Source: Pseudomonas phage 5371. From it: a stretch of DNA of 59,238 bases. The notes under the pieces were generated by a model. That model did not search any database, was not told where the DNA came from, and worked only from the letters and a program-made list of their open reading frames with translations. The position numbers and the translations under genes were made by a program. Shown here one piece after another: positions 1 through 59,238 of this stretch (its first letter is position 1; every line of letters starts with the position of its first letter). The stretch lies in sequence record PQ758388.1; one strand, 5' to 3'.

Positions 1-81
1 GCTCGTAAACACTTGATTTAGAAGGTGGTGCGGACGGAGAGACTCGAACTCTCACGCCTTGCGGCGCTGGAACCTAAATCC
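1..81. repeat. 81-bp direct repeat, left copy, prophage attachment-site repeat; minus strand carries a fragment of the 3' 56 nt of a tRNA-Leu(UAG)-like gene plus 25 nt downstream
   Basis: Identical to 59152-59232. Reverse complement reads T-arm GAGAG-TTCGAGT-CTCTC, acceptor CGTCCGC, ACCA. Upstream context here does not continue as a tRNA 5' half. Confidence 0.8.
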
Positions 82-226
82 TGTCTCGCACCTCAGAATC
101 TCTTATATTACAACAGTTTACGCCGACCGCAATCACTTAAACTGTGCCAATCGTGAAATTCCTTTTCACGTTTTCCATTTCCGCGCTTCACGTTTCCGTC
201 ACGCCCGGCATTTAGCGGTCCGACTC

Positions 227-490
227 CTAATCCTGACAGGCCCGGTTCGCAGCCAGGAGCTGCGCCTCGTAACCTATCCTCTGCCGGCGCTCGGACAGCA
301 GCGCGCGGACCTTGGTCTGGATATCGTCGCTCTTCTTCAGCCCAGCGGTTGCCCAGGCCGGCACCTCCACCGCCGGCACTCGGCAAGGCACCGCAACGGG
401 CACTTCTACGCGCACCGTGCGCGGCTCAGGCTCGACCTGGCCGGCGCATCCCGCCAGCGCGAACACCACCAGCATCAGCACCACCCTCAT
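227..490 (-). CDS. putative o-spanin (Rz1-like) outer-membrane lipoprotein; start taken at internal Met (MRVVLMLVVFALAGCAGQ...)
   Basis: Signal peptide with lipobox LAGC, followed by a Pro-rich segment. Overlaps the 3' end of the Rz-like gene in another frame. Confidence 0.45.
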   Translation of the reverse strand: MRVVLMLVVFALAGCAGQVEPEPRTVRVEVPVAVPCRVPAVEVPAWATAGLKKSDDIQTKVRALLSERRQRIGYEAQLLAANRACQD

Positions 491-855
491 AGACCTAACT
501 CCTGATCGATGACCACTTCGGCTGCCAGGCACTGATCACCAGCAGTTCGCTGGCTCAGCAGGCGCTGGGCTCCGGCATACTGCTCCGCGGCCTGCTGCCG
601 CCCCCGCTCCACAGCCTGCGCGGCATCCCGGGCGCGCTGCTCGCCGGCCATGCGCAGCGCGGCAACCTGCCGGACCTGCTCTGCCACTGCGGACTCCAAC
701 TCTCCCCGGGAGGCACGGCAGGCAGCCAGATCCGCGCTCACGGCATCCAGCTGCGGCCGGTAGTGTCGCGCGCCGAGCCAGACACCGCCGGCGGTGCCGA
801 GGCCGACCAGCACCAGGCAGGCCAGCGCGACCGATAAAGCGCGAGCGGAGATCAC
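487..855 (-). CDS. putative i-spanin (Rz-like)
   Basis: N-terminal TM segment, charged Ala/Gln/Arg-rich coiled-coil body. Sits directly after the endolysin gene with a 4-nt overlap. Confidence 0.5.
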   Translation of the reverse strand: MISARALSVALACLVLVGLGTAGGVWLGARHYRPQLDAVSADLAACRASRGELESAVAEQVRQVAALRMAGEQRARDAAQAVERGRQQAAEQYAGAQRLLSQRTAGDQCLAAEVVIDQELGL

Positions 856-1286
856 GACAGCGGCTCCAGGAACAGGACACGTTCCGCCGCTCGGCGCTTT
901 ACCAGCCCTTCCAAGCGCTTACCACCCGCATTCACCCAGCGAGGGAACTGGTCCGCTGCTCCCTGGTAGTCACCCTTGTTCAGCAGCTTGAGCAGAGTGG
1001 ACGACGCAAGATTTGCCGCGCCCAGGTTATAGACGAAGCTCATCAGGGCATCCCACTGGTTCTGGTTCAGTGGCACTTTCACCAGCTTGTCCATCTCGGG
1101 CTCGAAGCGCTGAATGTCGTTCGACAGCATCCGCTCGGCCTGCTCAACGGTGATCGTCATGTAGCGGGTGACGCCCCGCGTGGTGCCGTAGCCAATGGTC
1201 CAAACGCCTACCGAGTCCTGATAGGCGGACAGGCGCAGGCCCTCGAACGATTTGATGAGGTCTATGCCTCGCTGGGATGTACGCAT
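852..1286 (-). CDS. endolysin, glycoside hydrolase family 24 (T4-lysozyme-like)
   Basis: IDLIKSFEGLRLSAYQDSVGVWTIGYGTT gives the catalytic Glu-Asp-Thr spacing typical of phage lysozymes. Confidence 0.85.
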   Translation of the reverse strand: MRTSQRGIDLIKSFEGLRLSAYQDSVGVWTIGYGTTRGVTRYMTITVEQAERMLSNDIQRFEPEMDKLVKVPLNQNQWDALMSFVYNLGAANLASSTLLKLLNKGDYQGAADQFPRWVNAGGKRLEGLVKRRAAERVLFLEPLS

Positions 1287-1353
1287 TACGGGTCTCCAAA
1301 AACGACGAAGCCCGCTCTATAGCGGGCTTATCTTCGTCGGGAAGGTGTTCGGG

Positions 1354-1548
1354 TCAGCTACCGGTCAGGATCGCCAGCAGCACAGGAGACGACAGCCAAG
1401 CGGCGGCTCCACAGGCGAGGATCAGCAGGCTGACCCCGATGCAAAAATTCAGGAAATGACTCGTTGGCATTTTGACCTCCAGCCAGTCTTTAACCTTCAG
1501 CAAGATTGGTCTACGATTCACGTATGTTCTGCTCCTTGTCCTTCCCAA
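1354..1548 (-). CDS. small membrane protein, possible holin or lysis accessory; real start may be the internal Met giving about 38 aa
   Basis: Single strongly hydrophobic segment; sits immediately upstream of the endolysin. Confidence 0.25.
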   Translation of the reverse strand: MGRTRSRTYVNRRPILLKVKDWLEVKMPTSHFLNFCIGVSLLILACGAAAWLSSPVLLAILTGS

Positions 1549-1557
1549 GGGGTGGAA

Positions 1558-1604
1558 ATAAAAACCCCCGGCACGCTGTGAACGTCCGGGGGTTTTGCTT
1601 TTCT
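1558..1604. terminator. bidirectional rho-independent terminator
   Basis: AAAAA-CCCCCGG-(13 nt)-CCGGGGG-TTTTGCTTTT: GC stem flanked by an A-run and a T-run. Confidence 0.5.
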
Positions 1605-1615
1605 GTCTTGCGCGA

Positions 1616-1948
1616 CTACCAGTCGGTTTCGATGCTCAGAGAAACCCTTGGATGGTCGAGTTCGGTATACATGCTTTTCACTGTTGCCTTTGTGATCCGC
1701 CCACCCGCCTTCATCTTTCGGGTGAAGAACGCGGCCCGATCTCTCTTGATGTAGCCAATTTGTACGTCAGTCGGGAGGAACAGGGTGAACCAGCGTCGGA
1801 CATGCACGTAGACGGCGATGGCATTGGGGTCGTGCGGGTTGTCCGGTTCTGGCACTAGCTTGACTTCCATTCCGGGGCGCACAGCCAGGCGTATTCTGCC
1901 GCTACGACCTTCGAATCCTGTGCCCGTGACAATCACGCTGTACTGCAT
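1616..1948 (-). CDS. HIRAN-domain protein
   Basis: VKLVPEPDNPHDPNAIAVYV...IGYIKRD matches the HIRAN NPxDxNAI signature. Confidence 0.55.
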   Translation of the reverse strand: MQYSVIVTGTGFEGRSGRIRLAVRPGMEVKLVPEPDNPHDPNAIAVYVHVRRWFTLFLPTDVQIGYIKRDRAAFFTRKMKAGGRITKATVKSMYTELDHPRVSLSIETDW

Positions 1949-2023
1949 GGCAATCCCTTATTGATCAGTTGTCAGCAGGTCACGACGCTATCAATCGCCC
2001 GTGCATGACGCCAGACCTCGAGG

Positions 2024-2371
2024 TCACAGTTCTCTTGTCCAGTCGCCGAGCCCCTTCGCCTTCATCTTTTCGAAAGTCTGGCGCGCACGCTCAACCAGCA
2101 TGGGAGCCAGGGGGACACCCTGCTCGTCTACGAGAACCTCAACGAGTGAGCACCTGCATCCCTCTGAATTGCCATCACGCGCATACCACTCCCTTACCTG
2201 ATAAGCAGTGAAAAGCTTTCCATGCCTTGCCGCGTGAGAGGTTCGGGTATCTGGACGAAGGGCCGATAGATGCATAAACAAAGTCCTGCAACCGTAGCTG
2301 CTGGACGCGCTATTCAGCTTAGCCATTCGATTCGCATGGATGCTCGCTGAGTCGATTTCCTTTTTAGCCAC
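2024..2371 (-). CDS. hypothetical protein, divergent from the antirepressor gene
   Basis: ORF only; start uncertain. Confidence 0.3.
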   Translation of the reverse strand: MAKKEIDSASIHANRMAKLNSASSSYGCRTLFMHLSALRPDTRTSHAARHGKLFTAYQVREWYARDGNSEGCRCSLVEVLVDEQGVPLAPMLVERARQTFEKMKAKGLGDWTREL

Positions 2372-2478
2372 CCCAGCCCCTCATGAACGTTGACGAATGC
2401 TGGCGTTTATTCCATATTCCGCCTGCCGCTGCAAATTCAGCGGCCTGGGATTGGCCTCCCAGACTGAAGGCGGACACA

Positions 2479-2499
2479 GCCGCTTAAAGCGGTTTTTTT
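2479..2499 (+). terminator. weak terminator-like hairpin plus T7 run in the antirepressor leader
   Basis: GCCGC-TTAAA-GCGGT followed by TTTTTTT. Confidence 0.3.
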
Positions 2500-2646
2500 G
2501 TGTCCATAGCACGGCACCAGTTTATGGGCGGGCCGTGTGGGCACTCGCAAGAGTGGCCGGTTCCTTCAGCCGGTAGGCCAACCCGCACGGTCCCGCCCTC
2601 CAGATTGGCCTCTGGCGGCGGACTCTAAACTGAAGGAGTCCTCATC

Positions 2647-3531
2647 ATGCAAACCGCACAAGTAATTCCGTTCCAGTTCGACAACCGCGAAGTCCGTACC
2701 ATGCTGATCGATGACCAGCCGTGGTTCTGTGCTGCTGACGTTTGCGCCTCTCTCGCGATTGGCAACACGTCGCTGGCGGTCAATGGTCGCGCCGACCGCA
2801 AAGGCGACGGATTGGACGAAGACGAGAAGGGTATTGCCACTGTCAACACCCCTTCCGGCGAGCAGCAAATGTTGGTGGTCAGCGAGTCAGGTCTGTACGC
2901 GCTGATTTTCAAAAGCCGCAAGAAGGAGGCTAAGCGCTTTCAGAAGTGGGTAACCGCCGAGGTACTGCCTGCGATTCGCAAGCATGGTCGCTATGAGGAC
3001 TCCAGCAACAAGATGGCAACCCTGGTTGGCGAAACCATCGGCACCGACGGCTTCCACATGCTCGGCTCGTTGATCAAGGGCAAGGTAGCCGCCCTCCCCG
3101 TCGAAGTCCGCCGCCGCGCCACCGCGAAAATCTGGTCACAGACCCATGCCGCATTCGGGGTTCGGTCTGCCACAGACATCCCCGCCAATCAGTTAGATGC
3201 AGCCCGCAACTTCGTCGCCGCCTACAGCGTTCACGAAGGAGAATGGCTGCCGAAGCCTGAAAAACGCTGCGGCACCATGCTCAACGACCACCAACTCTAC
3301 GACGTGTACTTCGTCTGCCACCACTTCCAGTACCTGTTCGAAATCTTCAAGCGCCACAGCCTCTACAGCTTCCTTGGGCAGCACGGCTCCCGCGCAGGCG
3401 TAGAAATGATCGACCACTTCAAGGATGGCTACATGGGAGTCTGGAAGCTCAGGAGGGATTTCGATGGTGAGTTCGATGCCGTACAGCGGCGGCTAGGGCT
3501 CAACCGGTATTCTGGGCTCAGCATCCGCTAG
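2647..3531 (+). CDS. phage antirepressor, Bro-N domain with C-terminal KilA-C-like region
   Basis: N-terminal QVIPFQFDNREVRTMLIDDQPWFCAADVCASL...DEDEKG is the Bro-N pattern. Strong RBS AAGGAG upstream. Confidence 0.7.
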   Translation: MQTAQVIPFQFDNREVRTMLIDDQPWFCAADVCASLAIGNTSLAVNGRADRKGDGLDEDEKGIATVNTPSGEQQMLVVSESGLYALIFKSRKKEAKRFQKWVTAEVLPAIRKHGRYEDSSNKMATLVGETIGTDGFHMLGSLIKGKVAALPVEVRRRATAKIWSQTHAAFGVRSATDIPANQLDAARNFVAAYSVHEGEWLPKPEKRCGTMLNDHQLYDVYFVCHHFQYLFEIFKRHSLYSFLGQHGSRAGVEMIDHFKDGYMGVWKLRRDFDGEFDAVQRRLGLNRYSGLSIR

Positions 3532-3648
3532 TGGTTTTCCCCGCGCCGGCGCGAGGGCCGGCGTTCGGGAGGATTTGCAGCAGTTGCTGCTCAGTGATAG
3601 GCATGCTGATCTCCAGGCACAAAAAAAAGCCCGCAGAGTGCGGGCTGG

Positions 3649-4773
3649 TCATAGAGTCTCGGGCTGCATCTCGGGAGGTGCCGGCATCGACAATCGGACA
3701 TCGATCCAACTGTTGAGCGGGACATCCAGTGGGGCGCCCTTCCCGAGCACCATTTCGCCGTCGTCACTGAGTGTCCAGCGCTGTTTGAAGAGCCGGATGG
3801 TGACCGTCCCATCCTCAGCCTGTTCGCTGTCAGTGATACCGAGTGGGCGACCGCCGTCGGGAGACGCAGGGTCGATCACGCGCCAGCCCTCTTTCGCTAG
3901 CCCCAGGCTACCAGAGACCTTGTAGACGCCAACGGCGAGCCGTTGAACAGTAACGCCGCGGGCCTCTGCGTTGGCTACACCCCAAGCCCCCGCAGGCTCG
4001 AAGTCCAGTTCGTTGAGGTCCGGTCTCAAGCTCCCATCAACGTTGGCGATACGCACGACCGGCGATGCAGCACGAAGCGTCCCGTCGGTTGCTCTCGTCG
4101 TGTTTATAGTCGTGTAGAACTCGAAAATAGGGGCAGACGAGAATTTCCCGCACCGACCTTTGACCGTAGATGCCGGCACCTGGCCGAAAAACATCTGCGC
4201 TCCTCGCAAGTCGGATCCGTCGTAGCCGATCGTCAACACAGATCCGTTGCTAATGCCAGTTGCCACGGAGTCAACAGTTGTCGAATCGAATATCTCGACG
4301 CTTGTCGCATAACGATGAATCGATGGTGCTCGGTCAGGACGCTCAGAACCAATCCCGAATGCGCCGACCGGCATGGCGTTTCCAAGCATTGTACCGATAT
4401 CGGCCTGGGCGGCGCTGCGCAACTCGAGCGAGTTCCTCGCCTGGGCCGGCGTCGGTGCCGTTGCCCACGGCTGAATGCCGGCCAGCGTCCCTCCCCACTG
4501 GTTCGCTATCAGGTTGAATCGATCGCTCAGCTCCTTGTCGTAACCCAGGATTGGCGCCACCGCATAGGGCTGGCCGCTAGCCGTGCTGCCCCGGTAGTTG
4601 GGCTTTATCGACATGACCGTCGAACTGGCGACGTTGCTCACTTCGTAGAGGCGCCCGTCAGGGGCAATAAAGGCGTCGCCTACCCGGACATTAGAAGAAA
4701 ACTGAGTTCCGGTGCCGGTGACGGTCGGGCTATTTTCTGTCACCGCGACGGTGCCGGTTGAATACCATGCCAT
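3649..4773 (-). CDS. tail fibre protein
   Basis: Gly/Thr/Ser-rich N-terminus typical of lambdoid side tail fibres; lies after the J gene. Confidence 0.5.
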   Translation of the reverse strand: MAWYSTGTVAVTENSPTVTGTGTQFSSNVRVGDAFIAPDGRLYEVSNVASSTVMSIKPNYRGSTASGQPYAVAPILGYDKELSDRFNLIANQWGGTLAGIQPWATAPTPAQARNSLELRSAAQADIGTMLGNAMPVGAFGIGSERPDRAPSIHRYATSVEIFDSTTVDSVATGISNGSVLTIGYDGSDLRGAQMFFGQVPASTVKGRCGKFSSAPIFEFYTTINTTRATDGTLRAASPVVRIANVDGSLRPDLNELDFEPAGAWGVANAEARGVTVQRLAVGVYKVSGSLGLAKEGWRVIDPASPDGGRPLGITDSEQAEDGTVTIRLFKQRWTLSDDGEMVLGKGAPLDVPLNSWIDVRLSMPAPPEMQPETL

Positions 4774-4789
4774 TTAAGCCTCCATCAAA

Positions 4790-5455
4790 TTACGCGACAA
4801 CAATGAGTGGCCAGTTGAACTTAAATCCGATCTCATCCGGAACTAACGAGGAGACGAAAATCATGGCCCGGGAATTGTACAGGAACCCTATACGAGGGGG
4901 TTCCAGAGTATAGATATGCTTTAGATTAAAATGACTCACCAGAAAATAGGTGGACAACCCATATGGATATGGAAGTGCCCATGTTTGCATGTGCATACCT
5001 CCGGGCCAATTAGGGTTATGGGCGTATAACTCCCACTCCTGCGCCCCTCCAACAAACCGCACAATCTCGCGATTACTGTCGAACATGACACGCGACTGAG
5101 CATCGAATACATGCATGCCCCACCCTCCTATACGGGGTAGCATGACTGCTGCGGCCTTCCACTTTCCTCCATATACCGGCGGGTCGGTATCTTGGAAACT
5201 AGACTGGTAAAACGCAAATCCAGACCAAGCCCCAGCCCCTCCCAGATGTCGAAATCTATAAATCTGGTGAGGCCCATTAGGACAGAAGTATACATATGGC
5301 TCGTAGGGCGAGTTAATTGGCGCCGAGTAGTTTACAACAATTTCCACCGCTCCTTGAACGCCATACACCCCACCTTCAACAATATGCATGCAGGGGTTTG
5401 AGTCATCGATAATTGTTTGCCCATTGTTCCCTCGAACAAGGATACCGTAGCTCAT
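4790..5455 (-). CDS. hypothetical tail-associated protein
   Basis: N-terminus MSYGI...RN.GG.I is paralogous to the upstream 94-aa protein. Lower-GC patch. Confidence 0.4.
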   Translation of the reverse strand: MSYGILVRGNNGQTIIDDSNPCMHIVEGGVYGVQGAVEIVVNYSAPINSPYEPYVYFCPNGPHQIYRFRHLGGAGAWSGFAFYQSSFQDTDPPVYGGKWKAAAVMLPRIGGWGMHVFDAQSRVMFDSNREIVRFVGGAQEWELYAHNPNWPGGMHMQTWALPYPYGLSTYFLVSHFNLKHIYTLEPPRIGFLYNSRAMIFVSSLVPDEIGFKFNWPLIVVA

Positions 5456-5736
5456 GAGAACATTACCGCATGTAGGACATAGGTAACATTTGGAGATCCG
5501 TCTCGCAAAAACGTAATTACATTTCCAGATATTCTATAGGAAGGGACGTTTCCAAATGGGTAGCCGCTTGAGATTAAGAAAACTACACCACGAGCGGGAT
5601 CAAAGCCGGGAATACTCACTGCCATTCCTCCTGTGATCGCTCCAATCGATTGTCGATATACAGTCCGCGCCGACTGGCCGGTGAGGTCCATCACGATCCC
5701 TCCGGCTGCGTTTCGAATTCGGATGCCATAGCTCAT
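5452..5736 (-). CDS. hypothetical tail-associated protein
   Basis: Small protein immediately after J; N-terminal paralogy with 4790-5455. Confidence 0.4.
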   Translation of the reverse strand: MSYGIRIRNAAGGIVMDLTGQSARTVYRQSIGAITGGMAVSIPGFDPARGVVFLISSGYPFGNVPSYRISGNVITFLRDGSPNVTYVLHAVMFS

Positions 5737-8700
5737 GCGTCGAGATTCCCGATCTGTACCCGTAACACCAGGTTCGCGTCGTAGACTTTAACGGCCTCCG
5801 CTGTCTGCCTCATGAAGCCTCCGGACGTTGCGCTGTTCATCGTCAAACTCCCTGCTTTATCAAGCTTCCACAGCGGCTCGCCGTTGGCACCGAGTGCGGT
5901 CGACTGAATCACGTTGCCGATCTTCGCGTTCGTAATCGAACCGTCCTGAATCATCGCGTTGTTGATGAACATCTGGCCTCCGACGATCGAGACCGGCGCC
6001 ACGGTCTGCCCGCTGGAACTGTTGAACCAGAGGAACCGATCAGCCTGGAACGCCATGGTCGTCACGCTCGTACCGCTGTCGAACCCAAGCTGGAACCCGG
6101 TGGCGTACTGCTGCCCATTGGCATGGGCCTGGAGCTTCACGCTGTACATCGCCTTCACGCCCTGATCCAGTGACGCTACAACGCTCTGCGTGGTCTGAAT
6201 CGCGGCCCCGTTGGCGCTCGTTTGCGCCTGGACGGTCTCTACACGCTTCGCCTGCGCCTCGATCTCATTCGCGCGCACGATGACCTCGGTGGCTGCTCGA
6301 GCAATGGTGTCCCACCCCTTCAGTGCATCCGCTTTCTCTCCGGTAGCCGGCTCCCGGCGCGCGGCTGCTTGCAGCACGTCCAGGCTGGAGGCACTGGACT
6401 GAACAACACCGTCGAGCTCTTCAATCGCGGCCGCATTCTCAGTCACGCGTAACGCAAGGGCATCGACCGATTCGACGAGCTCGCCCACATCAGCCCAGTA
6501 AACGGGGTTCGGCGGCGGATTGCCCGCGGGAACGTCCTGGAGGGCTTGATAGAACCTGCCGTTCAATCGAACGATCTGGCCCTTCTGGTATACCGTGCCG
6601 GCGTCGTAGTACTGCTCCATCAACTGGTCGACGTTACCGCCGATTTGCTCGATGTTTTCGAAGAACTGCTCGCCGAGGGCGGACTCGACGTACTCCTTGG
6701 TGATCAGTTCGTTGTACTCGCTCGCATCTGTCGAGCTGATACCGTCGACCCAGGCCGACCAGGGGCCGACGTTGCCGGTCCTGTCGATCAGCCGCCCGCG
6801 GAAGGCCAAGCGAGCGCCGGCCGCGAGCGAGGTCAGCGTGTGGGTGTCGGTCGGGTAGGCAAACAAGCCCAGGGCAGTTGCGTTCTGTTCGCTGCCGCCT
6901 GGGGTAACCGACTGTTGGATCTCGGTGTAGGCGGTGTCCGCCGCGCCACTGGCCGGGAATCCCCACTCCAGGCCGATCTTCCACGGTCCGCTGGTGGTAC
7001 GCAGGAACGCCAGCGCCGGCGGCGCACCGGTCTTGCCGGTGATGTTGGTCAACACCGAGTTCGCTGGGATCGACGACACGTTCATGGAGTTCACAGCCCG
7101 CACGCGCGCAAGGTACTGGCCGGTGTATACCCCACGTACTTCCACCATCAGCTCCCCCGTACGCGGAACCCTGACCCACTCGCGCGAGCCCCAGCGCCAC
7201 TCTACGTCGTACGCTACCGCGTCCGGTGCCGCGTCCCAGGCGATGGTCATGATCGTGACCGCCAGGCCTTGCTCGACCGCGATGTGCTGCGAGATCAATA
7301 CGCGTGCAGGTGGATCCTGCACCCCGGACGGGAGGACGCTGATCGGCCGAGAATCGATGATCGCCCCGTGATCGATCGCATCAAACTTGCCGGGCTCGTG
7401 CTGGATAACCTCAAGCTGGAATTGCTCCCAACTTGGTCTGGTCACGTTCTTGACGTAGAACTGCATCAGGGCCAGGTCGTCGTAGTCGATCGCCCAACCG
7501 CTCTCGGGGGAAGGCTCTTCACTGAAGTCGGCCACCACCGTTATGACGCGTCCGTCATGACCTTGAATCGCCCTGGCTTCCGAGCGCCCACTGGGCAGGT
7601 TGACTCGCAGCCGCGCGCCGACCGGGATATCCACATCTCGGTCTACGGTGATTGCTCGTCCAGATACCGCCGAGATCCTGCCGCCATTCGCACGACCGGC
7701 AAGCATGGGGTCTGCCAGAGCCACCACCTGTCCAGGCCGCGGGATGAATCCATCCAGGCCAACCTTCCAGACGGCCCCACGAGTCTGCAACTGCTCAGTC
7801 ATAAGCGCCCACTGCCCCGCCCGCTGCGCCTGACCCTGGCTGGTGCAGCCGAGAGCCCCGACCGATACCTCCCTGACGATCCCGCCAAGCTCGATAATCG
7901 CATCCTCGTCGAAGACCGGCTCTTTGTCTGTCTCGAACGCATTGGCCGGGTTGTCCCAAGAGACCATCGCCAGCGAATGGCGGTCTCGCGTCCGCGTCCC
8001 CGAATACGCAACCACGCCATCGTTCAGAATCTGCGAAGTGGAGTAGGTGTAAACCGGGTCCTGAGGCATGTCGGCGTTGACAGTGATCTGGCTACCATCC
8101 CAGAACGCCAACCCATGAAAGATTGCGGCGAGGTCCTGAAGAACGGCATACGCCTCCTCTTGCTTCTGAAGATAGAGGTTGCAAGTGAACCGAGGCTCTT
8201 GACCGCCTTTCCCGTCTGGCACCAACTGGTCGCAGTACTGCGCAATGCGATAGAGGGCCCAACGGTTGACCATGCTCTGGTCGATGCGCTCACCCAGACC
8301 GTAATAGGGGTTCAACACCAGGTCATAGAAGACCCAGGCCGGATTGTTGGAATAAGCCTCCTTGAAGGTGCCGTCCCAAACGCCATTCGTGGTACCGGGG
8401 CCGCCGGTAAAATAGGTCCGAGTCTCAGGGTCATAGTTCATCGGAACCCGCACGATCCGCCCGCGCATGAGCGCAGAGAACTTCGGAAAGTCGCCCCCGA
8501 ACTGCTGGGCGTCATACTCCACGCAGCCAACGGCGGTGAGCGGAAACTCCTGGTTGCTGTCGACAACTTCAGCTATCGCAGTCAGCATCATGGTGTCCTG
8601 GACCAGAGAGCTGTTCGCCTCAGGCGTGATCCGCCGCACGCGAACCGCCCAGTGCCCTCCTGCCGGCAGGTTGATCCGATGAGAACGGTAGTAAGTCGTA

Positions 8701-9224
8701 ACGTTCTTCCGGTCGACAAACGTGCTGAGTACGGTCTGGTAAGGAGCGCCATCCGTGGCGACATCGATCGCGTACTCAATGCGCACCCCATTGATGTTCC
8801 CGGACGAATCCTGCGCCTGCAGGTTGGGCCAGGACAGGCGCACGCGTACCGCATCCGCCGTGGCGTTCGTGACGGTGTAGATGTAGGGCTGCGTGCTGAG
8901 CAAGGTCTGGCCCACCGCAATCTCGTTGCTGGACTCCGCTACACCTTCCAGTCGCTCCTGATTTAACTCGCCCGGTCGAAACTGCCACTTCACGTCGGGA
9001 TAGTTCAGCGTGCCGTCTTCTGCCTGGATCGGAGTACCGTCAAGCTTGATCGACTTGAGTCCATTGACTGGGCCAACAATCGGACCCCAGCTCAGGAGAT
9101 ACACGATCCGAGCAGTGGACAGCGATGCGACGCCGTTCTGGGCGATGTGCGGCTGCTTCGGCTTGGAACTGCCCCCCTTGCTTCCACGCAAAGGCTGATG
9201 GCGCTTCTCGGTCACAACAGACAT
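5733..9224 (-). CDS. J: tail tip / host specificity protein J; start taken at MSVVTEKR (GGAG RBS upstream), ORF extends to 9374
   Basis: Collinear with lambda gpJ: WDGTFKEAYSNNPAWVFYDL, GCTSQGQAQRAGQW, fibronectin-III-like central region. Confidence 0.85.
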   Translation of the reverse strand: MSVVTEKRHQPLRGSKGGSSKPKQPHIAQNGVASLSTARIVYLLSWGPIVGPVNGLKSIKLDGTPIQAEDGTLNYPDVKWQFRPGELNQERLEGVAESSNEIAVGQTLLSTQPYIYTVTNATADAVRVRLSWPNLQAQDSSGNINGVRIEYAIDVATDGAPYQTVLSTFVDRKNVTTYYRSHRINLPAGGHWAVRVRRITPEANSSLVQDTMMLTAIAEVVDSNQEFPLTAVGCVEYDAQQFGGDFPKFSALMRGRIVRVPMNYDPETRTYFTGGPGTTNGVWDGTFKEAYSNNPAWVFYDLVLNPYYGLGERIDQSMVNRWALYRIAQYCDQLVPDGKGGQEPRFTCNLYLQKQEEAYAVLQDLAAIFHGLAFWDGSQITVNADMPQDPVYTYSTSQILNDGVVAYSGTRTRDRHSLAMVSWDNPANAFETDKEPVFDEDAIIELGGIVREVSVGALGCTSQGQAQRAGQWALMTEQLQTRGAVWKVGLDGFIPRPGQVVALADPMLAGRANGGRISAVSGRAITVDRDVDIPVGARLRVNLPSGRSEARAIQGHDGRVITVVADFSEEPSPESGWAIDYDDLALMQFYVKNVTRPSWEQFQLEVIQHEPGKFDAIDHGAIIDSRPISVLPSGVQDPPARVLISQHIAVEQGLAVTIMTIAWDAAPDAVAYDVEWRWGSREWVRVPRTGELMVEVRGVYTGQYLARVRAVNSMNVSSIPANSVLTNITGKTGAPPALAFLRTTSGPWKIGLEWGFPASGAADTAYTEIQQSVTPGGSEQNATALGLFAYPTDTHTLTSLAAGARLAFRGRLIDRTGNVGPWSAWVDGISSTDASEYNELITKEYVESALGEQFFENIEQIGGNVDQLMEQYYDAGTVYQKGQIVRLNGRFYQALQDVPAGNPPPNPVYWADVGELVESVDALALRVTENAAAIEELDGVVQSSASSLDVLQAAARREPATGEKADALKGWDTIARAATEVIVRANEIEAQAKRVETVQAQTSANGAAIQTTQSVVASLDQGVKAMYSVKLQAHANGQQYATGFQLGFDSGTSVTTMAFQADRFLWFNSSSGQTVAPVSIVGGQMFINNAMIQDGSITNAKIGNVIQSTALGANGEPLWKLDKAGSLTMNSATSGGFMRQTAEAVKVYDANLVLRVQIGNLDA

Positions 9225-9279
9225 TTTCGATCTCCAGAAACAAGAAACCCCGCCGAGGCGGGGTCTGGCAGCAGTCGTG

Positions 9280-9858
9280 CTAGAGCTGGTCTTCCGTGTA
9301 AACCCCGCCCGACTCGACGGCGCCGCCGATCTCTCGCTCGCCGTAAAGCACTGGGTATGGGTTGCCCTGAGCAATAGTGGTCATGGCGCCACCGAATCCA
9401 TAGCTCGGGTTATTCCCATCCTCGTTCTTCGCGGCGGAAGCCTGAGTTGACGGGGCCAGCATCTGGGCAACGCCACCAAGCGCCAGGCCAGCGCCGCCAG
9501 CCATCATTGCAACGCCTATTGCCGAGGTGGTACCGAACGTGAAATAGCCCGCAACGACCAACGCCGCCCCCAGGACCGTCTGAAAAATCCCGGAACTCTT
9601 GCTGCCTTGGATGACTGGCACGATGCGGATGACCGACTCGCCGGCTCCGGCCAGGTTAAGCTCCTCTTCGCGAAGATTTCGCCGCCCTACGAAAACCGCG
9701 AACCGCATCCCGCGCTCTTCTGCGGTTCGCATGAATTTCTCGAAACCATCTACCATGCTGGCCAGGGCAATGGCGGCCTCTCGCGGCCCTGATACATCGA
9801 GCACATACTCACGGCCAAATTCACGGCGCAACGCGCCATACAGTCGCACGGTCTTCAT
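9280..9858 (-). CDS. I: tail assembly protein I
   Basis: MKTVRLYGALRREFGREY... with C-terminal Gly/Ala-rich TM-like segment, between K and J. Confidence 0.7.
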   Translation of the reverse strand: MKTVRLYGALRREFGREYVLDVSGPREAAIALASMVDGFEKFMRTAEERGMRFAVFVGRRNLREEELNLAGAGESVIRIVPVIQGSKSSGIFQTVLGAALVVAGYFTFGTTSAIGVAMMAGGAGLALGGVAQMLAPSTQASAAKNEDGNNPSYGFGGAMTTIAQGNPYPVLYGEREIGGAVESGGVYTEDQL

Positions 9859-10637
9859 TGGGGGAAGTCCTTGTGGCGAAGGATCAGCCGGACCCTGTTG
9901 GCCATGGACCAGCCGTAGATTTCGCGTGTGGCCGCGCGACCCGCCATGTGGTGATAGATGAACGGACCCGAGCCGCCCAGCGCTGGAGCCTCTTCACTTC
10001 GCAAGCAAGGATCGGCACCGAGATAGATCGCGGCATGGTTCGGGTGATAACAAGGCCTCCCTGGAGTGGGCACCTGAAACACCAGCATGTCGCCGCGGCG
10101 CAGGTCTTCAACGCGATAGAAACCCGCACTCTCGTAATTGTCCTCGTACAGGCTCGATCCGTCCTTGACCTCCCACCAAAGGTCCTTGCGCTCGAAGTTC
10201 GGCAGCGTCACCCCAGCTTCTCGCTCGTACCAATCCCGGCAGGCGCCCCAACAGTCGAGCAAGCCGTGGGAAAACTCTCGGCCAAGCAACGGTGCACGAT
10301 AACCTGATGGTTTGAACCAGGTCATTTCCCCACCCGGCAGCCCGATGATTCCCCACGGCAATCCGTGAAGCTCACAACTGACCCGGTCGGCCATGCTCGG
10401 GATCGGAGCCTTGTCAGGATGGCTATGGATGACGGCAATTACTTCGCCGCGGTCCTCTGCTGCTGCGTAGTCCCGGTGATCCATGACGAAGTTTTCGCGA
10501 TCACTGACCGCCAGGTTGCCACAAGGCGCGTATTCTCGGCCGCTATCGGTCTTGAGCAATACGCCACACGCCTCGCTCGGGTAGACGGTTTCGGCGTGCG
10601 CCAGGATCTGACACTGCAGCTTTTGACTGATGCGCAT
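9855..10637 (-). CDS. K: tail assembly protein K (JAB/MPN plus NlpC/P60 domains)
   Basis: HSHPDKAPIPSMADR is the JAB metal site; C-terminal Cys/His NlpC/P60-like region. ORF extends to 10733. Confidence 0.8.
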   Translation of the reverse strand: MRISQKLQCQILAHAETVYPSEACGVLLKTDSGREYAPCGNLAVSDRENFVMDHRDYAAAEDRGEVIAVIHSHPDKAPIPSMADRVSCELHGLPWGIIGLPGGEMTWFKPSGYRAPLLGREFSHGLLDCWGACRDWYEREAGVTLPNFERKDLWWEVKDGSSLYEDNYESAGFYRVEDLRRGDMLVFQVPTPGRPCYHPNHAAIYLGADPCLRSEEAPALGGSGPFIYHHMAGRAATREIYGWSMANRVRLILRHKDFPQ

Positions 10638-10639
10638 GC

Positions 10640-11341
10640 TTACCTCGACGAAACGATCAAACTTGCCCCCAAGGAACCGCCGAAGCGGTTGGTGTTGCCG
10701 CGCAGCTTGCAACTGCTCCAGCGGCCGCCACACCGATCGAGAGCCGGGTTATCGGTAGGCTCATCCTTCTTCGTGAAGAGGGCAGCGCCGGTATAGGCGC
10801 AAGCCTCTCCTCGATACTGACCTCGGCACGCCCACCGGCAAAGCTTGGTGATCTGCTGGGCCGGTAGCATCTGCCCCTCCATGTCGATAGGGCTGCTGAG
10901 CGCGAAGGTGACCTGCTCCCGGGTTTCCTCGGTCTTCTGCTCGATGAACCAGATCCCCATCCGAGCCTCGTCGGCTGCATCGGGGTTGCCATCAGGGAAG
11001 TTCGCGGCATCCAGATAGTGCCTCCACGTCTCGATCACCCGCACCCTGGCGCCACAGAGGTCTCGCAACTGAAGGCAGATGGCCGATATCGCTCCTCGTA
11101 TGCCGGCGAGTTCGTTTGCCAGTTGGAGGGTCGGCGACGCGGGTCGACCATCGCCGCGGATATCAAAGCCTTTTGCGGTGATTTGGATCGGCTCGTACAC
11201 ATTGCCCTGCCAGATGATTTCCCCTTCTTGGGCGTGGCCATGGAATCGCCAGAGATTTCCGCCAAGGCGCGTCGCATCCACCTCAAACAGCCGGATCAGG
11301 TTCCCCGGCTCAAGCTTCTGCACATCAGCATTGAAGGCCAT
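10640..11341 (-). CDS. L: minor tail protein L
   Basis: Position and size between M and K; conserved Cys cluster near the C-terminus as in lambda gpL. Confidence 0.7.
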   Translation of the reverse strand: MAFNADVQKLEPGNLIRLFEVDATRLGGNLWRFHGHAQEGEIIWQGNVYEPIQITAKGFDIRGDGRPASPTLQLANELAGIRGAISAICLQLRDLCGARVRVIETWRHYLDAANFPDGNPDAADEARMGIWFIEQKTEETREQVTFALSSPIDMEGQMLPAQQITKLCRWACRGQYRGEACAYTGAALFTKKDEPTDNPALDRCGGRWSSCKLRGNTNRFGGSLGASLIVSSR

Positions 11342-11354
11342 GCGTTCTCCAGAT

Positions 11355-11381
11355 ATGAAAAAGCCCGCGCGAGGCGGGCTG
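11355..11381 (-). terminator. rho-independent terminator immediately upstream of gpL
   Basis: AGCCCGC-GCGAG-GCGGGCT followed on the minus strand by TTTTTC. Confidence 0.35.
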
Positions 11382-11535
11382 GAAGGTTGTACAGCGTGGA
11401 TGAAATGCCAGTGGCAACCGCCCTACCGGGGTAGTAGCGTCGTGCCTTCATGCAAGGGTTTCCCGACCCTGAGCGTGCCGGCCCAGGGATCGGGAGGCGC
11501 CAATGTCGGCGCGGTTAAAGACCTAGGAGGTCAAG

Positions 11536-11778
11536 ATGAGCGAAAAGCCCGTTGTGTCACCCTTCCAACTGAGCGTTATGGCCGCACTATCGGTGGTTGG
11601 CTCAATTCTTGGGTCAACGAACAAAGGGGCCATCGACAAGGTGGTTGAGCATATCGAGACCATCAAATCCAAAATGCCAGCAGATGCCTCCCTCCGCGAC
11701 GGTTCTTCTGAGCACCACCTAGCTCTTGATGCCTTGATTTCAGGGCTGAGGGCTGCCAGCAAGATGGATCAGATCTAA
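11536..11778 (+). CDS. opposite-strand moron, small protein with hydrophobic N-terminus
   Basis: Strong RBS TAGGAGGTCAAG-ATG. Plus-strand gene inside the minus-strand tail operon. Confidence 0.45.
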   Translation: MSEKPVVSPFQLSVMAALSVVGSILGSTNKGAIDKVVEHIETIKSKMPADASLRDGSSEHHLALDALISGLRAASKMDQI

Positions 11779-12008
11779 AGGATCGGCTCAAGCCCGAGAG
11801 CCGCCTCCATCCTCGAAAGCCGGCGCTCGAGCAGGTCGGCTTTTCTTTCTAACTCGTCTGTAAACTCTTTCGGCAGACACAGGCCAGTGACATCAACCGG
11901 CGAGATCGTTGCCTCCGAGACAAGCTTTTCGAAATCTGCACTACCAGGCTGCGGAAGCTCTACCGCCAACTCCAGCTTATCGAGTTTCATCACACTCTCC
12001 CGCGGCAT
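11775..12008 (-). CDS. hypothetical small protein
   Basis: ORF between M and L on the late strand. Confidence 0.3.
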   Translation of the reverse strand: MPRESVMKLDKLELAVELPQPGSADFEKLVSEATISPVDVTGLCLPKEFTDELERKADLLERRLSRMEAALGLEPIL

Positions 12009-12027
12009 AGCCGCTCATGGTTGGTTG

Positions 12028-12375
12028 TTACGGGTAGAAGACCTGAACGAACGTGAAGCTCAGTTCGTACAGCCCTCCACCCAACGGCCTCAGCTTGTAT
12101 CCATTGCACCGGTATCGACCCTGTACGCCGCCAGGGGGCGTCCACAGGAACGACCTATACCCCTCGTGCCGGTCCAGGAAGGCGCGGGCGCCCAGGAGAT
12201 CATCACCAGCCTCCAGGCGCCCGATGATCGTCATTCCATCCCAGGTCTCGGATCTGGTGTTGATCCCCGTTCCGCCGGACTGAACGTATCCATCCCCGAA
12301 GTCGTTCTGCCAGGTGCGCTGGGCAATCTCGCCGGTAGCTCCAAGGCGGGTACAGTAAGAAAAGGTCTCAGCCAC
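12028..12375 (-). CDS. M: minor tail protein M
   Basis: Size and position directly after the tape measure gene; gpM-like sequence. Confidence 0.7.
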   Translation of the reverse strand: MAETFSYCTRLGATGEIAQRTWQNDFGDGYVQSGGTGINTRSETWDGMTIIGRLEAGDDLLGARAFLDRHEGYRSFLWTPPGGVQGRYRCNGYKLRPLGGGLYELSFTFVQVFYP

Positions 12376-15300
12376 TTATCGCCTCCAAAGCAGACCGTTC
12401 TGCCCCAACTCTTCCCGAATGACGCTCCGGACCTCCTCCCGCAAGGCCAGCCCGGCAGCCTCTCCCTGCATTCGAGCTTCCTCTTGGCTCATGCCGGGCT
12501 GGGCATTAACCGTGACCGGAGCGTTGATAGTGATCGACGGCGCCTGTCCAGCCCCAGCACTCGCGCCGCCTTCCCTGCTGAGGAAAGCAGTCAGGTCCCT
12601 GTTTTGATTCGGACTGAGCACCCGCTCACCAGCATCAAGCAGCCAGGTACTCTCCTTCGGGATGTTGTCGATGCCGCCGTGCGCGATGCCCGCGAAGGCC
12701 GCCGAAGAAACTCCAGCAACCATTGGCGCGGTAGCTGCGGCGGCAGCCGCAGCAGCACCAGCAGCCAGGCCAGGGCCAACAATCGGGATGGCAGCCGTCG
12801 AGGCAAAAGCTGCTAGCTGTGCCTGGAACGCCGTTGCCTGAGCATTGGCGACCAGCCCGATTGCCGCAGTCGATTGAGCCGTCTTCCCTACGACCAACTG
12901 CACCGCCTGGTAGACAAGCCACTGGGCGGCCATGTCAGCCAGGGCCTTGATGACCGACTTAGCCAGGTCCGCAGCCATGTCACCGAACGCATCTCCGAGG
13001 CTCTTGGTCCGCGTGACGATATCGGTGATTGCATCGCCCAAGCCGTTGGTAGCATCGCCAAGTGCGCCAGACACGAAGTCAGAGGCCTGCTTCGAGTAAT
13101 TCTGTGCATCCTCCACGTAGGTTTCCCATGCGGAGCGGGCTCCAGACACCCAGTCCCCCTGGGCCTCAAGTCGAGCATCGTAGTTTGCCTGCAACTGCTC
13201 CAGCATTTGCTCATGGTGTTTCTGCTGAGCCTGAAGTTCCTGCTGGTACTCGTCGTCGCTCATCCCGACCGATCTGTCTGCGTAGCGGTCGGCAAGATCC
13301 CTGCGGGCCTTGGCGTAACGGTCATTCTCCTCGTTCAGCTTGTCGAACAGCCCCCTCTGGCTATCGCTCATCCCCATCCCGAGGATTTCGCGTTGCCCTT
13401 CGAGCTTGAGATTGCCCAAGCTCTCGTCCATCGCGGACTTGATCTCTCTGAGCCGCTTCACGAACGGATTAGCCGCGTCCACTGCGGAGTTGAACGACTT
13501 GGCCGCCCAGTCGATTCCCTTCGCATACTCCTGGCTCGTGATCTTTCCCCTGTCCTTCAGGATGTTGAGGGCTTCGATGTTCTTCCTGTACTCGTCCGTC
13601 GCAGTCGCGGTAGGGTCTATCTCCTTCTTGAGGTCCCGATACCGCTCCTCAGCCTGCTTCAGCCCCTTCGCAGAGTCCTTCAACAGGTCCTTCTGGGACT
13701 TGGTCGAGGCATTCGCCTTGTCCACGGCTGCGGCATAGGCCAGGGCGCGCTTTTCATCGTCAGGACTTAGCTTCAGGATGCCAGCGTTGACCTGGGCACG
13801 GAGCTTCTCTACCTCGGTCAGTTTGCCGGCGACAACGCTCTGCTTCTGCAAATTATCCAGATAGCTCGCGCCAGCCTTATCCGAAGCGAACCTTGCACCG
13901 TCCAGTTCTCGCTGTGTCTTCTGGATGGCAAGGCGCAAGGACTCTGCTTTCTCCTTTGCCTCGTCCAGCGAAGGACCAAACGGAACGTCGGTATTGTCGT
14001 CAACGCCCTTCTGGAACCGCTCCTGAAGCGCCTCGGCATCCTTCAATTGATCCTGAAGGCCCGCCAACTGCTGCTTCAACTGCTCATAGCTGAGCCCGGA
14101 AAGATCCTCCGGAATCATCGTCCGAGCGGCCTGACGGATGCGGGTGGAGGCGTCTTCGAAAGCATTGGCCGCACGACCAGCATTACTCTCGGCCTTGTCC
14201 CCGAAATCGACGAAGGACAAGGCTACCATCCCCAGCGAGATGATCAGCCCCGGCCATCCAGCAGCAATCCTGAGAATCCCCGCGCCTGCTGTTCTCAGGG
14301 CATTTAACCCTGCCCCCAAAGCTGTGCTGGCCGCGAACCATCGGCCCATTGCGGCCGTCGAGGCAGTTTGAGTTGCGGTAAGTTGCAAGTTCGCCGCAGA
14401 AAGCGCTTCGGTTGCAGACACTCGCTGAGCAAGGGCTGCGGTAACCGCCTGCGAGCCCGCCACGGAGGTGGCCGTCAATTGCGCCTCGGCAGCCTGAAGC
14501 TGCTTGATGATGGCCGTTTCGGATAGCCGTAACTCGGCCATTCGAGCGACAGACTGCTGTCGGCCAATCTCTGTGATTTGGGCCTTCAGCCGCTGACCTT
14601 CGAGTTCGCGCTCAGCCACAAGCGATGCCTGTACGGCCCGCAAACGAGAGATTTCGGAGGCTTGCCGCTCCCGATCAGCAGCCACCTGTGCACGAGCAGA
14701 AGCCACGGCTTGGCGGGCTCGGTCTAACTCAGCAACGGCCTCGGCCTTGACCGCCTGGGCGCGTCGCACCTCTCCGGCCGCAGCAACCGACGCAGCATAG
14801 GTCTGCTCCTGGGTCGCCTTGGCGTCTGCGATCTTGGCAGCCGTCGCGCTTACCAGAGCGCCAGCAGTACGTCCGATCGCCAGATACAGCCCAGTATTCA
14901 GGACCTGGACGAAGGCCTGTACGCCCGTAGAGTCAAGCGACTTCGACAGGGAAACCATGGCTTCCGTAAAAGCCTTGGACACCCCGAGAGTGCTATCTAG
15001 GCTGCCGATCGCTTTGGTCGCGCTGTTCTCCAACACTTGAAACGCGCCAGCGATAGTGGTCTGGGCGCGCGCAAACTGGTCATCAATAGCGCGTGTTTGA
15101 GACAGGATCGCCTCGAAGACCTGCTTGGAAGTCAGCTTGCCCTGTTCGCCAAGCTTTCGAAGGTCTCCAACCGCAACCCCGAGACCGTTTGCGACGGCTT
15201 GGGCCAGGCCTGGAGCCTGCTCAAGTACCGAGTTCAACTCCTGTCCTCGGAGCACGCCAGAGGCAAAGGCCTGTCCGAGTTGCACCAGCGCACCTTCCGC

Positions 15301-15765
15301 AGCGGCAGCGGAAACACCACTGGCCGACATGGCCTTGCTGATGTTCTGGGTCACCTGGACAACTTGCTGTTGATTTACCCCGAGGTCGCCAGTTGAAGCG
15401 GCAATCCTCTGGTACAGCTCCGCAGTGCCCTCCAAAGATGACCGCGCATTCTGAGCGACGGAATACACTGCATCCATCGACTGACTGAACTGAGCCTGAC
15501 TTTCGCTGACCTGCTTGATGCGGTTCTCAATAGAGACCCAGGCTTGCGAATATCCAACAAGTTCTCGGGCGCTCAGATAAGCAGCCGCCGCAACACCAAT
15601 AGACTTGATAGCGCTAACTGCCGTCGAACTCGCCCGCTGCGTGCTTTGCTCGATCCGCCCCATACTGCGCGCAGTATCCTGGGCTGCACGATTCATGTTC
15701 TGCTGAAATCCCCCAATGCGCGCAATGAGGTCGAGCGTCAGCACACCAAGGGAGCGAGAGGCCAT
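12376..15765 (-). CDS. H: tail tape measure protein
   Basis: 1129 aa, Ala/Gln-rich coiled coil with hydrophobic Gly/Ala-rich C-terminal region; downstream of G/GT. Confidence 0.85.
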   Translation of the reverse strand: MASRSLGVLTLDLIARIGGFQQNMNRAAQDTARSMGRIEQSTQRASSTAVSAIKSIGVAAAAYLSARELVGYSQAWVSIENRIKQVSESQAQFSQSMDAVYSVAQNARSSLEGTAELYQRIAASTGDLGVNQQQVVQVTQNISKAMSASGVSAAAAEGALVQLGQAFASGVLRGQELNSVLEQAPGLAQAVANGLGVAVGDLRKLGEQGKLTSKQVFEAILSQTRAIDDQFARAQTTIAGAFQVLENSATKAIGSLDSTLGVSKAFTEAMVSLSKSLDSTGVQAFVQVLNTGLYLAIGRTAGALVSATAAKIADAKATQEQTYAASVAAAGEVRRAQAVKAEAVAELDRARQAVASARAQVAADRERQASEISRLRAVQASLVAERELEGQRLKAQITEIGRQQSVARMAELRLSETAIIKQLQAAEAQLTATSVAGSQAVTAALAQRVSATEALSAANLQLTATQTASTAAMGRWFAASTALGAGLNALRTAGAGILRIAAGWPGLIISLGMVALSFVDFGDKAESNAGRAANAFEDASTRIRQAARTMIPEDLSGLSYEQLKQQLAGLQDQLKDAEALQERFQKGVDDNTDVPFGPSLDEAKEKAESLRLAIQKTQRELDGARFASDKAGASYLDNLQKQSVVAGKLTEVEKLRAQVNAGILKLSPDDEKRALAYAAAVDKANASTKSQKDLLKDSAKGLKQAEERYRDLKKEIDPTATATDEYRKNIEALNILKDRGKITSQEYAKGIDWAAKSFNSAVDAANPFVKRLREIKSAMDESLGNLKLEGQREILGMGMSDSQRGLFDKLNEENDRYAKARRDLADRYADRSVGMSDDEYQQELQAQQKHHEQMLEQLQANYDARLEAQGDWVSGARSAWETYVEDAQNYSKQASDFVSGALGDATNGLGDAITDIVTRTKSLGDAFGDMAADLAKSVIKALADMAAQWLVYQAVQLVVGKTAQSTAAIGLVANAQATAFQAQLAAFASTAAIPIVGPGLAAGAAAAAAAATAPMVAGVSSAAFAGIAHGGIDNIPKESTWLLDAGERVLSPNQNRDLTAFLSREGGASAGAGQAPSITINAPVTVNAQPGMSQEEARMQGEAAGLALREEVRSVIREELGQNGLLWRR

Positions 15766-15783
15766 TTAGCTTTTCTCCGGACA

Positions 15784-15806
15784 ATAAAAAACCGCCCGAA
15801 GGCGGC
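15784..15806 (-). terminator. rho-independent terminator between the morons and the tape measure gene
   Basis: CCGCC-CGAA-GGCGG followed on the minus strand by TTTTTTATT. Confidence 0.4.
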
Positions 15807-15906
15807 TTGCATAGGGATTTTCTACTTCTTCAGATAATCATCCCCATTGAATATGATTTTCGGCCAATTTTAGTTTGGCCGATGCCAGTACAGACATGCC
15901 CATATC

Positions 15907-16218
15907 TCATATCTCAGACCGACAATGTCGGCATAGCTTAGCCTCCTCTCTGACGGCTTCCGCGCAATATGGGCATTTCTTAAAACCATTCGATATACCG
16001 ACATCCACTGCGGCCTGACGAGACGAGCGTTCAGACGCTTGCTTATCTTCCCCTAGAATAAATATAAGAGGTATGGCGATTATCGGAGCGAAGAAACCAA
16101 AGACAAACCATAGGGCTATACTTCTTCTGCGAGATGCTGCCAGATACGCAGAGATTGACGCCAACCAAACCCCGAAAAACAAAATAGAAACCCAATTATT
16201 ATAAACTTCCTCAAACAT
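15907..16218 (-). CDS. moron: small membrane protein with C-terminal zinc ribbon
   Basis: Two TM segments plus CPYC...CRHC. Markedly AT-rich relative to flanks. Confidence 0.45.
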   Translation of the reverse strand: MFEEVYNNWVSILFFGVWLASISAYLAASRRRSIALWFVFGFFAPIIAIPLIFILGEDKQASERSSRQAAVDVGISNGFKKCPYCAEAVREEAKLCRHCRSEI

Positions 16219-16254
16219 ATCTTACCTGCCGATTAAATCAGAAACTAAAACAGC

Positions 16255-16584
16255 TTACCGACCAAATCTTGCAGGGGATGGAGAGGAACCTGCCCTGCTA
16301 TACCCTGTAACCTTTCCATCTGGACCAAGAATTACCGAAAGCCCCTGGGTTTCTGTGCCAGCCCCCATAAACCCAACATAGGCATACCCCCAGGTAAGTA
16401 CACGGCTCCCATCTGAATTGTATTGTTCCGCCATGGGCTTGCCAAAAATCGAAATCAACTGATCCTGAGTTGTTTGTCCCTGCACAATTCTATCCACCTG
16501 CTCCTGCGTAATCTCTTTTCCACTAGAGGCGCATCCACTTAAAACAGCAGTTAGAACTATTGAAGCAACCAATATATTACGCAT
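16255..16584 (-). CDS. moron: secreted lipoprotein
   Basis: Start at MRNILVASIVLTAVLSGCASS with lipobox LSGC and a GGGAGGG RBS. ORF formally extends to 16671. Confidence 0.55.
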   Translation of the reverse strand: MRNILVASIVLTAVLSGCASSGKEITQEQVDRIVQGQTTQDQLISIFGKPMAEQYNSDGSRVLTWGYAYVGFMGAGTETQGLSVILGPDGKVTGYSRAGSSPSPARFGR

Positions 16585-16681
16585 TAACAACCCTCCCGGT
16601 GGTGATCGCCCGGAATCTAGCACGGAGCCAGCATCCTCGCCAACCGGAGCGCCAGCACAGGAACCCGGCATCCTTGCCAGG

Positions 16682-16948
16682 TCAAACCCATGCGGCCATG
16701 GCTTGCTCGAGCGAGATACCCACCGGCTCTACCGGCCCCCGAACATGGGGGCGGAAGTCGTCGGGTTCGCACTTCACACCCCCTACCTTGGCCTGAATCG
16801 CGGCTAACTGAGCCAGCACCCACTCCAGGCGATAGCTCCCGTTGAGGGAGCCACGCTTTTTCAGGTAGGCAACCCACGCCCTGTACTCATCGTAGTCGAT
16901 GCGCTCCTTCGCCTCGCGAATGGTGCAACCGCCGATGCCGTTCAGCAC
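16682..16948 (-). CDS. T: tail assembly chaperone T segment, C-terminal extension of the G-T -1 frameshift fusion
   Basis: Open -1 frame continuous from the slippery site: KKLTPADEVWHELVLNGIGGCTI... Confidence 0.6.
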   Translation of the reverse strand: MLNGIGGCTIREAKERIDYDEYRAWVAYLKKRGSLNGSYRLEWVLAQLAAIQAKVGGVKCEPDDFRPHVRGPVEPVGISLEQAMAAWV

Positions 16949-16977
16949 GAGTTCATGCCAAACCTCATCGGCGGGCG

Positions 16978-17328
16978 TCAGTTTTTTTCGTCACCCGGCG
17001 CCGTGCCATTTACCTCCGCGACAGCCTGCAAGAGCAGGAAGCCCAACGCAGGGTCGAGGTTGAACGCAGTTTCGTAGGGAATCTCTTCCTCGCCACCCTC
17101 GCCCAGTCTGACGCTCTCAGCCAGGTAACGCGCATTCTGGCTCTTCTTGTCGTCGTCTTGGGCGAACAGGCGTTCCATGGCACCGAAACTGCTGCGTTTG
17201 ATGAACACGTCGAAGGTGTCCGTGACCGCCTTTTTCTTGCCCGGCGGAGTGTGCGTCCAGGTGATGCTTTTCTTCACCAGTCCATCGCCAAGGACCGCGC
17301 CAGCGGCCACCAGATCGGCTAGTTTCAT
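16978..17328 (-). CDS. G: tail assembly chaperone G
   Basis: About 116 aa immediately before the tape measure region; ends ...GDEKN* on a heptanucleotide slippery site. Confidence 0.65.
   Translation of the reverse strand: MKLADLVAAGAVLGDGLVKKSITWTHTPPGKKKAVTDTFDVFIKRSSFGAMERLFAQDDDKKSQNARYLAESVRLGEGGEEEIPYETAFNLDPALGFLLLQAVAEVNGTAPGDEKN
16981..16995 (-). other. programmed -1 ribosomal frameshift site (slippery GAAAAAAAC; GGT GAC GAA AAA AAC TGA)
   Basis: A7 run on the coding strand 3 nt before the gpG stop; the -1 frame is open into the T ORF. Confidence 0.7.
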
Positions 17329-17337
17329 ATCTGCTCC

Positions 17338-17865
17338 TTACGCGGTTTTCGTAATCCACTGCCCTGCGCCAGAGCGCTGGATCGTGGCCTGGGTGGCGAC
17401 CAGGGTGTTGGCTGCAAAATCGAACGGGAAGTCGCTGACGTAACCACGGAAAACGAACCATGTACGCGTCGGCGGAAGATCAAAGTCCCAGTCGCCAGTG
17501 CTGTCTTGATCTGCGGACGGGCTTACACCGACACCATCTGACCAGCCGACAGCAAAGACAATATCCTGGTCACTGTCATCCTCTGAGAGCTGAAAAAGCC
17601 GAACATGGCTCGCATTCCGCGGATCTGCGTTCAGTCCGAGAGTGGCCTGACCAGGGGTGCGCATGCCCTTCTTGTATTTGCGCGAGGTTTCACTCAGGCA
17701 AGGATCCTCGATCTGGTCTGCCGGGTTACCGCCAGGGTTAAACGAGGTTGCGCACTCGATCTCCATCACCGTAAAAGGACCAGATCCAGAGGGGGGCGGA
17801 ACAAGGGCATAGACCTGAGTTCCTTGGGTAAGCATCGACATAGCGTCTTCTCCTGTAGCAAGCAA
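17338..17865 (-). CDS. V: major tail protein
   Basis: 175 aa, position between the tail terminator and the G/GT chaperones. Confidence 0.6.
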
Positions 17866-17904
17866 TAAAAACCCGCGCGGTGGCGGGCTGATCGGTTTAG
17901 GTGT

Positions 17905-18273
17905 CTATCGCTGGACTATCCAGTCGATGTCAAAGCTAACTCGGTAGGTCTTGGTTTCAGGGTCAACAGACTCTCCTCCCCAGCGGACTACATAAGCTGA
18001 AAGCTCAATTGCGTCCCTGATGGCCTTTGCTGCATCTCTGGCTTCCGCAGCGGTGGTTGAGAAAATGTCCACCTGGATGGTGAACCCATCGGCGTCAGGG
18101 CGGCCCCACAGGTAGTTCTCCGGCGACCCCGATATGGTCTGCCATGTTGCATACGGTTTGACGACGAGTTGGGGGGCCAGGCCAAACTGGTACATCCTCA
18201 GCGGGGACGCGCCAAGGATCGCAGTAACAGCGGGGCTACTTGAGCAGACCTTAAAGATTGGCGGATGCATCAC
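17905..18273 (-). CDS. tail terminator / tail completion protein (gpU-like)
   Basis: About 120 aa directly upstream of the major tail gene. Confidence 0.45.
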   Translation of the reverse strand: MMHPPIFKVCSSSPAVTAILGASPLRMYQFGLAPQLVVKPYATWQTISGSPENYLWGRPDADGFTIQVDIFSTTAAEARDAAKAIRDAIELSAYVVRWGGESVDPETKTYRVSFDIDWIVQR

Positions 18274-18785
18274 CTTCCCCTTAGAGCCTTGTCTATTTCG
18301 CCATCAAGCTCGGATATGAATTTTTCAGTAACGGGCTCAATGTTTTGAGACAGAGCAGGCCGCATGAAAGGCTTGGCCGGCGAGTACTTGGTGCCTAACT
18401 CCAAGTAGCGCCAGTGTCTGGTGTCGCCACCAGGATTTCCGCTTGCATCCTTGCTGTACTGGTTTCGACCAGCACCACCGCGCACTCCAACCTTCATCAC
18501 CACTCCCCCCTCACGCCGCCCCTGCTTGGCGGACTCTTGAGTGATGATGTTCTTCCAGATTTTCTCTGGTGTTTCGGGATCATCGACAAGTCGCGCCCTT
18601 TCTCGTGCGGCATCTCTGACAATGTTCATCGCCCTGCGGGATGCTTTTCTCAGGCCGTTCTTTTGAAGTCGCGGGCCAAGAGTTCTGAGTTTCTCGAGCA
18701 CGCCTTCAAGCCCGGTGATGTTAAACTCAACGCCGTCAGCCATGGACCCTCCGGAACGCAAAGCTGGTGATGCCTTCTCGGCCAA
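18270..18785 (-). CDS. HK97 gp10-family head-tail protein; likely start MADGVEFN at 18743
   Basis: C-terminal RYLELGTKYSPAKPFMRPA matches the HK97 gp10 family signature. Confidence 0.55.
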   Translation of the reverse strand: MAEKASPALRSGGSMADGVEFNITGLEGVLEKLRTLGPRLQKNGLRKASRRAMNIVRDAARERARLVDDPETPEKIWKNIITQESAKQGRREGGVVMKVGVRGGAGRNQYSKDASGNPGGDTRHWRYLELGTKYSPAKPFMRPALSQNIEPVTEKFISELDGEIDKALRGR

Positions 18786-19353
18786 GGTCGGATTCCGCCT
18801 GGTTCATCTCCACCAGTTCGAAGCCATGCCGCTCGCACCAGGCAACCAGGCCCGGAAGGCTCCAATACCAGCAATGCTCACCCGGCTTGTAATGCTTGGA
18901 GGCCAGGCAGTCAGCCTGATCCTTATAAATCGGCATCGACACGAACAGCCACTCGCCAACGTGGCCCAGCAGTTTCTCCGGCTCCGGGATGTGCTCCAGG
19001 CTGTCCCAGCAGGTCACAGCTTCTGCGTGGTGCTGGTACGGATCGTAATAGCGCTCCTGCGCCCTCAGCCAAGCCACCGCTTCCGGATTCACGTCAAAGC
19101 CCATCGCGCCGGACTCTGTGACGAAACGGCCTCCGCCGATACCGATATCTACCACCTGTCCGGCAAAGTGACGGCGCACCAGATCGATGCGGCACTGAGT
19201 CAGCGCAGCGCCCATCGGGGTAGCGTCAAGCAGCTGGTACTTCTCGAAATACGGCCCGCTATAGTCCATCGGAGGACGCGGGTGGAAGCCCATGCCAAGC
19301 TCTTCAGACCAGAGCAGGCAGTCGGTCAGCCCAGGCGGCAAAGCGTTGGTCAT
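18736..19353 (-). CDS. class I SAM-dependent methyltransferase embedded in the head-tail operon; start possibly the internal Met at 19293
   Basis: Motif I VVDIGIGGGRF plus downstream acidic motif DPYQHH...CWDSLEH. Translationally coupled to neighbours. Confidence 0.6.
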   Translation of the reverse strand: MTNALPPGLTDCLLWSEELGMGFHPRPPMDYSGPYFEKYQLLDATPMGAALTQCRIDLVRRHFAGQVVDIGIGGGRFVTESGAMGFDVNPEAVAWLRAQERYYDPYQHHAEAVTCWDSLEHIPEPEKLLGHVGEWLFVSMPIYKDQADCLASKHYKPGEHCWYWSLPGLVAWCERHGFELVEMNQAESDLGREGITSFAFRRVHG

Positions 19354-20131
19354 GATCGGTGATCCTTTTGTCGCAGTTGTGCTGTTTCATGGTGCAGCGG
19401 CAGAACCTGTCGGGAACCGCGAAGGTGATGCGGGACAGGTCCATGCATTTGTCGGTGATGTGTTCAGGCGAGTTGTAGCCGCCCTGACCGCCGCAGATGA
19501 TCCAGGCCGGAACCTTGGCGGCGATGCTGGCCGGAACAATCCAGCCGATGCCGCCAATCACGGCATCTGCGTGCTGGAGCAGCGCCAGCAGTTGTTCAAC
19601 CGGAAGTTCGCCCTTGTGGAACTGGATGTCAGCCGGCGGAAGTGGATCGAGCGCCCACTCCTTTCCCGGCTCCAGGTCCGCCACGGAAACCACTTTCCAG
19701 CCCCTGCGGCGCATCTCTTCGGCAGCGCTGGCGATGTACTCAGGCAGTGGGTTGCGCGTGTCTGCACGCCACTCAGCGCGAACCGTGGCTGGGCGAACCA
19801 GCACATAGCGGCCATTGACCGGCGACGGGCCGAAGTCAGGCAAATCGAACGCACCGGGCTCGCACCGGAAAGCTTGTCGCAAGCCCTGGATGATCGGCAT
19901 CTGTCCGTATGCGATTCGTAATTGTCCACCACCGAAAGGCTTGTGCCACTGCGCCGGGCGCTGGACGTTCTTCGCTTGCGTGCGGAGTTGGGTGATTGGA
20001 CGCACGCATTTCACATCGATGTCTGAATAGAGTTGCGGCCATGGCGTTTCGAGATAGGCGCCCTGGTGTTTCTTCACGAACGCGCGCGCGTAGATATTGT
20101 CACCAAGGCCAAGCATTCCGCGGATAAACAA
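19304..20131 (-). CDS. GT-B glycosyltransferase, GT9 (heptosyltransferase)-like, embedded in the head-tail operon
   Basis: N-terminal GMLGLGDNIYARAF; C-terminal LLALLQHADAVIGGIGWIVPASIAAKVPAWIICGG resembles the GT9 nucleotide-sugar binding region. Confidence 0.45.
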   Translation of the reverse strand: MFIRGMLGLGDNIYARAFVKKHQGAYLETPWPQLYSDIDVKCVRPITQLRTQAKNVQRPAQWHKPFGGGQLRIAYGQMPIIQGLRQAFRCEPGAFDLPDFGPSPVNGRYVLVRPATVRAEWRADTRNPLPEYIASAAEEMRRRGWKVVSVADLEPGKEWALDPLPPADIQFHKGELPVEQLLALLQHADAVIGGIGWIVPASIAAKVPAWIICGGQGGYNSPEHITDKCMDLSRITFAVPDRFCRCTMKQHNCDKRITDHDQRFAAWADRLPALV

Positions 20132-20139
20132 GCGACCTC

Positions 20140-20496
20140 CTAGCGTCCGTCCGTCAATCCATCAGAGCAGCGCAGTCTCCATTCGCGCCGAGCGGTGACA
20201 TCGGTCTCTGCGCTGGTGATGTTGTAGACTCGGCCATCCCAGAGGATGCGCCAGGTGTAGAGTTCCAACCGCTCAACGGGGAACCATCGACAATTGATCC
20301 TGGCAGTGGTCTCCGCCTGCGTAGCATCGGCAGCGATCAACTCGCGACCTGGTCCAGTCAGAACCTCGGCGGGAAGGTCGGCGCGACCGGAGAACAGAAC
20401 GGTCTCCCAGGTCGTCACCATTTCCCCTGTATCAGGGTCTTGTGTTTGGACCTGCCGCTGAAACTGAATGCGGTGGCGCATACGGTAGGCCAGCAT
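20140..20496 (-). CDS. head-tail joining / head closure protein
   Basis: 118 aa, position after the gp6-like connector. Confidence 0.5.
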   Translation of the reverse strand: MLAYRMRHRIQFQRQVQTQDPDTGEMVTTWETVLFSGRADLPAEVLTGPGRELIAADATQAETTARINCRWFPVERLELYTWRILWDGRVYNITSAETDVTARREWRLRCSDGLTDGR

Positions 20497-20817
20497 TCAA
20501 ACCCCCAAGCCGCATCGGTACGGCATCAGCTTCACCTCGGCCGCCTTACGCAGCGTCGCGATTTCATCGGGAGCAGCCTGATAGCTGGCCTGAAGTAACA
20601 GAAGCACTCCGATGACCACGCTAGGCGGAAGGCCCGGCTCGCTACTGACAGCCTCACTACTCTCTTCGCAGTTGCAAAGGCCATCAAGGGACTGGCGCCA
20701 CATGAACTGGCAGGCCTCGTCCTCCGCTCCATCAAGCAGCAACTGGAGCTTGGCGTCATCCCAATCGTGGATCACATCAAGAAAGGACTTTGCCGTATCA
20801 AGCGGGATCAGGCTCAT
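20497..20817 (-). CDS. gp6-like head-tail connector protein
   Basis: MSLIPLDTAKSFLDVIHDWDDAKLQLLLDGAEDEA is the gp6-like N-terminus. Confidence 0.6.
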   Translation of the reverse strand: MSLIPLDTAKSFLDVIHDWDDAKLQLLLDGAEDEACQFMWRQSLDGLCNCEESSEAVSSEPGLPPSVVIGVLLLLQASYQAAPDEIATLRKAAEVKLMPYRCGLGV

Positions 20818-21394
20818 TCAGCGCGTCCTCCAGCGGTCTACGCGCGAAACAGGTAAGCGCCGTTTCGCGTGTGCAATTGATGATTTCTATCCCAGGGTTC
20901 TTGCGCTTCAGGTTTTCGAACTCTACCGGCCACTCGGATATCTTCCCTGCACTACCCAGTCCTCTGGGGTGATCACCATGCCAGTGAGACATCCCACCAG
21001 TTTTCTGCATGTCGTAGCCGAGAAGGATGATTCGCTTGGCGCCCCTGGCTATGGCCAAAGAAACTGCGCCGCCGCCTGAGTTTCTGTAGTGCTCGATGCG
21101 TGCCGTCTTGATGCCGAATGGATTGGCGCTGAGCGTCAGAAGCTCACCGCAGAAGTTTGCTTTAGCCTCGGCGGCGTATCTCTCCCACCAGACTTTATCC
21201 ATTGCCCACAGCGCATCAGCCCAGGGAGTCAGTCGGAACGTTGTGTTCGTGCAGATGGCCGCCCTCTGCGGCGAGGAGTTCCGCCACTCTCGGACTCGTT
21301 CGCAGTCTTCTGCTGTGAGGCTGGGGCCGCTTGCGATGCAGACGGCGACTCGCCAGCCACAGGCTTTGGGATCTCTGATTCCACAATCTGGCAA
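20798..21394 (-). CDS. hypothetical protein, possibly Maf/MptE-like (DUF115) Rossmann protein
   Basis: VAVCIASGPSL... then RIILLGYDMQ motif recalled from the DUF115/Maf glycosylation-associated family. Inference only. Overlaps 21229-21522. Confidence 0.3.
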   Translation of the reverse strand: MPDCGIRDPKACGWRVAVCIASGPSLTAEDCERVREWRNSSPQRAAICTNTTFRLTPWADALWAMDKVWWERYAAEAKANFCGELLTLSANPFGIKTARIEHYRNSGGGAVSLAIARGAKRIILLGYDMQKTGGMSHWHGDHPRGLGSAGKISEWPVEFENLKRKNPGIEIINCTRETALTCFARRPLEDALNEPDPA

Positions 21395-21522
21395 AGTCCG
21401 CGCGCCACCAACTGGCGAGCCAGGTGCTCGGATGCGAGGTATGCATCACCACCAGCCTTTCTCACACGACCGCCATCCAGGTATGAACGAACCGGCTTGA
21501 TCATTACGTCAGACATAATCAC
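21229..21522 (-). CDS. hypothetical small protein after the capsid gene; C-terminal low-complexity part may be overprinted
   Basis: ORF immediately downstream of the major capsid gene; overlaps 20798-21394 by about 165 nt. Confidence 0.25.
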   Translation of the reverse strand: MIMSDVMIKPVRSYLDGGRVRKAGGDAYLASEHLARQLVARGLCQIVESEIPKPVAGESPSASQAAPASQQKTANESESGGTPRRRGRPSARTQRSD

Positions 21523-21561
21523 CTCAAAGAAAGAGGGGGCCGGGAGACCGGCCCCTTCCAG

Positions 21562-22749
21562 TCAGCTGGCGGTCAGCGAACCAGTCACGAAAGCCTCGGG
21601 GCGATAGACCGCGAAGGCCAGCCGCTCCTCAGCGCGGATAGTGACCATGTTGTTCTCGAAGTCCTTGTCGTTCTCGGTGGAAACCAAAACCTCGATGTCC
21701 ATGCGGTCGAATATCTGGGCGCCGAGCGAGAAAGCTCCGGTCAGGAACTCGTCCTGAGTGATGGCCTGGGTTTCCACCACCGGCAGACGCCAGAGGGTCG
21801 GAGTGGTGCCGTTCTGCGGGCTGCCGATGATGTAGCGGTTCTCGGCGTCCTTGGTCAGCTCGATCAGCGCCCAGTCGATGGGGTTGAGCACGATACCGCT
21901 GGCCGGGAACTCGGCCAGTTGCGCCTGAAGGATCGCCAGGCGGATGCGGTCGATTCGCTGCTCGGCAGTCACCACTACGCCGCTCGGCGGAGCGTAGGCC
22001 TGTGCCTGCGGAATGATGCCGTGCAGATTGGCACCGGTTCCGTTTCCGTAGAGCAGTTGACCTTCTTCGACCAACATCAGGCCGTAACGAGCGCGCGCAT
22101 CGATGTAGCTCTGCAAGGCCGATGCGTCGTCCAGGATCTGGCGACTTGCCTTGAACAAGTGGGCGATGGTGCGAACCGGCGCGTTTTCCAGCTCGAAGGT
22201 CAGGTCCGAGTACGGCTTCTGGGTGCCTTCCGAAACAGGAGCGGCATTGTTGACGAAGCCGGTCTCGCGAACGTACTCGACGGAGTTCGATTCAGTGGTG
22301 CCCGGCGCAACCAGGTCGCGGATGGTCAGTCGACGCTGCGGAGCGGCAACGACACCGGGGCGACGATCAGGAGCAACCAGGGCACCGCCAGAGCTGTCGA
22401 TGGAGGTGATGGCCGAGCGCGGCATGGATACGCGATGCGAACCGCGCAGGGAGCTGGTTACACCCTGCTCTTTCAGGCTCTCTGCGACCATTTGGCCGGC
22501 GGTCTTCGGTGCTTCCTCGCCGCCGTCACGCTTCTCGTTGGCCAGCATGGCTTGTTCTGCGGCGCTCAGCCGTGCTTGCAGTTCGCCCTGAGCGGTCAGC
22601 AGTTCGTCGACCTTGGCTCGGGTTTCCTTGTTCATCTCGCCGAAGTTGGCGATTTGGGTGTTGACCTGTTCGGCCTGGGCCTTGATCTGATCGCCGACCT
22701 GCTTGAGGCTGGTGTTCAGTTCGCCGATTTGTTTCTCGAAGTCGCTCAT
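21562..22749 (-). CDS. major capsid protein, HK97 family
   Basis: 395 aa with N-terminal delta-domain-like coiled coil (MSDFEKQIGELNTSLKQVGDQIKAQAEQVN...) followed by an HK97-type fold; follows the protease. Confidence 0.85.
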   Translation of the reverse strand: MSDFEKQIGELNTSLKQVGDQIKAQAEQVNTQIANFGEMNKETRAKVDELLTAQGELQARLSAAEQAMLANEKRDGGEEAPKTAGQMVAESLKEQGVTSSLRGSHRVSMPRSAITSIDSSGGALVAPDRRPGVVAAPQRRLTIRDLVAPGTTESNSVEYVRETGFVNNAAPVSEGTQKPYSDLTFELENAPVRTIAHLFKASRQILDDASALQSYIDARARYGLMLVEEGQLLYGNGTGANLHGIIPQAQAYAPPSGVVVTAEQRIDRIRLAILQAQLAEFPASGIVLNPIDWALIELTKDAENRYIIGSPQNGTTPTLWRLPVVETQAITQDEFLTGAFSLGAQIFDRMDIEVLVSTENDKDFENNMVTIRAEERLAFAVYRPEAFVTGSLTAS

Positions 22750-23636
22750 TGCGATTCTCCTTGGAGGAATTTAGTGATGTCTTGTGCTGCCCGTAGTGCA
22801 GCGGAGAGGTCAGGAGCGACAGCGCCAGGCATATCGGTCGGGGTGTCACCACCCCCGCCAGCAGCGCCAAGCATGCTGGTCTTGAAGTCATTGATGAGTT
22901 CATTGCGCTGGCTTCGCGGCATGCCGCTGCGAGCCAGAGCGGCATCCATCCGGCGCTTGGCCAAGATGGCTTCACTGCGGTTGCTCGGCGCACTGGAGAT
23001 CTCGTCGGATTCCAGGAAGGCATCTGCCCACCCCTTGTCGACGGCTTCGCGCCCGCCGATCCAGGTCTCGGCGTCCATCTGCTTCACGATGTCGTCGATA
23101 TCGATGCCGGTGCGCTGCGCGTAAATGTCAGCCAGCGTCATGTCGAATGGCTCCAGCCAGTCGGCGATCTCACGCAGGTCGTTCCGATTGCCCATGGCGA
23201 TCAGCCAGGCGTTGTGGATCATCAGGAAGGCGGCGCGGCCAATGCGGATTTCATCCCCTGCCATGGCGATAAAGGAGGCGGCAGAGGCAGCCAATCCGAT
23301 GATGTTCACCGAGACCTTGCCCTTGTGCTCGCGCAGCAGGTTGTAAATCGCCAGCCCCTCGAACACGTCGCCGCCCGGACTATTGATATTCACGGTCACA
23401 TCGACATCGCCGCCGATGGCGCGCAGCGCACCGGCAATGCGTTTCGCGGTTACGCCCTCGCCGGTCCACCAGTCATAACCGATGGGCTCGTAGATGGTGA
23501 TGGTGGTGTCGGGGTTATCGCCGGACGCGGCGCGAAGCTCAGGACGCCATGCATCCAGCGCTTTTGGCGCCAGGTCGCACTGGACGCCCGAGCGCGGGCG
23601 AGCCTCCGGCGCTGCCGGAAGATTTCGCAGAGTCAT
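22746..23636 (-). CDS. prohead maturation protease, ClpP/S14 family
   Basis: TIYEPIGYDWWTGEGV...NINSPGGDVFEGLAIYN...AASAASFIAMAG. Confidence 0.8.
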   Translation of the reverse strand: MTLRNLPAAPEARPRSGVQCDLAPKALDAWRPELRAASGDNPDTTITIYEPIGYDWWTGEGVTAKRIAGALRAIGGDVDVTVNINSPGGDVFEGLAIYNLLREHKGKVSVNIIGLAASAASFIAMAGDEIRIGRAAFLMIHNAWLIAMGNRNDLREIADWLEPFDMTLADIYAQRTGIDIDDIVKQMDAETWIGGREAVDKGWADAFLESDEISSAPSNRSEAILAKRRMDAALARSGMPRSQRNELINDFKTSMLGAAGGGGDTPTDMPGAVAPDLSAALRAAQDITKFLQGESQ

Positions 23637-23639
23637 GGG

Positions 23640-24944
23640 TTACTCCTGTGGTTCTGGCTGGCTGAGCCAGTTCATGAGTGCGGCGCGAACCGCCTGGCTC
23701 TCATTGGATTGACCGAGTTGGTCGAGGGGGACAAGGTTGGATTGCACAGTCAGGATGTCGCCGCCGGGAAGCTCTGGAAGGTTCTCTTTCCGGCGACCTT
23801 CATTGCGAGTCATGAATCCGTTTTGCGCCATGGTGCTGTACCAGGCAGCGCGACCCGCGCTATCAGCTTTCAGGAATCCCTCAAGGGAAAACTCGGCGTA
23901 ATAGCGAATCCGCTCGGGCGCAGTTAGCAGCCGCTTGTTGACGCACTGCTGAATCTGATTGGTGATCGAACTGATCGAGAATGTCAGGAACGCGAGCATC
24001 TGCTGTTCAAGCCCGGTCCCCCAGTTACTCCCTTTGTCGGTCTGACCAATCATCCAGGGCGGAACCCCGAACCATCTGCAAATCTCGATCACTCCATGCT
24101 CTCGCGTCTCCAGCAACTGAGCATCGACTGGGTTGATGCCGATAGTCTCAGGGGTAATACCCTGCTCCAGTACAGGGGACCTCCCAGCGTTCATAGCGCC
24201 AGATATGGACTTCACGTACTCCCTGAACTCCTCCCTCTGCGCAGGCTGGAGAATGCGGTCGACCTTGAATGCGACCGTGGGGAGCAGTCCGTTCTTGAAT
24301 GTGCCGTTGGCGGCATCCTCCGCCGACATGACCGAACCGAAGACATCGACGCCATACCGGATGGCAGAGAGACCGACTCTGCCATCCAGCGTGAACGCCG
24401 GGATGTGCAGCATGTTTGTGCGCTCGATCTCTCTACGGGCACCCTTCTTTGGCGTGTAGAAGTACTTCAGCCGACCGTTGTCATCACACTCCAGGTCGAC
24501 CCTCGATGGAAGCAGGAAGTCCAGCGCAGCAGGCCTACCGGCAGCACGACGAATCTCCGCGTATGCGTTCCCCCAAAGCAACATCGATGCGACCATGGCT
24601 TGCCAGAACTGGAAGGCCGTCATGTCGTCATTGGGGCTGTTGTGAACAACATCGTAGAGCGGGAACGACCGAGCATCGACTCTGCTCCCGTCCGCTTTCC
24701 GCTCGTACACTCCAAGCGGCAGGCCGGCGACAGAAGTAGAGATCAAGCGAACGCAAGCCCATACCGCGGACAGCTTCATTGCCTTGTCGACAGTGACCTT
24801 CTTCCCGCTCGAGGACTCTCGCCCCAAGAACTGCGACCAGAACGCGCCATCTGTCAGGCGGATGGTCTTATCCCCCCAACCGAACAATGAAGACCTGGGC
24901 GCAGACGTAGCACTGCTCAGGACTTTTCCGAGACTCTTACTCAC
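23640..24944 (-). CDS. portal protein, HK97 family
   Basis: 434 aa between TerL and the protease; GTG start. Confidence 0.8.
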   Translation of the reverse strand: MSKSLGKVLSSATSAPRSSLFGWGDKTIRLTDGAFWSQFLGRESSSGKKVTVDKAMKLSAVWACVRLISTSVAGLPLGVYERKADGSRVDARSFPLYDVVHNSPNDDMTAFQFWQAMVASMLLWGNAYAEIRRAAGRPAALDFLLPSRVDLECDDNGRLKYFYTPKKGARREIERTNMLHIPAFTLDGRVGLSAIRYGVDVFGSVMSAEDAANGTFKNGLLPTVAFKVDRILQPAQREEFREYVKSISGAMNAGRSPVLEQGITPETIGINPVDAQLLETREHGVIEICRWFGVPPWMIGQTDKGSNWGTGLEQQMLAFLTFSISSITNQIQQCVNKRLLTAPERIRYYAEFSLEGFLKADSAGRAAWYSTMAQNGFMTRNEGRRKENLPELPGGDILTVQSNLVPLDQLGQSNESQAVRAALMNWLSQPEPQE

Positions 24945-25101
24945 TGGTCAGCCCCTTGCGAATGAACGCCGCGATAGCGAATGCTGACGCTGCACCGGAA
25001 ATGAGCGCCCAGCCGAGCCCCAGCAGCACAAAGGTTCCGGCTACGAAAAGAGCCAGACCAAGGACGCCGAAGAAGAGGTAGAGGCCAGTTGCGATGTTCA
25101 T
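24937..25101 (-). CDS. small two-TM membrane protein (54 aa), not in the supplied ORF track
   Basis: ATG overlaps the TerL stop (ATGA); MNIATGLYLFFGVLGLALFVAGTFVLLGLGWALISGAASAFAIAAFIRKGLTSE. Confidence 0.25.
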   Translation of the reverse strand: MNIATGLYLFFGVLGLALFVAGTFVLLGLGWALISGAASAFAIAAFIRKGLTSE

Positions 25102-26789
25102 GCGATGATGGGATTCCGTATGGCGTTCATGAAGTCGTCGCCGTCATCAACTCCGGCAACCAGGGCGCGCCCCATAGCCATGATCAAGGTCACTGGACCG
25201 TCGATCTTGCAGTTGGGGTCGTTGTCGTTTTCCTTGCGCGGGTAGATGTTTTCCTTGGCATCGATCTTTGCCGCCACATTTCCCATCATCCAGGTCATGA
25301 CTGGGTTTCCGTCATGCCAGAGCGTCCGCGCTATCACCCTCGCCTCCACCTCCTTCATCGGGTCGCTCATGTTCTTGACCGTCTGGTTGAAGTCCACGAC
25401 CGGGATTGAGGTGTTCGAGAGGCGTGTAATCAGGTAGTTGGCCTGCCAGTCGTCGAAGGCGGCATCCTGCAGGTCGATCTGTTTTGCTAGGTCAAGGATG
25501 TCTGCCTCGATAAAGGCGTAGTCCGTCATGCTCCCTGGCGTCAGGATCAGGTGACCTTCAAGTGCGAAGTTCTGATACTTCTCGTTTTCCTCAGCGGCGG
25601 CCTCTGGAGCGTAGAAGCGCGGAATGCAGTAGAACTGACCAGCTTTCTCGAACAGCATTACCAGGGCGGCCACGTCTTTCTTGCTGGCAAGGTCCAAAGC
25701 CATCCAGCAGCGACATCCGGCCATGTCCGCAATCGTGAAGTCGCGCTTCTGCCGCTGCCAGGCCAGCATGTTCATCCAGACCGTCCTAGCCCCCACCCAC
25801 TGGTTCAGATGCTTGGTGCGGAAGGCGTTCTGCTTCGACGCCGAACGCTTGGCCTGCTGGAGCTGGGCCAGGAGGAAGTCAGGGAATACCGACACTCCGT
25901 AATTCGGATTGGCCTTGATCAGGCTGGCCGGGTCATCCCACGGATCATCCTCGTCGATCGTGTAGATGATCCCGAAGATCGTCTCATCGATCGTCTGCCC
26001 CTCGAGAATGCGGATCACGTCCCTGCGCTTCTCGTAACATGGGCCGCCGAGATTCGACCCCGCCGTCGTAATGATCGAAAGCAATGGCTGCTCCCGCGCA
26101 CCCATGCCTGTCTGCATGGTATCCACCAAGGCGTCTGTGTCGTGTTCGTGGTACTCGTCCACCAGAGACGCATGGGGGCTGGCTCCATCCCCGGGGTTTC
26201 CGATCACCGTCTCGAACTTCGACATGTCCTCCATGACGAACATGGGGCCAGGGTTCTTCTGGTTGCCAGAAAGCTCGATGCCGAACCGGTTGCGCAGATT
26301 CTCCAGCTTGTGCGCCATCATCCAGGCCGGGCGAAATACCTCGAATGCCTGCTTCTCGGTGGTAGCGCCGGAGTAGACCTCGGCCCCCGACTCGCCATCT
26401 GCGGCGAATAGGTAAATGCCTCGTGCGGCAAGACGGGCCGACTTCCCGTTCTTCCTGGGAATCTCTTCGTAGGCCTCGCGGAACCTGCGCTTGCCGGTGT
26501 CCTTCTTCACCCAGCCGAAGATGTTGGCCTCGATGAATACCTGCCAAGGCTCGAACACTAGCTTCGACTTCGAAGCGCTCCATTTGCCTTTGGTGTGAGG
26601 CATGAGCTGCATGAACTTGACAGCACGATCTGCCTTGGCCTCATCGAAAACGTATGGCCAATCGTCATCGCCCTGGCGGTCCAAGTCATTCAGAAAGCGC
26701 TGGCATGCAAGCTTCACATACCGGCACGCAACGATAGCCCCACCCACGACATCGCTAGCGTACTGTCGCGCAATGTCGCTGGGGGTCAT
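25098..26789 (-). CDS. terminase large subunit
   Basis: 563 aa; N-terminal ATPase and C-terminal nuclease-like regions; adjacent to portal. Confidence 0.8.
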   Translation of the reverse strand: MTPSDIARQYASDVVGGAIVACRYVKLACQRFLNDLDRQGDDDWPYVFDEAKADRAVKFMQLMPHTKGKWSASKSKLVFEPWQVFIEANIFGWVKKDTGKRRFREAYEEIPRKNGKSARLAARGIYLFAADGESGAEVYSGATTEKQAFEVFRPAWMMAHKLENLRNRFGIELSGNQKNPGPMFVMEDMSKFETVIGNPGDGASPHASLVDEYHEHDTDALVDTMQTGMGAREQPLLSIITTAGSNLGGPCYEKRRDVIRILEGQTIDETIFGIIYTIDEDDPWDDPASLIKANPNYGVSVFPDFLLAQLQQAKRSASKQNAFRTKHLNQWVGARTVWMNMLAWQRQKRDFTIADMAGCRCWMALDLASKKDVAALVMLFEKAGQFYCIPRFYAPEAAAEENEKYQNFALEGHLILTPGSMTDYAFIEADILDLAKQIDLQDAAFDDWQANYLITRLSNTSIPVVDFNQTVKNMSDPMKEVEARVIARTLWHDGNPVMTWMMGNVAAKIDAKENIYPRKENDNDPNCKIDGPVTLIMAMGRALVAGVDDGDDFMNAIRNPIIA

Positions 26790-26790
26790 C

Positions 26791-27171
26791 TCAGAAATCC
26801 TCGAACTCGTCCTTCTCCTTCGGCTTTTCCAGGCCGAACTTCTGGCGGTCGGACGGCGTTAGTCCAAGCCGGGCCAGGTTTCCGATCAGGTGGGTGTACT
26901 TGCCAACCGCGAACTCTGTCGGGTTGGCACGGTATTCAGCGAGCAGGTTGGCCGTCACTTCCAGGATGATCCGGTCCGATCCCGTCAGAACGCCCTTGAT
27001 CGACTGAGCGCACAACTCTTTCCATGCGAGACGAGCAGGGCCTTGCAGATGGATGGGCGCTTCTCCGACATCCCCCTCGCCCTTTGCCGGCTCCTGCCGG
27101 TAGCGCTGGGGGTTTTTCTTGTCGGCGCCTTTGAACTTGGCGACGACATCCGGCTGTTTGTGTCGTGCCAT
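26791..27171 (-). CDS. terminase small subunit (P27-family-like)
   Basis: 126 aa directly upstream of TerL. Confidence 0.6.
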   Translation of the reverse strand: MARHKQPDVVAKFKGADKKNPQRYRQEPAKGEGDVGEAPIHLQGPARLAWKELCAQSIKGVLTGSDRIILEVTANLLAEYRANPTEFAVGKYTHLIGNLARLGLTPSDRQKFGLEKPKEKDEFEDF

Positions 27172-27179
27172 CTTGAAAC

Positions 27180-27380
27180 CTAAATTCTGTGGAAATGGAA
27201 AGTGCTTTGGTGGCGCGGTGTCCTAACGAAAAGTTCTAAGGTTTTGACCAGCCCCACCCCTATAAATGAGAATTTTTCTCATTAAACTAGATTTTTCGGC
27301 AAAAACGCACGAAGACAGCGAAAGCCACTGCCTTCATTCGTAAATATCTCGATATCGTCGTGTCCGCGCGCTGAGAGAAC
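27180..27380. other. AT-rich cos/packaging-site candidate with perfect palindrome AATGAGAA-TTT-TTCTCATT (27265-27283)
   Basis: Lowest-GC intergenic stretch in the window; immediately upstream of terS and next to an HNH endonuclease gene. Confidence 0.3.
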
Positions 27381-27384
27381 CCGA

Positions 27385-27801
27385 CTATTTCCTAGATGCC
27401 GCCGACTCCCTCGCCGTCTTCCTCGCATGACATGGGTAGCCAGCAATAGCCATCAGGTTGGCGTCATCGTCTGTTCCGCCCTGGCTCAGCGGGATGATGT
27501 GATCCACCTCTGTGGCGATCCTCTTCATTCCCTTGCACTCTGGGCACTGGCACATGTAGCCATCTCGCTTGAGGATGCGCTCACGTTTGCGGCGCCATGG
27601 CCTGCCACCACGTCCGTTCCCCCATGCCCTGTCCTCTACCTCGTGCTTGGTCACTCCCCTGGCCTTGGGCTTGGTGTGACGCTGAGGGAGGTCAGGCACT
27701 TCCGGATACCTGATTGCCGGCCCCCTGAGCCGGCGGGTTCCAGCCTTGCCGCCTAGCTTGTGCCGGTCTGAGGAACGAGAGCTTGCCGCCTTGCCATTCA
27801 T
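27385..27801 (-). CDS. HNH endonuclease, terminase-associated
   Basis: CQCPECKG...VDHIIPLSQGGTDDDANLMAIAGYPCHARKT. Confidence 0.65.
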   Translation of the reverse strand: MNGKAASSRSSDRHKLGGKAGTRRLRGPAIRYPEVPDLPQRHTKPKARGVTKHEVEDRAWGNGRGGRPWRRKRERILKRDGYMCQCPECKGMKRIATEVDHIIPLSQGGTDDDANLMAIAGYPCHARKTARESAASRK

Positions 27802-27948
27802 CAGGATGGAGCGCCAGCAGCCCGGAGCGCAGCAGAGGCTCGAGAACCTTCATGGCACTCACCACCTCACCGCTGTACCCGGCAATGTCATCAGGTGCCC
27901 AGGGACGATTGGGGTTGACCTCGACTCCTGCGGGGATCGGGTGACTCT

Positions 27949-28200
27949 TCATGAGGGCTTTCCTTCATCAGACATCCCGATGAGCTTCGCGACCATCAGG
28001 GCTTCGGCGAAATCATTTGCGTTGGCATCTCGCCAACGGGATAGCCCGCATACGTGATAGATCAGTTCCCGACCAGGGAGCGGGCTTTCGGGGCGCTCTA
28101 TCTTGTAGCGAACCTGAACAACCAGTTTGCCAAACCAGCCGCGGCGCACCCGGACAGAAGCTATCTGGGTTTCCCTGGCGGACCCCATAAATACCGACAT
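27949..28200 (-). CDS. hypothetical protein
   Basis: ORF only. Confidence 0.3.
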   Translation of the reverse strand: MSVFMGSARETQIASVRVRRGWFGKLVVQVRYKIERPESPLPGRELIYHVCGLSRWRDANANDFAEALMVAKLIGMSDEGKPS

Positions 28201-28448
28201 CAGATCGGCTCTCCACTCAGGTAGCTGGTCGGCACGGCGTCAGGATCCTCGCCATCTTCGGCCAGAGCCTGGATCAGAAGGTGCAATAGCTGATTGGTCT
28301 TGCGCTGCTCATCGAGGAGATCGCGCAGGAGGAGTCGAACCTCTTCCTCGGACTCAGTCATCGCTTGCTCCGGGTCGCTTCGGCTTGGCGGCCATAGCAG
28401 AGGCCGCGCGTTCCATCGCGACCCGAGCCCACTTCTTTGCCCATTCAC
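28200..28448 (-). CDS. hypothetical acidic protein
   Basis: ORF only. Confidence 0.3.
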   Translation of the reverse strand: MNGQRSGLGSRWNARPLLWPPSRSDPEQAMTESEEEVRLLLRDLLDEQRKTNQLLHLLIQALAEDGEDPDAVPTSYLSGEPI

Positions 28449-28478
28449 GCGTCTTGTTGCAGAAGGTGCACTTGGTCA

Positions 28479-28712
28479 TCATCTGCTCCTTCCCTTAATT
28501 GTCTCAAGATACGCATCGTATGAGATGCGCGACTCCATCTCTTCGCCGCAGAGCCTCACCCGCTTGTTAACGAGTGCGAACGTGACCGTGACGGTTGGGA
28601 TAGGGCCGTCGTTGCTGACGCTCAACGAAAGCTGTCCAGGGAGCGGCTTCCCGTTGCTGTCACACAAAATCAGGCTCGTGCCTGTGTTCTTCAGTAGAAG
28701 CGGAGCATCCAT
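28479..28712 (-). CDS. hypothetical protein; start taken at MDAPLL
   Basis: The internal Met start abuts the stop of the upstream holin-like gene. Confidence 0.3.
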   Translation of the reverse strand: MDAPLLLKNTGTSLILCDSNGKPLPGQLSLSVSNDGPIPTVTVTFALVNKRVRLCGEEMESRISYDAYLETIKGRSR

Positions 28713-29008
28713 CAGTACACCCTCAGAATGTGGGCCAGGTTCCCCCGAGCGTGACAGACAAGGCCGAGCAGGATTGCCAGGACCAGGGTCAGCCAAGGGG
28801 AGACAGGATTCAGTCTGTAGCCGTGGAGTGCATCGAGCATCACGCTCAGGGCGAAGCACCCACTACCAACGCACAGCAGGTATGCGAGCCAGGACACTCC
28901 CCGGCGATACCTCGCGCCCTGTCGGCGGTATGTCGCCAGCCTCATGCAGATGGCGCCGCAAATCATCGCGGCTACCAGGGTCCAAGGGTCAACCATTACG
29001 ACCTCCAA
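28712..29008 (-). CDS. holin-like membrane protein (3 TM)
   Basis: Three hydrophobic segments and a charged C-terminus, in the position lambda S occupies after Q. Confidence 0.4.
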   Translation of the reverse strand: MEVVMVDPWTLVAAMICGAICMRLATYRRQGARYRRGVSWLAYLLCVGSGCFALSVMLDALHGYRLNPVSPWLTLVLAILLGLVCHARGNLAHILRVY

Positions 29009-29357
29009 AGCGGTCCGCTATGAAGCGGAGCCAACCAGGCGTCTTCCCCCCCTGCACCCACTCCAGCAAGCTGGTGCCCACTGCGACGCAGAACAATGCC
29101 CCACCAAAGGCAACCAGGCCCGATGTCCTTGCCCACTCCCGCCCAATGACTTCGCCCGCGACGTAGTAGCCAACGATCCAGGACGCAGCGAAGTAGCCAA
29201 GGCGAGCCCAGGCCGAGATGTCCTTGGCATACACCACGAAGAAGATAGCCCCAGCAAAAGCCCCGATCACTGCATTGGCATCAATGCCAGGGATCAACGC
29301 AGACGCACCAATACCGACCAGGCCGGCGACTGCTACCGCACCACTCGGCTCGGCCAT
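28989..29357 (-). CDS. holin/antiholin-like membrane protein; start at MAEPSG (GGAG RBS)
   Basis: Multiple Gly/Ala-rich TM segments; the longer ORF would overprint the tRNA. Confidence 0.4.
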   Translation of the reverse strand: MAEPSGAVAVAGLVGIGASALIPGIDANAVIGAFAGAIFFVVYAKDISAWARLGYFAASWIVGYYVAGEVIGREWARTSGLVAFGGALFCVAVGTSLLEWVQGGKTPGWLRFIADRFGGRNG

Positions 29358-29410
29358 ATTCACGTACTCCAGATGCAGAAAGCCCAGGTCATTGCCTGGG
29401 CCTTGTAGTG

Positions 29411-29486
29411 TGGTGCCGGCAGCAGGAGTCGAACCCGCAACCCTCTGATTACAAATCAGCAGCGCTCCCTGTTGCGCCATACCGGC
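29411..29486 (-). tRNA. phage-encoded tRNA, anticodon UGU (Thr-like)
   Basis: 76 nt cloverleaf: acceptor GCCGGTA/TGCCGGC, D-arm GCGC-AACAGGGA-GCGC, anticodon loop TTTGTAA, T-arm GCGGG-TTCGACT-CCTGC, encoded CCA. One A:G mismatch at the base of the anticodon stem. Confidence 0.7.
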
Positions 29487-29648
29487 GTACTTCAATGCCG
29501 AGCACCTTTACTGGCGCGAACCGGCAGATCTTTCTTGCAGATTGGATATCGTCGGGGTGGATGAGAATTGCGTGGATCGGCTTGCCACGTCGCCCATCCT
29601 GAAGAAGCCAGCGTCTTATGCGATGCTCGAGATTCATCCATACCCCGG

Positions 29649-29678
29649 AAACGAAAAAGCCCAGCGCTAGGCTGGGCT
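29649..29678 (-). terminator. rho-independent terminator (late-leader terminator 2)
   Basis: GCCCAGC-GCTAG-GCTGGGC followed on the minus strand by TTTTTCGTTTCC. Confidence 0.5.
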
Positions 29679-29913
29679 CTGAATGGGTGCTCTCCTCACT
29701 CCTCCAACAACACTGACCTGGGAGGACTACGCAACCGTTATGGTTTCGCTGGAGTTTCACCAGCTCATCAGGCGCGTTAGTTGGTCAGCCCTGGACACCT
29801 ACTTGGAGAGCGTCGGTGTCGTTTGCTCGTGCCGGGCTTCCACCGGCTCCCACTTCACTTTAACGCCTGCGTGTCCAAGGCGATCCCGGCCGCGTAGTCG
29901 CAACCCGAAGGAT

Positions 29914-30012
29914 TCAGATCAGTACCACTGCCGCTCCAACCAGGAGCAGCAGGACCAGCGCGCCACCGCCGATTCCCTTGAGCAGCCAAACATCTTTCGA
30001 TTCGGCAGACAT
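29914..30012 (-). CDS. 32-aa hydrophobic peptide between two terminators, not in the ORF track
   Basis: GGAG RBS; MSAESKDVWLLKGIGGGALVLLLLVGAAVVLI. Confidence 0.2.
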   Translation of the reverse strand: MSAESKDVWLLKGIGGGALVLLLLVGAAVVLI

Positions 30013-30035
30013 TTCAGAACTCCGCATTGGGCTGG

Positions 30036-30065
30036 AAACGAAAAAGCCCCGGCAGATGCCAGGGC
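30036..30065 (-). terminator. rho-independent terminator (late-leader terminator 1)
   Basis: GCCCCGGC-AGAT-GCCAGGGC followed by TTTTTCGTTTCC; same tail motif as terminator 2. Confidence 0.4.
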
Positions 30066-30145
30066 TTCAGAGCCACCGATCCTCACAACGCGCAAGATCG
30101 ACAGGATGGGGAAATATTCGCTCAAACGCTCATTGAATGCAAGCC

Positions 30146-30724
30146 CTATGCTGCTTCGCCGAAGATGATTCCTTCCGCCATCAGGATTTCACCAGCCGCA
30201 ACCTCTGCCTCTTTGAGCATTTCATTCAGGACGCTATGAATTCCAGAGCGCCAACGGCGCCTGGTCTGCTCTGGACGACCCTCAGACTCCCAGTTGTTCA
30301 TGTCGTAGAACACGGCATCGAGAATAATCATGTCGGTTGAGCGCTTGCCATCTGCGCCCTTCAGCTTAGGGATAGCCCAGGTATAGACAGCCATCCCAAG
30401 GAACCTGCGTGGCGCTGGAGTCGCGACCAGGGGAATAAGGGTCTCGATTGCAGCCTTCTTCTTCTCACGGTGAGTACTGTACTTGGCCACCAATGCGTTC
30501 CAGTGCCGAGGCTTGAGCTGGCTGTGTAGCCTGGCATGCACCCAGCAATCGGCATCGATGCGCTTGATTCCCGAACTGTTAGAGGCCCTGATCAGTCCTG
30601 CCAACCCCTCACTGTCGGCGTAACCCGGCTGGTAGAGCTTCTGCCAAGCTTGCTTAGCAGTGTTGTCGATGGTTTCGGCCGCCAGGGCGGAGACGACCGC
30701 TGACAGAATGCTGGTGTAGATCAT
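30146..30724 (-). CDS. hypothetical protein in the position of a late-gene antiterminator (Q-like?)
   Basis: 192 aa, last gene of the nin-like region, followed by terminators, a tRNA and late genes. No sequence signature recognised. Confidence 0.25.
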   Translation of the reverse strand: MIYTSILSAVVSALAAETIDNTAKQAWQKLYQPGYADSEGLAGLIRASNSSGIKRIDADCWVHARLHSQLKPRHWNALVAKYSTHREKKKAAIETLIPLVATPAPRRFLGMAVYTWAIPKLKGADGKRSTDMIILDAVFYDMNNWESEGRPEQTRRRWRSGIHSVLNEMLKEAEVAAGEILMAEGIIFGEAA

Positions 30725-30791
30725 GCTTCCCCCTTAATCAGCCCGTACTCTCGAAGGATTACCCATTGCTGGGAGACGTATTCGGCCAGCG

Positions 30792-31409
30792 TCATGCCGT
30801 TGCCCTCTTCAGTTCGCGCACCCAGGCCCTGAACTTGGCCTTCCCGTTGTGCGTCAATTTCGGGGCAAAGAGCGCGTCGAAGTCGGACATGCCGGCGGCC
30901 TTCCTGCGAAGGATGGTGTGTCCGCTTACCTTCACGCGCGGATCTCTAGCCCAGTTGGTTGCTGTATCGCGCCTTCCCTCGAACTCGATTAGTCCGACCT
31001 GGCTGCGCGACTCGTACGACTCCGGTCGAAATCCGCGCTTCACGTTGCAGCCACGGCAGAGAATTCGGAGGTTTCCCTCGGCATTGTTCTGGCGATCATC
31101 GTCCTTGTGATCGACATGGCAGGTTGCCCAGGTCTCAGCCTTCCCGCACAGCTCGCACGGCCGGCAGTCAGACCCTACGATCGCCCACATCACTTGTCGA
31201 TGCTCGAAGACATACCCTCCCTTGTCAGCGAGGGCATGGCCTGGTTCGAATATCCGCACGTAGCCATTTGGCGTAATGATTCGCTGCTGGCGGCTGCTCA
31301 GCTTCTTGGCTACCGAGCCATTTCTCCGCATCCGGAAGTAGTGCATCTGGCAGAGCTGGGCTGTCTTGTATTGGGCATCACGCCCGCATCCATCTACGCG
31401 GCACTGCAT
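30792..31409 (-). CDS. HNH endonuclease with N-terminal zinc ribbon
   Basis: CRVDGCGR...HVDHKDDDRQNNAEGNLRILCRGCN. Confidence 0.6.
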   Translation of the reverse strand: MQCRVDGCGRDAQYKTAQLCQMHYFRMRRNGSVAKKLSSRQQRIITPNGYVRIFEPGHALADKGGYVFEHRQVMWAIVGSDCRPCELCGKAETWATCHVDHKDDDRQNNAEGNLRILCRGCNVKRGFRPESYESRSQVGLIEFEGRRDTATNWARDPRVKVSGHTILRRKAAGMSDFDALFAPKLTHNGKAKFRAWVRELKRATA

Positions 31410-31993
31410 TTGCGTCGAGCCTCCAGCCGGCGAATTTTCTTGGAGAAGACAGCCTTCAGGCGCTTCAGGTAGGGGATGTCATGACGGGCAACAGAGTTGT
31501 CACTTTCCAGTCGATCAACCTTGGCCTGGCCAATCTTCTCAATCAGGCGCGGCCGGTAGGCCATCAAATTCCCGCTCAGGTGGTTGTTACAGGCACTGCA
31601 GGACTTATTCATATTCCAAAGGTTGAAGCGGAGCTGAGGTGCTGCCCCAACACTACGGAAATGCGAGCAATGCCACTGGCCGCCCCACGTGGCGGGCTTG
31701 TCGCAACTAACGCAACCGAGATGATCATCACGGAGCCGGACGTAGCGATTGATTACCGCCTGAGCCTCTCGCAGGTGATCCGTCCTGCTCTTCAGCCTCT
31801 CCTTCCGCACTTTGATCTCCCGGCGGTCGCGGTCGGCGATGGCCTTCCGTGCCGGCTTGGCGTGCTTGTCCTTGATGGCCAGGGCGCAGGCAGGAGAGCA
31901 CACGCGCTGGCCTAGGCGCTGCGGGATGAACTTGGCGCCGCACTCGGTGTTCTGGCACTTTTTGGGTTTTGGCTGGCGGGCGGAAAGGGTCAT
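31394..31993 (-). CDS. ninG: NinG/Rap-family recombination protein
   Basis: Collinear with lambda NinG, including CxxC pairs and the shared AAPQLRFN motif. Confidence 0.8.
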   Translation of the reverse strand: MTLSARQPKPKKCQNTECGAKFIPQRLGQRVCSPACALAIKDKHAKPARKAIADRDRREIKVRKERLKSRTDHLREAQAVINRYVRLRDDHLGCVSCDKPATWGGQWHCSHFRSVGAAPQLRFNLWNMNKSCSACNNHLSGNLMAYRPRLIEKIGQAKVDRLESDNSVARHDIPYLKRLKAVFSKKIRRLEARRKCSAA

Positions 31994-32214
31994 TCGGCAC
32001 CATCCGCGCGCATTTGCTTCCCATCCACCCCGAGTCGCGGAGTGATACCCCCGCCTGGAACACTGAGATACTGCAAGCCGGTAGCGTGGTCAGTGTGCAG
32101 CCGCATTCCACTGCGTCCGCCAGGAGCATCGGTGCTATCACGTTCGTTGCGCATGGCAGCGTTCAAGAACATGCAAAGGAAAAAGCCCAGGCAGATGCCA
32201 ATAAAAGTATTCAT
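31990..32214 (-). CDS. small protein with hydrophobic N-terminus
   Basis: ORF only. Confidence 0.25.
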   Translation of the reverse strand: MNTFIGICLGFFLCMFLNAAMRNERDSTDAPGGRSGMRLHTDHATGLQYLSVPGGGITPRLGVDGKQMRADGAE

Positions 32215-32420
32215 GCCTCCACCCCCTTCGCTTCTCTGTCCCAGTAGGAAGGAAGCCCGCGAGTAAGGATTTCGTCGGTCAAGATGCGGTCATGGGCGAT
32301 CAGTGCGACGGCCTTCGCGGCCATCTTCTTGCGCATGATGAAGGCGTACTCATTCAGCTTCCTCCAGTTCCACTCATGGCGATCCAAAACCCACAGAGCA
32401 ACGCCAATGCGAGGATTCAT
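32211..32420 (-). CDS. hypothetical small protein; start at MNPRIG
   Basis: ORF with adjacent gene packing. Confidence 0.3.
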   Translation of the reverse strand: MNPRIGVALWVLDRHEWNWRKLNEYAFIMRKKMAAKAVALIAHDRILTDEILTRGLPSYWDREAKGVEA

Positions 32421-32686
32421 ACGGCCTCCTCCTTCGCCTTCTGCTGCTCGGGCTGGAAGTCTCCCCGAAGCGGCATGAGCCACTTCTCCCAAACGATGGC
32501 GCCTTGATCGTCCACTACCCACACCGGCTCGCCGTCAGGGGTTTCATAAACTCCTGGGTCCATCGGATCGCTACGATCAACCGGCCCAACCAAATGGCGG
32601 CTGATCAGTTCAACGCAGGTTCCAACCACCGGAGGGAAGGTGTGATTGATCACAAGCGCCAGGTCTCCTGCCTTGAACTTGCTCAT
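32417..32686 (-). CDS. hypothetical protein
   Basis: ORF only. Confidence 0.35.
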   Translation of the reverse strand: MSKFKAGDLALVINHTFPPVVGTCVELISRHLVGPVDRSDPMDPGVYETPDGEPVWVVDDQGAIVWEKWLMPLRGDFQPEQQKAKEEAV

Positions 32687-33351
32687 GCGAAAGTCCCCAT
32701 CTGATCAGCCGCCGCCATGGCGTCAGCCTCGGTTTCGAAGTGAGAGGAAAGGACCAGCCGCCAGCACGCCGCGAACACATCCCGATAGAGGGGCTCAAAG
32801 GCCGTATCGTCCATGCTGGCCCAACTGATCGACTTAGCCTCCTTGCGAACGCCGTCAGGCGTATGGATCAGGTGGAAGTGACCGGCCTCAATGGTGATCC
32901 ACTCGCGGAACGCCTCGCGGCTCTTCTCGACTGCCGGGAAGCGGCCCGCTCGATCAGCCTCAAGCTTGGCGATGTACGCGGCGACGGCGTTCTGCAATTG
33001 GCCAGGACGCCCATTCAGATCCTCGAAGTATTTGGCCAGCCCGCGGATGCCACGCATCTCCTGGCGCGGCACAAGACCACCTTTCGGCTCCCAGTACTCC
33101 CATGCGAGATCCAGCATGGCGAAGAACTTGCCGTGGAACTTGGCATTGCGCATCCGGGTGAATTTCCCGTGGACGACCTGGCCGGCCTTCCACTTCTGAA
33201 CGGTTTCGCGATCTGCCTCGGTCGCCGGGACCAGGCCCTGGGCTGTGCGGATGAGAGCGAGTTCAGCCACGGCGCTTTCCCTTCTTCTGCTTGCACTCCC
33301 GGCGCTGCTTGCTGATAGGCTTCTGCATTGCATCTTCAATCGACCAACCAC
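32683..33351 (-). CDS. hypothetical nin-region protein
   Basis: 222 aa; start uncertain. Confidence 0.35.
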   Translation of the reverse strand: MVGRLKMQCRSLSASSAGSASRRRESAVAELALIRTAQGLVPATEADRETVQKWKAGQVVHGKFTRMRNAKFHGKFFAMLDLAWEYWEPKGGLVPRQEMRGIRGLAKYFEDLNGRPGQLQNAVAAYIAKLEADRAGRFPAVEKSREAFREWITIEAGHFHLIHTPDGVRKEAKSISWASMDDTAFEPLYRDVFAACWRLVLSSHFETEADAMAAADQMGTFA

Positions 33352-33895
33352 GATTTAGCCGGCTGCGCAGAGTGCATTCGGGAATACCAAGCTGGCCTGC
33401 CCACTGAGAAACTGTTTGCCGCCTACCTAGATACTCAACGAAGGTGTTTCTTCTAGTGTTATTCATCTGTTCTAAGGCAGTTGCCCAGCGGCAGTTTTCC
33501 TTGAAGTAACCTGCGTCGTTGTCAATTCGATCAAGGGAGGTGGCGTCTGGCCTTTCGCCCATATCAGCCAGGAAGTTGGCGAACGTCATCCACCTTTCAC
33601 AAACAGTGATTCCTCTGCCTTGGTAGTCGACATATCGCTTGTTAGAGGGATTCGTACAGCGATCAATCATGTTGCTCCATGAGCTGTACGTTGGAGTTCC
33701 GGTCATCCCGTGAGAAAACCGAGAGCAACCGCAACTGGTCGTAGTTCGGTTTCTCATCAGATTTCCTCGGCGCATAATGACTCGGTTACCGCAGTCGCAA
33801 CGGCAAACCCAATGGGAAGCCTTGCCGGCGCAGTGGGAGAATGCTTCAACAACCACCTTGCCCACCCGAAGCCCGATGATGCTTTCAGCGTCCAT
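33263..33895 (-). CDS. putative DNA-binding protein with conserved SW..M..RC...Y.DYQGRGITVCERW motif
   Basis: Motif recalled from phage HNH/AP2-associated DNA-binding proteins. Start taken at MDAES to avoid overlap with the TraR gene. Confidence 0.35.
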   Translation of the reverse strand: MDAESIIGLRVGKVVVEAFSHCAGKASHWVCRCDCGNRVIMRRGNLMRNRTTTSCGCSRFSHGMTGTPTYSSWSNMIDRCTNPSNKRYVDYQGRGITVCERWMTFANFLADMGERPDATSLDRIDNDAGYFKENCRWATALEQMNNTRRNTFVEYLGRRQTVSQWAGQLGIPECTLRSRLNRGWSIEDAMQKPISKQRRECKQKKGKRRG

Positions 33896-34097
33896 TGATT
33901 GCCTCCAAGTATTCCTGGCAAGAAAGGCACTTCCTAACCCCAGGAACGAGTGCCCGCCGCGCCACAGGAATCTCCTCGCCGCAGTCTTCACATTCGTACA
34001 GGCTCTCGCCGACGTACTTGACTCGGGAGTACAGGCGTTCAGCGAGTTCACGCTCGGCGTAATCGTTGGCGATGTCTACGATATCCATGTCACTCAC
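33885..34097 (-). CDS. TraR/DksA-family C4 zinc-finger protein
   Basis: 70 aa with CEDCGEEIP...CLSCQ. Confidence 0.55.
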   Translation of the reverse strand: MSDMDIVDIANDYAERELAERLYSRVKYVGESLYECEDCGEEIPVARRALVPGVRKCLSCQEYLEAINGR

Positions 34098-34599
34098 CCT
34101 CCCCTTGCAGGCTCTTCAGCAGTGCCTTGAGTTGGCGATAGCTTTCCATCGACTTGGCGCTCGATTCGCGCTCCTGCTCGACTGCCAGCGCGACGTCCTC
34201 GATGCGATCAGACAGGCGCTTCATGTGCTCGGCCATGCCGGCGAGCTCGTTTGCCAGTTCGCCTAGCATCTCCAGCGGGGAGGCAGAGCGCTTCGGCTCG
34301 GACTGGTTTTCGATCTTCTTAGCGGGCTCGCCCATCTTCGGCTCCTGAGGCTTGGTCTTTTTCTCGACTTGGATTCGTTGGTAGTGGTCAGTACCAGTGC
34401 GGCGGATCAGTCCGGAATCGACAAGGTCGCGCAGACAGCCCTGGACAATCCGAACGTCCGGCGTGCTTCCGGTCATGTTGCGAAGTGCGGTGAGCACCTG
34501 GAACGAACGCCAGGGCTCAGAGATCGGTACGCACTCGTAGACCTTCTTCGCGATTCCGGTCTGGCCCTGCATGAGGGACTCCTGTTTTGCGGGCGTCAC
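34090..34599 (-). CDS. hypothetical replication-region protein
   Basis: GTG start with GGGAGG RBS. Confidence 0.4.
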   Translation of the reverse strand: MTPAKQESLMQGQTGIAKKVYECVPISEPWRSFQVLTALRNMTGSTPDVRIVQGCLRDLVDSGLIRRTGTDHYQRIQVEKKTKPQEPKMGEPAKKIENQSEPKRSASPLEMLGELANELAGMAEHMKRLSDRIEDVALAVEQERESSAKSMESYRQLKALLKSLQGEGE

Positions 34600-34714
34600 T
34601 GCTCGATCCTCCCTTCAGGCCAGATGCTCTTCACGACCGCGAGCGGGTCGCAGTCCTCCATCAGAATCATCGTGAACGCCGGGCGACCCGGCAGAACTAC
34701 CTTCCAGCAGCGCT

Positions 34715-36544
34715 TCATGCGGCCTCCTGATCGGCTTGTTGTTGGGTGATTCCGGAAAATTCAATCCACTGGCGAGGCTTGTGCCCTTCGCGCTCCATGT
34801 ACTGAGCGGATGCGGGGTCGAACCAGAGATAGATGGTTTCCTCGACACCGGTCAGGCGCTGCTTGGTGATGATCATCTTCACGTCCGGCTGCTGCTTGAG
34901 GTGCTCGGCTTGATCCTCATCGGTGCCCTTCATCGCGGACTCCTTCTTCTTGTTGCGCCACACGGTGATCACGTTGTCGGCCAGGTCAGTGAGGATGGCG
35001 CCGCCGCGAACGTCGAGCTTTCCAGGCATCTTGGATTCGTCGTCTGCCTTGCGCGGGTGAGCCACCAGGTGAACGTGGACGCCCATCTCATGCGCGAAAC
35101 CAACGATGGATTCCATGGCCTGCTTCTGGCCGTTGTAGTCGTCTTCGGCCATCCCCAGCTTCGCCAGGCTATCGACGACGAACTGCTTCACCCCATAACG
35201 GCGAGCGGCGTAGCGGAAGGTTTCGATCATCTCGGCGGTGTTGGCCGAACCCATCTGGTTGTAGATCCACAGTCGACCACCCAGGAACTCCAGGATGGCG
35301 TGGATGTACCCACGGGAGGGCTGGTTGAGCCCGGCGGCCTGGCGCACCATGCGCTGCAAGGTCCGCTTGGCAGGCATCTCCATCGAGGCGATGCAGAACT
35401 TCTCGCCCTGGCGCATGCCGTGGAAAGCCAGGTAGTTCAGGAGCTGGGATTTCCCGTGCCCGCTCCAGCCGGTCCAGATCGTGACCTCGCTGTCGCGGAA
35501 GCGGATCATGTCGCGGGACTTCTCCCATGGGGTCGCCATACCCATGACTGCGGGGTTGCGCTCGAAGAACTCGGCGCACACGTCATCAACGAACGACTCA
35601 GCCCCTACCAGCTTCTCGGGATCGAGCGTCTTGGCCTTGGCGTAGCAGTCGTCGATGTCGTCGCGGGTGTAGAACAGGGCATCCAGGGCTTCGTTGAAGT
35701 CCTTGCAGCCTAGGTCCAGGATGCGGCAGCGCTCGCGCCCAAGGCGCTTGATGATTTCTTCGGTCGCCTGCTTGCCGGGCTCGTCGTCATCCATGGCGAG
35801 GTAGATCACGTCGAACCGGGACAGGCGCGAATATTCGTGCTCGATCCACGCCTGTTTCTCGCCCTTACCACCACCGAACGGAACCGACAGCGCCGGACGA
35901 CCGTACTGCCAGGCAGTCATGGCGTCGATCTCGCCCTCGGTGATCGTCACCTCGCGAGCGCCATCGGGAATGGCCTGCCAGCCGAACAGGCAAGGCTCTG
36001 CGTCAGCCGAGGCGGAAATCCGTTTCTTCCCGTTGGGGCGATCAACTCCGAGCTTCTTCCAGAAGATCAGAGCGCCGTCCCGCAGGTACGGGAACACGAT
36101 GTCTCGGCCAGACTCGCCGATCTTGAACTCGGCAATGGTTTCCGGCTTCAGACCGCGCCCAACAAGGTAGGCCATGACCGGAGACTCATCGACCGGAGCC
36201 TTGCACTTGGGGCGCTCAGGGCGAACGTAGGTCTTGCGAGAGGGCGCTTCGAGTTTCGGATCAGCGATGCCCAAGTAGGACTTCGCCTCGGCCAGTGCGG
36301 TGCCCATGTCACAACCGCGAACAGCGCGCCACAGGTCCAACAGGTCGCCTGTTTCGCCGGTCGAGAAGTCGCACCAGACGCCGGCTTTCTCGCCCTTGAG
36401 GTGGACGCCCAGGCTCTGGCCCTTTTCGCCGTTCACGCTGCCGACACGCCACTCGGCTCCCTCGCGCTTTCCGCTGGGCAGCAAGTGGTGCGCAACGTCG
36501 ATCACGCGATCAGCGAGGCGCTGAGCAATCTCAGAGGGGGTCAT
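34715..36544 (-). CDS. bifunctional DNA primase (TOPRIM) / DnaB-like SF4 helicase
   Basis: N-terminal zinc-binding and TOPRIM-like region; C-terminal WTGWSGHGKSQLLNYLAF Walker A with RecA-like ATPase. Confidence 0.7.
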   Translation of the reverse strand: MTPSEIAQRLADRVIDVAHHLLPSGKREGAEWRVGSVNGEKGQSLGVHLKGEKAGVWCDFSTGETGDLLDLWRAVRGCDMGTALAEAKSYLGIADPKLEAPSRKTYVRPERPKCKAPVDESPVMAYLVGRGLKPETIAEFKIGESGRDIVFPYLRDGALIFWKKLGVDRPNGKKRISASADAEPCLFGWQAIPDGAREVTITEGEIDAMTAWQYGRPALSVPFGGGKGEKQAWIEHEYSRLSRFDVIYLAMDDDEPGKQATEEIIKRLGRERCRILDLGCKDFNEALDALFYTRDDIDDCYAKAKTLDPEKLVGAESFVDDVCAEFFERNPAVMGMATPWEKSRDMIRFRDSEVTIWTGWSGHGKSQLLNYLAFHGMRQGEKFCIASMEMPAKRTLQRMVRQAAGLNQPSRGYIHAILEFLGGRLWIYNQMGSANTAEMIETFRYAARRYGVKQFVVDSLAKLGMAEDDYNGQKQAMESIVGFAHEMGVHVHLVAHPRKADDESKMPGKLDVRGGAILTDLADNVITVWRNKKKESAMKGTDEDQAEHLKQQPDVKMIITKQRLTGVEETIYLWFDPASAQYMEREGHKPRQWIEFSGITQQQADQEAA

Positions 36545-37473
36545 TGCGCCTCCCCGGCAGCCGGCAGGCGCTTGCAGGTGTAGTCGTGCGTGTAGATCGA
36601 CAGGACTGTGTTCGGAAGGTGGTCGTGCCAGAACTCGTGGGACTCGGTCACATAACCACGCGGCGCTTCGAACGGGTATGTTTTCCCGTTCACGACAGCG
36701 CCCTTGCGGATCGGGTGGACGTTCGACTTCACGCGGTCAGGGAACAACCCCATCCACCCTGCGCTGATCGAAGCCTGGATCACTGCATCCGGGTTGGGAT
36801 GGCCTGCAAGCTGCTTCGCTTGCGCCTTGCAGGTGGTCTCCTTCAGCGGCTTGCGCAACTCGCTCCGGCACTTGACCCATTCAGCCCACACCGATGGCGT
36901 GACGTTTTCCGGGCAAGCATCCAGCGGGTTGAACTTCGGAGACGGCACAGCCGGCTCTACCCCCTCAGGGGGGTAAGGGGGGTTATGCTCTTTCTCTTCT
37001 TCTGTATCTTTATCTAGCGTGACATTGCGTGACTCTGCGTGACATTGCGTGACATCATCAACTTTAGATGCCTCCCGCTCACGTTCGCGCTGCTCCCTTT
37101 TACGCTGAGCAGCAGATTTTGCGCCTCTTTCAGGGTTACCGGCGTCCTCGCGCTTCGGCTGACGGTTATCCCATCCAGTGAGGGCATCACCATCCAGAAC
37201 GCGCCCTTGCATCGCGTCGATAACATTCACGATCTGTTCGTCTGTCACGTCAAGCGCGCTAGCCAAATCTTCCGTCGTGACAGTCACGTGACCGCGCGTG
37301 ACATTTCGTGACGCATCGACCAGAAGATGCAAATACACCGCCTGGACCAACGCAACGGGTTGCCCGGATACGCGAGCAATCGTTCTCCATTTCGGATCAT
37401 TCGGCATGTCATGCCAAAGCCGCAGCCAGCTATTCGACATTTCCTTCTCCTTTGTCATCGTCCAGCGGGCCAC
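36541..37473 (-). CDS. replisome organiser / replication initiator (lambda O-like) containing the origin iterons
   Basis: N-terminal WLRLWHDMPNDPKW is Phage_rep_O-like; iterons and an AT-rich tract lie in the middle of the gene. Confidence 0.5.
   Translation of the reverse strand: MARWTMTKEKEMSNSWLRLWHDMPNDPKWRTIARVSGQPVALVQAVYLHLLVDASRNVTRGHVTVTTEDLASALDVTDEQIVNVIDAMQGRVLDGDALTGWDNRQPKREDAGNPERGAKSAAQRKREQREREREASKVDDVTQCHAESRNVTLDKDTEEEKEHNPPYPPEGVEPAVPSPKFNPLDACPENVTPSVWAEWVKCRSELRKPLKETTCKAQAKQLAGHPNPDAVIQASISAGWMGLFPDRVKSNVHPIRKGAVVNGKTYPFEAPRGYVTESHEFWHDHLPNTVLSIYTHDYTCKRLPAAGEAQ
37017..37056. repeat. four perfect tandem 10-bp iterons GCGTGAC(A/T)(T/C)(T/C) with adjacent AT-rich tract (36990-37016): putative ori
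   Basis: GCGTGACATT GCGTGACTCT GCGTGACATT GCGTGACATC. Confidence 0.65.
37270..37320. repeat. second cluster of four CGTGAC motifs including a GTCACGTGAC palindrome
   Basis: CGTGACAGTCACGTGACCGCGCGTGACATTTCGTGACGCATC. Confidence 0.45.
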
Positions 37474-37636
37474 GCATGTCTTCCCGCATCGATGCGGCGA
37501 GGATGCAGATGTCGCTTGTGAACTGGTGGAGTTGATCCAGAGTGATGGTCACGACCTGATCACCTTGGCAGATGGCAATGGAGTTCTTCGCCGGACGAAG
37601 CTCCAAGGCGTTGTAAGTCAGCGTTCGAGGTTGCAT
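37430..37636 (-). CDS. hypothetical small protein
   Basis: ORF only. Confidence 0.3.
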   Translation of the reverse strand: MQPRTLTYNALELRPAKNSIAICQGDQVVTITLDQLHQFTSDICILAASMREDMRGPLDDDKGEGNVE

Positions 37637-37836
37637 AATTCACCTGTCACCTGATGTTGTTTTCCCACGCGTGATTCGGCTGCCACCGATCCACGCACCG
37701 ACAAAGCCCTGTAGTAGTCGCTCAGGGCTTTGTTGTATCTGCGCCTCCACTCACTCGAACCCATATCCGCCAGCTCTTCAGCAGCGTTAGCCATTGCGGC
37801 GTAGTCAGAGTTCGTGAGACGAGGGCGCATAGTCAC
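37618..37836 (-). CDS. hypothetical small protein
   Basis: ORF only. Confidence 0.3.
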   Translation of the reverse strand: MTMRPRLTNSDYAAMANAAEELADMGSSEWRRRYNKALSDYYRALSVRGSVAAESRVGKQHQVTGELCNLER

Positions 37837-38297
37837 TTCGCCCTGTGCAGTTCGAGCACGGCTCGAACCTCTTCATGCCGGGCAGCCATGTGCTTGGCAT
37901 GCAGGGCCAAGATTTCCTTCGCCTCATCGGCGCTGATCTCACCGTCTTCCAGGGCCAGAGCGATCATCTGATCAACCCGTCCACGCTTAACCGCTGTACG
38001 CAGCGAACGGTGGTGCAGGTCTACGTTGTCCAGATCGCCCGCTTCCGGCGTCCGCACAAACACTCCCCCGTACATCGCGCAGATGTAGTCCGGCAGATAG
38101 GAAGTCCCCATCTCCTGCTCCAGGACGTACAGGTCGCCGTCGCTCAGGGGCTTCACGCCCGCCGTTTCGTACATCTGGTTCTCCAGGCGCTTCAGCGGAA
38201 TCCCCAGCCGCGCGGCAGCGCAATCGCGACCGCCCGGATAGGCATTGGCTACCGTGGTCATTACCTTTCTGCGGGTCTCTAGTACGGGCGTTTTCAT
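37833..38297 (-). CDS. CII-like lysogeny regulator (phage 186 CP76-like family)
   Basis: Position after cro; N-terminal HTH-like TVANAYPGGRDCAAARLGIPLKRLENQMY. Confidence 0.4.
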   Translation of the reverse strand: MKTPVLETRRKVMTTVANAYPGGRDCAAARLGIPLKRLENQMYETAGVKPLSDGDLYVLEQEMGTSYLPDYICAMYGGVFVRTPEAGDLDNVDLHHRSLRTAVKRGRVDQMIALALEDGEISADEAKEILALHAKHMAARHEEVRAVLELHRAK

Positions 38298-38437
38298 GCT
38301 CTAGTTCTTCCCATGAGGTTGGTGCTATACGCTGTCAGCCGTGAATTGAGGGGGCGGCGAAAGCCAGCGCTTCGAATGTGGAGTCCGGCGCAACCGTGGT
38401 AGCTTTTTGCTTCCACACGAAAAGGCCGCGGAGGCCG

Positions 38438-38701
38438 GAGATGACTGACGAAATCGACAAGATCGTTGCGACGATCAACGCGCAGAAAGGCGAACTGATG
38501 GGCATCAACGCCTTCCTTATGGCAATGGCACGCTCGCTAACACCTGCGGAACTCGGGAGGGTTCTCGACGGGTTCGATAACGAAATTGCGCACATGCGAT
38601 CGTTCTTGGCGTACTCGCAACTGCCGGACGAAGTCATTGGGGGTCTCGAGGGCTATGTGAAGACTTGGAACGCGATTCGAACGAGGCCAAACCAGTCTTG
38701 A
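38438..38701 (+). CDS. hypothetical protein convergent with the cro operon
   Basis: GGAGG RBS; overlaps the 3' end of 38634-38978. Confidence 0.25.
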   Translation, partial: EMTDEIDKIVATINAQKGELMGINAFLMAMARSLTPAELGRVLDGFDNEIAHMRSFLAYSQLPDEVIGGLEGYVKTWNAIRTRPNQS

Positions 38702-38978
38702 GAGACTGCGCCCAGAAAGCGTCTCGGCTCTCCTCGTCATCCTTCAGCGCATTCTCGGCAGTCACTTTCTCTGGCCCGGCCAGAACCATTTCGCGGGCCA
38801 GCTCAAGGAAGCGCAGCGCATCCTCTTGGCTCATGCCTGAGTCGAACTGGATGTAGGCCGTTGGCCACTTGTCGATCAGCCGGATTTCACTGGAGCTCTT
38901 CCTCGACGACGTGGCGCCCAGGAAGTAGGCCATCGCCAACGAGGAACCAAAGATCAGGATTTGCATGAATTCGGTCAT
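38634..38978 (-). CDS. hypothetical protein with N-terminal TM segment
   Basis: GGGAGG RBS; first gene after cro. Confidence 0.3.
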   Translation of the reverse strand: MTEFMQILIFGSSLAMAYFLGATSSRKSSSEIRLIDKWPTAYIQFDSGMSQEDALRFLELAREMVLAGPEKVTAENALKDDEESRDAFWAQSLKTGLASFESRSKSSHSPRDPQ

Positions 38979-39010
38979 GGCTGGCCTCCCGGCCGGTAGA
39001 TTGGTCGGGG

Positions 39011-39208
39011 TCAGGCAACGGCCTTGCGCGCCGGGATCGGCCGCGTTTCAACAGCCTCCAACTTCCCGTCGTCACGGATCGTGATGGTTATGTTCCGCTT
39101 GGCGCGGAGCATCTGAGAGATAGCGCTCTGCTGCACGCCAAGCCCTTTGGCCAGATCAGCCTGCGTGCCGTGCTCAGCCAGGTATTCAATGAGGGTTACG
39201 GTCTTCAT
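39011..39208 (-). CDS. cro: Cro-like HTH repressor; start at MKTVTLIEY
   Basis: 65 aa HTH (ADLAKGLGVQQSAISQML), divergent from cI. Confidence 0.7.
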   Translation of the reverse strand: MKTVTLIEYLAEHGTQADLAKGLGVQQSAISQMLRAKRNITITIRDDGKLEAVETRPIPARKAVA

Positions 39209-39241
39209 GGTGTGCTCTCGCTGGAGTCCTGCACACACATT

Positions 39242-39309
39242 AGCACTGCTGTTATTGATTTTTCAAGCAAAACAACAGCAGTGCTGTTTGCATAAATATC
39301 AGCTCTGCT
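39242..39309. promoter_or_regulatory. OR operator/promoter region: three copies of 9-bp palindrome AGCA(G/C)TGCT (39242, 39277, 39301 with one mismatch)
   Basis: Operator motif between divergent cro and cI; AT-rich spacers carry -35/-10-like hexamers. Confidence 0.55.
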
Positions 39310-39323
39310 ACTTAATCACTCGG

Positions 39324-40130
39324 ATGAAAAAGCCCGTAAGAACCCCTCTGTCGCAATCCCAGTTGGACGACGCTAAGCGCCTCCAGGCCATCTACAAGAA
39401 GCGAGTCAAGGAATCGCGTGAACGCGGTGACAATCCAATACTGAACCAGGCTGAGCTGGGTGAAAAATGCGGCTGGAAGTCCGGGCAAAGCACCGTCAGT
39501 CAATACATGACTGGACGCGTTGCGCTTAACCTTGAGGCTCTTGTCAGGCTCGCCGAGCATCTTCGGTTTGAGCCGTCGGAGGTGAGCCCAACCCTGGCTT
39601 CTGGAATCAGGCGCGCCAGTCACCAAGATGGAGTCAAGGCGCCTGAGCGCGAAGCCGCGAACGCGCCATTCCCGGATCGTCTTGATGCTGCCGACCTGAG
39701 CGAGGAGCGATACGCCTTCGTGCCTCAGTACGATGCCAAGGCAGCGGCCGGTTTAGGAAGTGAGAACCCGCATGTTGAGATTCGAGCCACCTTGGCTTTT
39801 AAGCGGGAGTGGCTCAAGGCGAAGGGCGTCAGCCCAAAGAGCTTGGCCGTCATTTATGCGGATGGTGAGAGCATGGAGCCCACCATCAACGATGGTGATG
39901 TGCTCCTCGTTGATTTATCTAAGATTGAGCCTGAAGACCACCAGGTCTTCGTGCTCGCTGGATCTGATGGAGCCATCGTCAAGAGGCTGGTTTCATCCAC
40001 TTTTGGCCGCTGGATAATCCGAAGTGACAACGAGGATAAGGCCGAGTTTCCAGACCGTAACCTGTCGCGCGAAGACAACGACGAGCACCGCATCATAGGC
40101 AAGGTCATCTGGAGGGGTGGGGATTTGTAG
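39324..40130 (+). CDS. cI: CI-like repressor (XRE HTH plus S24 LexA-like autopeptidase)
   Basis: N-terminal HTH (NQAELGEKCGWKSGQSTVSQYM); C-terminal YADGESMEP...AIVKRL with Ser/Lys dyad. Confidence 0.85.
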   Translation: MKKPVRTPLSQSQLDDAKRLQAIYKKRVKESRERGDNPILNQAELGEKCGWKSGQSTVSQYMTGRVALNLEALVRLAEHLRFEPSEVSPTLASGIRRASHQDGVKAPEREAANAPFPDRLDAADLSEERYAFVPQYDAKAAAGLGSENPHVEIRATLAFKREWLKAKGVSPKSLAVIYADGESMEPTINDGDVLLVDLSKIEPEDHQVFVLAGSDGAIVKRLVSSTFGRWIIRSDNEDKAEFPDRNLSREDNDEHRIIGKVIWRGGDL

Positions 40131-40143
40131 CTGAGGAGGAAGT

Positions 40144-40398
40144 ATGGAAGAAACCAGATCTGACCCGAAAAAGAAAATCGAGGACGCCCATGAAAAACAT
40201 GCATGGACGCTAGCCTTTCTGGTATTCGCCATAGCTGGAGCTATTGCCTATGGGCTGGACCATTGGCTTGCTCGATACGCAGGACATCTCTGGGCTGAAT
40301 TGGCGCACTTCGCACTGTACGTGGCGTGTTTCTTCGCGGTCTTTGGGCTCGGATGGTTAAAGGATGCCTTCCTTGGGCGACTGATGCGCGAGCGGTAG
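40144..40398 (+). CDS. small two-TM membrane protein directly downstream of cI
   Basis: Starts 13 nt after the cI stop; two hydrophobic helices. Confidence 0.5.
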   Translation: MEETRSDPKKKIEDAHEKHAWTLAFLVFAIAGAIAYGLDHWLARYAGHLWAELAHFALYVACFFAVFGLGWLKDAFLGRLMRER

Positions 40399-40444
40399 AT
40401 ATAGGCAGATCATGGGGAAGTGAACATGACAGGGACCGGATGCG

Positions 40445-40963
40445 ATGAGCGAAATCATACTCACGGATGAGCAAATTCAGTATCTGCTCACTATTCCAAA
40501 GCGCACAAAGACGCCAAATGCACGTTGGCGCGTTCAGAAAAAGTCCAGGCAGCGCAACTACGATCTGGAGTCCGAGGACGGATCGCTGCAATTTTCCCTG
40601 TATCTGCGTCAGAACATGCGAATCGTTGAGTCCTTTTCCTGCGGCCTTCTCTATTTGCATGCTGGTGGCGAAAAAGTGACTCTAGCTCGCTACAACGGTA
40701 GCGATCACCCACACAACAATCCGCTGGATGGCACTCGCGCAGACAACCACTGTCACATCCATCGAGCCACTGAACGCTACATGGCCATTGGGCGGAAATC
40801 AGAGCACTACGCCGAAAGCACTGACCGCTACACCGATCTAAGCGGAGCTTTGCGGGCAATAGTCGATGATTGCATGATCTCGGGCATTCGCCTCGCCAAT
40901 GCAATGGCAGCAGACGATAATGACGAGATCGACGAGCCTCAACTGGACTTGGACCTAAAGTGA
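40445..40963 (+). CDS. uncharacterised protein A of the cI-downstream cassette
   Basis: 172 aa; His-rich central motif DHPHNNPLDG...HCHIHRATERY; AT-richer codons than flanks. Confidence 0.5.
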   Translation: MSEIILTDEQIQYLLTIPKRTKTPNARWRVQKKSRQRNYDLESEDGSLQFSLYLRQNMRIVESFSCGLLYLHAGGEKVTLARYNGSDHPHNNPLDGTRADNHCHIHRATERYMAIGRKSEHYAESTDRYTDLSGALRAIVDDCMISGIRLANAMAADDNDEIDEPQLDLDLK

Positions 40964-41736
40964 ACATCGACGCATCAGCCCTTCAGAAACAGCTCTGCAG
41001 CACGTTCTGCCAGGATGTGAAGGTCAGCCTGGGCGACGGTTTTGCACGGGTAAATCTGCCAATGACGGGGCGCGATGGAGATGGCTTCACTGCTTATCTA
41101 CAGCCCATACCTGCTGGATGGCGCATCTCGGACATGGGCACCACCATGATGCGTCTCAGCTATGAGAATGATCTTTCGAAGCTGTTTACTGGATCACGCG
41201 GCAAGCTATTCGCAACCATCCTAAAGGAAAGCGGCATTTCCGAGGATGACGGAGACCTATACTTAGAGGTGCCAGCTGATGCCATATCGCGTGGATTGTT
41301 CACCCTTGGTCAGGGCATCACCAGGGTTGAAGATCTGGGGCTATGGACGCATAGCAGAATAGAGTCCACTTTCTATGAAGACCTAGCCACCATATTGGAA
41401 TCAATCCTCCCTCCAGAGCAATTGGAACGAGGCTATGTAGTCCCGGGAGTTCCTAATGGCGACTCATACCCGGTAGATTATTTTATCCGTACCAAGGGAC
41501 GTCCGCTTTACCTGTTCGGCGTAAACAACAAAGAAAAAGCCATGCTTACCACTATCATTCTGCAACATCTGATAGCAGCACAGCAGGATTTTGACTCAAT
41601 GGTGATCTGCGCAAACATTGAGGAAATCCCTAAGCTCGACAGGCGCAGGCTGACGAATGCAGCGAACGATGTTGTCGCCACAATTCAGGATACTGACGTC
41701 ATTCGCAATAAGATCGAACATCGAGTCAGGGCCTAG
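40960..41736 (+). CDS. uncharacterised protein B (DUF1828/DUF1829-like architecture by recollection)
   Basis: GTG start overlaps stop of gene A (GTGA); N-terminal VSLGDGFARVNLPMTGRDGDGFTAYL resembles the DUF1828 pattern. Confidence 0.5.
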   Translation: MNIDASALQKQLCSTFCQDVKVSLGDGFARVNLPMTGRDGDGFTAYLQPIPAGWRISDMGTTMMRLSYENDLSKLFTGSRGKLFATILKESGISEDDGDLYLEVPADAISRGLFTLGQGITRVEDLGLWTHSRIESTFYEDLATILESILPPEQLERGYVVPGVPNGDSYPVDYFIRTKGRPLYLFGVNNKEKAMLTTIILQHLIAAQQDFDSMVICANIEEIPKLDRRRLTNAANDVVATIQDTDVIRNKIEHRVRA

Positions 41737-41751
41737 CCAACTCAGTTAAAA

Positions 41752-41775
41752 GCCCCGCACCCGCGGGGCTTTTCG
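41752..41775 (+). terminator. rho-independent terminator ending the cI operon
   Basis: GCCCCGC-ACCC-GCGGGGC-TTTTCG. Confidence 0.6.
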
Positions 41776-41925
41776 TCCCCGCCCGCCTTTGACAGATGCC
41801 CTCCGCCGTCCTGGGAAGGCAGCAGTCCAGCACAGGACGCCCCTCGATTCCCGTGCGGACTTTTCACATCAGCCGCGCATTTGATACATTGAGGCGTCCT
41901 TGAAGGCACAACACCGAAAGGACCA

Positions 41926-41961
41926 GGCCGCGCCGGAGCCTTCCCCGGCGCGGCCTTTTCG
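41926..41961 (+). terminator. second strong rho-independent terminator
   Basis: GGCCGCGCCGG-AGCCTTCC-CCGGCGCGGCC-TTTTCG. Confidence 0.55.
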
Positions 41962-42103
41962 TTCCCGGCCCTCCCGGCTCTGCGCTGAGCTGACGACAGC
42001 CCTGCCCAGGCGCTGAACTCGATACAGCGCCGCCTTTCCCCGACTGATGCACAAACCCAAGGCCGCCTAGCGCGGGCTTTTTCATGGGCGCGAGAAAAAT
42101 ATC

Positions 42104-42143
42104 AGCAGTGCTATTGACCATTCAATAACAGCACTGCTAATTT
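42104..42143. promoter_or_regulatory. OL-like operator pair AGCAGTGCT / AGCACTGCT flanking a TTGACC -35 hexamer; putative pL
   Basis: Same 9-bp palindrome as at OR; TAATTT -10-like element 18 bp downstream of TTGACC. Confidence 0.5.
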
Positions 42144-42479
42144 ATCCTCAACGCCGCAGAACAACGCAGCGCCAGGCCACCGAGCCGACCGCTCTTTCAC
42201 AACCCGCGCCATGAACGACTACCCGGCACCGCCGGTTAGGTCAGCCCGAGCTGTCTCCTGGCGGGCGAAAGAAATCCAGGGGAAACAACCAAGCCTGCCT
42301 CTACGGCGACCGGCGATCCGACAGGCCCGAAAGCCTGCCAACGCGCAGACCACTGCGACGGCGGACGAAGCGAAATGCTGAACCGAGCGAATGACCCGCA
42401 TGCAGGTACGGAGAAACACCGATTTCACTGGCTGGCCCTCCACCGAGGGCCAGACGGGAAGTCAACGAGGAGATAGGTC

Positions 42480-42809
42480 ATGGCCCGCCAGAACGATATT
42501 GAAACCATTAAGGATTTGTTGCATCGCGGCGAACTCACTGCCGACCAAGCAAATGTCCAGATGGTTCGCAACGATCGGTTCCGCATGGTGATCAATTCGC
42601 TTCCTGCAAGTGTGCGCAAAGCTCTCAATGCTGCGGTGAAAACTGGTGAGCTTGGGCACATGAAGAAAGATGGCCACAAGCCTGAGTGCTATTTCCACCC
42701 TACCTTCAAATATCTGGCTGTTGAGGCCCGCAACAAGCGGGAGTGTGAAATCGCAAGAGCAAGCCGCAGTGCTTTGGCAAGCATGAGTGACATTGTGTCA
42801 CTTGATTGA
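42480..42809 (+). CDS. first gene of the early-left operon (N-position), hypothetical
   Basis: Preceded by a long leader with a boxB-like hairpin GGCCCTC-CACC-GAGGGCC. Confidence 0.35.
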   Translation: MARQNDIETIKDLLHRGELTADQANVQMVRNDRFRMVINSLPASVRKALNAAVKTGELGHMKKDGHKPECYFHPTFKYLAVEARNKRECEIARASRSALASMSDIVSLD

Positions 42810-42901
42810 TCGGATACCCAAGATTCCCTTCGCAAGAGGGGCATCGAAGAAGTCAACACGCCCTGGAGGGCAAGACGGGAAATCAAACGAGGGAAACAGC
42901 A

Positions 42902-43180
42902 ATGAGCCAGATCTCAATAGTAGGCTACGAAAGCGACTGCAATTGCGAGCACTGTGGGCGCGCCCTGAGGCACGGAATCCGTCTTAGCGACGGCAGGCTT
43001 GTGGGCGCCACCTGCCTCGACAAAAAGCTGACCAAGCCGCGCTTGCATCAGGGCAAGTCCTTTCGCTTCGGTGCTGAACACATCATCAAGATTGCAAAGG
43101 TTGTTCAGTTCTACTCGCCGGGCAACTGGGCGCGCTTTGGCGTTTCCGCATCGAGCACGACGTTTGAGGGGGTCGCATGA
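42902..43180 (+). CDS. hypothetical Cys-rich small protein
   Basis: GAGGGA RBS; leader repeats a 50-nt motif also found upstream of 43418. Confidence 0.4.
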   Translation: MSQISIVGYESDCNCEHCGRALRHGIRLSDGRLVGATCLDKKLTKPRLHQGKSFRFGAEHIIKIAKVVQFYSPGNWARFGVSASSTTFEGVA

Positions 43181-43417
43181 AGATCAGACCAAAGGCTGCG
43201 CCCGCAAGCCTGAAAGCAGACGGGCGCGAATACTCGCGCCTAGTTCTTGCGGCATTCAACTGGATCAACGAAGACGATGAAGCCGAGCGGCTCGTAGAGC
43301 TGAATAGCAGGAAACGCGAAGTGAATGAGAACGCAAAGAAGCGGTTTTGAGATTTCCTCAGTCGCCCTTCGCAAGAGGGGCATCGAGGAAGTCAACACGC
43401 CCTGGAGGGCAACAACA

Positions 43418-43603
43418 ATGACGCGCAACGAGTACGACGAGATGGAAGCCACTGCAAACGTGGCATTGGCTGGCCTTCTGGCTGGTGATGGCCAGTGGGT
43501 AAGCAATCCCAACGAACTGGTCAGGCATGCATTCGACATAGCCGAAGCCTTCAATGTCGAGAAGAAGCGCCGACTCGGCGAACGTCCGGAATGGGACAAC
43601 TGA
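43418..43603 (+). CDS. hypothetical small protein
   Basis: Start at MTRNEY after the repeated leader. Confidence 0.35.
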   Translation: MTRNEYDEMEATANVALAGLLAGDGQWVSNPNELVRHAFDIAEAFNVEKKRRLGERPEWDN

Positions 43604-43717
43604 ACCGCTATTGATACGGACCGCCCCGGTTCGCCGGGGCATCACCAGCTCCAACCCATTTGCCCATCCGGGCGCCCTATCGCCCAACCCAGGGCAAACC
43701 TAAAACGGAGAATCGCG

Positions 43718-44662
43718 ATGGCGAGCAAGAAAAAGGCTGCGTCCGAAGAGGTCGTGACCGCTTACAAGGGATTCAAGCAGGACCTGACCTGCCGCGGCTA
43801 CCAGTTCGAGATCGGCGGCACCTACAAGCATGAGGGTGAGGTAGAGGCATGCGCTTCGGGCTTCCACTCCTGCGAGTATCCCCTTGATGTCTTCGGCTAC
43901 TACGCTCCAGGCGAAAGCCGATTCGCCATCGTAAAGGCTTCGGGGCAACTGAGCCGTCACGACGATGACAGCAAGATCGCCAGCGCCACCCTGGTGGTGG
44001 AGGCGGAAATCAGCATGCCGACCATGATCTCGCGAGCAATCGACTGGATCATGGCTCGGTTGGACAACTCGGTTGAGCAGACAGTGGTGGGCGACACCGC
44101 CAGCAACACCGGCGACTACTCGGCAGCCAGCAACACCGGCGACTACTCGGCAGCCAGCAACACCGGCGACTACTCGGCAGCGTCGAACACCGGCGACTAC
44201 TCGGCAGCGTCGAACACCGGCTACCAATCGGCAGCGTCGAACACCGGCAACCGCTCGGCAGCGTCGAACACCGGCTACCAATCGGCAGCGTCGAACACCG
44301 GCGACTACTCGGCAGCGTCGAACACCGGCTACCAATCGGCAGCCAGCAACACCGGCGACTACTCGGCAGCGTCGAACACCGGCGACTACTCGGCAGCGTC
44401 GAACACCGGCAACCGCTCGGCAGCGTCGAACACCGGCTACCAATCGGCAGCCGAGGTCAGCGGCAAGGAGTCCGTCGCCGCATCCCTGGGCATCGAAGGC
44501 CGCGCTCGCGCATCTGCTGGTAGCGCCATCGTCCTATGTCATCGTGACGACGAGGGGCGCCTAATCCATATCCGCGCCAGCAAGGTCGGGGAGAACGGCG
44601 TAGAGCCGGACACCTGGTACCAGTTGAATGCCGAGGGCGAGTTCGTCGAATTCGACGAGTGA
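43718..44662 (+). CDS. repeat-containing protein with 13 tandem nonapeptide (ASNTGxxSA) repeats
   Basis: Conserved N-terminal domain (YKGFKQDLTCRGYQFEIGGTYKHEG...FHSCEYPLDVFGYY), then the repeat array, then a C-terminal domain. Confidence 0.6.
   Translation: MASKKKAASEEVVTAYKGFKQDLTCRGYQFEIGGTYKHEGEVEACASGFHSCEYPLDVFGYYAPGESRFAIVKASGQLSRHDDDSKIASATLVVEAEISMPTMISRAIDWIMARLDNSVEQTVVGDTASNTGDYSAASNTGDYSAASNTGDYSAASNTGDYSAASNTGYQSAASNTGNRSAASNTGYQSAASNTGDYSAASNTGYQSAASNTGDYSAASNTGDYSAASNTGNRSAASNTGYQSAAEVSGKESVAASLGIEGRARASAGSAIVLCHRDDEGRLIHIRASKVGENGVEPDTWYQLNAEGEFVEFDE
44099..44449 (+). repeat. 13 x 27-bp near-perfect tandem DNA repeats (gccagcaacaccggcgactactcggca), in frame within the CDS
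   Basis: 351 bp = 13 x 27; variants encode DYS, YQS or NRS. Confidence 0.85.
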
Positions 44663-45031
44663 GCTGCCATCGAACAGCGAACGAGTCTAGGGGCTAGCGC
44701 AGCCAGACCTGACGCATCCGGGGAAGCGCCCGGCGTTCGCTCCATTTGCCCTGATACGGCAAGAGAGGAATCCATGCCATCACTTGGCGAGTTCGCAGCA
44801 ATGTGGGGATTTCTGCTTCTGACGATGTTTTTGCCGATCCGTTTGAAGCGTCGCCCTATTTAACCGCAAGACGCCTGACAGGCAGGAGAACAGAATGAGC
44901 AAGCTATCACCCCATGAGCTGGGAATCTTGTACTTCAACTTCATCGAATACCGGGATAAGGCATGCAATGGGATGGCGAAAATGAGCATCGCAAAGTTCT
45001 TCGCTATCTATGGCCTTAATCGGTTCAAGGA

Positions 45032-45373
45032 GTGATGCGAATGGCAAATAAACACACTCCAGGGCCTTGGAAGGTTGGAACTCCAGGCCCTAATGGCTGC
45101 TACACAGTTGGCACTCAGGGCGGCCTGATGACGGCAATGATCGCGCATAGCATCTGCGAGCCGGATCAGATCGAAACTGCAAATGCCAACGCCCGCCTGA
45201 TAGCGGCAAGTCCCGATCTTCTGGCGGCCTGCCAAGCCTTCTCTCGCTTATACGGTCGCTTGTGGGACGTAACCGATCCAGTCGGATCCGGGTTCCTTTC
45301 TCCTGAGTCTGTGAAAGATTACGACGCAATCCACCGACTGATGACTGGGGCGATTCAGAAAGCCACCGCCTAA
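45032..45373 (+). CDS. hypothetical protein
   Basis: ORF only. Confidence 0.35.
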   Translation: MMRMANKHTPGPWKVGTPGPNGCYTVGTQGGLMTAMIAHSICEPDQIETANANARLIAASPDLLAACQAFSRLYGRLWDVTDPVGSGFLSPESVKDYDAIHRLMTGAIQKATA

Positions 45374-45380
45374 CCGCGCC

Positions 45381-45647
45381 ATGGCGCATACACACTGGAG
45401 GCAAGATATGGCAGCTGGTGACTACTACTCGTGCGACGTCTGCGGGGGGAAATGCTTCTACGACGCGAACCTGAACTACGAGTGGCCAGATAAGAACGGC
45501 AACGACTCGTGGGGCTACCACATCCCTGCTGACGAGATGATGCTCGGTACGAATTGCAAGCTCGACTACTGCGGCGACATCGCTGCTATCTGTCGGGACT
45601 GCCGGGCGACACACGAGATTGTTGTGCGAGAGAAGAGCAGCGCCTGA
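45381..45647 (+). CDS. hypothetical Cys-rich protein
   Basis: ORF with CxxC pairs. Confidence 0.35.
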   Translation: MAHTHWRQDMAAGDYYSCDVCGGKCFYDANLNYEWPDKNGNDSWGYHIPADEMMLGTNCKLDYCGDIAAICRDCRATHEIVVREKSSA

Positions 45648-45864
45648 CTTCCCCGGCAAGGACGCCACCCTTCAATGGGGATGCGCTACGGCGTGTTCGG
45701 CCAGACCAGAAATGGATGCTCGACAGCACGGGTAAAGAAGCAGCCGTAACCCGGCCATCCCCACCCTACCCCTCATTAGCCCGGCAAGTCCGGGCATTTT
45801 TTCGCCTGTATGACGACAGCGATTCGGAACGCTGCCGCATGCACGCGACCTAGAGGTCAGAGAT

Positions 45865-46089
45865 ATGAACGAAATGTACCTGAACGACGGGGACGCAACC
45901 TTCGTCGGAAGTTTCACAAAAGTCTGCTGGGACCGTGATAACGGCCAGCGTTACTCGTTCGGATTCAAGCCAAATCGCGGGAAAAAGTTCGTCGTGATGC
46001 TACTTGGCGAGGCGGACAAGACCGCCGACGACTTTGACCTTGAGGCTGCACTGAATCGCCTCGGCTTCTACCGGAGAGAGAAGTCATGA
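45865..46089 (+). CDS. hypothetical small protein
   Basis: ORF only. Confidence 0.3.
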   Translation: MNEMYLNDGDATFVGSFTKVCWDRDNGQRYSFGFKPNRGKKFVVMLLGEADKTADDFDLEAALNRLGFYRREKS

Positions 46090-46451
46090 ACGCCATCCGC
46101 AAGTTGCAAGAAGCGTATGACGCGAGACTGCCTGACGATGACGATGACGGCGACCGCGAGTATGTCACTGAGCAAGTCGGCAAGCTTCTGAACTGCGAGG
46201 ACGGTGATTGCGTGCCGTTCCATGATCGGAAAGAAAGGCCCTTTATCGGCCCTGAGTTTACGGTCTACGGATTCGCCGGATTCGTCCCGGAGTGGCTTGC
46301 AGAGGTCGACAGCAAAGAGTGCCCGATGACTCAGCTACTCCTAGCCGTCCGCCGAGGCGACCTGGAACTGGCCCAACGCATCTGGTTCCGCGCATTCGAA
46401 GCAACGCTGATCGAGAACGCTGAACGAATGGTTAGGGAGAGACGAGTTTGA
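46086..46451 (+). CDS. hypothetical acidic protein
   Basis: ORF only. Confidence 0.35.
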   Translation: MNAIRKLQEAYDARLPDDDDDGDREYVTEQVGKLLNCEDGDCVPFHDRKERPFIGPEFTVYGFAGFVPEWLAEVDSKECPMTQLLLAVRRGDLELAQRIWFRAFEATLIENAERMVRERRV

Positions 46452-47760
46452 CTGCTCCCCTCCCTGAAGGAAGGGGATTCCCAATTCACAGAGAACTGGA
46501 CAGCGGTACTTGACCGATGCCGCTTACATTCTCTCCAAGGGCTAACACCGCCAGCCCGGCGGCTCTAATGTTGATCGCTGCGTTCACGTCGCGGTCATGT
46601 TCGGTGCCGCATTCCTGGCATGTCCAGCTACGGATATCCAAGGGTAAGCGCACAAGGGTATGGCCGCAGCAGGAACAGCGCTTCGAACTGGGATACCAGC
46701 GGTCGATGGCGACGACCTGTCGGCCAGCCCATTCACCTTTGTACTCCAATTGTCGCGCAAACTCTCCCCAGCCGACATCGGCAATGGATTTACTCAGTCT
46801 CGGATTGCGGATCATGTTCTTTACGGCTAGGGATTCGACGCAGACCACTTGGTTCTCGTTAATCAGTCTGCGGGACAGCTTGTGCAAGCGGTCCATGCGG
46901 CAGTCGGAGATTTTTGCGTGAATACGGGCCACTTTCAGCCGGGCCTTGGAGCGGTTCTTCGAGCCGAGCTTCTTCTTGCTAAGCCTACGCTGCGCCTTAG
47001 CTAGGCGAGCTGCGTATTTCGCGGTATGGCGGGGATTGCCGATCCGTTCGCCATCGCTGGTGACGAACAGGTCTTTCAGGCCCAGGTCGATACCGATCAT
47101 CTTCGGCGTGACGGGCAGAGCCTCGAACTCGAACTCGCAGAGGCAAGACACATAGTAGCGGCCTGCGGAGTCCCTCGAAACGGTGACGGTGGAAGGCTCG
47201 CTCGGAAGCGGTCTGCTCCAGCGTATATCAAGAGGAGTCCTGGACTTGGCCAGGTACAGCTTGCCGTCCCGGTAGCTGAACGCCGACCGGGTGAACTCAG
47301 CGGACTGCCGATGCTTCTTGCTTTTGTACGCAGGGTACTTCGTGCGGCCTGAAAAGAAGTTTTTGAAGGCGGACTGCTGGTGGCGAAGGCACTGCTGCAA
47401 GGGGACGCAGGAGACCTCGTTCAGCCACGGAAACTCGCCGGAGCGCTTGAGCCTGGTGAGTGCCGCGTTGGCCTCCAGATACCCGACCTTCTCCTGCCGC
47501 TGGAAGAACGCATCGGTTCGCCAGCGTAGGACATAGTTGTAGACGAAGCGCGTACAGCCGAACGTCTGAGCTAGCAATTGCGCCTGCTCAGAAGTCGGAT
47601 AGAAACGGTATTTGTACGCACGGTTAGCCATGCGTCACATTTTACCATCGTTAATGTAAAGGTAGTCACGACGAAACGGAGGAGGCGGGAACAGGGGCGC
47701 TCTGCGAGCGCCGTGCTATCCCTACCCCGCACTAGAAGTACGGGGTTTCCCGCGAAAACT
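46452..47760. mobile_element. IS200/IS605-family insertion sequence carrying tnpB only, with subterminal hairpins
   Basis: RE hairpin CCCTTCC/GGAAGGG near 46455-46473; LE hairpin CCCCG-CAC-TAGAA-GTA-CGGGG near 47717-47740; no tnpA. Confidence 0.55.
46486..47631 (-). CDS. tnpB: TnpB (OrfB) RuvC-like RNA-guided endonuclease, IS605 family
   Basis: MANRAYKYRFYPTSEQAQLLAQTFGCTRFVYN... with C-terminal zinc finger CSCCGHTLV...CQECGTEHDRDVNAAINI. Confidence 0.8.
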   Translation of the reverse strand: MANRAYKYRFYPTSEQAQLLAQTFGCTRFVYNYVLRWRTDAFFQRQEKVGYLEANAALTRLKRSGEFPWLNEVSCVPLQQCLRHQQSAFKNFFSGRTKYPAYKSKKHRQSAEFTRSAFSYRDGKLYLAKSRTPLDIRWSRPLPSEPSTVTVSRDSAGRYYVSCLCEFEFEALPVTPKMIGIDLGLKDLFVTSDGERIGNPRHTAKYAARLAKAQRRLSKKKLGSKNRSKARLKVARIHAKISDCRMDRLHKLSRRLINENQVVCVESLAVKNMIRNPRLSKSIADVGWGEFARQLEYKGEWAGRQVVAIDRWYPSSKRCSCCGHTLVRLPLDIRSWTCQECGTEHDRDVNAAINIRAAGLAVLALGENVSGIGQVPLSSSL

Positions 47761-47761
47761 G

Positions 47762-48274
47762 ATGAGCATTGACTGGAACACGGCACCGGAGGGTGCGACT
47801 CATTGGGAGCCAACAGGACCTGATTTCTATGAAGGATGGATGAAGAAAGAAGGGACTGACTGGTTTTATTGGAGCGAATCAGGACACAAATGGATAAACG
47901 GGATTTTGACCTGCGATGTGTCCGCAGATCGTGAGGCGACATTCGAGGCTAGACCGCAAGAGGCCTGGGACGGCCATGGCCTGCCGCCAACCGGCCTGCT
48001 GGTGGAATGGAAAGCCGGCTTGGATCACGAGTGGAGGCGCGTAACCGTGCTGGCCTACGCCAATGGCGATGCGTGGTTACAGCCCGAGGACGGCGACTCA
48101 TTCATCGTCGGAAACCCGGCAAACTTCAGGCGCATCCGCACTCCCGAGCAGATCGCCGCCGAGGAGCGGGAGAAGGCGATTGAAGAAATGTGCTTCGCAG
48201 AAGAGACGCTAACCGTCAAGCAAGCCAAAGCACTCTACGACGCCGGCTATCGCCGCCAGGAGTCATCCACATGA
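47762..48274 (+). CDS. hypothetical protein
   Basis: ORF starting immediately after the IS end. Confidence 0.4.
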   Translation: MSIDWNTAPEGATHWEPTGPDFYEGWMKKEGTDWFYWSESGHKWINGILTCDVSADREATFEARPQEAWDGHGLPPTGLLVEWKAGLDHEWRRVTVLAYANGDAWLQPEDGDSFIVGNPANFRRIRTPEQIAAEEREKAIEEMCFAEETLTVKQAKALYDAGYRRQESST

Positions 48275-48380
48275 CCATCACCATCGACCTGACCAAGGCC
48301 GCCAAGACAACGTTCTTCGCGGCCTTTTTCTTGGGCAGCATCCTGGCCTTCGCAGTGGCGTTTGTTGAGGTGGCGGGGCT

Positions 48381-49316
48381 ATGAAGCTGACGACGACCGC
48401 CTACTACAACGAAATCGACCCATATGCCGCTCAGTGGCTTCGAAACCTGATCGCCGCCGGCCACATAGCGCCTGGCGACGTCGACGAACGATCGATCGAG
48501 GATGTTCACCCAGATGACCTCAAGCACTACACACAATGCCACTTCTTCGCGGGAATCGGCGTCTGGTCGCTCGCCCTTCGCCGCGCCGGCTGGCCAGATG
48601 ATCGACCTGTTTGGACCGGTTCCTGTCCTTGCCAACCTTTCTCCTCGGCAGGCGAAGGAGCTGGGCTTGATGACCCGCGTCATCTCTGGCCACATTTTGC
48701 CTGGCTCATCCGCCAGCGCCGCCCTGGAGAAGTCCTTGGTGAGCAGGTTGCAAGCAAGGACGCGGAGCCTTGGCTCGACCTTGTACAAGCTGACCTGGAA
48801 GCCATGGAATATGCCTTCGGGGCTATCGCGTTTCCGTCTGCGGGCATCGGTGCCCCGCACATCCGTGACCGCACGTATTGGGTGGCCAACGCCATGCGCC
48901 CGAGATTATTTCCCGGCTCACTCTCCGGAATATATCGCGGCGAAGAAAGCCCAGGGTCACGGGATGGCGAACCTGAACGACCTGGCGCAATTGGCGGGAT
49001 GGCCAACACCATCATGCCAGAACGATCGGACGGGCAATCCGGAATCGGCTTTGTCGATGACCCGCAAGGACGGCTCGAAGGTGCAGCAACGTCTGCAGGA
49101 CTTCGCAGCGATTGCAGCCCCGGCCCGGTTAACGGCCTGTGGGCAGATGCTGACTGGCTCCTCTGCCGGGATGGCAAGTGGCGGCCAGTTGAACCCGGCG
49201 CATTCCCGCTGGCTCATGGGGCTCCCTCCCGAGTGGGACGACTGCGCGCCTACGGAAACGCCATCAATGCTGAAGCGGCGACGCAGTTCATAGCCGCTTA
49301 CATGGAGGCAGCATGA
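48381..49316 (+). CDS. DNA (cytosine-5)-methyltransferase, orphan
   Basis: Motif I HFFAGIGVWS, motif IV GSCPCQPFSSAG, motif VIII-like HIRDRTYWV. Confidence 0.7.
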   Translation: MKLTTTAYYNEIDPYAAQWLRNLIAAGHIAPGDVDERSIEDVHPDDLKHYTQCHFFAGIGVWSLALRRAGWPDDRPVWTGSCPCQPFSSAGEGAGLDDPRHLWPHFAWLIRQRRPGEVLGEQVASKDAEPWLDLVQADLEAMEYAFGAIAFPSAGIGAPHIRDRTYWVANAMRPRLFPGSLSGIYRGEESPGSRDGEPERPGAIGGMANTIMPERSDGQSGIGFVDDPQGRLEGAATSAGLRSDCSPGPVNGLWADADWLLCRDGKWRPVEPGAFPLAHGAPSRVGRLRAYGNAINAEAATQFIAAYMEAA

Positions 49317-49450
49317 ACACCAGACGCACAGCAATCTGGCTAGGCAGCCTCTTCGCAGGACTTCTGTACCTCTTCATTCTCGCAGCCGGCCCGATCTGGG
49401 GCGGCATCATCACCGCAGAAGCTACGCACCTGTCCGCAGCAGGCCGGTAA
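49313..49450 (+). CDS. 45-aa membrane peptide overlapping the methyltransferase stop (ATGA), not in the ORF track
   Basis: MNTRRTAIWLGSLFAGLLYLFILAAGPIWGGIITAEATHLSAAGR. Confidence 0.2.
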   Translation: MNTRRTAIWLGSLFAGLLYLFILAAGPIWGGIITAEATHLSAAGR

Positions 49451-49573
49451 TCCGGATAACTGCGGCTTCTAGCGCAACGCTATTCATCCCGCAGGGGTGA
49501 CGCTGCCGAGTGGCGCCGTAAGCGCCTTTCCCCTTCCCTTTCAATCTCTGCCCTCGGGCGGATCGGAGAAAAC

Positions 49574-50638
49574 ATGTCTGCTGAAATGCAACTGGCCGCC
49601 GTGCCGCCCAAAGAAACCGCCCTGCAGGTCTACTCCACCGAGAATGGCTTGGAGCCGTATCTGCAAATCATCAAGGCCGAGATCGATTCGTTCGTGCCGG
49701 ATGTGAGCACCCGCAAGGGCCGTGAAGCTATCGCCTCCATCGCCTACAAGGTGGCCCGATCGAAGACAGCCCTGGATAACGCCGGCAAGGAACTGGTCGC
49801 CGAGCTGAAAGAAGTCCCGAAGAAGATCGACGCCGAGCGGAAGCGGATGCGCGATCTGCTCGACGCCTGGCAGGCCGATGTGCGCCGGCCGCTGACGGAG
49901 TGGGAGCAGCGCGAGGAAATGCGCAAGGCCAAACACCAGGCTGGCATTGATCAGATCAACCTGCGCCTGGAATGCCGCGACCTAGATTCGACCGAGTTGA
50001 AGGCCAACATTGAGTGGCTGGAAGGCCTCTCCATTGGCGCAGACTGGGAAGAGTTCGAAACCGAGGCCGCCCGCACCAAGGATAAGGCCCTGGCCGCGCT
50101 GCGCGAAGCCCTCGTTGCACGCGATAAGTATGAAGCCGAGCAGGCCGAACTGGAACTCCTGCGCGCCGAAGCAGCAGCACGCGAGCAGAAAGAGCGCGAG
50201 GAGCGCATTGCCCGCGAAGCAGCAGAGCAGGCACGGCGTCAGGAAGAGGCCAAGGCCCAGGCAGAACGCGACGCCGCAGTACGCCGTGAAGCCGAAGCAC
50301 AGGCCGCAGCAGAGCGCCGCGAACTTGAACTTAAGCTTGCCGCCGAGCGCGCCGAACGCGAAGCCATTGAAGCCAAGCAGCGCGCAGAACAAGCAGAGCG
50401 TGATGCGCAACGTCGCGCTGAAGAAGCCGCAGCGGCAGAACGCAAACGGCAGGCCGATGAGCAGGCCCGCATCGAACGCGAGGCTGCTGCACGCGAAGCC
50501 GACAAGGCGCACAAGAAAGCCATCAACAACGAGGCGTTGGCGGCTCTTATCGCCGGCGGCATGCCCGAGGAATGCGCCAAGCAGGCGATCACCCTGATCG
50601 CTCAGCGCAAGGTTCCTCACATCACGATCAACTATTGA
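49574..50638 (+). CDS. recombination-module protein with long charged coiled coil (possibly DUF1351-like)
   Basis: 354 aa, Glu/Ala/Arg-rich heptads, immediately upstream of recT. Confidence 0.4.
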   Translation: MSAEMQLAAVPPKETALQVYSTENGLEPYLQIIKAEIDSFVPDVSTRKGREAIASIAYKVARSKTALDNAGKELVAELKEVPKKIDAERKRMRDLLDAWQADVRRPLTEWEQREEMRKAKHQAGIDQINLRLECRDLDSTELKANIEWLEGLSIGADWEEFETEAARTKDKALAALREALVARDKYEAEQAELELLRAEAAAREQKEREERIAREAAEQARRQEEAKAQAERDAAVRREAEAQAAAERRELELKLAAERAEREAIEAKQRAEQAERDAQRRAEEAAAAERKRQADEQARIEREAAAREADKAHKKAINNEALAALIAGGMPEECAKQAITLIAQRKVPHITINY

Positions 50639-50645
50639 GGTTCAC

Positions 50646-51392
50646 ATGGGAACTGCACTAACACCGCTCCTGACGAAGTTCGCCACGCGCTACGAGATGG
50701 GTACCACGCCTGAAGAAGTGGCGAACACGCTCAAGCAGACCTGTTTCAAGGGCCAGGTCAATGATTCGCAGATGGTCGCCCTGCTGATCGTGGCAGACCA
50801 GTACAAGCTGAACCCCTTCACCAAGGAGTTGTACGCATTCCCCGACAAGAACAACGGCATCGTGCCGGTTGTTGGTGTGGATGGCTGGGCTCGGATCATC
50901 AACGAGAACCCACAGTTCGATGGCATGGAATTCTCAATGGACCAGCAGGGCACCGAATGCACCTGCAAGATCTATCGGAAGGACCGCAGCCATGCCATCA
51001 GCGCGACTGAGTACATGGCCGAGTGCAAGCGGAACACCCAGCCTTGGCAGTCCCATCCGCGCCGGATGCTTCGCCACAAGGCAATGATCCAGTGCGCACG
51101 CCTCGCGTTCGGGTTCGCCGGCATATACGACCAGGACGAGGCCGAGCGGATCGTTGAACGAGACGTCACTCCCGCAGAACAGTACGAGGACGTCAGCGAG
51201 GCGGTCTGCCTGATCAAGGACTCCCCAACAATGGAAGACTTGCAGGCAGCATTCAGCAATGCCTGGAAAGCCTACAAGACAAAGGGCGCGCGCGACCAGC
51301 TTACGGCGGCCAAGGACCAGCGGAAGAAAGAACTTCTGGAGGCACCTATCGACGTTGAATTCGAGGAGACCGGCGATGATCGAGCAGCGTAG
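50646..51392 (+). CDS. recT: RecT-family single-strand annealing protein
   Basis: VVGVDGWARIIN...RRMLRHKAMIQCARLAFGFAGIYD. Confidence 0.8.
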   Translation: MGTALTPLLTKFATRYEMGTTPEEVANTLKQTCFKGQVNDSQMVALLIVADQYKLNPFTKELYAFPDKNNGIVPVVGVDGWARIINENPQFDGMEFSMDQQGTECTCKIYRKDRSHAISATEYMAECKRNTQPWQSHPRRMLRHKAMIQCARLAFGFAGIYDQDEAERIVERDVTPAEQYEDVSEAVCLIKDSPTMEDLQAAFSNAWKAYKTKGARDQLTAAKDQRKKELLEAPIDVEFEETGDDRAA

Positions 51393-52002
51393 TGATGAAT
51401 GGTTCGCACAGCGCCTGGGGCGGGTGACTGCCAGCAAGGTCAAGGATGTGATGGCAAAGGGGCGCAGTGGAGCCCCTTCTGCTACCCGCCAGAACTACAT
51501 GATGCAGCTCCTGTGCGAGCGCTTGACCGGCAAGCGCGAGGAAGGATTCACCAGCGCCGCAATGCAGCGTGGTACCGACCTGGAGCCGATTGCTCGCTCG
51601 GCCTACGAGTTCAATGCAGGCGTAATGACGATCGAAACAGGCCTGATCATCCATCCGCGAATCGATGGATTTGCCGCGTCGCCAGATGGCCTCGCGGGGG
51701 AGCATGGGCTCGTCGAGATTAAATGCCCGTCTACCGCAACCCACATCTACACGATGCAGTCGGGCAAGCACGACCCACAGTACGAGTGGCAGATGCTCGC
51801 CCAAATGTCATGCAGCGGCCGCGAGTGGGTCGACTTTGTGAGCTTCGACGACCGTCTGCCTGATGAATTGCAGTACGTGTGCTTCCGCTATCACCGCGAC
51901 GAGGCACGCATCCGCGAGATGGAGGCTGAGGTTATGGCGTTCCTGGAAGAGTTGGCAGAGCTTGAACATCAGATGCGAGAGCGCATGAGGAAAACAGCAT
52001 GA
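51376..52002 (+). CDS. YqaJ-like (lambda Exo-type PD-(D/E)XK) alkaline exonuclease
   Basis: MIEQRSDEWFAQRLGRVTASK...EIKCP; overlaps the recT stop. Confidence 0.7.
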   Translation: MIEQRSDEWFAQRLGRVTASKVKDVMAKGRSGAPSATRQNYMMQLLCERLTGKREEGFTSAAMQRGTDLEPIARSAYEFNAGVMTIETGLIIHPRIDGFAASPDGLAGEHGLVEIKCPSTATHIYTMQSGKHDPQYEWQMLAQMSCSGREWVDFVSFDDRLPDELQYVCFRYHRDEARIREMEAEVMAFLEELAELEHQMRERMRKTA

Positions 52003-52334
52003 GAACCGTACTCAAAGCCACATGCGGCAAACATTCCAAGGAAATCCCGGTTGAGCTGATCACCCACTTCGTCGCCGAGGATAAGTACGTCATCGCGTAC
52101 TACCGGGAAGGCTTTCTGGTTCTGAGCGATGCGCTCAAGAACCTGGAAACAGAGTTCTCCGCCGAGTTCATCCGCACCCACCGTAAGGCCCTGGTTCGCC
52201 GGTCTCTGATCAGCATGTTCAAGCGCCGGCCTGACGACACCCAGGCCGGCGAAGTGCTGCTGCTCGGAACCGAGAACTGGATTCCAGTCAGCCGCAGCCA
52301 TTCGGCGCAGATCAAGTCGGCGATGGGTGCATGA
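51999..52334 (+). CDS. standalone LytTR-domain DNA-binding protein
   Basis: EIPVELITHFVAEDKYVIAYY...FIRTHRKALVRRSLI. Confidence 0.45.
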   Translation: MRTVLKATCGKHSKEIPVELITHFVAEDKYVIAYYREGFLVLSDALKNLETEFSAEFIRTHRKALVRRSLISMFKRRPDDTQAGEVLLLGTENWIPVSRSHSAQIKSAMGA

Positions 52335-52521
52335 GGGCCATGTCATGTACATCAAGAAAGACGTCATCGAGGTCATCAAGTACGCGGCGATGATGGCGGC
52401 CTGCTCTCGCCAGTCCTGGGGAATCTACCCCATGAACCAGGGCTACAAGGCCATGCCCTTCCGTGGCGACTATCACCGCGTCGTCGAAGTCTGCCATCCC
52501 TGACCCAACAGGAATAACCAC

Positions 52522-52725
52522 ATGCACCAGCTAACAGCGAATCACCGCCCCGGCGGTGTGACGGTCACCGGCTGGCCTGAAGAAAGCCAGCTCATGACCC
52601 CAGACGACATTCTGCTATTCGCGAGAGCGGTGAGGCAGATAGCGATCAACCAAGCCCAGGGCGCCGAGGGTGTTCTGGTCTACCCGGAGGTGGGTGATGG
52701 AAGTCAAGGCGAAGACCAAGCGTGA
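52522..52725 (+). CDS. hypothetical small protein
   Basis: ORF only. Confidence 0.3.
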   Translation: MHQLTANHRPGGVTVTGWPEESQLMTPDDILLFARAVRQIAINQAQGAEGVLVYPEVGDGSQGEDQA

Positions 52726-52867
52726 CCCCGGCCTGCGCACGGCGGTGCTCCTTCTGAAGCGCGCAAACCGCTACGTCGGAGTCCACAACAGCATTGGCGC
52801 CATGGACCTCAGCACAGAGATTGTCGAATTCATCGCCGCTATTGAGCGGCAGGAGAAGGGATTGTGA
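52697..52867 (+). CDS. hypothetical small protein; start at MEVKAK
   Basis: ORF only. Confidence 0.25.
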   Translation: MEVKAKTKRDPGLRTAVLLLKRANRYVGVHNSIGAMDLSTEIVEFIAAIERQEKGL

Positions 52868-54063
52868 GCAAGGAACTGAACAAGGCACCGGTAGAGCAGG
52901 CAGGCGGGGATGAGCGGGTAGTTGATGGAAAGCCCCGCGCGACCAAATGCCCTGATTGCGGCGAAGGCGATCTGATGCCCGGCGACCTTTGCGCCTGCGG
53001 GTATGAAACCGATCCGGCAGCCGGTTACGCATGTTCCGAATGTGACGGCTCAGGCGAAGGTTGTGTCGGAGAGGTCTGCCGCGAATGCGACGGCAGTGGC
53101 TGGTTCGTAACCCCGGAGCAAGCCCGCGCCGCCCTGGCGCAACCCTCCCCGGCACAGGCCGAGCAGCACTGGCCAAAGCTGGAAAAGCCTGTCCAGGTCG
53201 GAGCCATTCGCTTCCACGCCGGGCTTTCATCTCGCCTCGTAGTCGAAGCCGCCCAGCGGCTGTACGAGTTCGAGTCCACTCCTGAGAAAGAGGCGGAGCG
53301 CATCGAGCGGCTCCAGGCGTTTCGCGAACAGTGCTTCGAACCGCTTGGCACGGAGTTCTCGAAGGTGCTGAGCGACAACCTGCCGGACCTGCTGTCCACG
53401 GCCCAGGCCGAGCGGCCGGAGTTCGACGAATCCGAACGCGAAGATATGGCCCGCATAGCCTTCGAAACGGCGATGGCGAACGGAATCAGCCTTGATTCAT
53501 TCACCTTCCTGTCGAACTCGCTGGCCGAACGGTACGAGCGCATCGTCGGGGAGCTGCGGGCGGATCGCGATTCGTGGGCAGAGCAGGTAGAGCAGCGCCT
53601 CGCGGACTGGGATGAAATGCGTAAAGAGCGCGACGCCGCCCTGGCCAAGATCGCGGAACTGGATCAAGCGCTCGCCGAGAAAGACCCGTTCGGCGCGAAA
53701 CTCAACCGCATTTCCGAAAAGCTGGAGCGTTGCGATGCACTGCTCGCAGCTCGGGCCGCCCAGGCTGGGCAGGTGCCACAGGCCTGGCTCGACGTGCAGG
53801 CAGAGCGCCGCCGGCAGATCACCGCCGAGGGATGGACGCCGGAGCACGACGACCTCTATTGCGCCGCCGAACTTCCGCGCGCCGCAGCAGCGTACATCCT
53901 CAACGGAGCTAACGACGAGGCTCCGGCTATCTGGTCGTTCTCGGCGAAGTGGTGGAAGCCGAGAGACGCGCGCTCCAACTACGTGCGTGCCGGCGCCTTG
54001 ATCCTGGCCGAGATCGAGCGCCTGGACCGCGCCGCGCCCGGCAAGGAGGTAGGTCATGAGTGA
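52864..54063 (+). CDS. hypothetical protein with N-terminal tandem zinc-ribbon motifs
   Basis: CPDCGEGDL..CACGY...CSECDGSGEGCVGEVCRECDGSG. Confidence 0.45.
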   Translation: MSKELNKAPVEQAGGDERVVDGKPRATKCPDCGEGDLMPGDLCACGYETDPAAGYACSECDGSGEGCVGEVCRECDGSGWFVTPEQARAALAQPSPAQAEQHWPKLEKPVQVGAIRFHAGLSSRLVVEAAQRLYEFESTPEKEAERIERLQAFREQCFEPLGTEFSKVLSDNLPDLLSTAQAERPEFDESEREDMARIAFETAMANGISLDSFTFLSNSLAERYERIVGELRADRDSWAEQVEQRLADWDEMRKERDAALAKIAELDQALAEKDPFGAKLNRISEKLERCDALLAARAAQAGQVPQAWLDVQAERRRQITAEGWTPEHDDLYCAAELPRAAAAYILNGANDEAPAIWSFSAKWWKPRDARSNYVRAGALILAEIERLDRAAPGKEVGHE

Positions 54064-54499
54064 GGTCCACCGCTTTTCCGTAGTGAAGATGCTTTCCGAG
54101 GCGGGCAACAAGATTAGCTACGAACCTCACGGCCCTGAAATTGTGATGGCGAAGGATTACGACGCCCTCGCCGCCGAGGCCCAGGCGCTAAGGGAGGAAG
54201 TCGCAGCACTGCGCGCAAGGGTGGTGGTTGTGCCGGAGCGAAAACTCCTAAATGCCGGAGTCCCAGGGCTGAATCGTAATAGCGGCTGGAACGCCTGCCT
54301 CGACGAACTGGCGCGCCTCAACGGTATGACGGTCAGCGTTTCCGCGCTTGATACCCTGCGAAAGGCCGCGTTAGGAGAGGTCCAGCACCTGAACAACGGA
54401 CTGTGCCCTGATGCCTTTGAGGGGCACGAAGCACGCGATCCGGACTGCCCGGTATGCCGGGCGCTGATCGAGACGGGAAAGGAGAGCGACAATGTCTGA
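54056..54499 (+). CDS. hypothetical protein
   Basis: ORF only. Confidence 0.35.
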   Translation: MSEVHRFSVVKMLSEAGNKISYEPHGPEIVMAKDYDALAAEAQALREEVAALRARVVVVPERKLLNAGVPGLNRNSGWNACLDELARLNGMTVSVSALDTLRKAALGEVQHLNNGLCPDAFEGHEARDPDCPVCRALIETGKESDNV

Positions 54500-54788
54500 A
54501 CTAAAACCGTGCCCGTTCTGCGGATGCTCGATGCACCTAGAGAGCAACCGCGACTGGCATAGGATCGTAGGCGATCACGCTTTAGAGTGCGCCTTCACGG
54601 ACAGCGAAACAGTGGTGGTGCCGGCAACAAAAGAGCAGCGTGATATTGCTGTCTCCGACTGGAACACCAGAGCCGTCCCCGCGGACCATGTGGTGGTTCA
54701 GCGGGAGTTGCTGGAGCGCCTGTACAGCAGCGATACCGCAACGGCACTGATGGCAGCGGCAGAACTAAGATCCCTACTCAATCCCTAG
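54492..54788 (+). CDS. Lar-family restriction-alleviation-like protein
   Basis: N-terminal MSELKPCPFCGCS...H...C signature. Confidence 0.4.
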   Translation: MSELKPCPFCGCSMHLESNRDWHRIVGDHALECAFTDSETVVVPATKEQRDIAVSDWNTRAVPADHVVVQRELLERLYSSDTATALMAAAELRSLLNP

Positions 54789-54924
54789 CTCTTCCCCTTA
54801 ACCACCACCATCGACCAGGCTGAAACCCGCATTCCTGCTGGGTTTCAGCACAAAAACTGGACGATTTTGGCCCACTAGCCCGCCACCCCAAACCAACGCA
54901 TCCGACCCCCGGAGGACCAACCGT

Positions 54925-55104
54925 ATGGAAGGTATTCGCATGTCTCAATTTCGTCCATGCCCAGCCTGCCGAGGTTACGACCTTGAGCGTCGCTGGTGCC
55001 ACGTTTGCGATGGTCGCGGCGTCGTTGACGTCGAGGCTCAACAGAAGGAACGCGCAGAGATGGTGAAGCTGCTGCGCGCAGCCGGCATTGAAGTGAGGGA
55101 CTGA
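54925..55104 (+). CDS. 59-aa zinc-ribbon protein, not in the ORF track
   Basis: GGAGG RBS; CPACRGY...CHVCDGRG. Confidence 0.35.
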   Translation: MEGIRMSQFRPCPACRGYDLERRWCHVCDGRGVVDVEAQQKERAEMVKLLRAAGIEVRD

Positions 55105-55106
55105 CC

Positions 55107-55550
55107 GTGCCTGACATTCAAGCAACCTACATCGAAGTAAGCGCCGAAGTGCGCTACTGGGAAGACTCCAAGATCAATGGAGTGGAAGACGAGAATGGCA
55201 CCCTTACTCCGTTCCGCAGTGGAGACCTCTGGTGCCCGGTGATCCGCCTGGAAGACGGCACGGTGATGGATTGGCCGGCCGGCATGGTCGCTGACTTTCA
55301 CTTCAAGGTCTGCGACGCCGGGCAGTACTGGCTACTGGATGACAGCCGAAAACGCGTAGCGCAGTGGGCTGGCTATTACGTCCCGGATGAATTCCTTTGC
55401 CCGACCGAGAACGGTTATGGGGACTACATCATCTTCAAAGTCGGCGCCGATGGTTTGATTACCGGGTGGCGCAAACCAGAGATCGAATGGGGCGGCCGCG
55501 AAGATGATCAGGAAGGATGGAAGCGCCTTAAGGAGAACGACCGTGCCTGA
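55107..55550 (+). CDS. hypothetical protein
   Basis: ORF only. Confidence 0.35.
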   Translation: MPDIQATYIEVSAEVRYWEDSKINGVEDENGTLTPFRSGDLWCPVIRLEDGTVMDWPAGMVADFHFKVCDAGQYWLLDDSRKRVAQWAGYYVPDEFLCPTENGYGDYIIFKVGADGLITGWRKPEIEWGGREDDQEGWKRLKENDRA

Positions 55551-55551
55551 C

Positions 55552-55824
55552 ATGAGAGAAGAGTTTGAAGCGTGGGCTACCAAGCACCGTATGCCGATTC
55601 ATCGCGACGGTGTTGTCACCGACTATGCAGCCAGATGCACAGATGAATGCTGGCAAGCCTGGAAAGCCAGCCGCGCGGCTCTGAGGGTGGAGCTGCCGGA
55701 GCGTCGCGATCCGTTGAACTGGACCGGAGACGATGAGAACCCAAGATCTGCCGGCTTCAACGACTGCCTTGAGCGAGTGACCGAAGCCCTCCAGCAAGCC
55801 GGAATCGAGGTGAAGCATGGCTGA
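55552..55824 (+). CDS. hypothetical protein; start at MREEFEAW
   Basis: ORF only. Confidence 0.3.
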   Translation: MREEFEAWATKHRMPIHRDGVVTDYAARCTDECWQAWKASRAALRVELPERRDPLNWTGDDENPRSAGFNDCLERVTEALQQAGIEVKHG

Positions 55825-56020
55825 CCATCCTATCGACGACAGAGTGCTCGAGCATCTCCGCAAAATTCAGGGCTCTACTGCATGGGCTATGCGTCACGCC
55901 ATCGGCGAAGACAGGCCGACCATCAGCAAGGCTTTGAATAGGCTAAAGCGCAAGGGCCTCGTTGAATGCAACGGCACACCCTACTGGGTAGCAACTGGAC
56001 TTCGAGGTACGCACGCATGA
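55817..56020 (+). CDS. small winged-helix DNA-binding protein
   Basis: LEHLRKIQGSTAWAMRHAIGEDRPTISKALNRLKRKGLVE. Confidence 0.35.
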   Translation: MADHPIDDRVLEHLRKIQGSTAWAMRHAIGEDRPTISKALNRLKRKGLVECNGTPYWVATGLRGTHA

Positions 56021-56460
56021 CCGACCACGCAGAGCTGCGGAGGCTGGCTGAAGAAGTGATCCGAATTGAGCGGAGCGAGGATGAGCCGATCTCCTCTGCT
56101 TGGGAATTATTCGATTCCGCCGCCAACCCCAAAGCCATCCTCGCCCTGCTGGACCAGATAGACGGGCTGAGCGACGAGTTATCCGCATGCACCGAGCATC
56201 CTGGCGGATGTGGGTATTGGCGCGAGGCCGCCAAGCGTAGAGCCGAAGAGCGCGACCGGCTGAGGGCGCAGAACGATGCGCTGCAGGGAGCGCTACATGC
56301 CGTTCAAGCTGAGGTAGACGGGAATCTCCGCCCACTTACCCGCGACCTCGTGAACATGGTCAGCGGCTTGAATAACGGCACTCACCCGAATGACATCTAC
56401 GAACACTGCGACGAGATCGAAAGGATCATCGGAGCAGCCTTGAAAGGAGCAACGCAATGA
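56017..56460 (+). CDS. hypothetical coiled-coil protein
   Basis: ORF only. Confidence 0.35.
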   Translation: MTDHAELRRLAEEVIRIERSEDEPISSAWELFDSAANPKAILALLDQIDGLSDELSACTEHPGGCGYWREAAKRRAEERDRLRAQNDALQGALHAVQAEVDGNLRPLTRDLVNMVSGLNNGTHPNDIYEHCDEIERIIGAALKGATQ

Positions 56461-56816
56461 ACGACCGCACACTACTCGAACTGGCGGCGCGGGCGGCGGG
56501 GATGCAGATCAATGAGCAGCGTCAAGCCGAACGTGATTCCATAGTCGATCCAGCAAAAGCCAGCCTTTGGATTGTCGATGGGTGTACGGCCTGGAACCCA
56601 CTTATCGAAAGCCACCACGCGTTTATTCTGGCGGTGCAGCTTCGCCTGGACATTACGTTCTACAACGGATTTCAGGAGGTGGCCGCCGAGCCATCAAATG
56701 GTGACGGGATGAACCCTTGCCAGGAGGTGTTCACAGAAAACCCGTATGCGGCAACTCGGCGAGCAATAGTCCGCGCCGCCGCCGAGATCGGCAAGTCTAT
56801 GGGAGGTGGGGAGTGA
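56457..56816 (+). CDS. hypothetical protein
   Basis: ORF; ends GGGE* on a repeated 16-nt junction motif. Confidence 0.35.
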   Translation: MNDRTLLELAARAAGMQINEQRQAERDSIVDPAKASLWIVDGCTAWNPLIESHHAFILAVQLRLDITFYNGFQEVAAEPSNGDGMNPCQEVFTENPYAATRRAIVRAAAEIGKSMGGGE

Positions 56817-57049
56817 CGAAAGACAACGGTGGACAAGCGTTTCCCTCGGAATCGATGTACACGTCCGAAGCGGGAATGACCCTGCGCGATTACTTCGCGG
56901 CCAAGGCGATGCAGGCCTTGCTTCATCCGACGTACATAGAGTCAAGCGTAAGCAAGCCCCATAGCAATCCTCTTGCTGACATACCGAGGGTTGCTTATCG
57001 ATACGCCGACGCCATGCTAAAGGCCAGGAAGGCGGGAGGTGGGGAGTGA
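56813..57049 (+). CDS. hypothetical protein with GTG start
   Basis: ORF; also ends GGGE* on the same repeated motif. Confidence 0.3.
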   Translation: MTKDNGGQAFPSESMYTSEAGMTLRDYFAAKAMQALLHPTYIESSVSKPHSNPLADIPRVAYRYADAMLKARKAGGGE

Positions 57050-57243
57050 TGAAACGGGAGGAATTCGAGAAGCGCATGGCCGGCATATTCGACCTGTCCG
57101 CTTACGTGGACAGCCAGGGAGACATCCGATATTCGGACAGCCACACCCAGGCTGCTTGGGATGGATGGCGATGGGCAATGGTGGTTTTCCAGCCAATTGA
57201 AGCAGAACGGTATGGAGAGTTGAATGAGCGACGCACCCATTGA
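57046..57243 (+). CDS. hypothetical small protein
   Basis: ORF only. Confidence 0.3.
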   Translation: MMKREEFEKRMAGIFDLSAYVDSQGDIRYSDSHTQAAWDGWRWAMVVFQPIEAERYGELNERRTH

Positions 57244-57679
57244 ACCCCATGAATACCTCTACGGCGTAAAGGTCGTCCAGATCGAGGATCTTCGAGTTGC
57301 CCGAGGATTGACCAGGCGCCCGGTTTCTTCATGCCGTCACAGGAAAATGGTCTACGACGAAAAGGAGCGCCGCATCTGGTGCAGCGATTGTGAAACGGAG
57401 GTCGAGCCGTTTGATGCCTTCATGCACCTGGTACAGGTATTCGATGGCGGCCTGAAGGACTTGAACAGGCGCCGCCGAGAGTTGCATGAGGCAGAGCAGT
57501 TTGCAATCCGCAGCCGTGCGGCCAAGGTGATCGACGAAGCGTGGCGCAGCACGAAGATGGCTCCGCTTTGCCCACACTGCAATGAGGCGCTTCTCCCGGA
57601 AGACGTTGTAAAGGGAGTTGCCACGGCATCCAAGCAACTGATCATCGCTCGCCGCAACAAGCAGAAACAACTGAAGTAG
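57224..57679 (+). CDS. hypothetical protein with Cys4 motifs
   Basis: CRHRK...CSDCETE...CPHCNE. Confidence 0.35.
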   Translation: MSDAPIEPHEYLYGVKVVQIEDLRVARGLTRRPVSSCRHRKMVYDEKERRIWCSDCETEVEPFDAFMHLVQVFDGGLKDLNRRRRELHEAEQFAIRSRAAKVIDEAWRSTKMAPLCPHCNEALLPEDVVKGVATASKQLIIARRNKQKQLK

Positions 57680-57857
57680 CCCAGCCGAGCCCACTAGGGC
57701 CTCTTCCTGAGGCCCGCCCGGCTGGGCGTTCAAATCCTACCAGAAGGCCTGACCGAGCAGTTAACCCCCATATTGCCCGATGCGGGCGCCCTGCCCGGCC
57801 AAGCCTCCACGAATTCTACCCGCCAACCCGATGCCGTTGATCGGCCAAGGTCTCGCT

Positions 57858-58172
57858 ATGTCTTTGATTTCAGTTGAGGCGGCCGCCGGCATTCTCGGCG
57901 TGAGCCGCAGGACCGCGTACCGCTACGCGGACGAAAAGCTGATCCCGGTGGTCAGGTTCAAAAAGACCATCCGGGTCCACAAGGAAAAGCTCGAACAGAT
58001 GCTTGAAGAGGAAGCCGCTGCTAGCATGCGCGACGCGGTCGGCGTACCGGAGGAAGTATGCCGTACAAGAGAAACGACTCCGCCTACTGGTGGATCTCTT
58101 TCAAATCAGCAACAGGAAAGCTTGTTAGACGCTCTTCTGGAACTGCCGACTACTCGGCGGCGAAAGCACTAG
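57858..58172 (+). CDS. xis: excisionase (AlpA/MerR-like HTH)
   Basis: AAAGILGVSRRTAYRYADEKLIPVVRFKKTIRV; overlaps the int start as in lambda. Confidence 0.5.
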   Translation: MSLISVEAAAGILGVSRRTAYRYADEKLIPVVRFKKTIRVHKEKLEQMLEEEAAASMRDAVGVPEEVCRTRETTPPTGGSLSNQQQESLLDALLELPTTRRRKH

Positions 58173-59167
58173 AGCAACAGGAACGCGCGAAAGCGTGGAA
58201 GGAAAAGGAAATGGGCGTGAATCCGCCCAGGACCTTTGAGGAGGTGATCATTCCGTACCTGCAACACGCTCGCCAGCATCAGCGCAGCTACGAAACGACC
58301 GTGCACCGCATAAAGCCGCTGCGCGAGTATTTTGCCGGACGCGTGGTCAACGATCTAGGGGGCCAGGACATCCGGGGATACGGAGCGCACAGGCTGGATG
58401 CCGGCGCATCCCCGGCAACCATCAACCGAGAACTCGCCGCACTGTCCGCGGCGATAAACCACTGCAACACGGAACTGGAGTGGGCCCTTCCTAACCCAGT
58501 GAAGGGACGGAAGATGCGCGAGGCCGAAGGGCGTGATCGTTGGCTGACTAGGGCAGAGGTAGAGGCTCTGTGCCGAGCGGCGCGCGGGCAGAAGTTTGGC
58601 CCGATGCTGGAGGACTTCATTCGCCTAGCCGTCAACACAGGGTGCCGGAGGGAGGAAATGCTTGGCCTGGAGTGGCGCAGGGTCGATTTCGCAAATCGAC
58701 TGATCTACCTGGAGGCATCCCACACGAAGGCAGGCAAGCGCCGGAGCATCCCGATCAACGAAGGGGCGATGGCAGCACTAAAGCGACGAATGGCATTCAG
58801 GTCCGAGACCAGCCCGGAATGCCCCTGGGTCTTTGCGCGCGCTAACGGTGATCGAGTGGTATCGCTTTCGGCCGGCTTCAAGCAGGCCTGCCAGGCAGCG
58901 AAGATTGCGGACTTTACGATTCACGACCTGCGCCACACCTGCGCGGCATGGCTGGTCAGCGCCGGCGTTCCGCTGGCGGATGTTCGGGATCTGCTCGGAC
59001 ACTCGACAGTCGCGATGACTGAGCGATATGCCCATCTTGCTCCAGCCAGGGTAAGGGATGCTGTAGGGGTTCTTGATCAAGTCCGTGAAAGCCGCATTTC
59101 ACGTTCTGTTCACGCTGATAATCCAGCGCATCTAAATGGAGGGCCGCTGAAGCTCGTAAACACTTGA
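58058..59167 (+). CDS. int: tyrosine site-specific integrase
   Basis: R...HDLRHTCAAWLVSAGVPLADVRDLLGHSTVAMTERYAHL with catalytic Tyr; ends 10 nt from the tRNA 3' end. Confidence 0.85.
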   Translation: MPYKRNDSAYWWISFKSATGKLVRRSSGTADYSAAKALEQQERAKAWKEKEMGVNPPRTFEEVIIPYLQHARQHQRSYETTVHRIKPLREYFAGRVVNDLGGQDIRGYGAHRLDAGASPATINRELAALSAAINHCNTELEWALPNPVKGRKMREAEGRDRWLTRAEVEALCRAARGQKFGPMLEDFIRLAVNTGCRREEMLGLEWRRVDFANRLIYLEASHTKAGKRRSIPINEGAMAALKRRMAFRSETSPECPWVFARANGDRVVSLSAGFKQACQAAKIADFTIHDLRHTCAAWLVSAGVPLADVRDLLGHSTVAMTERYAHLAPARVRDAVGVLDQVRESRISRSVHADNPAHLNGGPLKLVNT

Positions 59168-59232
59168 TTTAGAAGGTGGTGCGGACGGAGAGACTCGAAC
59201 TCTCACGCCTTGCGGCGCTGGAACCTAAATCC
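59152..59232. repeat. 81-bp direct repeat, right copy, next to int
   Basis: Identical to 1-81. Confidence 0.8.
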
Positions 59233-59238
59233 AGTGTG
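59177..59238 (-). tRNA. 3' 62 nt of a tRNA-Leu(UAG)-like gene, class II with long variable arm; 5' part lies beyond the window
   Basis: Anticodon arm CTGGA-TTTAGGT-TCCAG, variable arm CGCCGCAAGGCGT, T-arm GAGAG-TTCGAGT-CTCTC, then ACCA. Confidence 0.6.

Follow-up and report, generated by a model that had tools for sequence, protein, structure and literature searches.

Three enzyme genes lie on the minus strand inside the late head-tail operon of the window, the whole 59,238-nucleotide stretch of DNA that was analyzed (Pseudomonas phage 5371, PQ758388.1), which is a D3-like (Detrevirus-type) Pseudomonas aeruginosa prophage, and comparison of related loci indicates that they are one conserved functional module. 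The module would act as a late-expressed glycan-building island of this temperate siphovirus, in which a DUF115 transferase, a GT9-like GT-B transferase, and a SAM-dependent O-methyltransferase jointly build a small methylated glycan. The best reading, to which we give an even chance on the basis of gene position and of the protein-glycosyltransferase relatives, is the late glycosylation and O-methylation of virion proteins; if true, such a glycan would be unreported for phages of Gram-negative bacteria. The genes are already contained and named in the GenBank records of D3, PAJU2, PP9W2, and others, whose annotation describes neither the function nor the frameshift proposed below.

Organization of the late operon

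The original prediction had placed three enzyme ORFs among head and tail genes. These ORFs are found on the minus strand at the predicted positions, with profile matches far beyond chance, and PHROG and Pfam profiles likewise bear out the flanking genes on the same strand, namely the major capsid protein (MCP; 21562-22749), the head-tail adaptor Ad1 (20497-20817), the head closure Hc1 (20140-20496; together with Ad1, phrog_40 E 3e-15 and PF05521 E 2.8e-25), the HK97 gp10-like protein (18270-18785, likely start ATG 18743), the tail terminator (17905-18273), and the major tail protein (17338-17865). The location between head closure and gp10 holds for the GT9-like and methyltransferase genes, whereas the DUF115 gene is flanked by MCP/orf6.5 and Ad1; in the window's lineage, Ad1 and Hc1 (20140..20817) thus divide the module into two parts.

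As anticipated, the genes overlap or abut each other. Specifically, the AGGAGG Shine-Dalgarno element directly upstream of the TTG start of the GT9-like gene (20131) contains the Hc1 stop codon TAG, the methyltransferase gene begins (ATG 19353) 50 nt before the GT9-like gene ends, and overlaps of 8 nt and 20 nt join the methyltransferase gene to the gp10-like gene and the DUF115 gene to Ad1, respectively. The predicted phage-like GC content also stands (0.58-0.61 in the three enzyme genes versus 0.55-0.62 in the neighbors). A search of the minus strand from 18 to 21.5 kb of the window for sigma-70-like promoters found none, which, together with the coupled starts and stops, supports the predicted embedding in the structural operon and late expression of the enzyme genes. 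Directly after the MCP stop, a terminator-like GC hairpin with a T-rich tail (21536..21555, minus strand; 8 G-C pairs, 4-nt loop, tail CTCTTTCTTT) possibly functions as an attenuator that would keep the expression of the downstream enzymes below that of MCP.

Folds and conserved motifs of the three enzymes

The 205-aa protein (18736..19353, minus strand) is, as originally called, a class I SAM-dependent methyltransferase, and it belongs to the UbiG/Methyltransf_23 type: it scores above the Pfam cut-off (PF13489, E 2.2e-11, 44.2 bits, cut-off 27) and matches phrog_6564 'methyltransferase' (E 1e-127). D69, G71, G73, and G75 of motif I, as well as W116, D117, E120, and H121, are invariant, and the best PDB matches of its profile are UbiG O-methyltransferases (E 0.003-0.02), indicating that it is likely an O-methyltransferase.

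The 275-aa protein (19304..20131, minus strand; D3 orf12, phrog_6804, E 5e-175) has a GT9-like GT-B glycosyltransferase fold. The original GT9 assignment holds at the level of the fold, but not of the curated families, since the Pfam search returned no match at all, PF01075 (GT9) included, and the score for the TibC/Aah NCBIfam model TIGR04414, 13 bits, stayed below the cut-off of 200. The protein has an AF2 model of pLDDT 92.7 and pTM 0.91, and its top BFVD matches are phage proteins named Aah/TibC, RfaF, and GT9; its closest solved relatives include the LPS heptosyltransferases WaaC and WaaF, and those of two of the enzymes include Maf, acting on flagellin, and TibC, acting on autotransporters. 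The family comprises 819 clusters at 50% identity. G10-D11, with GD at the end of beta-1, and C244, C246, H251, and C253 are invariant. According to the alignment consensus, 'GGIGW..P' apparently replaces the canonical GT9 nucleotide-sugar motif 'D-S/T-G...H', and because of this the donor and even the activity of the protein are uncertain.

The third gene codes for a Maf/CstII-like (DUF115, MptE-like) glycosyltransferase-fold domain (20798..21364, minus strand; D3 orf7), whose ORF (20798-21394) matches phrog_4603 'alpha-2,3-sialyltransferase' with E 7e-72. The tentatively predicted Maf/DUF115 identity is upheld by structure, Maf being the best match of the domain (AF2 pLDDT 90.8), but not by Pfam, as PF01973 scores 15.9 bits, under the cut-off of 34.6. 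MptE and thiamine pyrophosphokinases are also similar, and the GPSL and SG...GxD motifs line up with those of CstII in a non-significant match (E 1.4). Invariant positions include ASGPS, N50, W58-A59, D66, N105-x-G107, and G126-x-D128-x-Q130, as well as H137 and H142 inside a consensus HWHGDH motif.

A conserved module within a variable glycan island

Every one of the 80 related viral loci has all three genes, arranged in three different orders, and the overlap between the GT9-like and methyltransferase genes is kept across them; in PAJU2-type phages, the three genes are contiguous and follow Hc1. Natural fusions join DUF115 to the GT9-like domain (at least 9 clusters at 50% identity) and the methyltransferase to the GT9-like domain (3 clusters), and GT9-like fusions to LicD and canonical GT9 domains also occur. 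Moreover, the genes belong to a variable "glycan island" present in prophages across Pseudomonadota, the position of which is fixed between the capsid gene and the gp10/tail-completion genes, with the methyltransferase invariably the last island gene, adjoining the gp10-like gene. In L084, L086, L087, L171, and many of the loci L090-L169, the island holds DUF115 plus GT9-like paralogues together with phrog_1962 transferases of the GT-A type, additional methyltransferases, among them the FkbM type, and a weak match to sulfotransferases.

A candidate -1 frameshift joining orf6.5 to DUF115

The DUF115 enzyme is likely made by programmed -1 frameshifting, a conclusion drawn from comparative sequence signatures. 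The small post-capsid orf6.5 (phrog_7993, E 2e-62; 21229..21522, minus strand, likely start ATG 21516), homologues of which separate DUF115 from the capsid gene in ~50 of the 80 genome loci, codes for a conserved N-terminal domain (residues 1-~48; weak DUF7210 match, E 0.003-0.03, below cut-off), followed by a Ser/Ala/Pro-rich tail that is the DUF115 N-terminus read out of frame, such that 'ASPAAPAS' corresponds to 'CIASGPSL' in the other frame. Over the 166 nt that the two ORFs share, variability by codon position follows the DUF115 frame, to which the conservation of the tail is thus attributable. The heptamer C CCA AAG (21370-21364, minus strand), in the zero frame of orf6.5, is the proposed slip site and would link orf6.5 residues 1-51 to the DUF115 domain. 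CCCAAAG is identical in 45 of 45 distinct D3-like sequences, 4 of them with diverged flanks, and the same aligned position holds C CCN (36), G GGA AAA (4), and A AAG GGC or A AAA AAC in all 42 species-level loci, the base preceding the Pro codon being C in 36/36 (background 0.22), although such counts overstate independence because the loci are related by descent.

DUF115 is in the -1 frame relative to orf6.5 in 50/50 loci. In 35 of the 43 orf6.5-type loci, no ATG, GTG, or TTG lies upstream of the conserved Trp in the DUF115 frame, which is open there for as little as 15-33 nt; conversely, loci with DUF115 after Hc1 have a start of their own 3-60 nt upstream. The originally proposed start, TTG 21394, is probably not the real one, given the frameshift signature: it varies among TTG, GTG, and CTG, changes that are silent in the orf6.5 frame, where the codon stays Leu (CTT/CTG/CTC). 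Single-ORF proteins with the orf6.5::DUF115 architecture exist (P0144, P0146, P0153, P0154), and the predicted 239-aa frameshift product aligns to P0144 through the junction (E 7e-71). The frameshift is dispensable where the DUF115 gene has its own start or an in-frame fusion.

Against it counts the one-tRNA 'C CCN' site of most loci, which is not a canonical heptamer. A GC-rich stem-loop potential ~5 nt after the slip site (21296..21363, minus strand) is a possible stimulator without statistical support (MFE -26.8 kcal/mol, z = -1.53 versus shuffles); over 42 loci, pairing reaches 92% for a helix of 8 bp and 76.5% for another of 9 bp in pseudoknot topology, both with few compensatory changes and with arms within conserved coding motifs. 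In the proposed mechanism, ribosomes translating orf6.5 would slip by -1 to yield the fusion of its ~50-aa N-terminal domain to the DUF115 catalytic domain, while those that do not slip would give a 95-97-aa orf6.5 protein. In the window's lineage, the enzyme would not be translated from a start codon of its own, and the N-terminal domain may target or oligomerize it.

Proposed function and alternatives

The acceptor is most likely a phage morphogenetic or virion protein, which would be modified in the cytoplasm during particle assembly; the donors must be host nucleotide sugars because the island carries no sugar-nucleotide synthesis genes. A 2.7 Å study of the D3 virion capsid, in which the capsid protein was built and tails were not analyzed, mentions no glycans, modifications, or decoration protein and thus argues against an ordered, high-occupancy capsid glycan. 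Alternatively, the enzymes may modify a host envelope glycan, such as by adding heptose- or Kdo-type sugars and methyl groups to the LPS core or a lipid-linked glycan, either late in infection or weakly in lysogens, and thereby keep progeny or competing phages from adsorbing. This option, already named in the original prediction, is unlikely: the family is found solely in Pseudomonadota, which make LPS, the 275-aa protein is akin to WaaC and WaaF, and D3 is a known serotype-converting phage, but the known O-antigen conversion genes of D3 sit elsewhere, and the enzyme genes lie in the morphogenesis operon in 80/80 viral and nearly all genome loci, not among conversion or moron genes. Furthermore, the ORF directly after the capsid gene supplies, by the proposed frameshift, a small domain of one of the enzymes, the terminator-like hairpin lies upstream with no promoter-like site for lysogen expression, and LPS made minutes before lysis would hardly alter the cell surface. 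A non-virion acceptor, either a subunit of a host surface organelle such as flagellin or pilin, as the example of Maf would suggest, or a phage assembly factor absent from the particle, is decidedly improbable. Maf is the best structural match, yet the phage DUF115 lacks its flanking domains (198 aa versus 632 aa in 5mu5), and late flagellin or pilin modification would bring no obvious benefit. As a special case, the Ser/Thr-rich tail of the orf6.5 protein could be the acceptor, given the Ser/Ala/Pro/Thr-rich end of the zero-frame product and an N-terminal domain that, being common to orf6.5 and the frameshift enzyme, could join enzyme and substrate; however, the overlapping DUF115 frame explains the conservation of that tail, and orf6.5 is not a general acceptor because post-Hc1-type phages have the enzymes without it.

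It is very unlikely that the module builds no glycan and that its proteins instead lack catalysis and aid head-tail joining as structural components or chaperones, or that DUF115 acts like a pyrophosphokinase on a small molecule. The GT9-like and DUF115 proteins reach no curated family threshold, and DUF115 resembles MptE and thiamine pyrophosphokinases, but ASGPSL, NSG, GYDxQ, HWHGDH, and the GT9-like GD, of nucleotide-binding or catalytic type, are strictly kept over hundreds of clusters, bona fide methyltransferase, GT9, GT-A, and LicD domains are constantly associated and fused with them, and the island content varies as in glycan gene clusters. Least likely is the glycosylation and methylation of phage DNA ahead of packaging, a hypermodification directed against restriction. 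Phage DNA glycosyltransferases of the GT-B fold exist, DNA glycosyltransferases encoded by viruses are the subject of a preprint, and late expression would suit a modification made shortly before packaging, like that by Mu Mom. Conversely, genes for a hydroxymethylase, a TET-like enzyme, or any other base-activating enzyme are absent from the near-identical phage vB_Pae_U7, whose sole DNA methyltransferase is of an ordinary kind and encoded in the early region; the methyltransferase of the module bears a small-molecule/O-methyltransferase signature (Methyltransf_23, UbiG-like) and not DNA methyltransferase motifs, and LPS and protein glycosyltransferases are the closest in fold.

Comparison with known systems

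The proposed virion-protein modification resembles the virion glycosylation of Che8/Corndog/Myrna-type mycobacteriophages (Freeman et al. 2023, as cited in PMC12582341 and PMC12894461). Both systems combine phage glycosyltransferases with an associated methyltransferase and lack sugar-nucleotide synthesis genes, structural proteins are presumably modified in the cytoplasm during assembly, and the outcome, proposed here, is a glycan coat on the particle. The systems differ in host phylum (Actinobacteria versus Pseudomonadota), in the GT9-like and Maf/CstII-like folds found here, and in the interleaving with head-tail connector genes and one proposed frameshift product; virion glycans are demonstrated there and proposed here.

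The bacterial autotransporter heptosyltransferases TibC/Aah (BAHT family) are soluble and cytoplasmic and O-glycosylate protein with the host LPS precursor ADP-heptose (PMC4358343). The 4-Cys iron finger of TibC and the invariant CxCx4HxC of the phage protein are both C-terminal and Cys-rich and may be equivalent, and the same may hold for the TibC sugar-binding residues K230, R286, and W305 (PMC4358343); the phage protein is shorter (275 versus 406 aa) and lacks the N-terminal beta-barrel. Maf, a nonulosonic-acid glycosyltransferase of flagellin, acts in the cytoplasm on the subunit of a self-assembling helical polymer and shares the GPSL and (T/N)SG...G-x-D motifs with the GT42 sialyltransferases CstI/CstII and phage DUF115, but the latter consists of the ~190-aa core alone, with a Pfam score below threshold, and has the additional invariant HWHGDH motif. 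To our knowledge, PAO1-type hosts make no CMP-pseudaminic acid, and DUF115 would therefore need another donor, possibly CMP-Kdo.

Programmed -1 frameshifts are known in morphogenesis genes of tailed phages, including the lambda G/GT tail chaperone and T7 gene 10A/10B. The arrangement proposed here likewise places the site in a late operon, where it would fix the ratio of short to long products with the same N-terminal part, and uses an X XXY YYZ heptamer ending in A AAG (G GGA AAG in lambda, C CCA AAG here, G GGA AAA/G in other lineages); in contrast, its long product is an enzyme of glycosyltransferase fold instead of a chaperone or capsid variant, and most lineages have a single 'C CCN' proline site. 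Lastly, the islands by which Gram-negative bacteria glycosylate flagellin and pilin join an initiating transferase, of Maf or other type, to glycosyltransferases and methyltransferases in variable content beside the structural gene they serve; those islands are chromosomal and usually include sugar-nucleotide biosynthesis genes, whereas the phage island consists of transferases alone, set within the head-tail operon.

Genomic setting of the enzyme genes

The minus strand of the window carries the genes of the terminase large subunit (25098-26789), portal (23640-24944), prohead protease (22746-23636), and HK97-type major capsid protein (MCP; 21562-22749), the last of which directly precedes the three-enzyme region, while the genes of the major tail protein (17338-17865) and the tape measure protein (12376-15765) lie after it. 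Positions 17300-22800 match 16 Pseudomonas aeruginosa phage records, including D3, PMG1, PP9W2, and vB_Pae_U7, with 90-95.5% identity over at least 90% of the length, and the window is therefore assigned to a D3-like (Detrevirus-type) prophage. The three enzyme reading frames, all on the minus strand, code for a DUF115 protein (20798-21364/21394), a GT9-like protein of 275 aa (19304-20131), and a methyltransferase (18736-19353), and correspond to D3 orf7, orf12, and orf13. They are genuine genes, as very strong PHROG matches were obtained for all three (E 1e-72 to 5e-175), and this gene content is not new, being already present in the public annotation of several GenBank records under the names "Glycosyltransferase family 9", "GTB-type glycosyltransferase", "methyltransferase", and "alpha-2,3-sialyltransferase".

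The interlocking of these genes with the structural operon that the original prediction described is borne out at three junctions, where starts and stops overlap those of the head closure gene (Hc1/GT9-like), the HK97 gp10-like gene (methyltransferase/gp10), and the head-tail adaptor gene (DUF115/Ad1). Specifically, the Hc1 stop falls within the AGGAGG ribosome-binding site of the GT9-like TTG start at 20131, and overlaps of 8 and 20 nt join the methyltransferase gene to gp10 (ATG 18743) and the DUF115 gene to Ad1, respectively; the GT9-like and methyltransferase genes themselves share 50 nt. The GC content of the three genes, said in the original prediction to match the phage, is that of their neighbours, and a consensus scan for sigma-70-like promoters found none from 18 to 21.5 kb on the minus strand. 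The consensus scan also located a strong terminator-like hairpin (21555-21536, minus strand) directly after the MCP stop and ahead of the small reading frame orf6.5, with a perfect 8-bp G+C stem and a T-rich tail, which is possibly an attenuator lowering the expression of the genes downstream.

Some local features of the operon deserve mention in their own right. For the gp10-like gene, the ORF finder chose TTG 18785 as the start, while ATG 18743, which has GGAGG upstream and agrees with the D3 annotation, is likelier. The junction between Hc1 and the GT9-like gene (20131-20140) is an insertion hot spot: it measures 8 nt in the window, holds a KilA-N gene (orf11) in D3 (locus L001, 5779-6460), and contains 0.2-1.7 kb of additional DNA in many relatives (loci L005-L066). 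Further downstream, the minus-strand region 15766-16700, which separates the tail-chaperone genes from the tape measure gene, is likely a moron, with a lower GC content (0.53), a promoter-like site (16445-16417), a terminator-like hairpin (15789-15808), and two reading frames (16255-16671 and 15907-16218), one with an internal lipoprotein-type signal (…MRNILVASIVLTAVLSGC…) and the other coding for a small membrane protein with CxxC...CxxC.

The GT9-like protein

The proposal that the 275-aa protein is a GT9 or heptosyltransferase-like enzyme holds at the level of fold but not of sequence family. The model built from 36 homologues (pLDDT 92.7, pTM 0.91) has a two-Rossmann GT-B fold nearest to heptosyltransferases of the WaaC/WaaF type, and a BFVD search of viral structures returned as top matches phage proteins annotated as Aah/TibC, RfaF, and GT9. 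Conversely, no Pfam family matched at E <= 0.1, PF01075 (Glyco_transf_9) included, and a precomputed Pfam domain was present in none of the 120 homologues listed. The NCBIfam equivalog of TibC/Aah, TIGR04414, scored 13.3 bits (E 0.029) over residues 130-214 only, where at least 200 bits are required. A profile of the 36 homologues found no PDB sequence at E <= 10, phmmer likewise found none, and hhalign gave no alignment between the profile and E. coli WaaC. Since the fold matches without a family match, the protein is best described as a compact GT9-like GT-B protein whose GT9 membership is not demonstrable by sequence.

Conserved residues refine this picture. The G10-D11 pair that closes the first strand is invariant in the family and, in the model, would fit the position of the catalytic Asp of WaaC and TibC; in WaaC, the catalytic base is D13. 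In the C-lobe the consensus reads GGIGWIVP, unlike the D-S/T-G..H motif of GT9, and a C244-x-C246-x4-H251-x-C253 cluster near the C-terminus is invariant. In TibC, D110 is the catalytic base, and the TibC/Aah (BAHT) enzymes have an N-terminal beta-barrel, a beta-hairpin thumb, a four-Cys iron finger, and a dodecameric assembly (PMC4358343). The Cys/His cluster of the phage protein recalls this iron finger at the level of the sequence motif, and the 97-residue barrel of TibC is effectively absent, because 275 aa leave too little space for it. A metagenomic protein of 1032 aa (P0334) connects the family with canonical GT9 enzymes, as it carries a canonical PF01075 domain, then a LAGLIDADG/Hint intein, rare in a glycosyltransferase, and then the phage-type GT9-like domain.

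The DUF115 protein and the methyltransferase

A similar division applies to the suggested Maf/DUF115 identity: the fold of the central Maf domain is found in the model of the 198-aa reading frame (pLDDT 90.8), but neither the PF01973 (MptE-like, DUF115) gathering score nor the full Maf architecture is reached. The window protein scores 15.9 bits (E 0.011) against a gathering score of 34.6, its relatives 20.8-23 bits, and a few homologues have a precomputed PF01973 match. The solved Maf structure 5mu5 comprises 632 aa, compared with 198 aa here (239 aa as the predicted frameshift product), and its flagellin-binding N- and C-terminal domains are absent; the N-terminal domain that the DUF115 protein would gain is that of orf6.5 and is unrelated to them. 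Searches of solved structures by phmmer and by profile gave spurious PPR or His-tag matches only. The profile aligned non-significantly (E 1.4-1.7) with the GT42 enzyme CstII, placing ASGPSL on GNGPSL and NSG..LLGYD on TSG..LSGID; the invariant motifs of the family are ASGPS and NSG...G-x-D-x-Q. Public annotations give the protein 152 aa in D3 (orf7; L001, 7118-7576) and 134 aa in PP9W2 (L002, 4499-4903), and many PGAP calls also have 134 aa (P0123). These gene models begin only after the invariant GPSL nucleotide-binding loop and are probably truncated, those of D3 and PP9W2 almost certainly. The family is not strictly phage-borne, since one member (P0237; locus L088, 3026-3628) lies in a non-phage chromosomal setting, with an oligopeptide ABC transporter on one side and a short-chain dehydrogenase on the other.

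The reading of 18736-19353 as a class I SAM-dependent methyltransferase was correct: it matches Methyltransf_23 at 44.2 bits (cut-off 27), and its SAM motif I, D69-x-G71-x-G73-x-G75, is invariant in 16 diverse homologues. Its nearest relatives are O-methyltransferases of the UbiG type, and it does not resemble a DNA methyltransferase.

A predicted -1 frameshift joining orf6.5 to DUF115

Comparison of related loci indicates that the DUF115 enzyme is probably made by programmed -1 frameshifting from orf6.5, the small reading frame that follows the capsid gene (21229-21522, minus strand). The DUF115 frame overlaps orf6.5 by 166 nt in the -1 frame, and the same frame relation to the orf6.5 homologue occurs in all 50 loci compared. 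TTG 21394, the only potential start codon in this frame, is not preceded by a ribosome-binding site (Shine-Dalgarno), and in 35 of 43 loci the DUF115 frame has no ATG, GTG, or TTG ahead of the conserved Trp with which the domain begins, often being open there for 15-33 nt only. At loci where DUF115 follows Hc1, a start lies 3-60 nt upstream and the zero frame is closed. Among 45 distinct D3-like sequences, the position of TTG 21394 is occupied by TTG, GTG, or CTG; this variation is that of a synonymous third position of Leu in the orf6.5 frame, and the codon was rejected as a conserved start.

The candidate slip site, C CCA AAG (21364-21370, minus strand; zero frame of orf6.5), lies 24 nt downstream of this TTG and is identical in 45 of 45 D3-like sequences, even where the flanks on both sides have diverged. 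More widely, all 42 aligned loci have a slip-prone motif at a single position of the alignment, 9-12 nt ahead of the Trp codon, as C CCN (36), G GGA AAA (4), A AAG GGC (1), or A AAA AAC (1). The Pro codon is immediately preceded by C in 36 of 36 cases, compared with a local third-position frequency of 0.22 for this base. Four proteins of 235-245 aa (P0144, P0146, P0153, and P0154) have exactly the predicted orf6.5::DUF115 architecture in a single reading frame, and the gene of P0153 directly follows a capsid gene. The predicted window product of 239 aa (zero frame 21516-21364 plus -1 frame 21364-20798) aligns with P0144 straight through the junction (E 7e-71). Downstream of the slip site, a first helix has conserved pairing potential (92% of cells) and a second, which could form a pseudoknot, reaches 76.5%, with four pairs changed on both sides, a weak covariation in arms that are conserved coding sequence; the fold of this segment in the window is not unusual (z = -1.53).

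The N-terminal domain of orf6.5 (about 48 aa) has a DUF7210 match only, below the Pfam threshold, and a profile search with it returned seven small proteins only and no new architectures; it may act in targeting or oligomerisation. The tail of orf6.5 reads SSASPAAPAS where the other frame reads CIASGPSL, and the conserved "SSASPAAPASPQTTAK" tail of the orf6.5 homologues of Beta- and Gammaproteobacteria (L090-L169) is the out-of-frame DUF115 motif "CIASGPSLTAED". Because the tail is overprinted on this motif, its conservation is no independent evidence of function, and the tail was rejected as an independently selected glycosylation sequon, codon-position variability following the DUF115 frame.

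One module in a variable gene island

On their genomic distribution, the three enzyme genes are one module. In all 80 viral contigs retrieved with the GT9-like protein, tblastn also detects DUF115 and methyltransferase genes, in three gene orders: a D3 type (MCP, orf6.5, DUF115, Ad1, Hc1, an optional insert, GT9-like, methyltransferase, gp10), a contiguous PAJU2 type (Hc1, DUF115, GT9-like, methyltransferase, gp10), and a compact type (MCP, DUF115, GT9-like, methyltransferase). An exhaustive profile search yielded 819 clusters of GT9-like proteins at 50% identity, and the best 150 of these include at least nine DUF115::GT9-like fusions, three methyltransferase::GT9-like fusions, one fusion to LicD, and one to an intein-interrupted canonical PF01075 GT9 domain. 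Fusions of this kind are a classical sign that the partners act in the same pathway.

When a single genome of each species was scanned, 80 loci were returned from Gamma-, Beta-, and Alphaproteobacteria, including Pseudomonas, Bordetella, Achromobacter, Pandoraea, Xanthomonas, Lysobacter, Halomonas, Marinobacter, Pantoea, Citrobacter, and Bosea. Most lie in prophage structural modules, with Hc1 in 53 and a capsid gene in 47 of the 80; in about a dozen loci, often on short contigs, these searches detected no structural gene. Apparent gaps after DUF115 hold more transferase and methyltransferase-like reading frames. In more distant phages (L084, L086, L087, and L171), the DUF115 gene is followed by two to six further enzymes in an island that lies between Hc1 or the capsid gene and the gp10, tail-completion, or tail-tube genes; these enzymes are GT9-like paralogues, a GT-A type transferase (phrog_1962), and extra methyltransferases, including the FkbM type, together with a weak sulfotransferase match. 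The island thus appears to behave like a glycan gene cluster, in which content varies, the putative initiating enzyme is constant, and the methyltransferase is terminal. No sugar-nucleotide synthesis gene was seen in it, which argues that the donors are common host nucleotide sugars; from the fold relatives and the restriction to LPS-making hosts, ADP-heptose and CMP-Kdo are attractive candidates.

Two of these distant phages, PAJU2-like and with expanded islands, also encode collagen-repeat proteins (PF01391) adjoining the portal and head genes (L086, 1941-3491; L087, 2313-3155 and 5490-6308), which may be head fibres and might be glycan acceptors there.

Candidate acceptors

The best reading, with about even chances, is that the module would be expressed late and would glycosylate and O-methylate a morphogenetic or virion protein of the phage. 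A phage-protein acceptor is favoured by the invariable position of the enzyme genes among head-completion genes across the three gene orders, by their coupling to structural genes, by the protein O-glycosyltransferases Maf and TibC among the closest solved relatives, and by the predicted tethering of one enzyme to a domain encoded beside the capsid gene; in addition, no DNA hypermodification pathway is evident in the near-identical phage vB_Pae_U7. A 2.7 Å cryo-EM study of the D3 virion capsid mentions no glycan, modification, or decoration protein, which makes an ordered and abundant capsid glycan unlikely; a glycan on the tail tube, neck, or fibres, or at flexible or low-occupancy sites, is possible. 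Among the alternatives, modification of host envelope glycans by the three enzymes is unlikely, and a non-virion protein as acceptor, the orf6.5 tail included, slightly more so. Non-enzymatic or small-molecule roles of the proteins are very unlikely, and modification of DNA is highly improbable.

Taken further, virion glycosylation could be part of a scheme, tentative and rather unlikely as a whole, in which temperate phages of the HK97/lambda-like kind that infect Pseudomonadota (D3 and PAJU2 as well as hundreds of prophages) would use LPS-type precursors of the host to build a methylated glycan of their own specification and cover a virion component with it. A conserved programmed -1 frameshift would supply the Maf-like transferase that starts this glycan and would tether it to the small capsid-gene-linked domain; the zero-frame product would carry the same domain and a Ser/Thr-rich tail overlapping the frame of the enzyme's active-site motif. 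The enzyme and a possible acceptor or adaptor would in this way be made at a fixed ratio from a single mRNA segment.

Significance and relation to known systems

Virion glycosylation, once confirmed, would take phage-encoded modification of this kind beyond actinobacteriophages to a large group of temperate phages of Gram-negative pathogens, the hosts concerned being Pseudomonas, Achromobacter, Bordetella, Pandoraea, Pantoea, and Citrobacter. It would bear on antibody recognition and clearance of therapeutic phages, particle stability, and adsorption, and it would provide a function for three widespread "hypothetical" PHROG families, 6804 (GT9-like), 4603 (DUF115), and 7993 (orf6.5). Whatever the acceptor, the proposed frameshift would be a new recoding event in the well-studied model phage D3 and would correct the public orf7 annotation, truncated in D3 and PP9W2. 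Moreover, the compact GT9-like and Maf-like putative enzymes could serve as minimal glycosyltransferases.

The literature searched held no report of virion glycosylation in D3-like phages or in any other tailed phage of Gram-negative bacteria, and nothing on DUF115 in these phages, on these PHROG families, or on frameshifting at the orf6.5 site; a study of ten unrelated phages detected no glycoproteins. The idea of a module, the breadth of its distribution, the fusions, and the proposed frameshift appear to be new.

Functionally, the nearest known parallel is the virion glycosylation of mycobacteriophages (Freeman et al. 2023, as cited in PMC12582341 and PMC12894461). It differs from the D3-like module in host and gene placement and, as far as can be told, in enzyme families, and virion glycans were shown there, while the D3-like module is known here from its genes. 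The two would nonetheless follow a common logic, in which transferases and a methyltransferase of the phage act on donors provided by the host.
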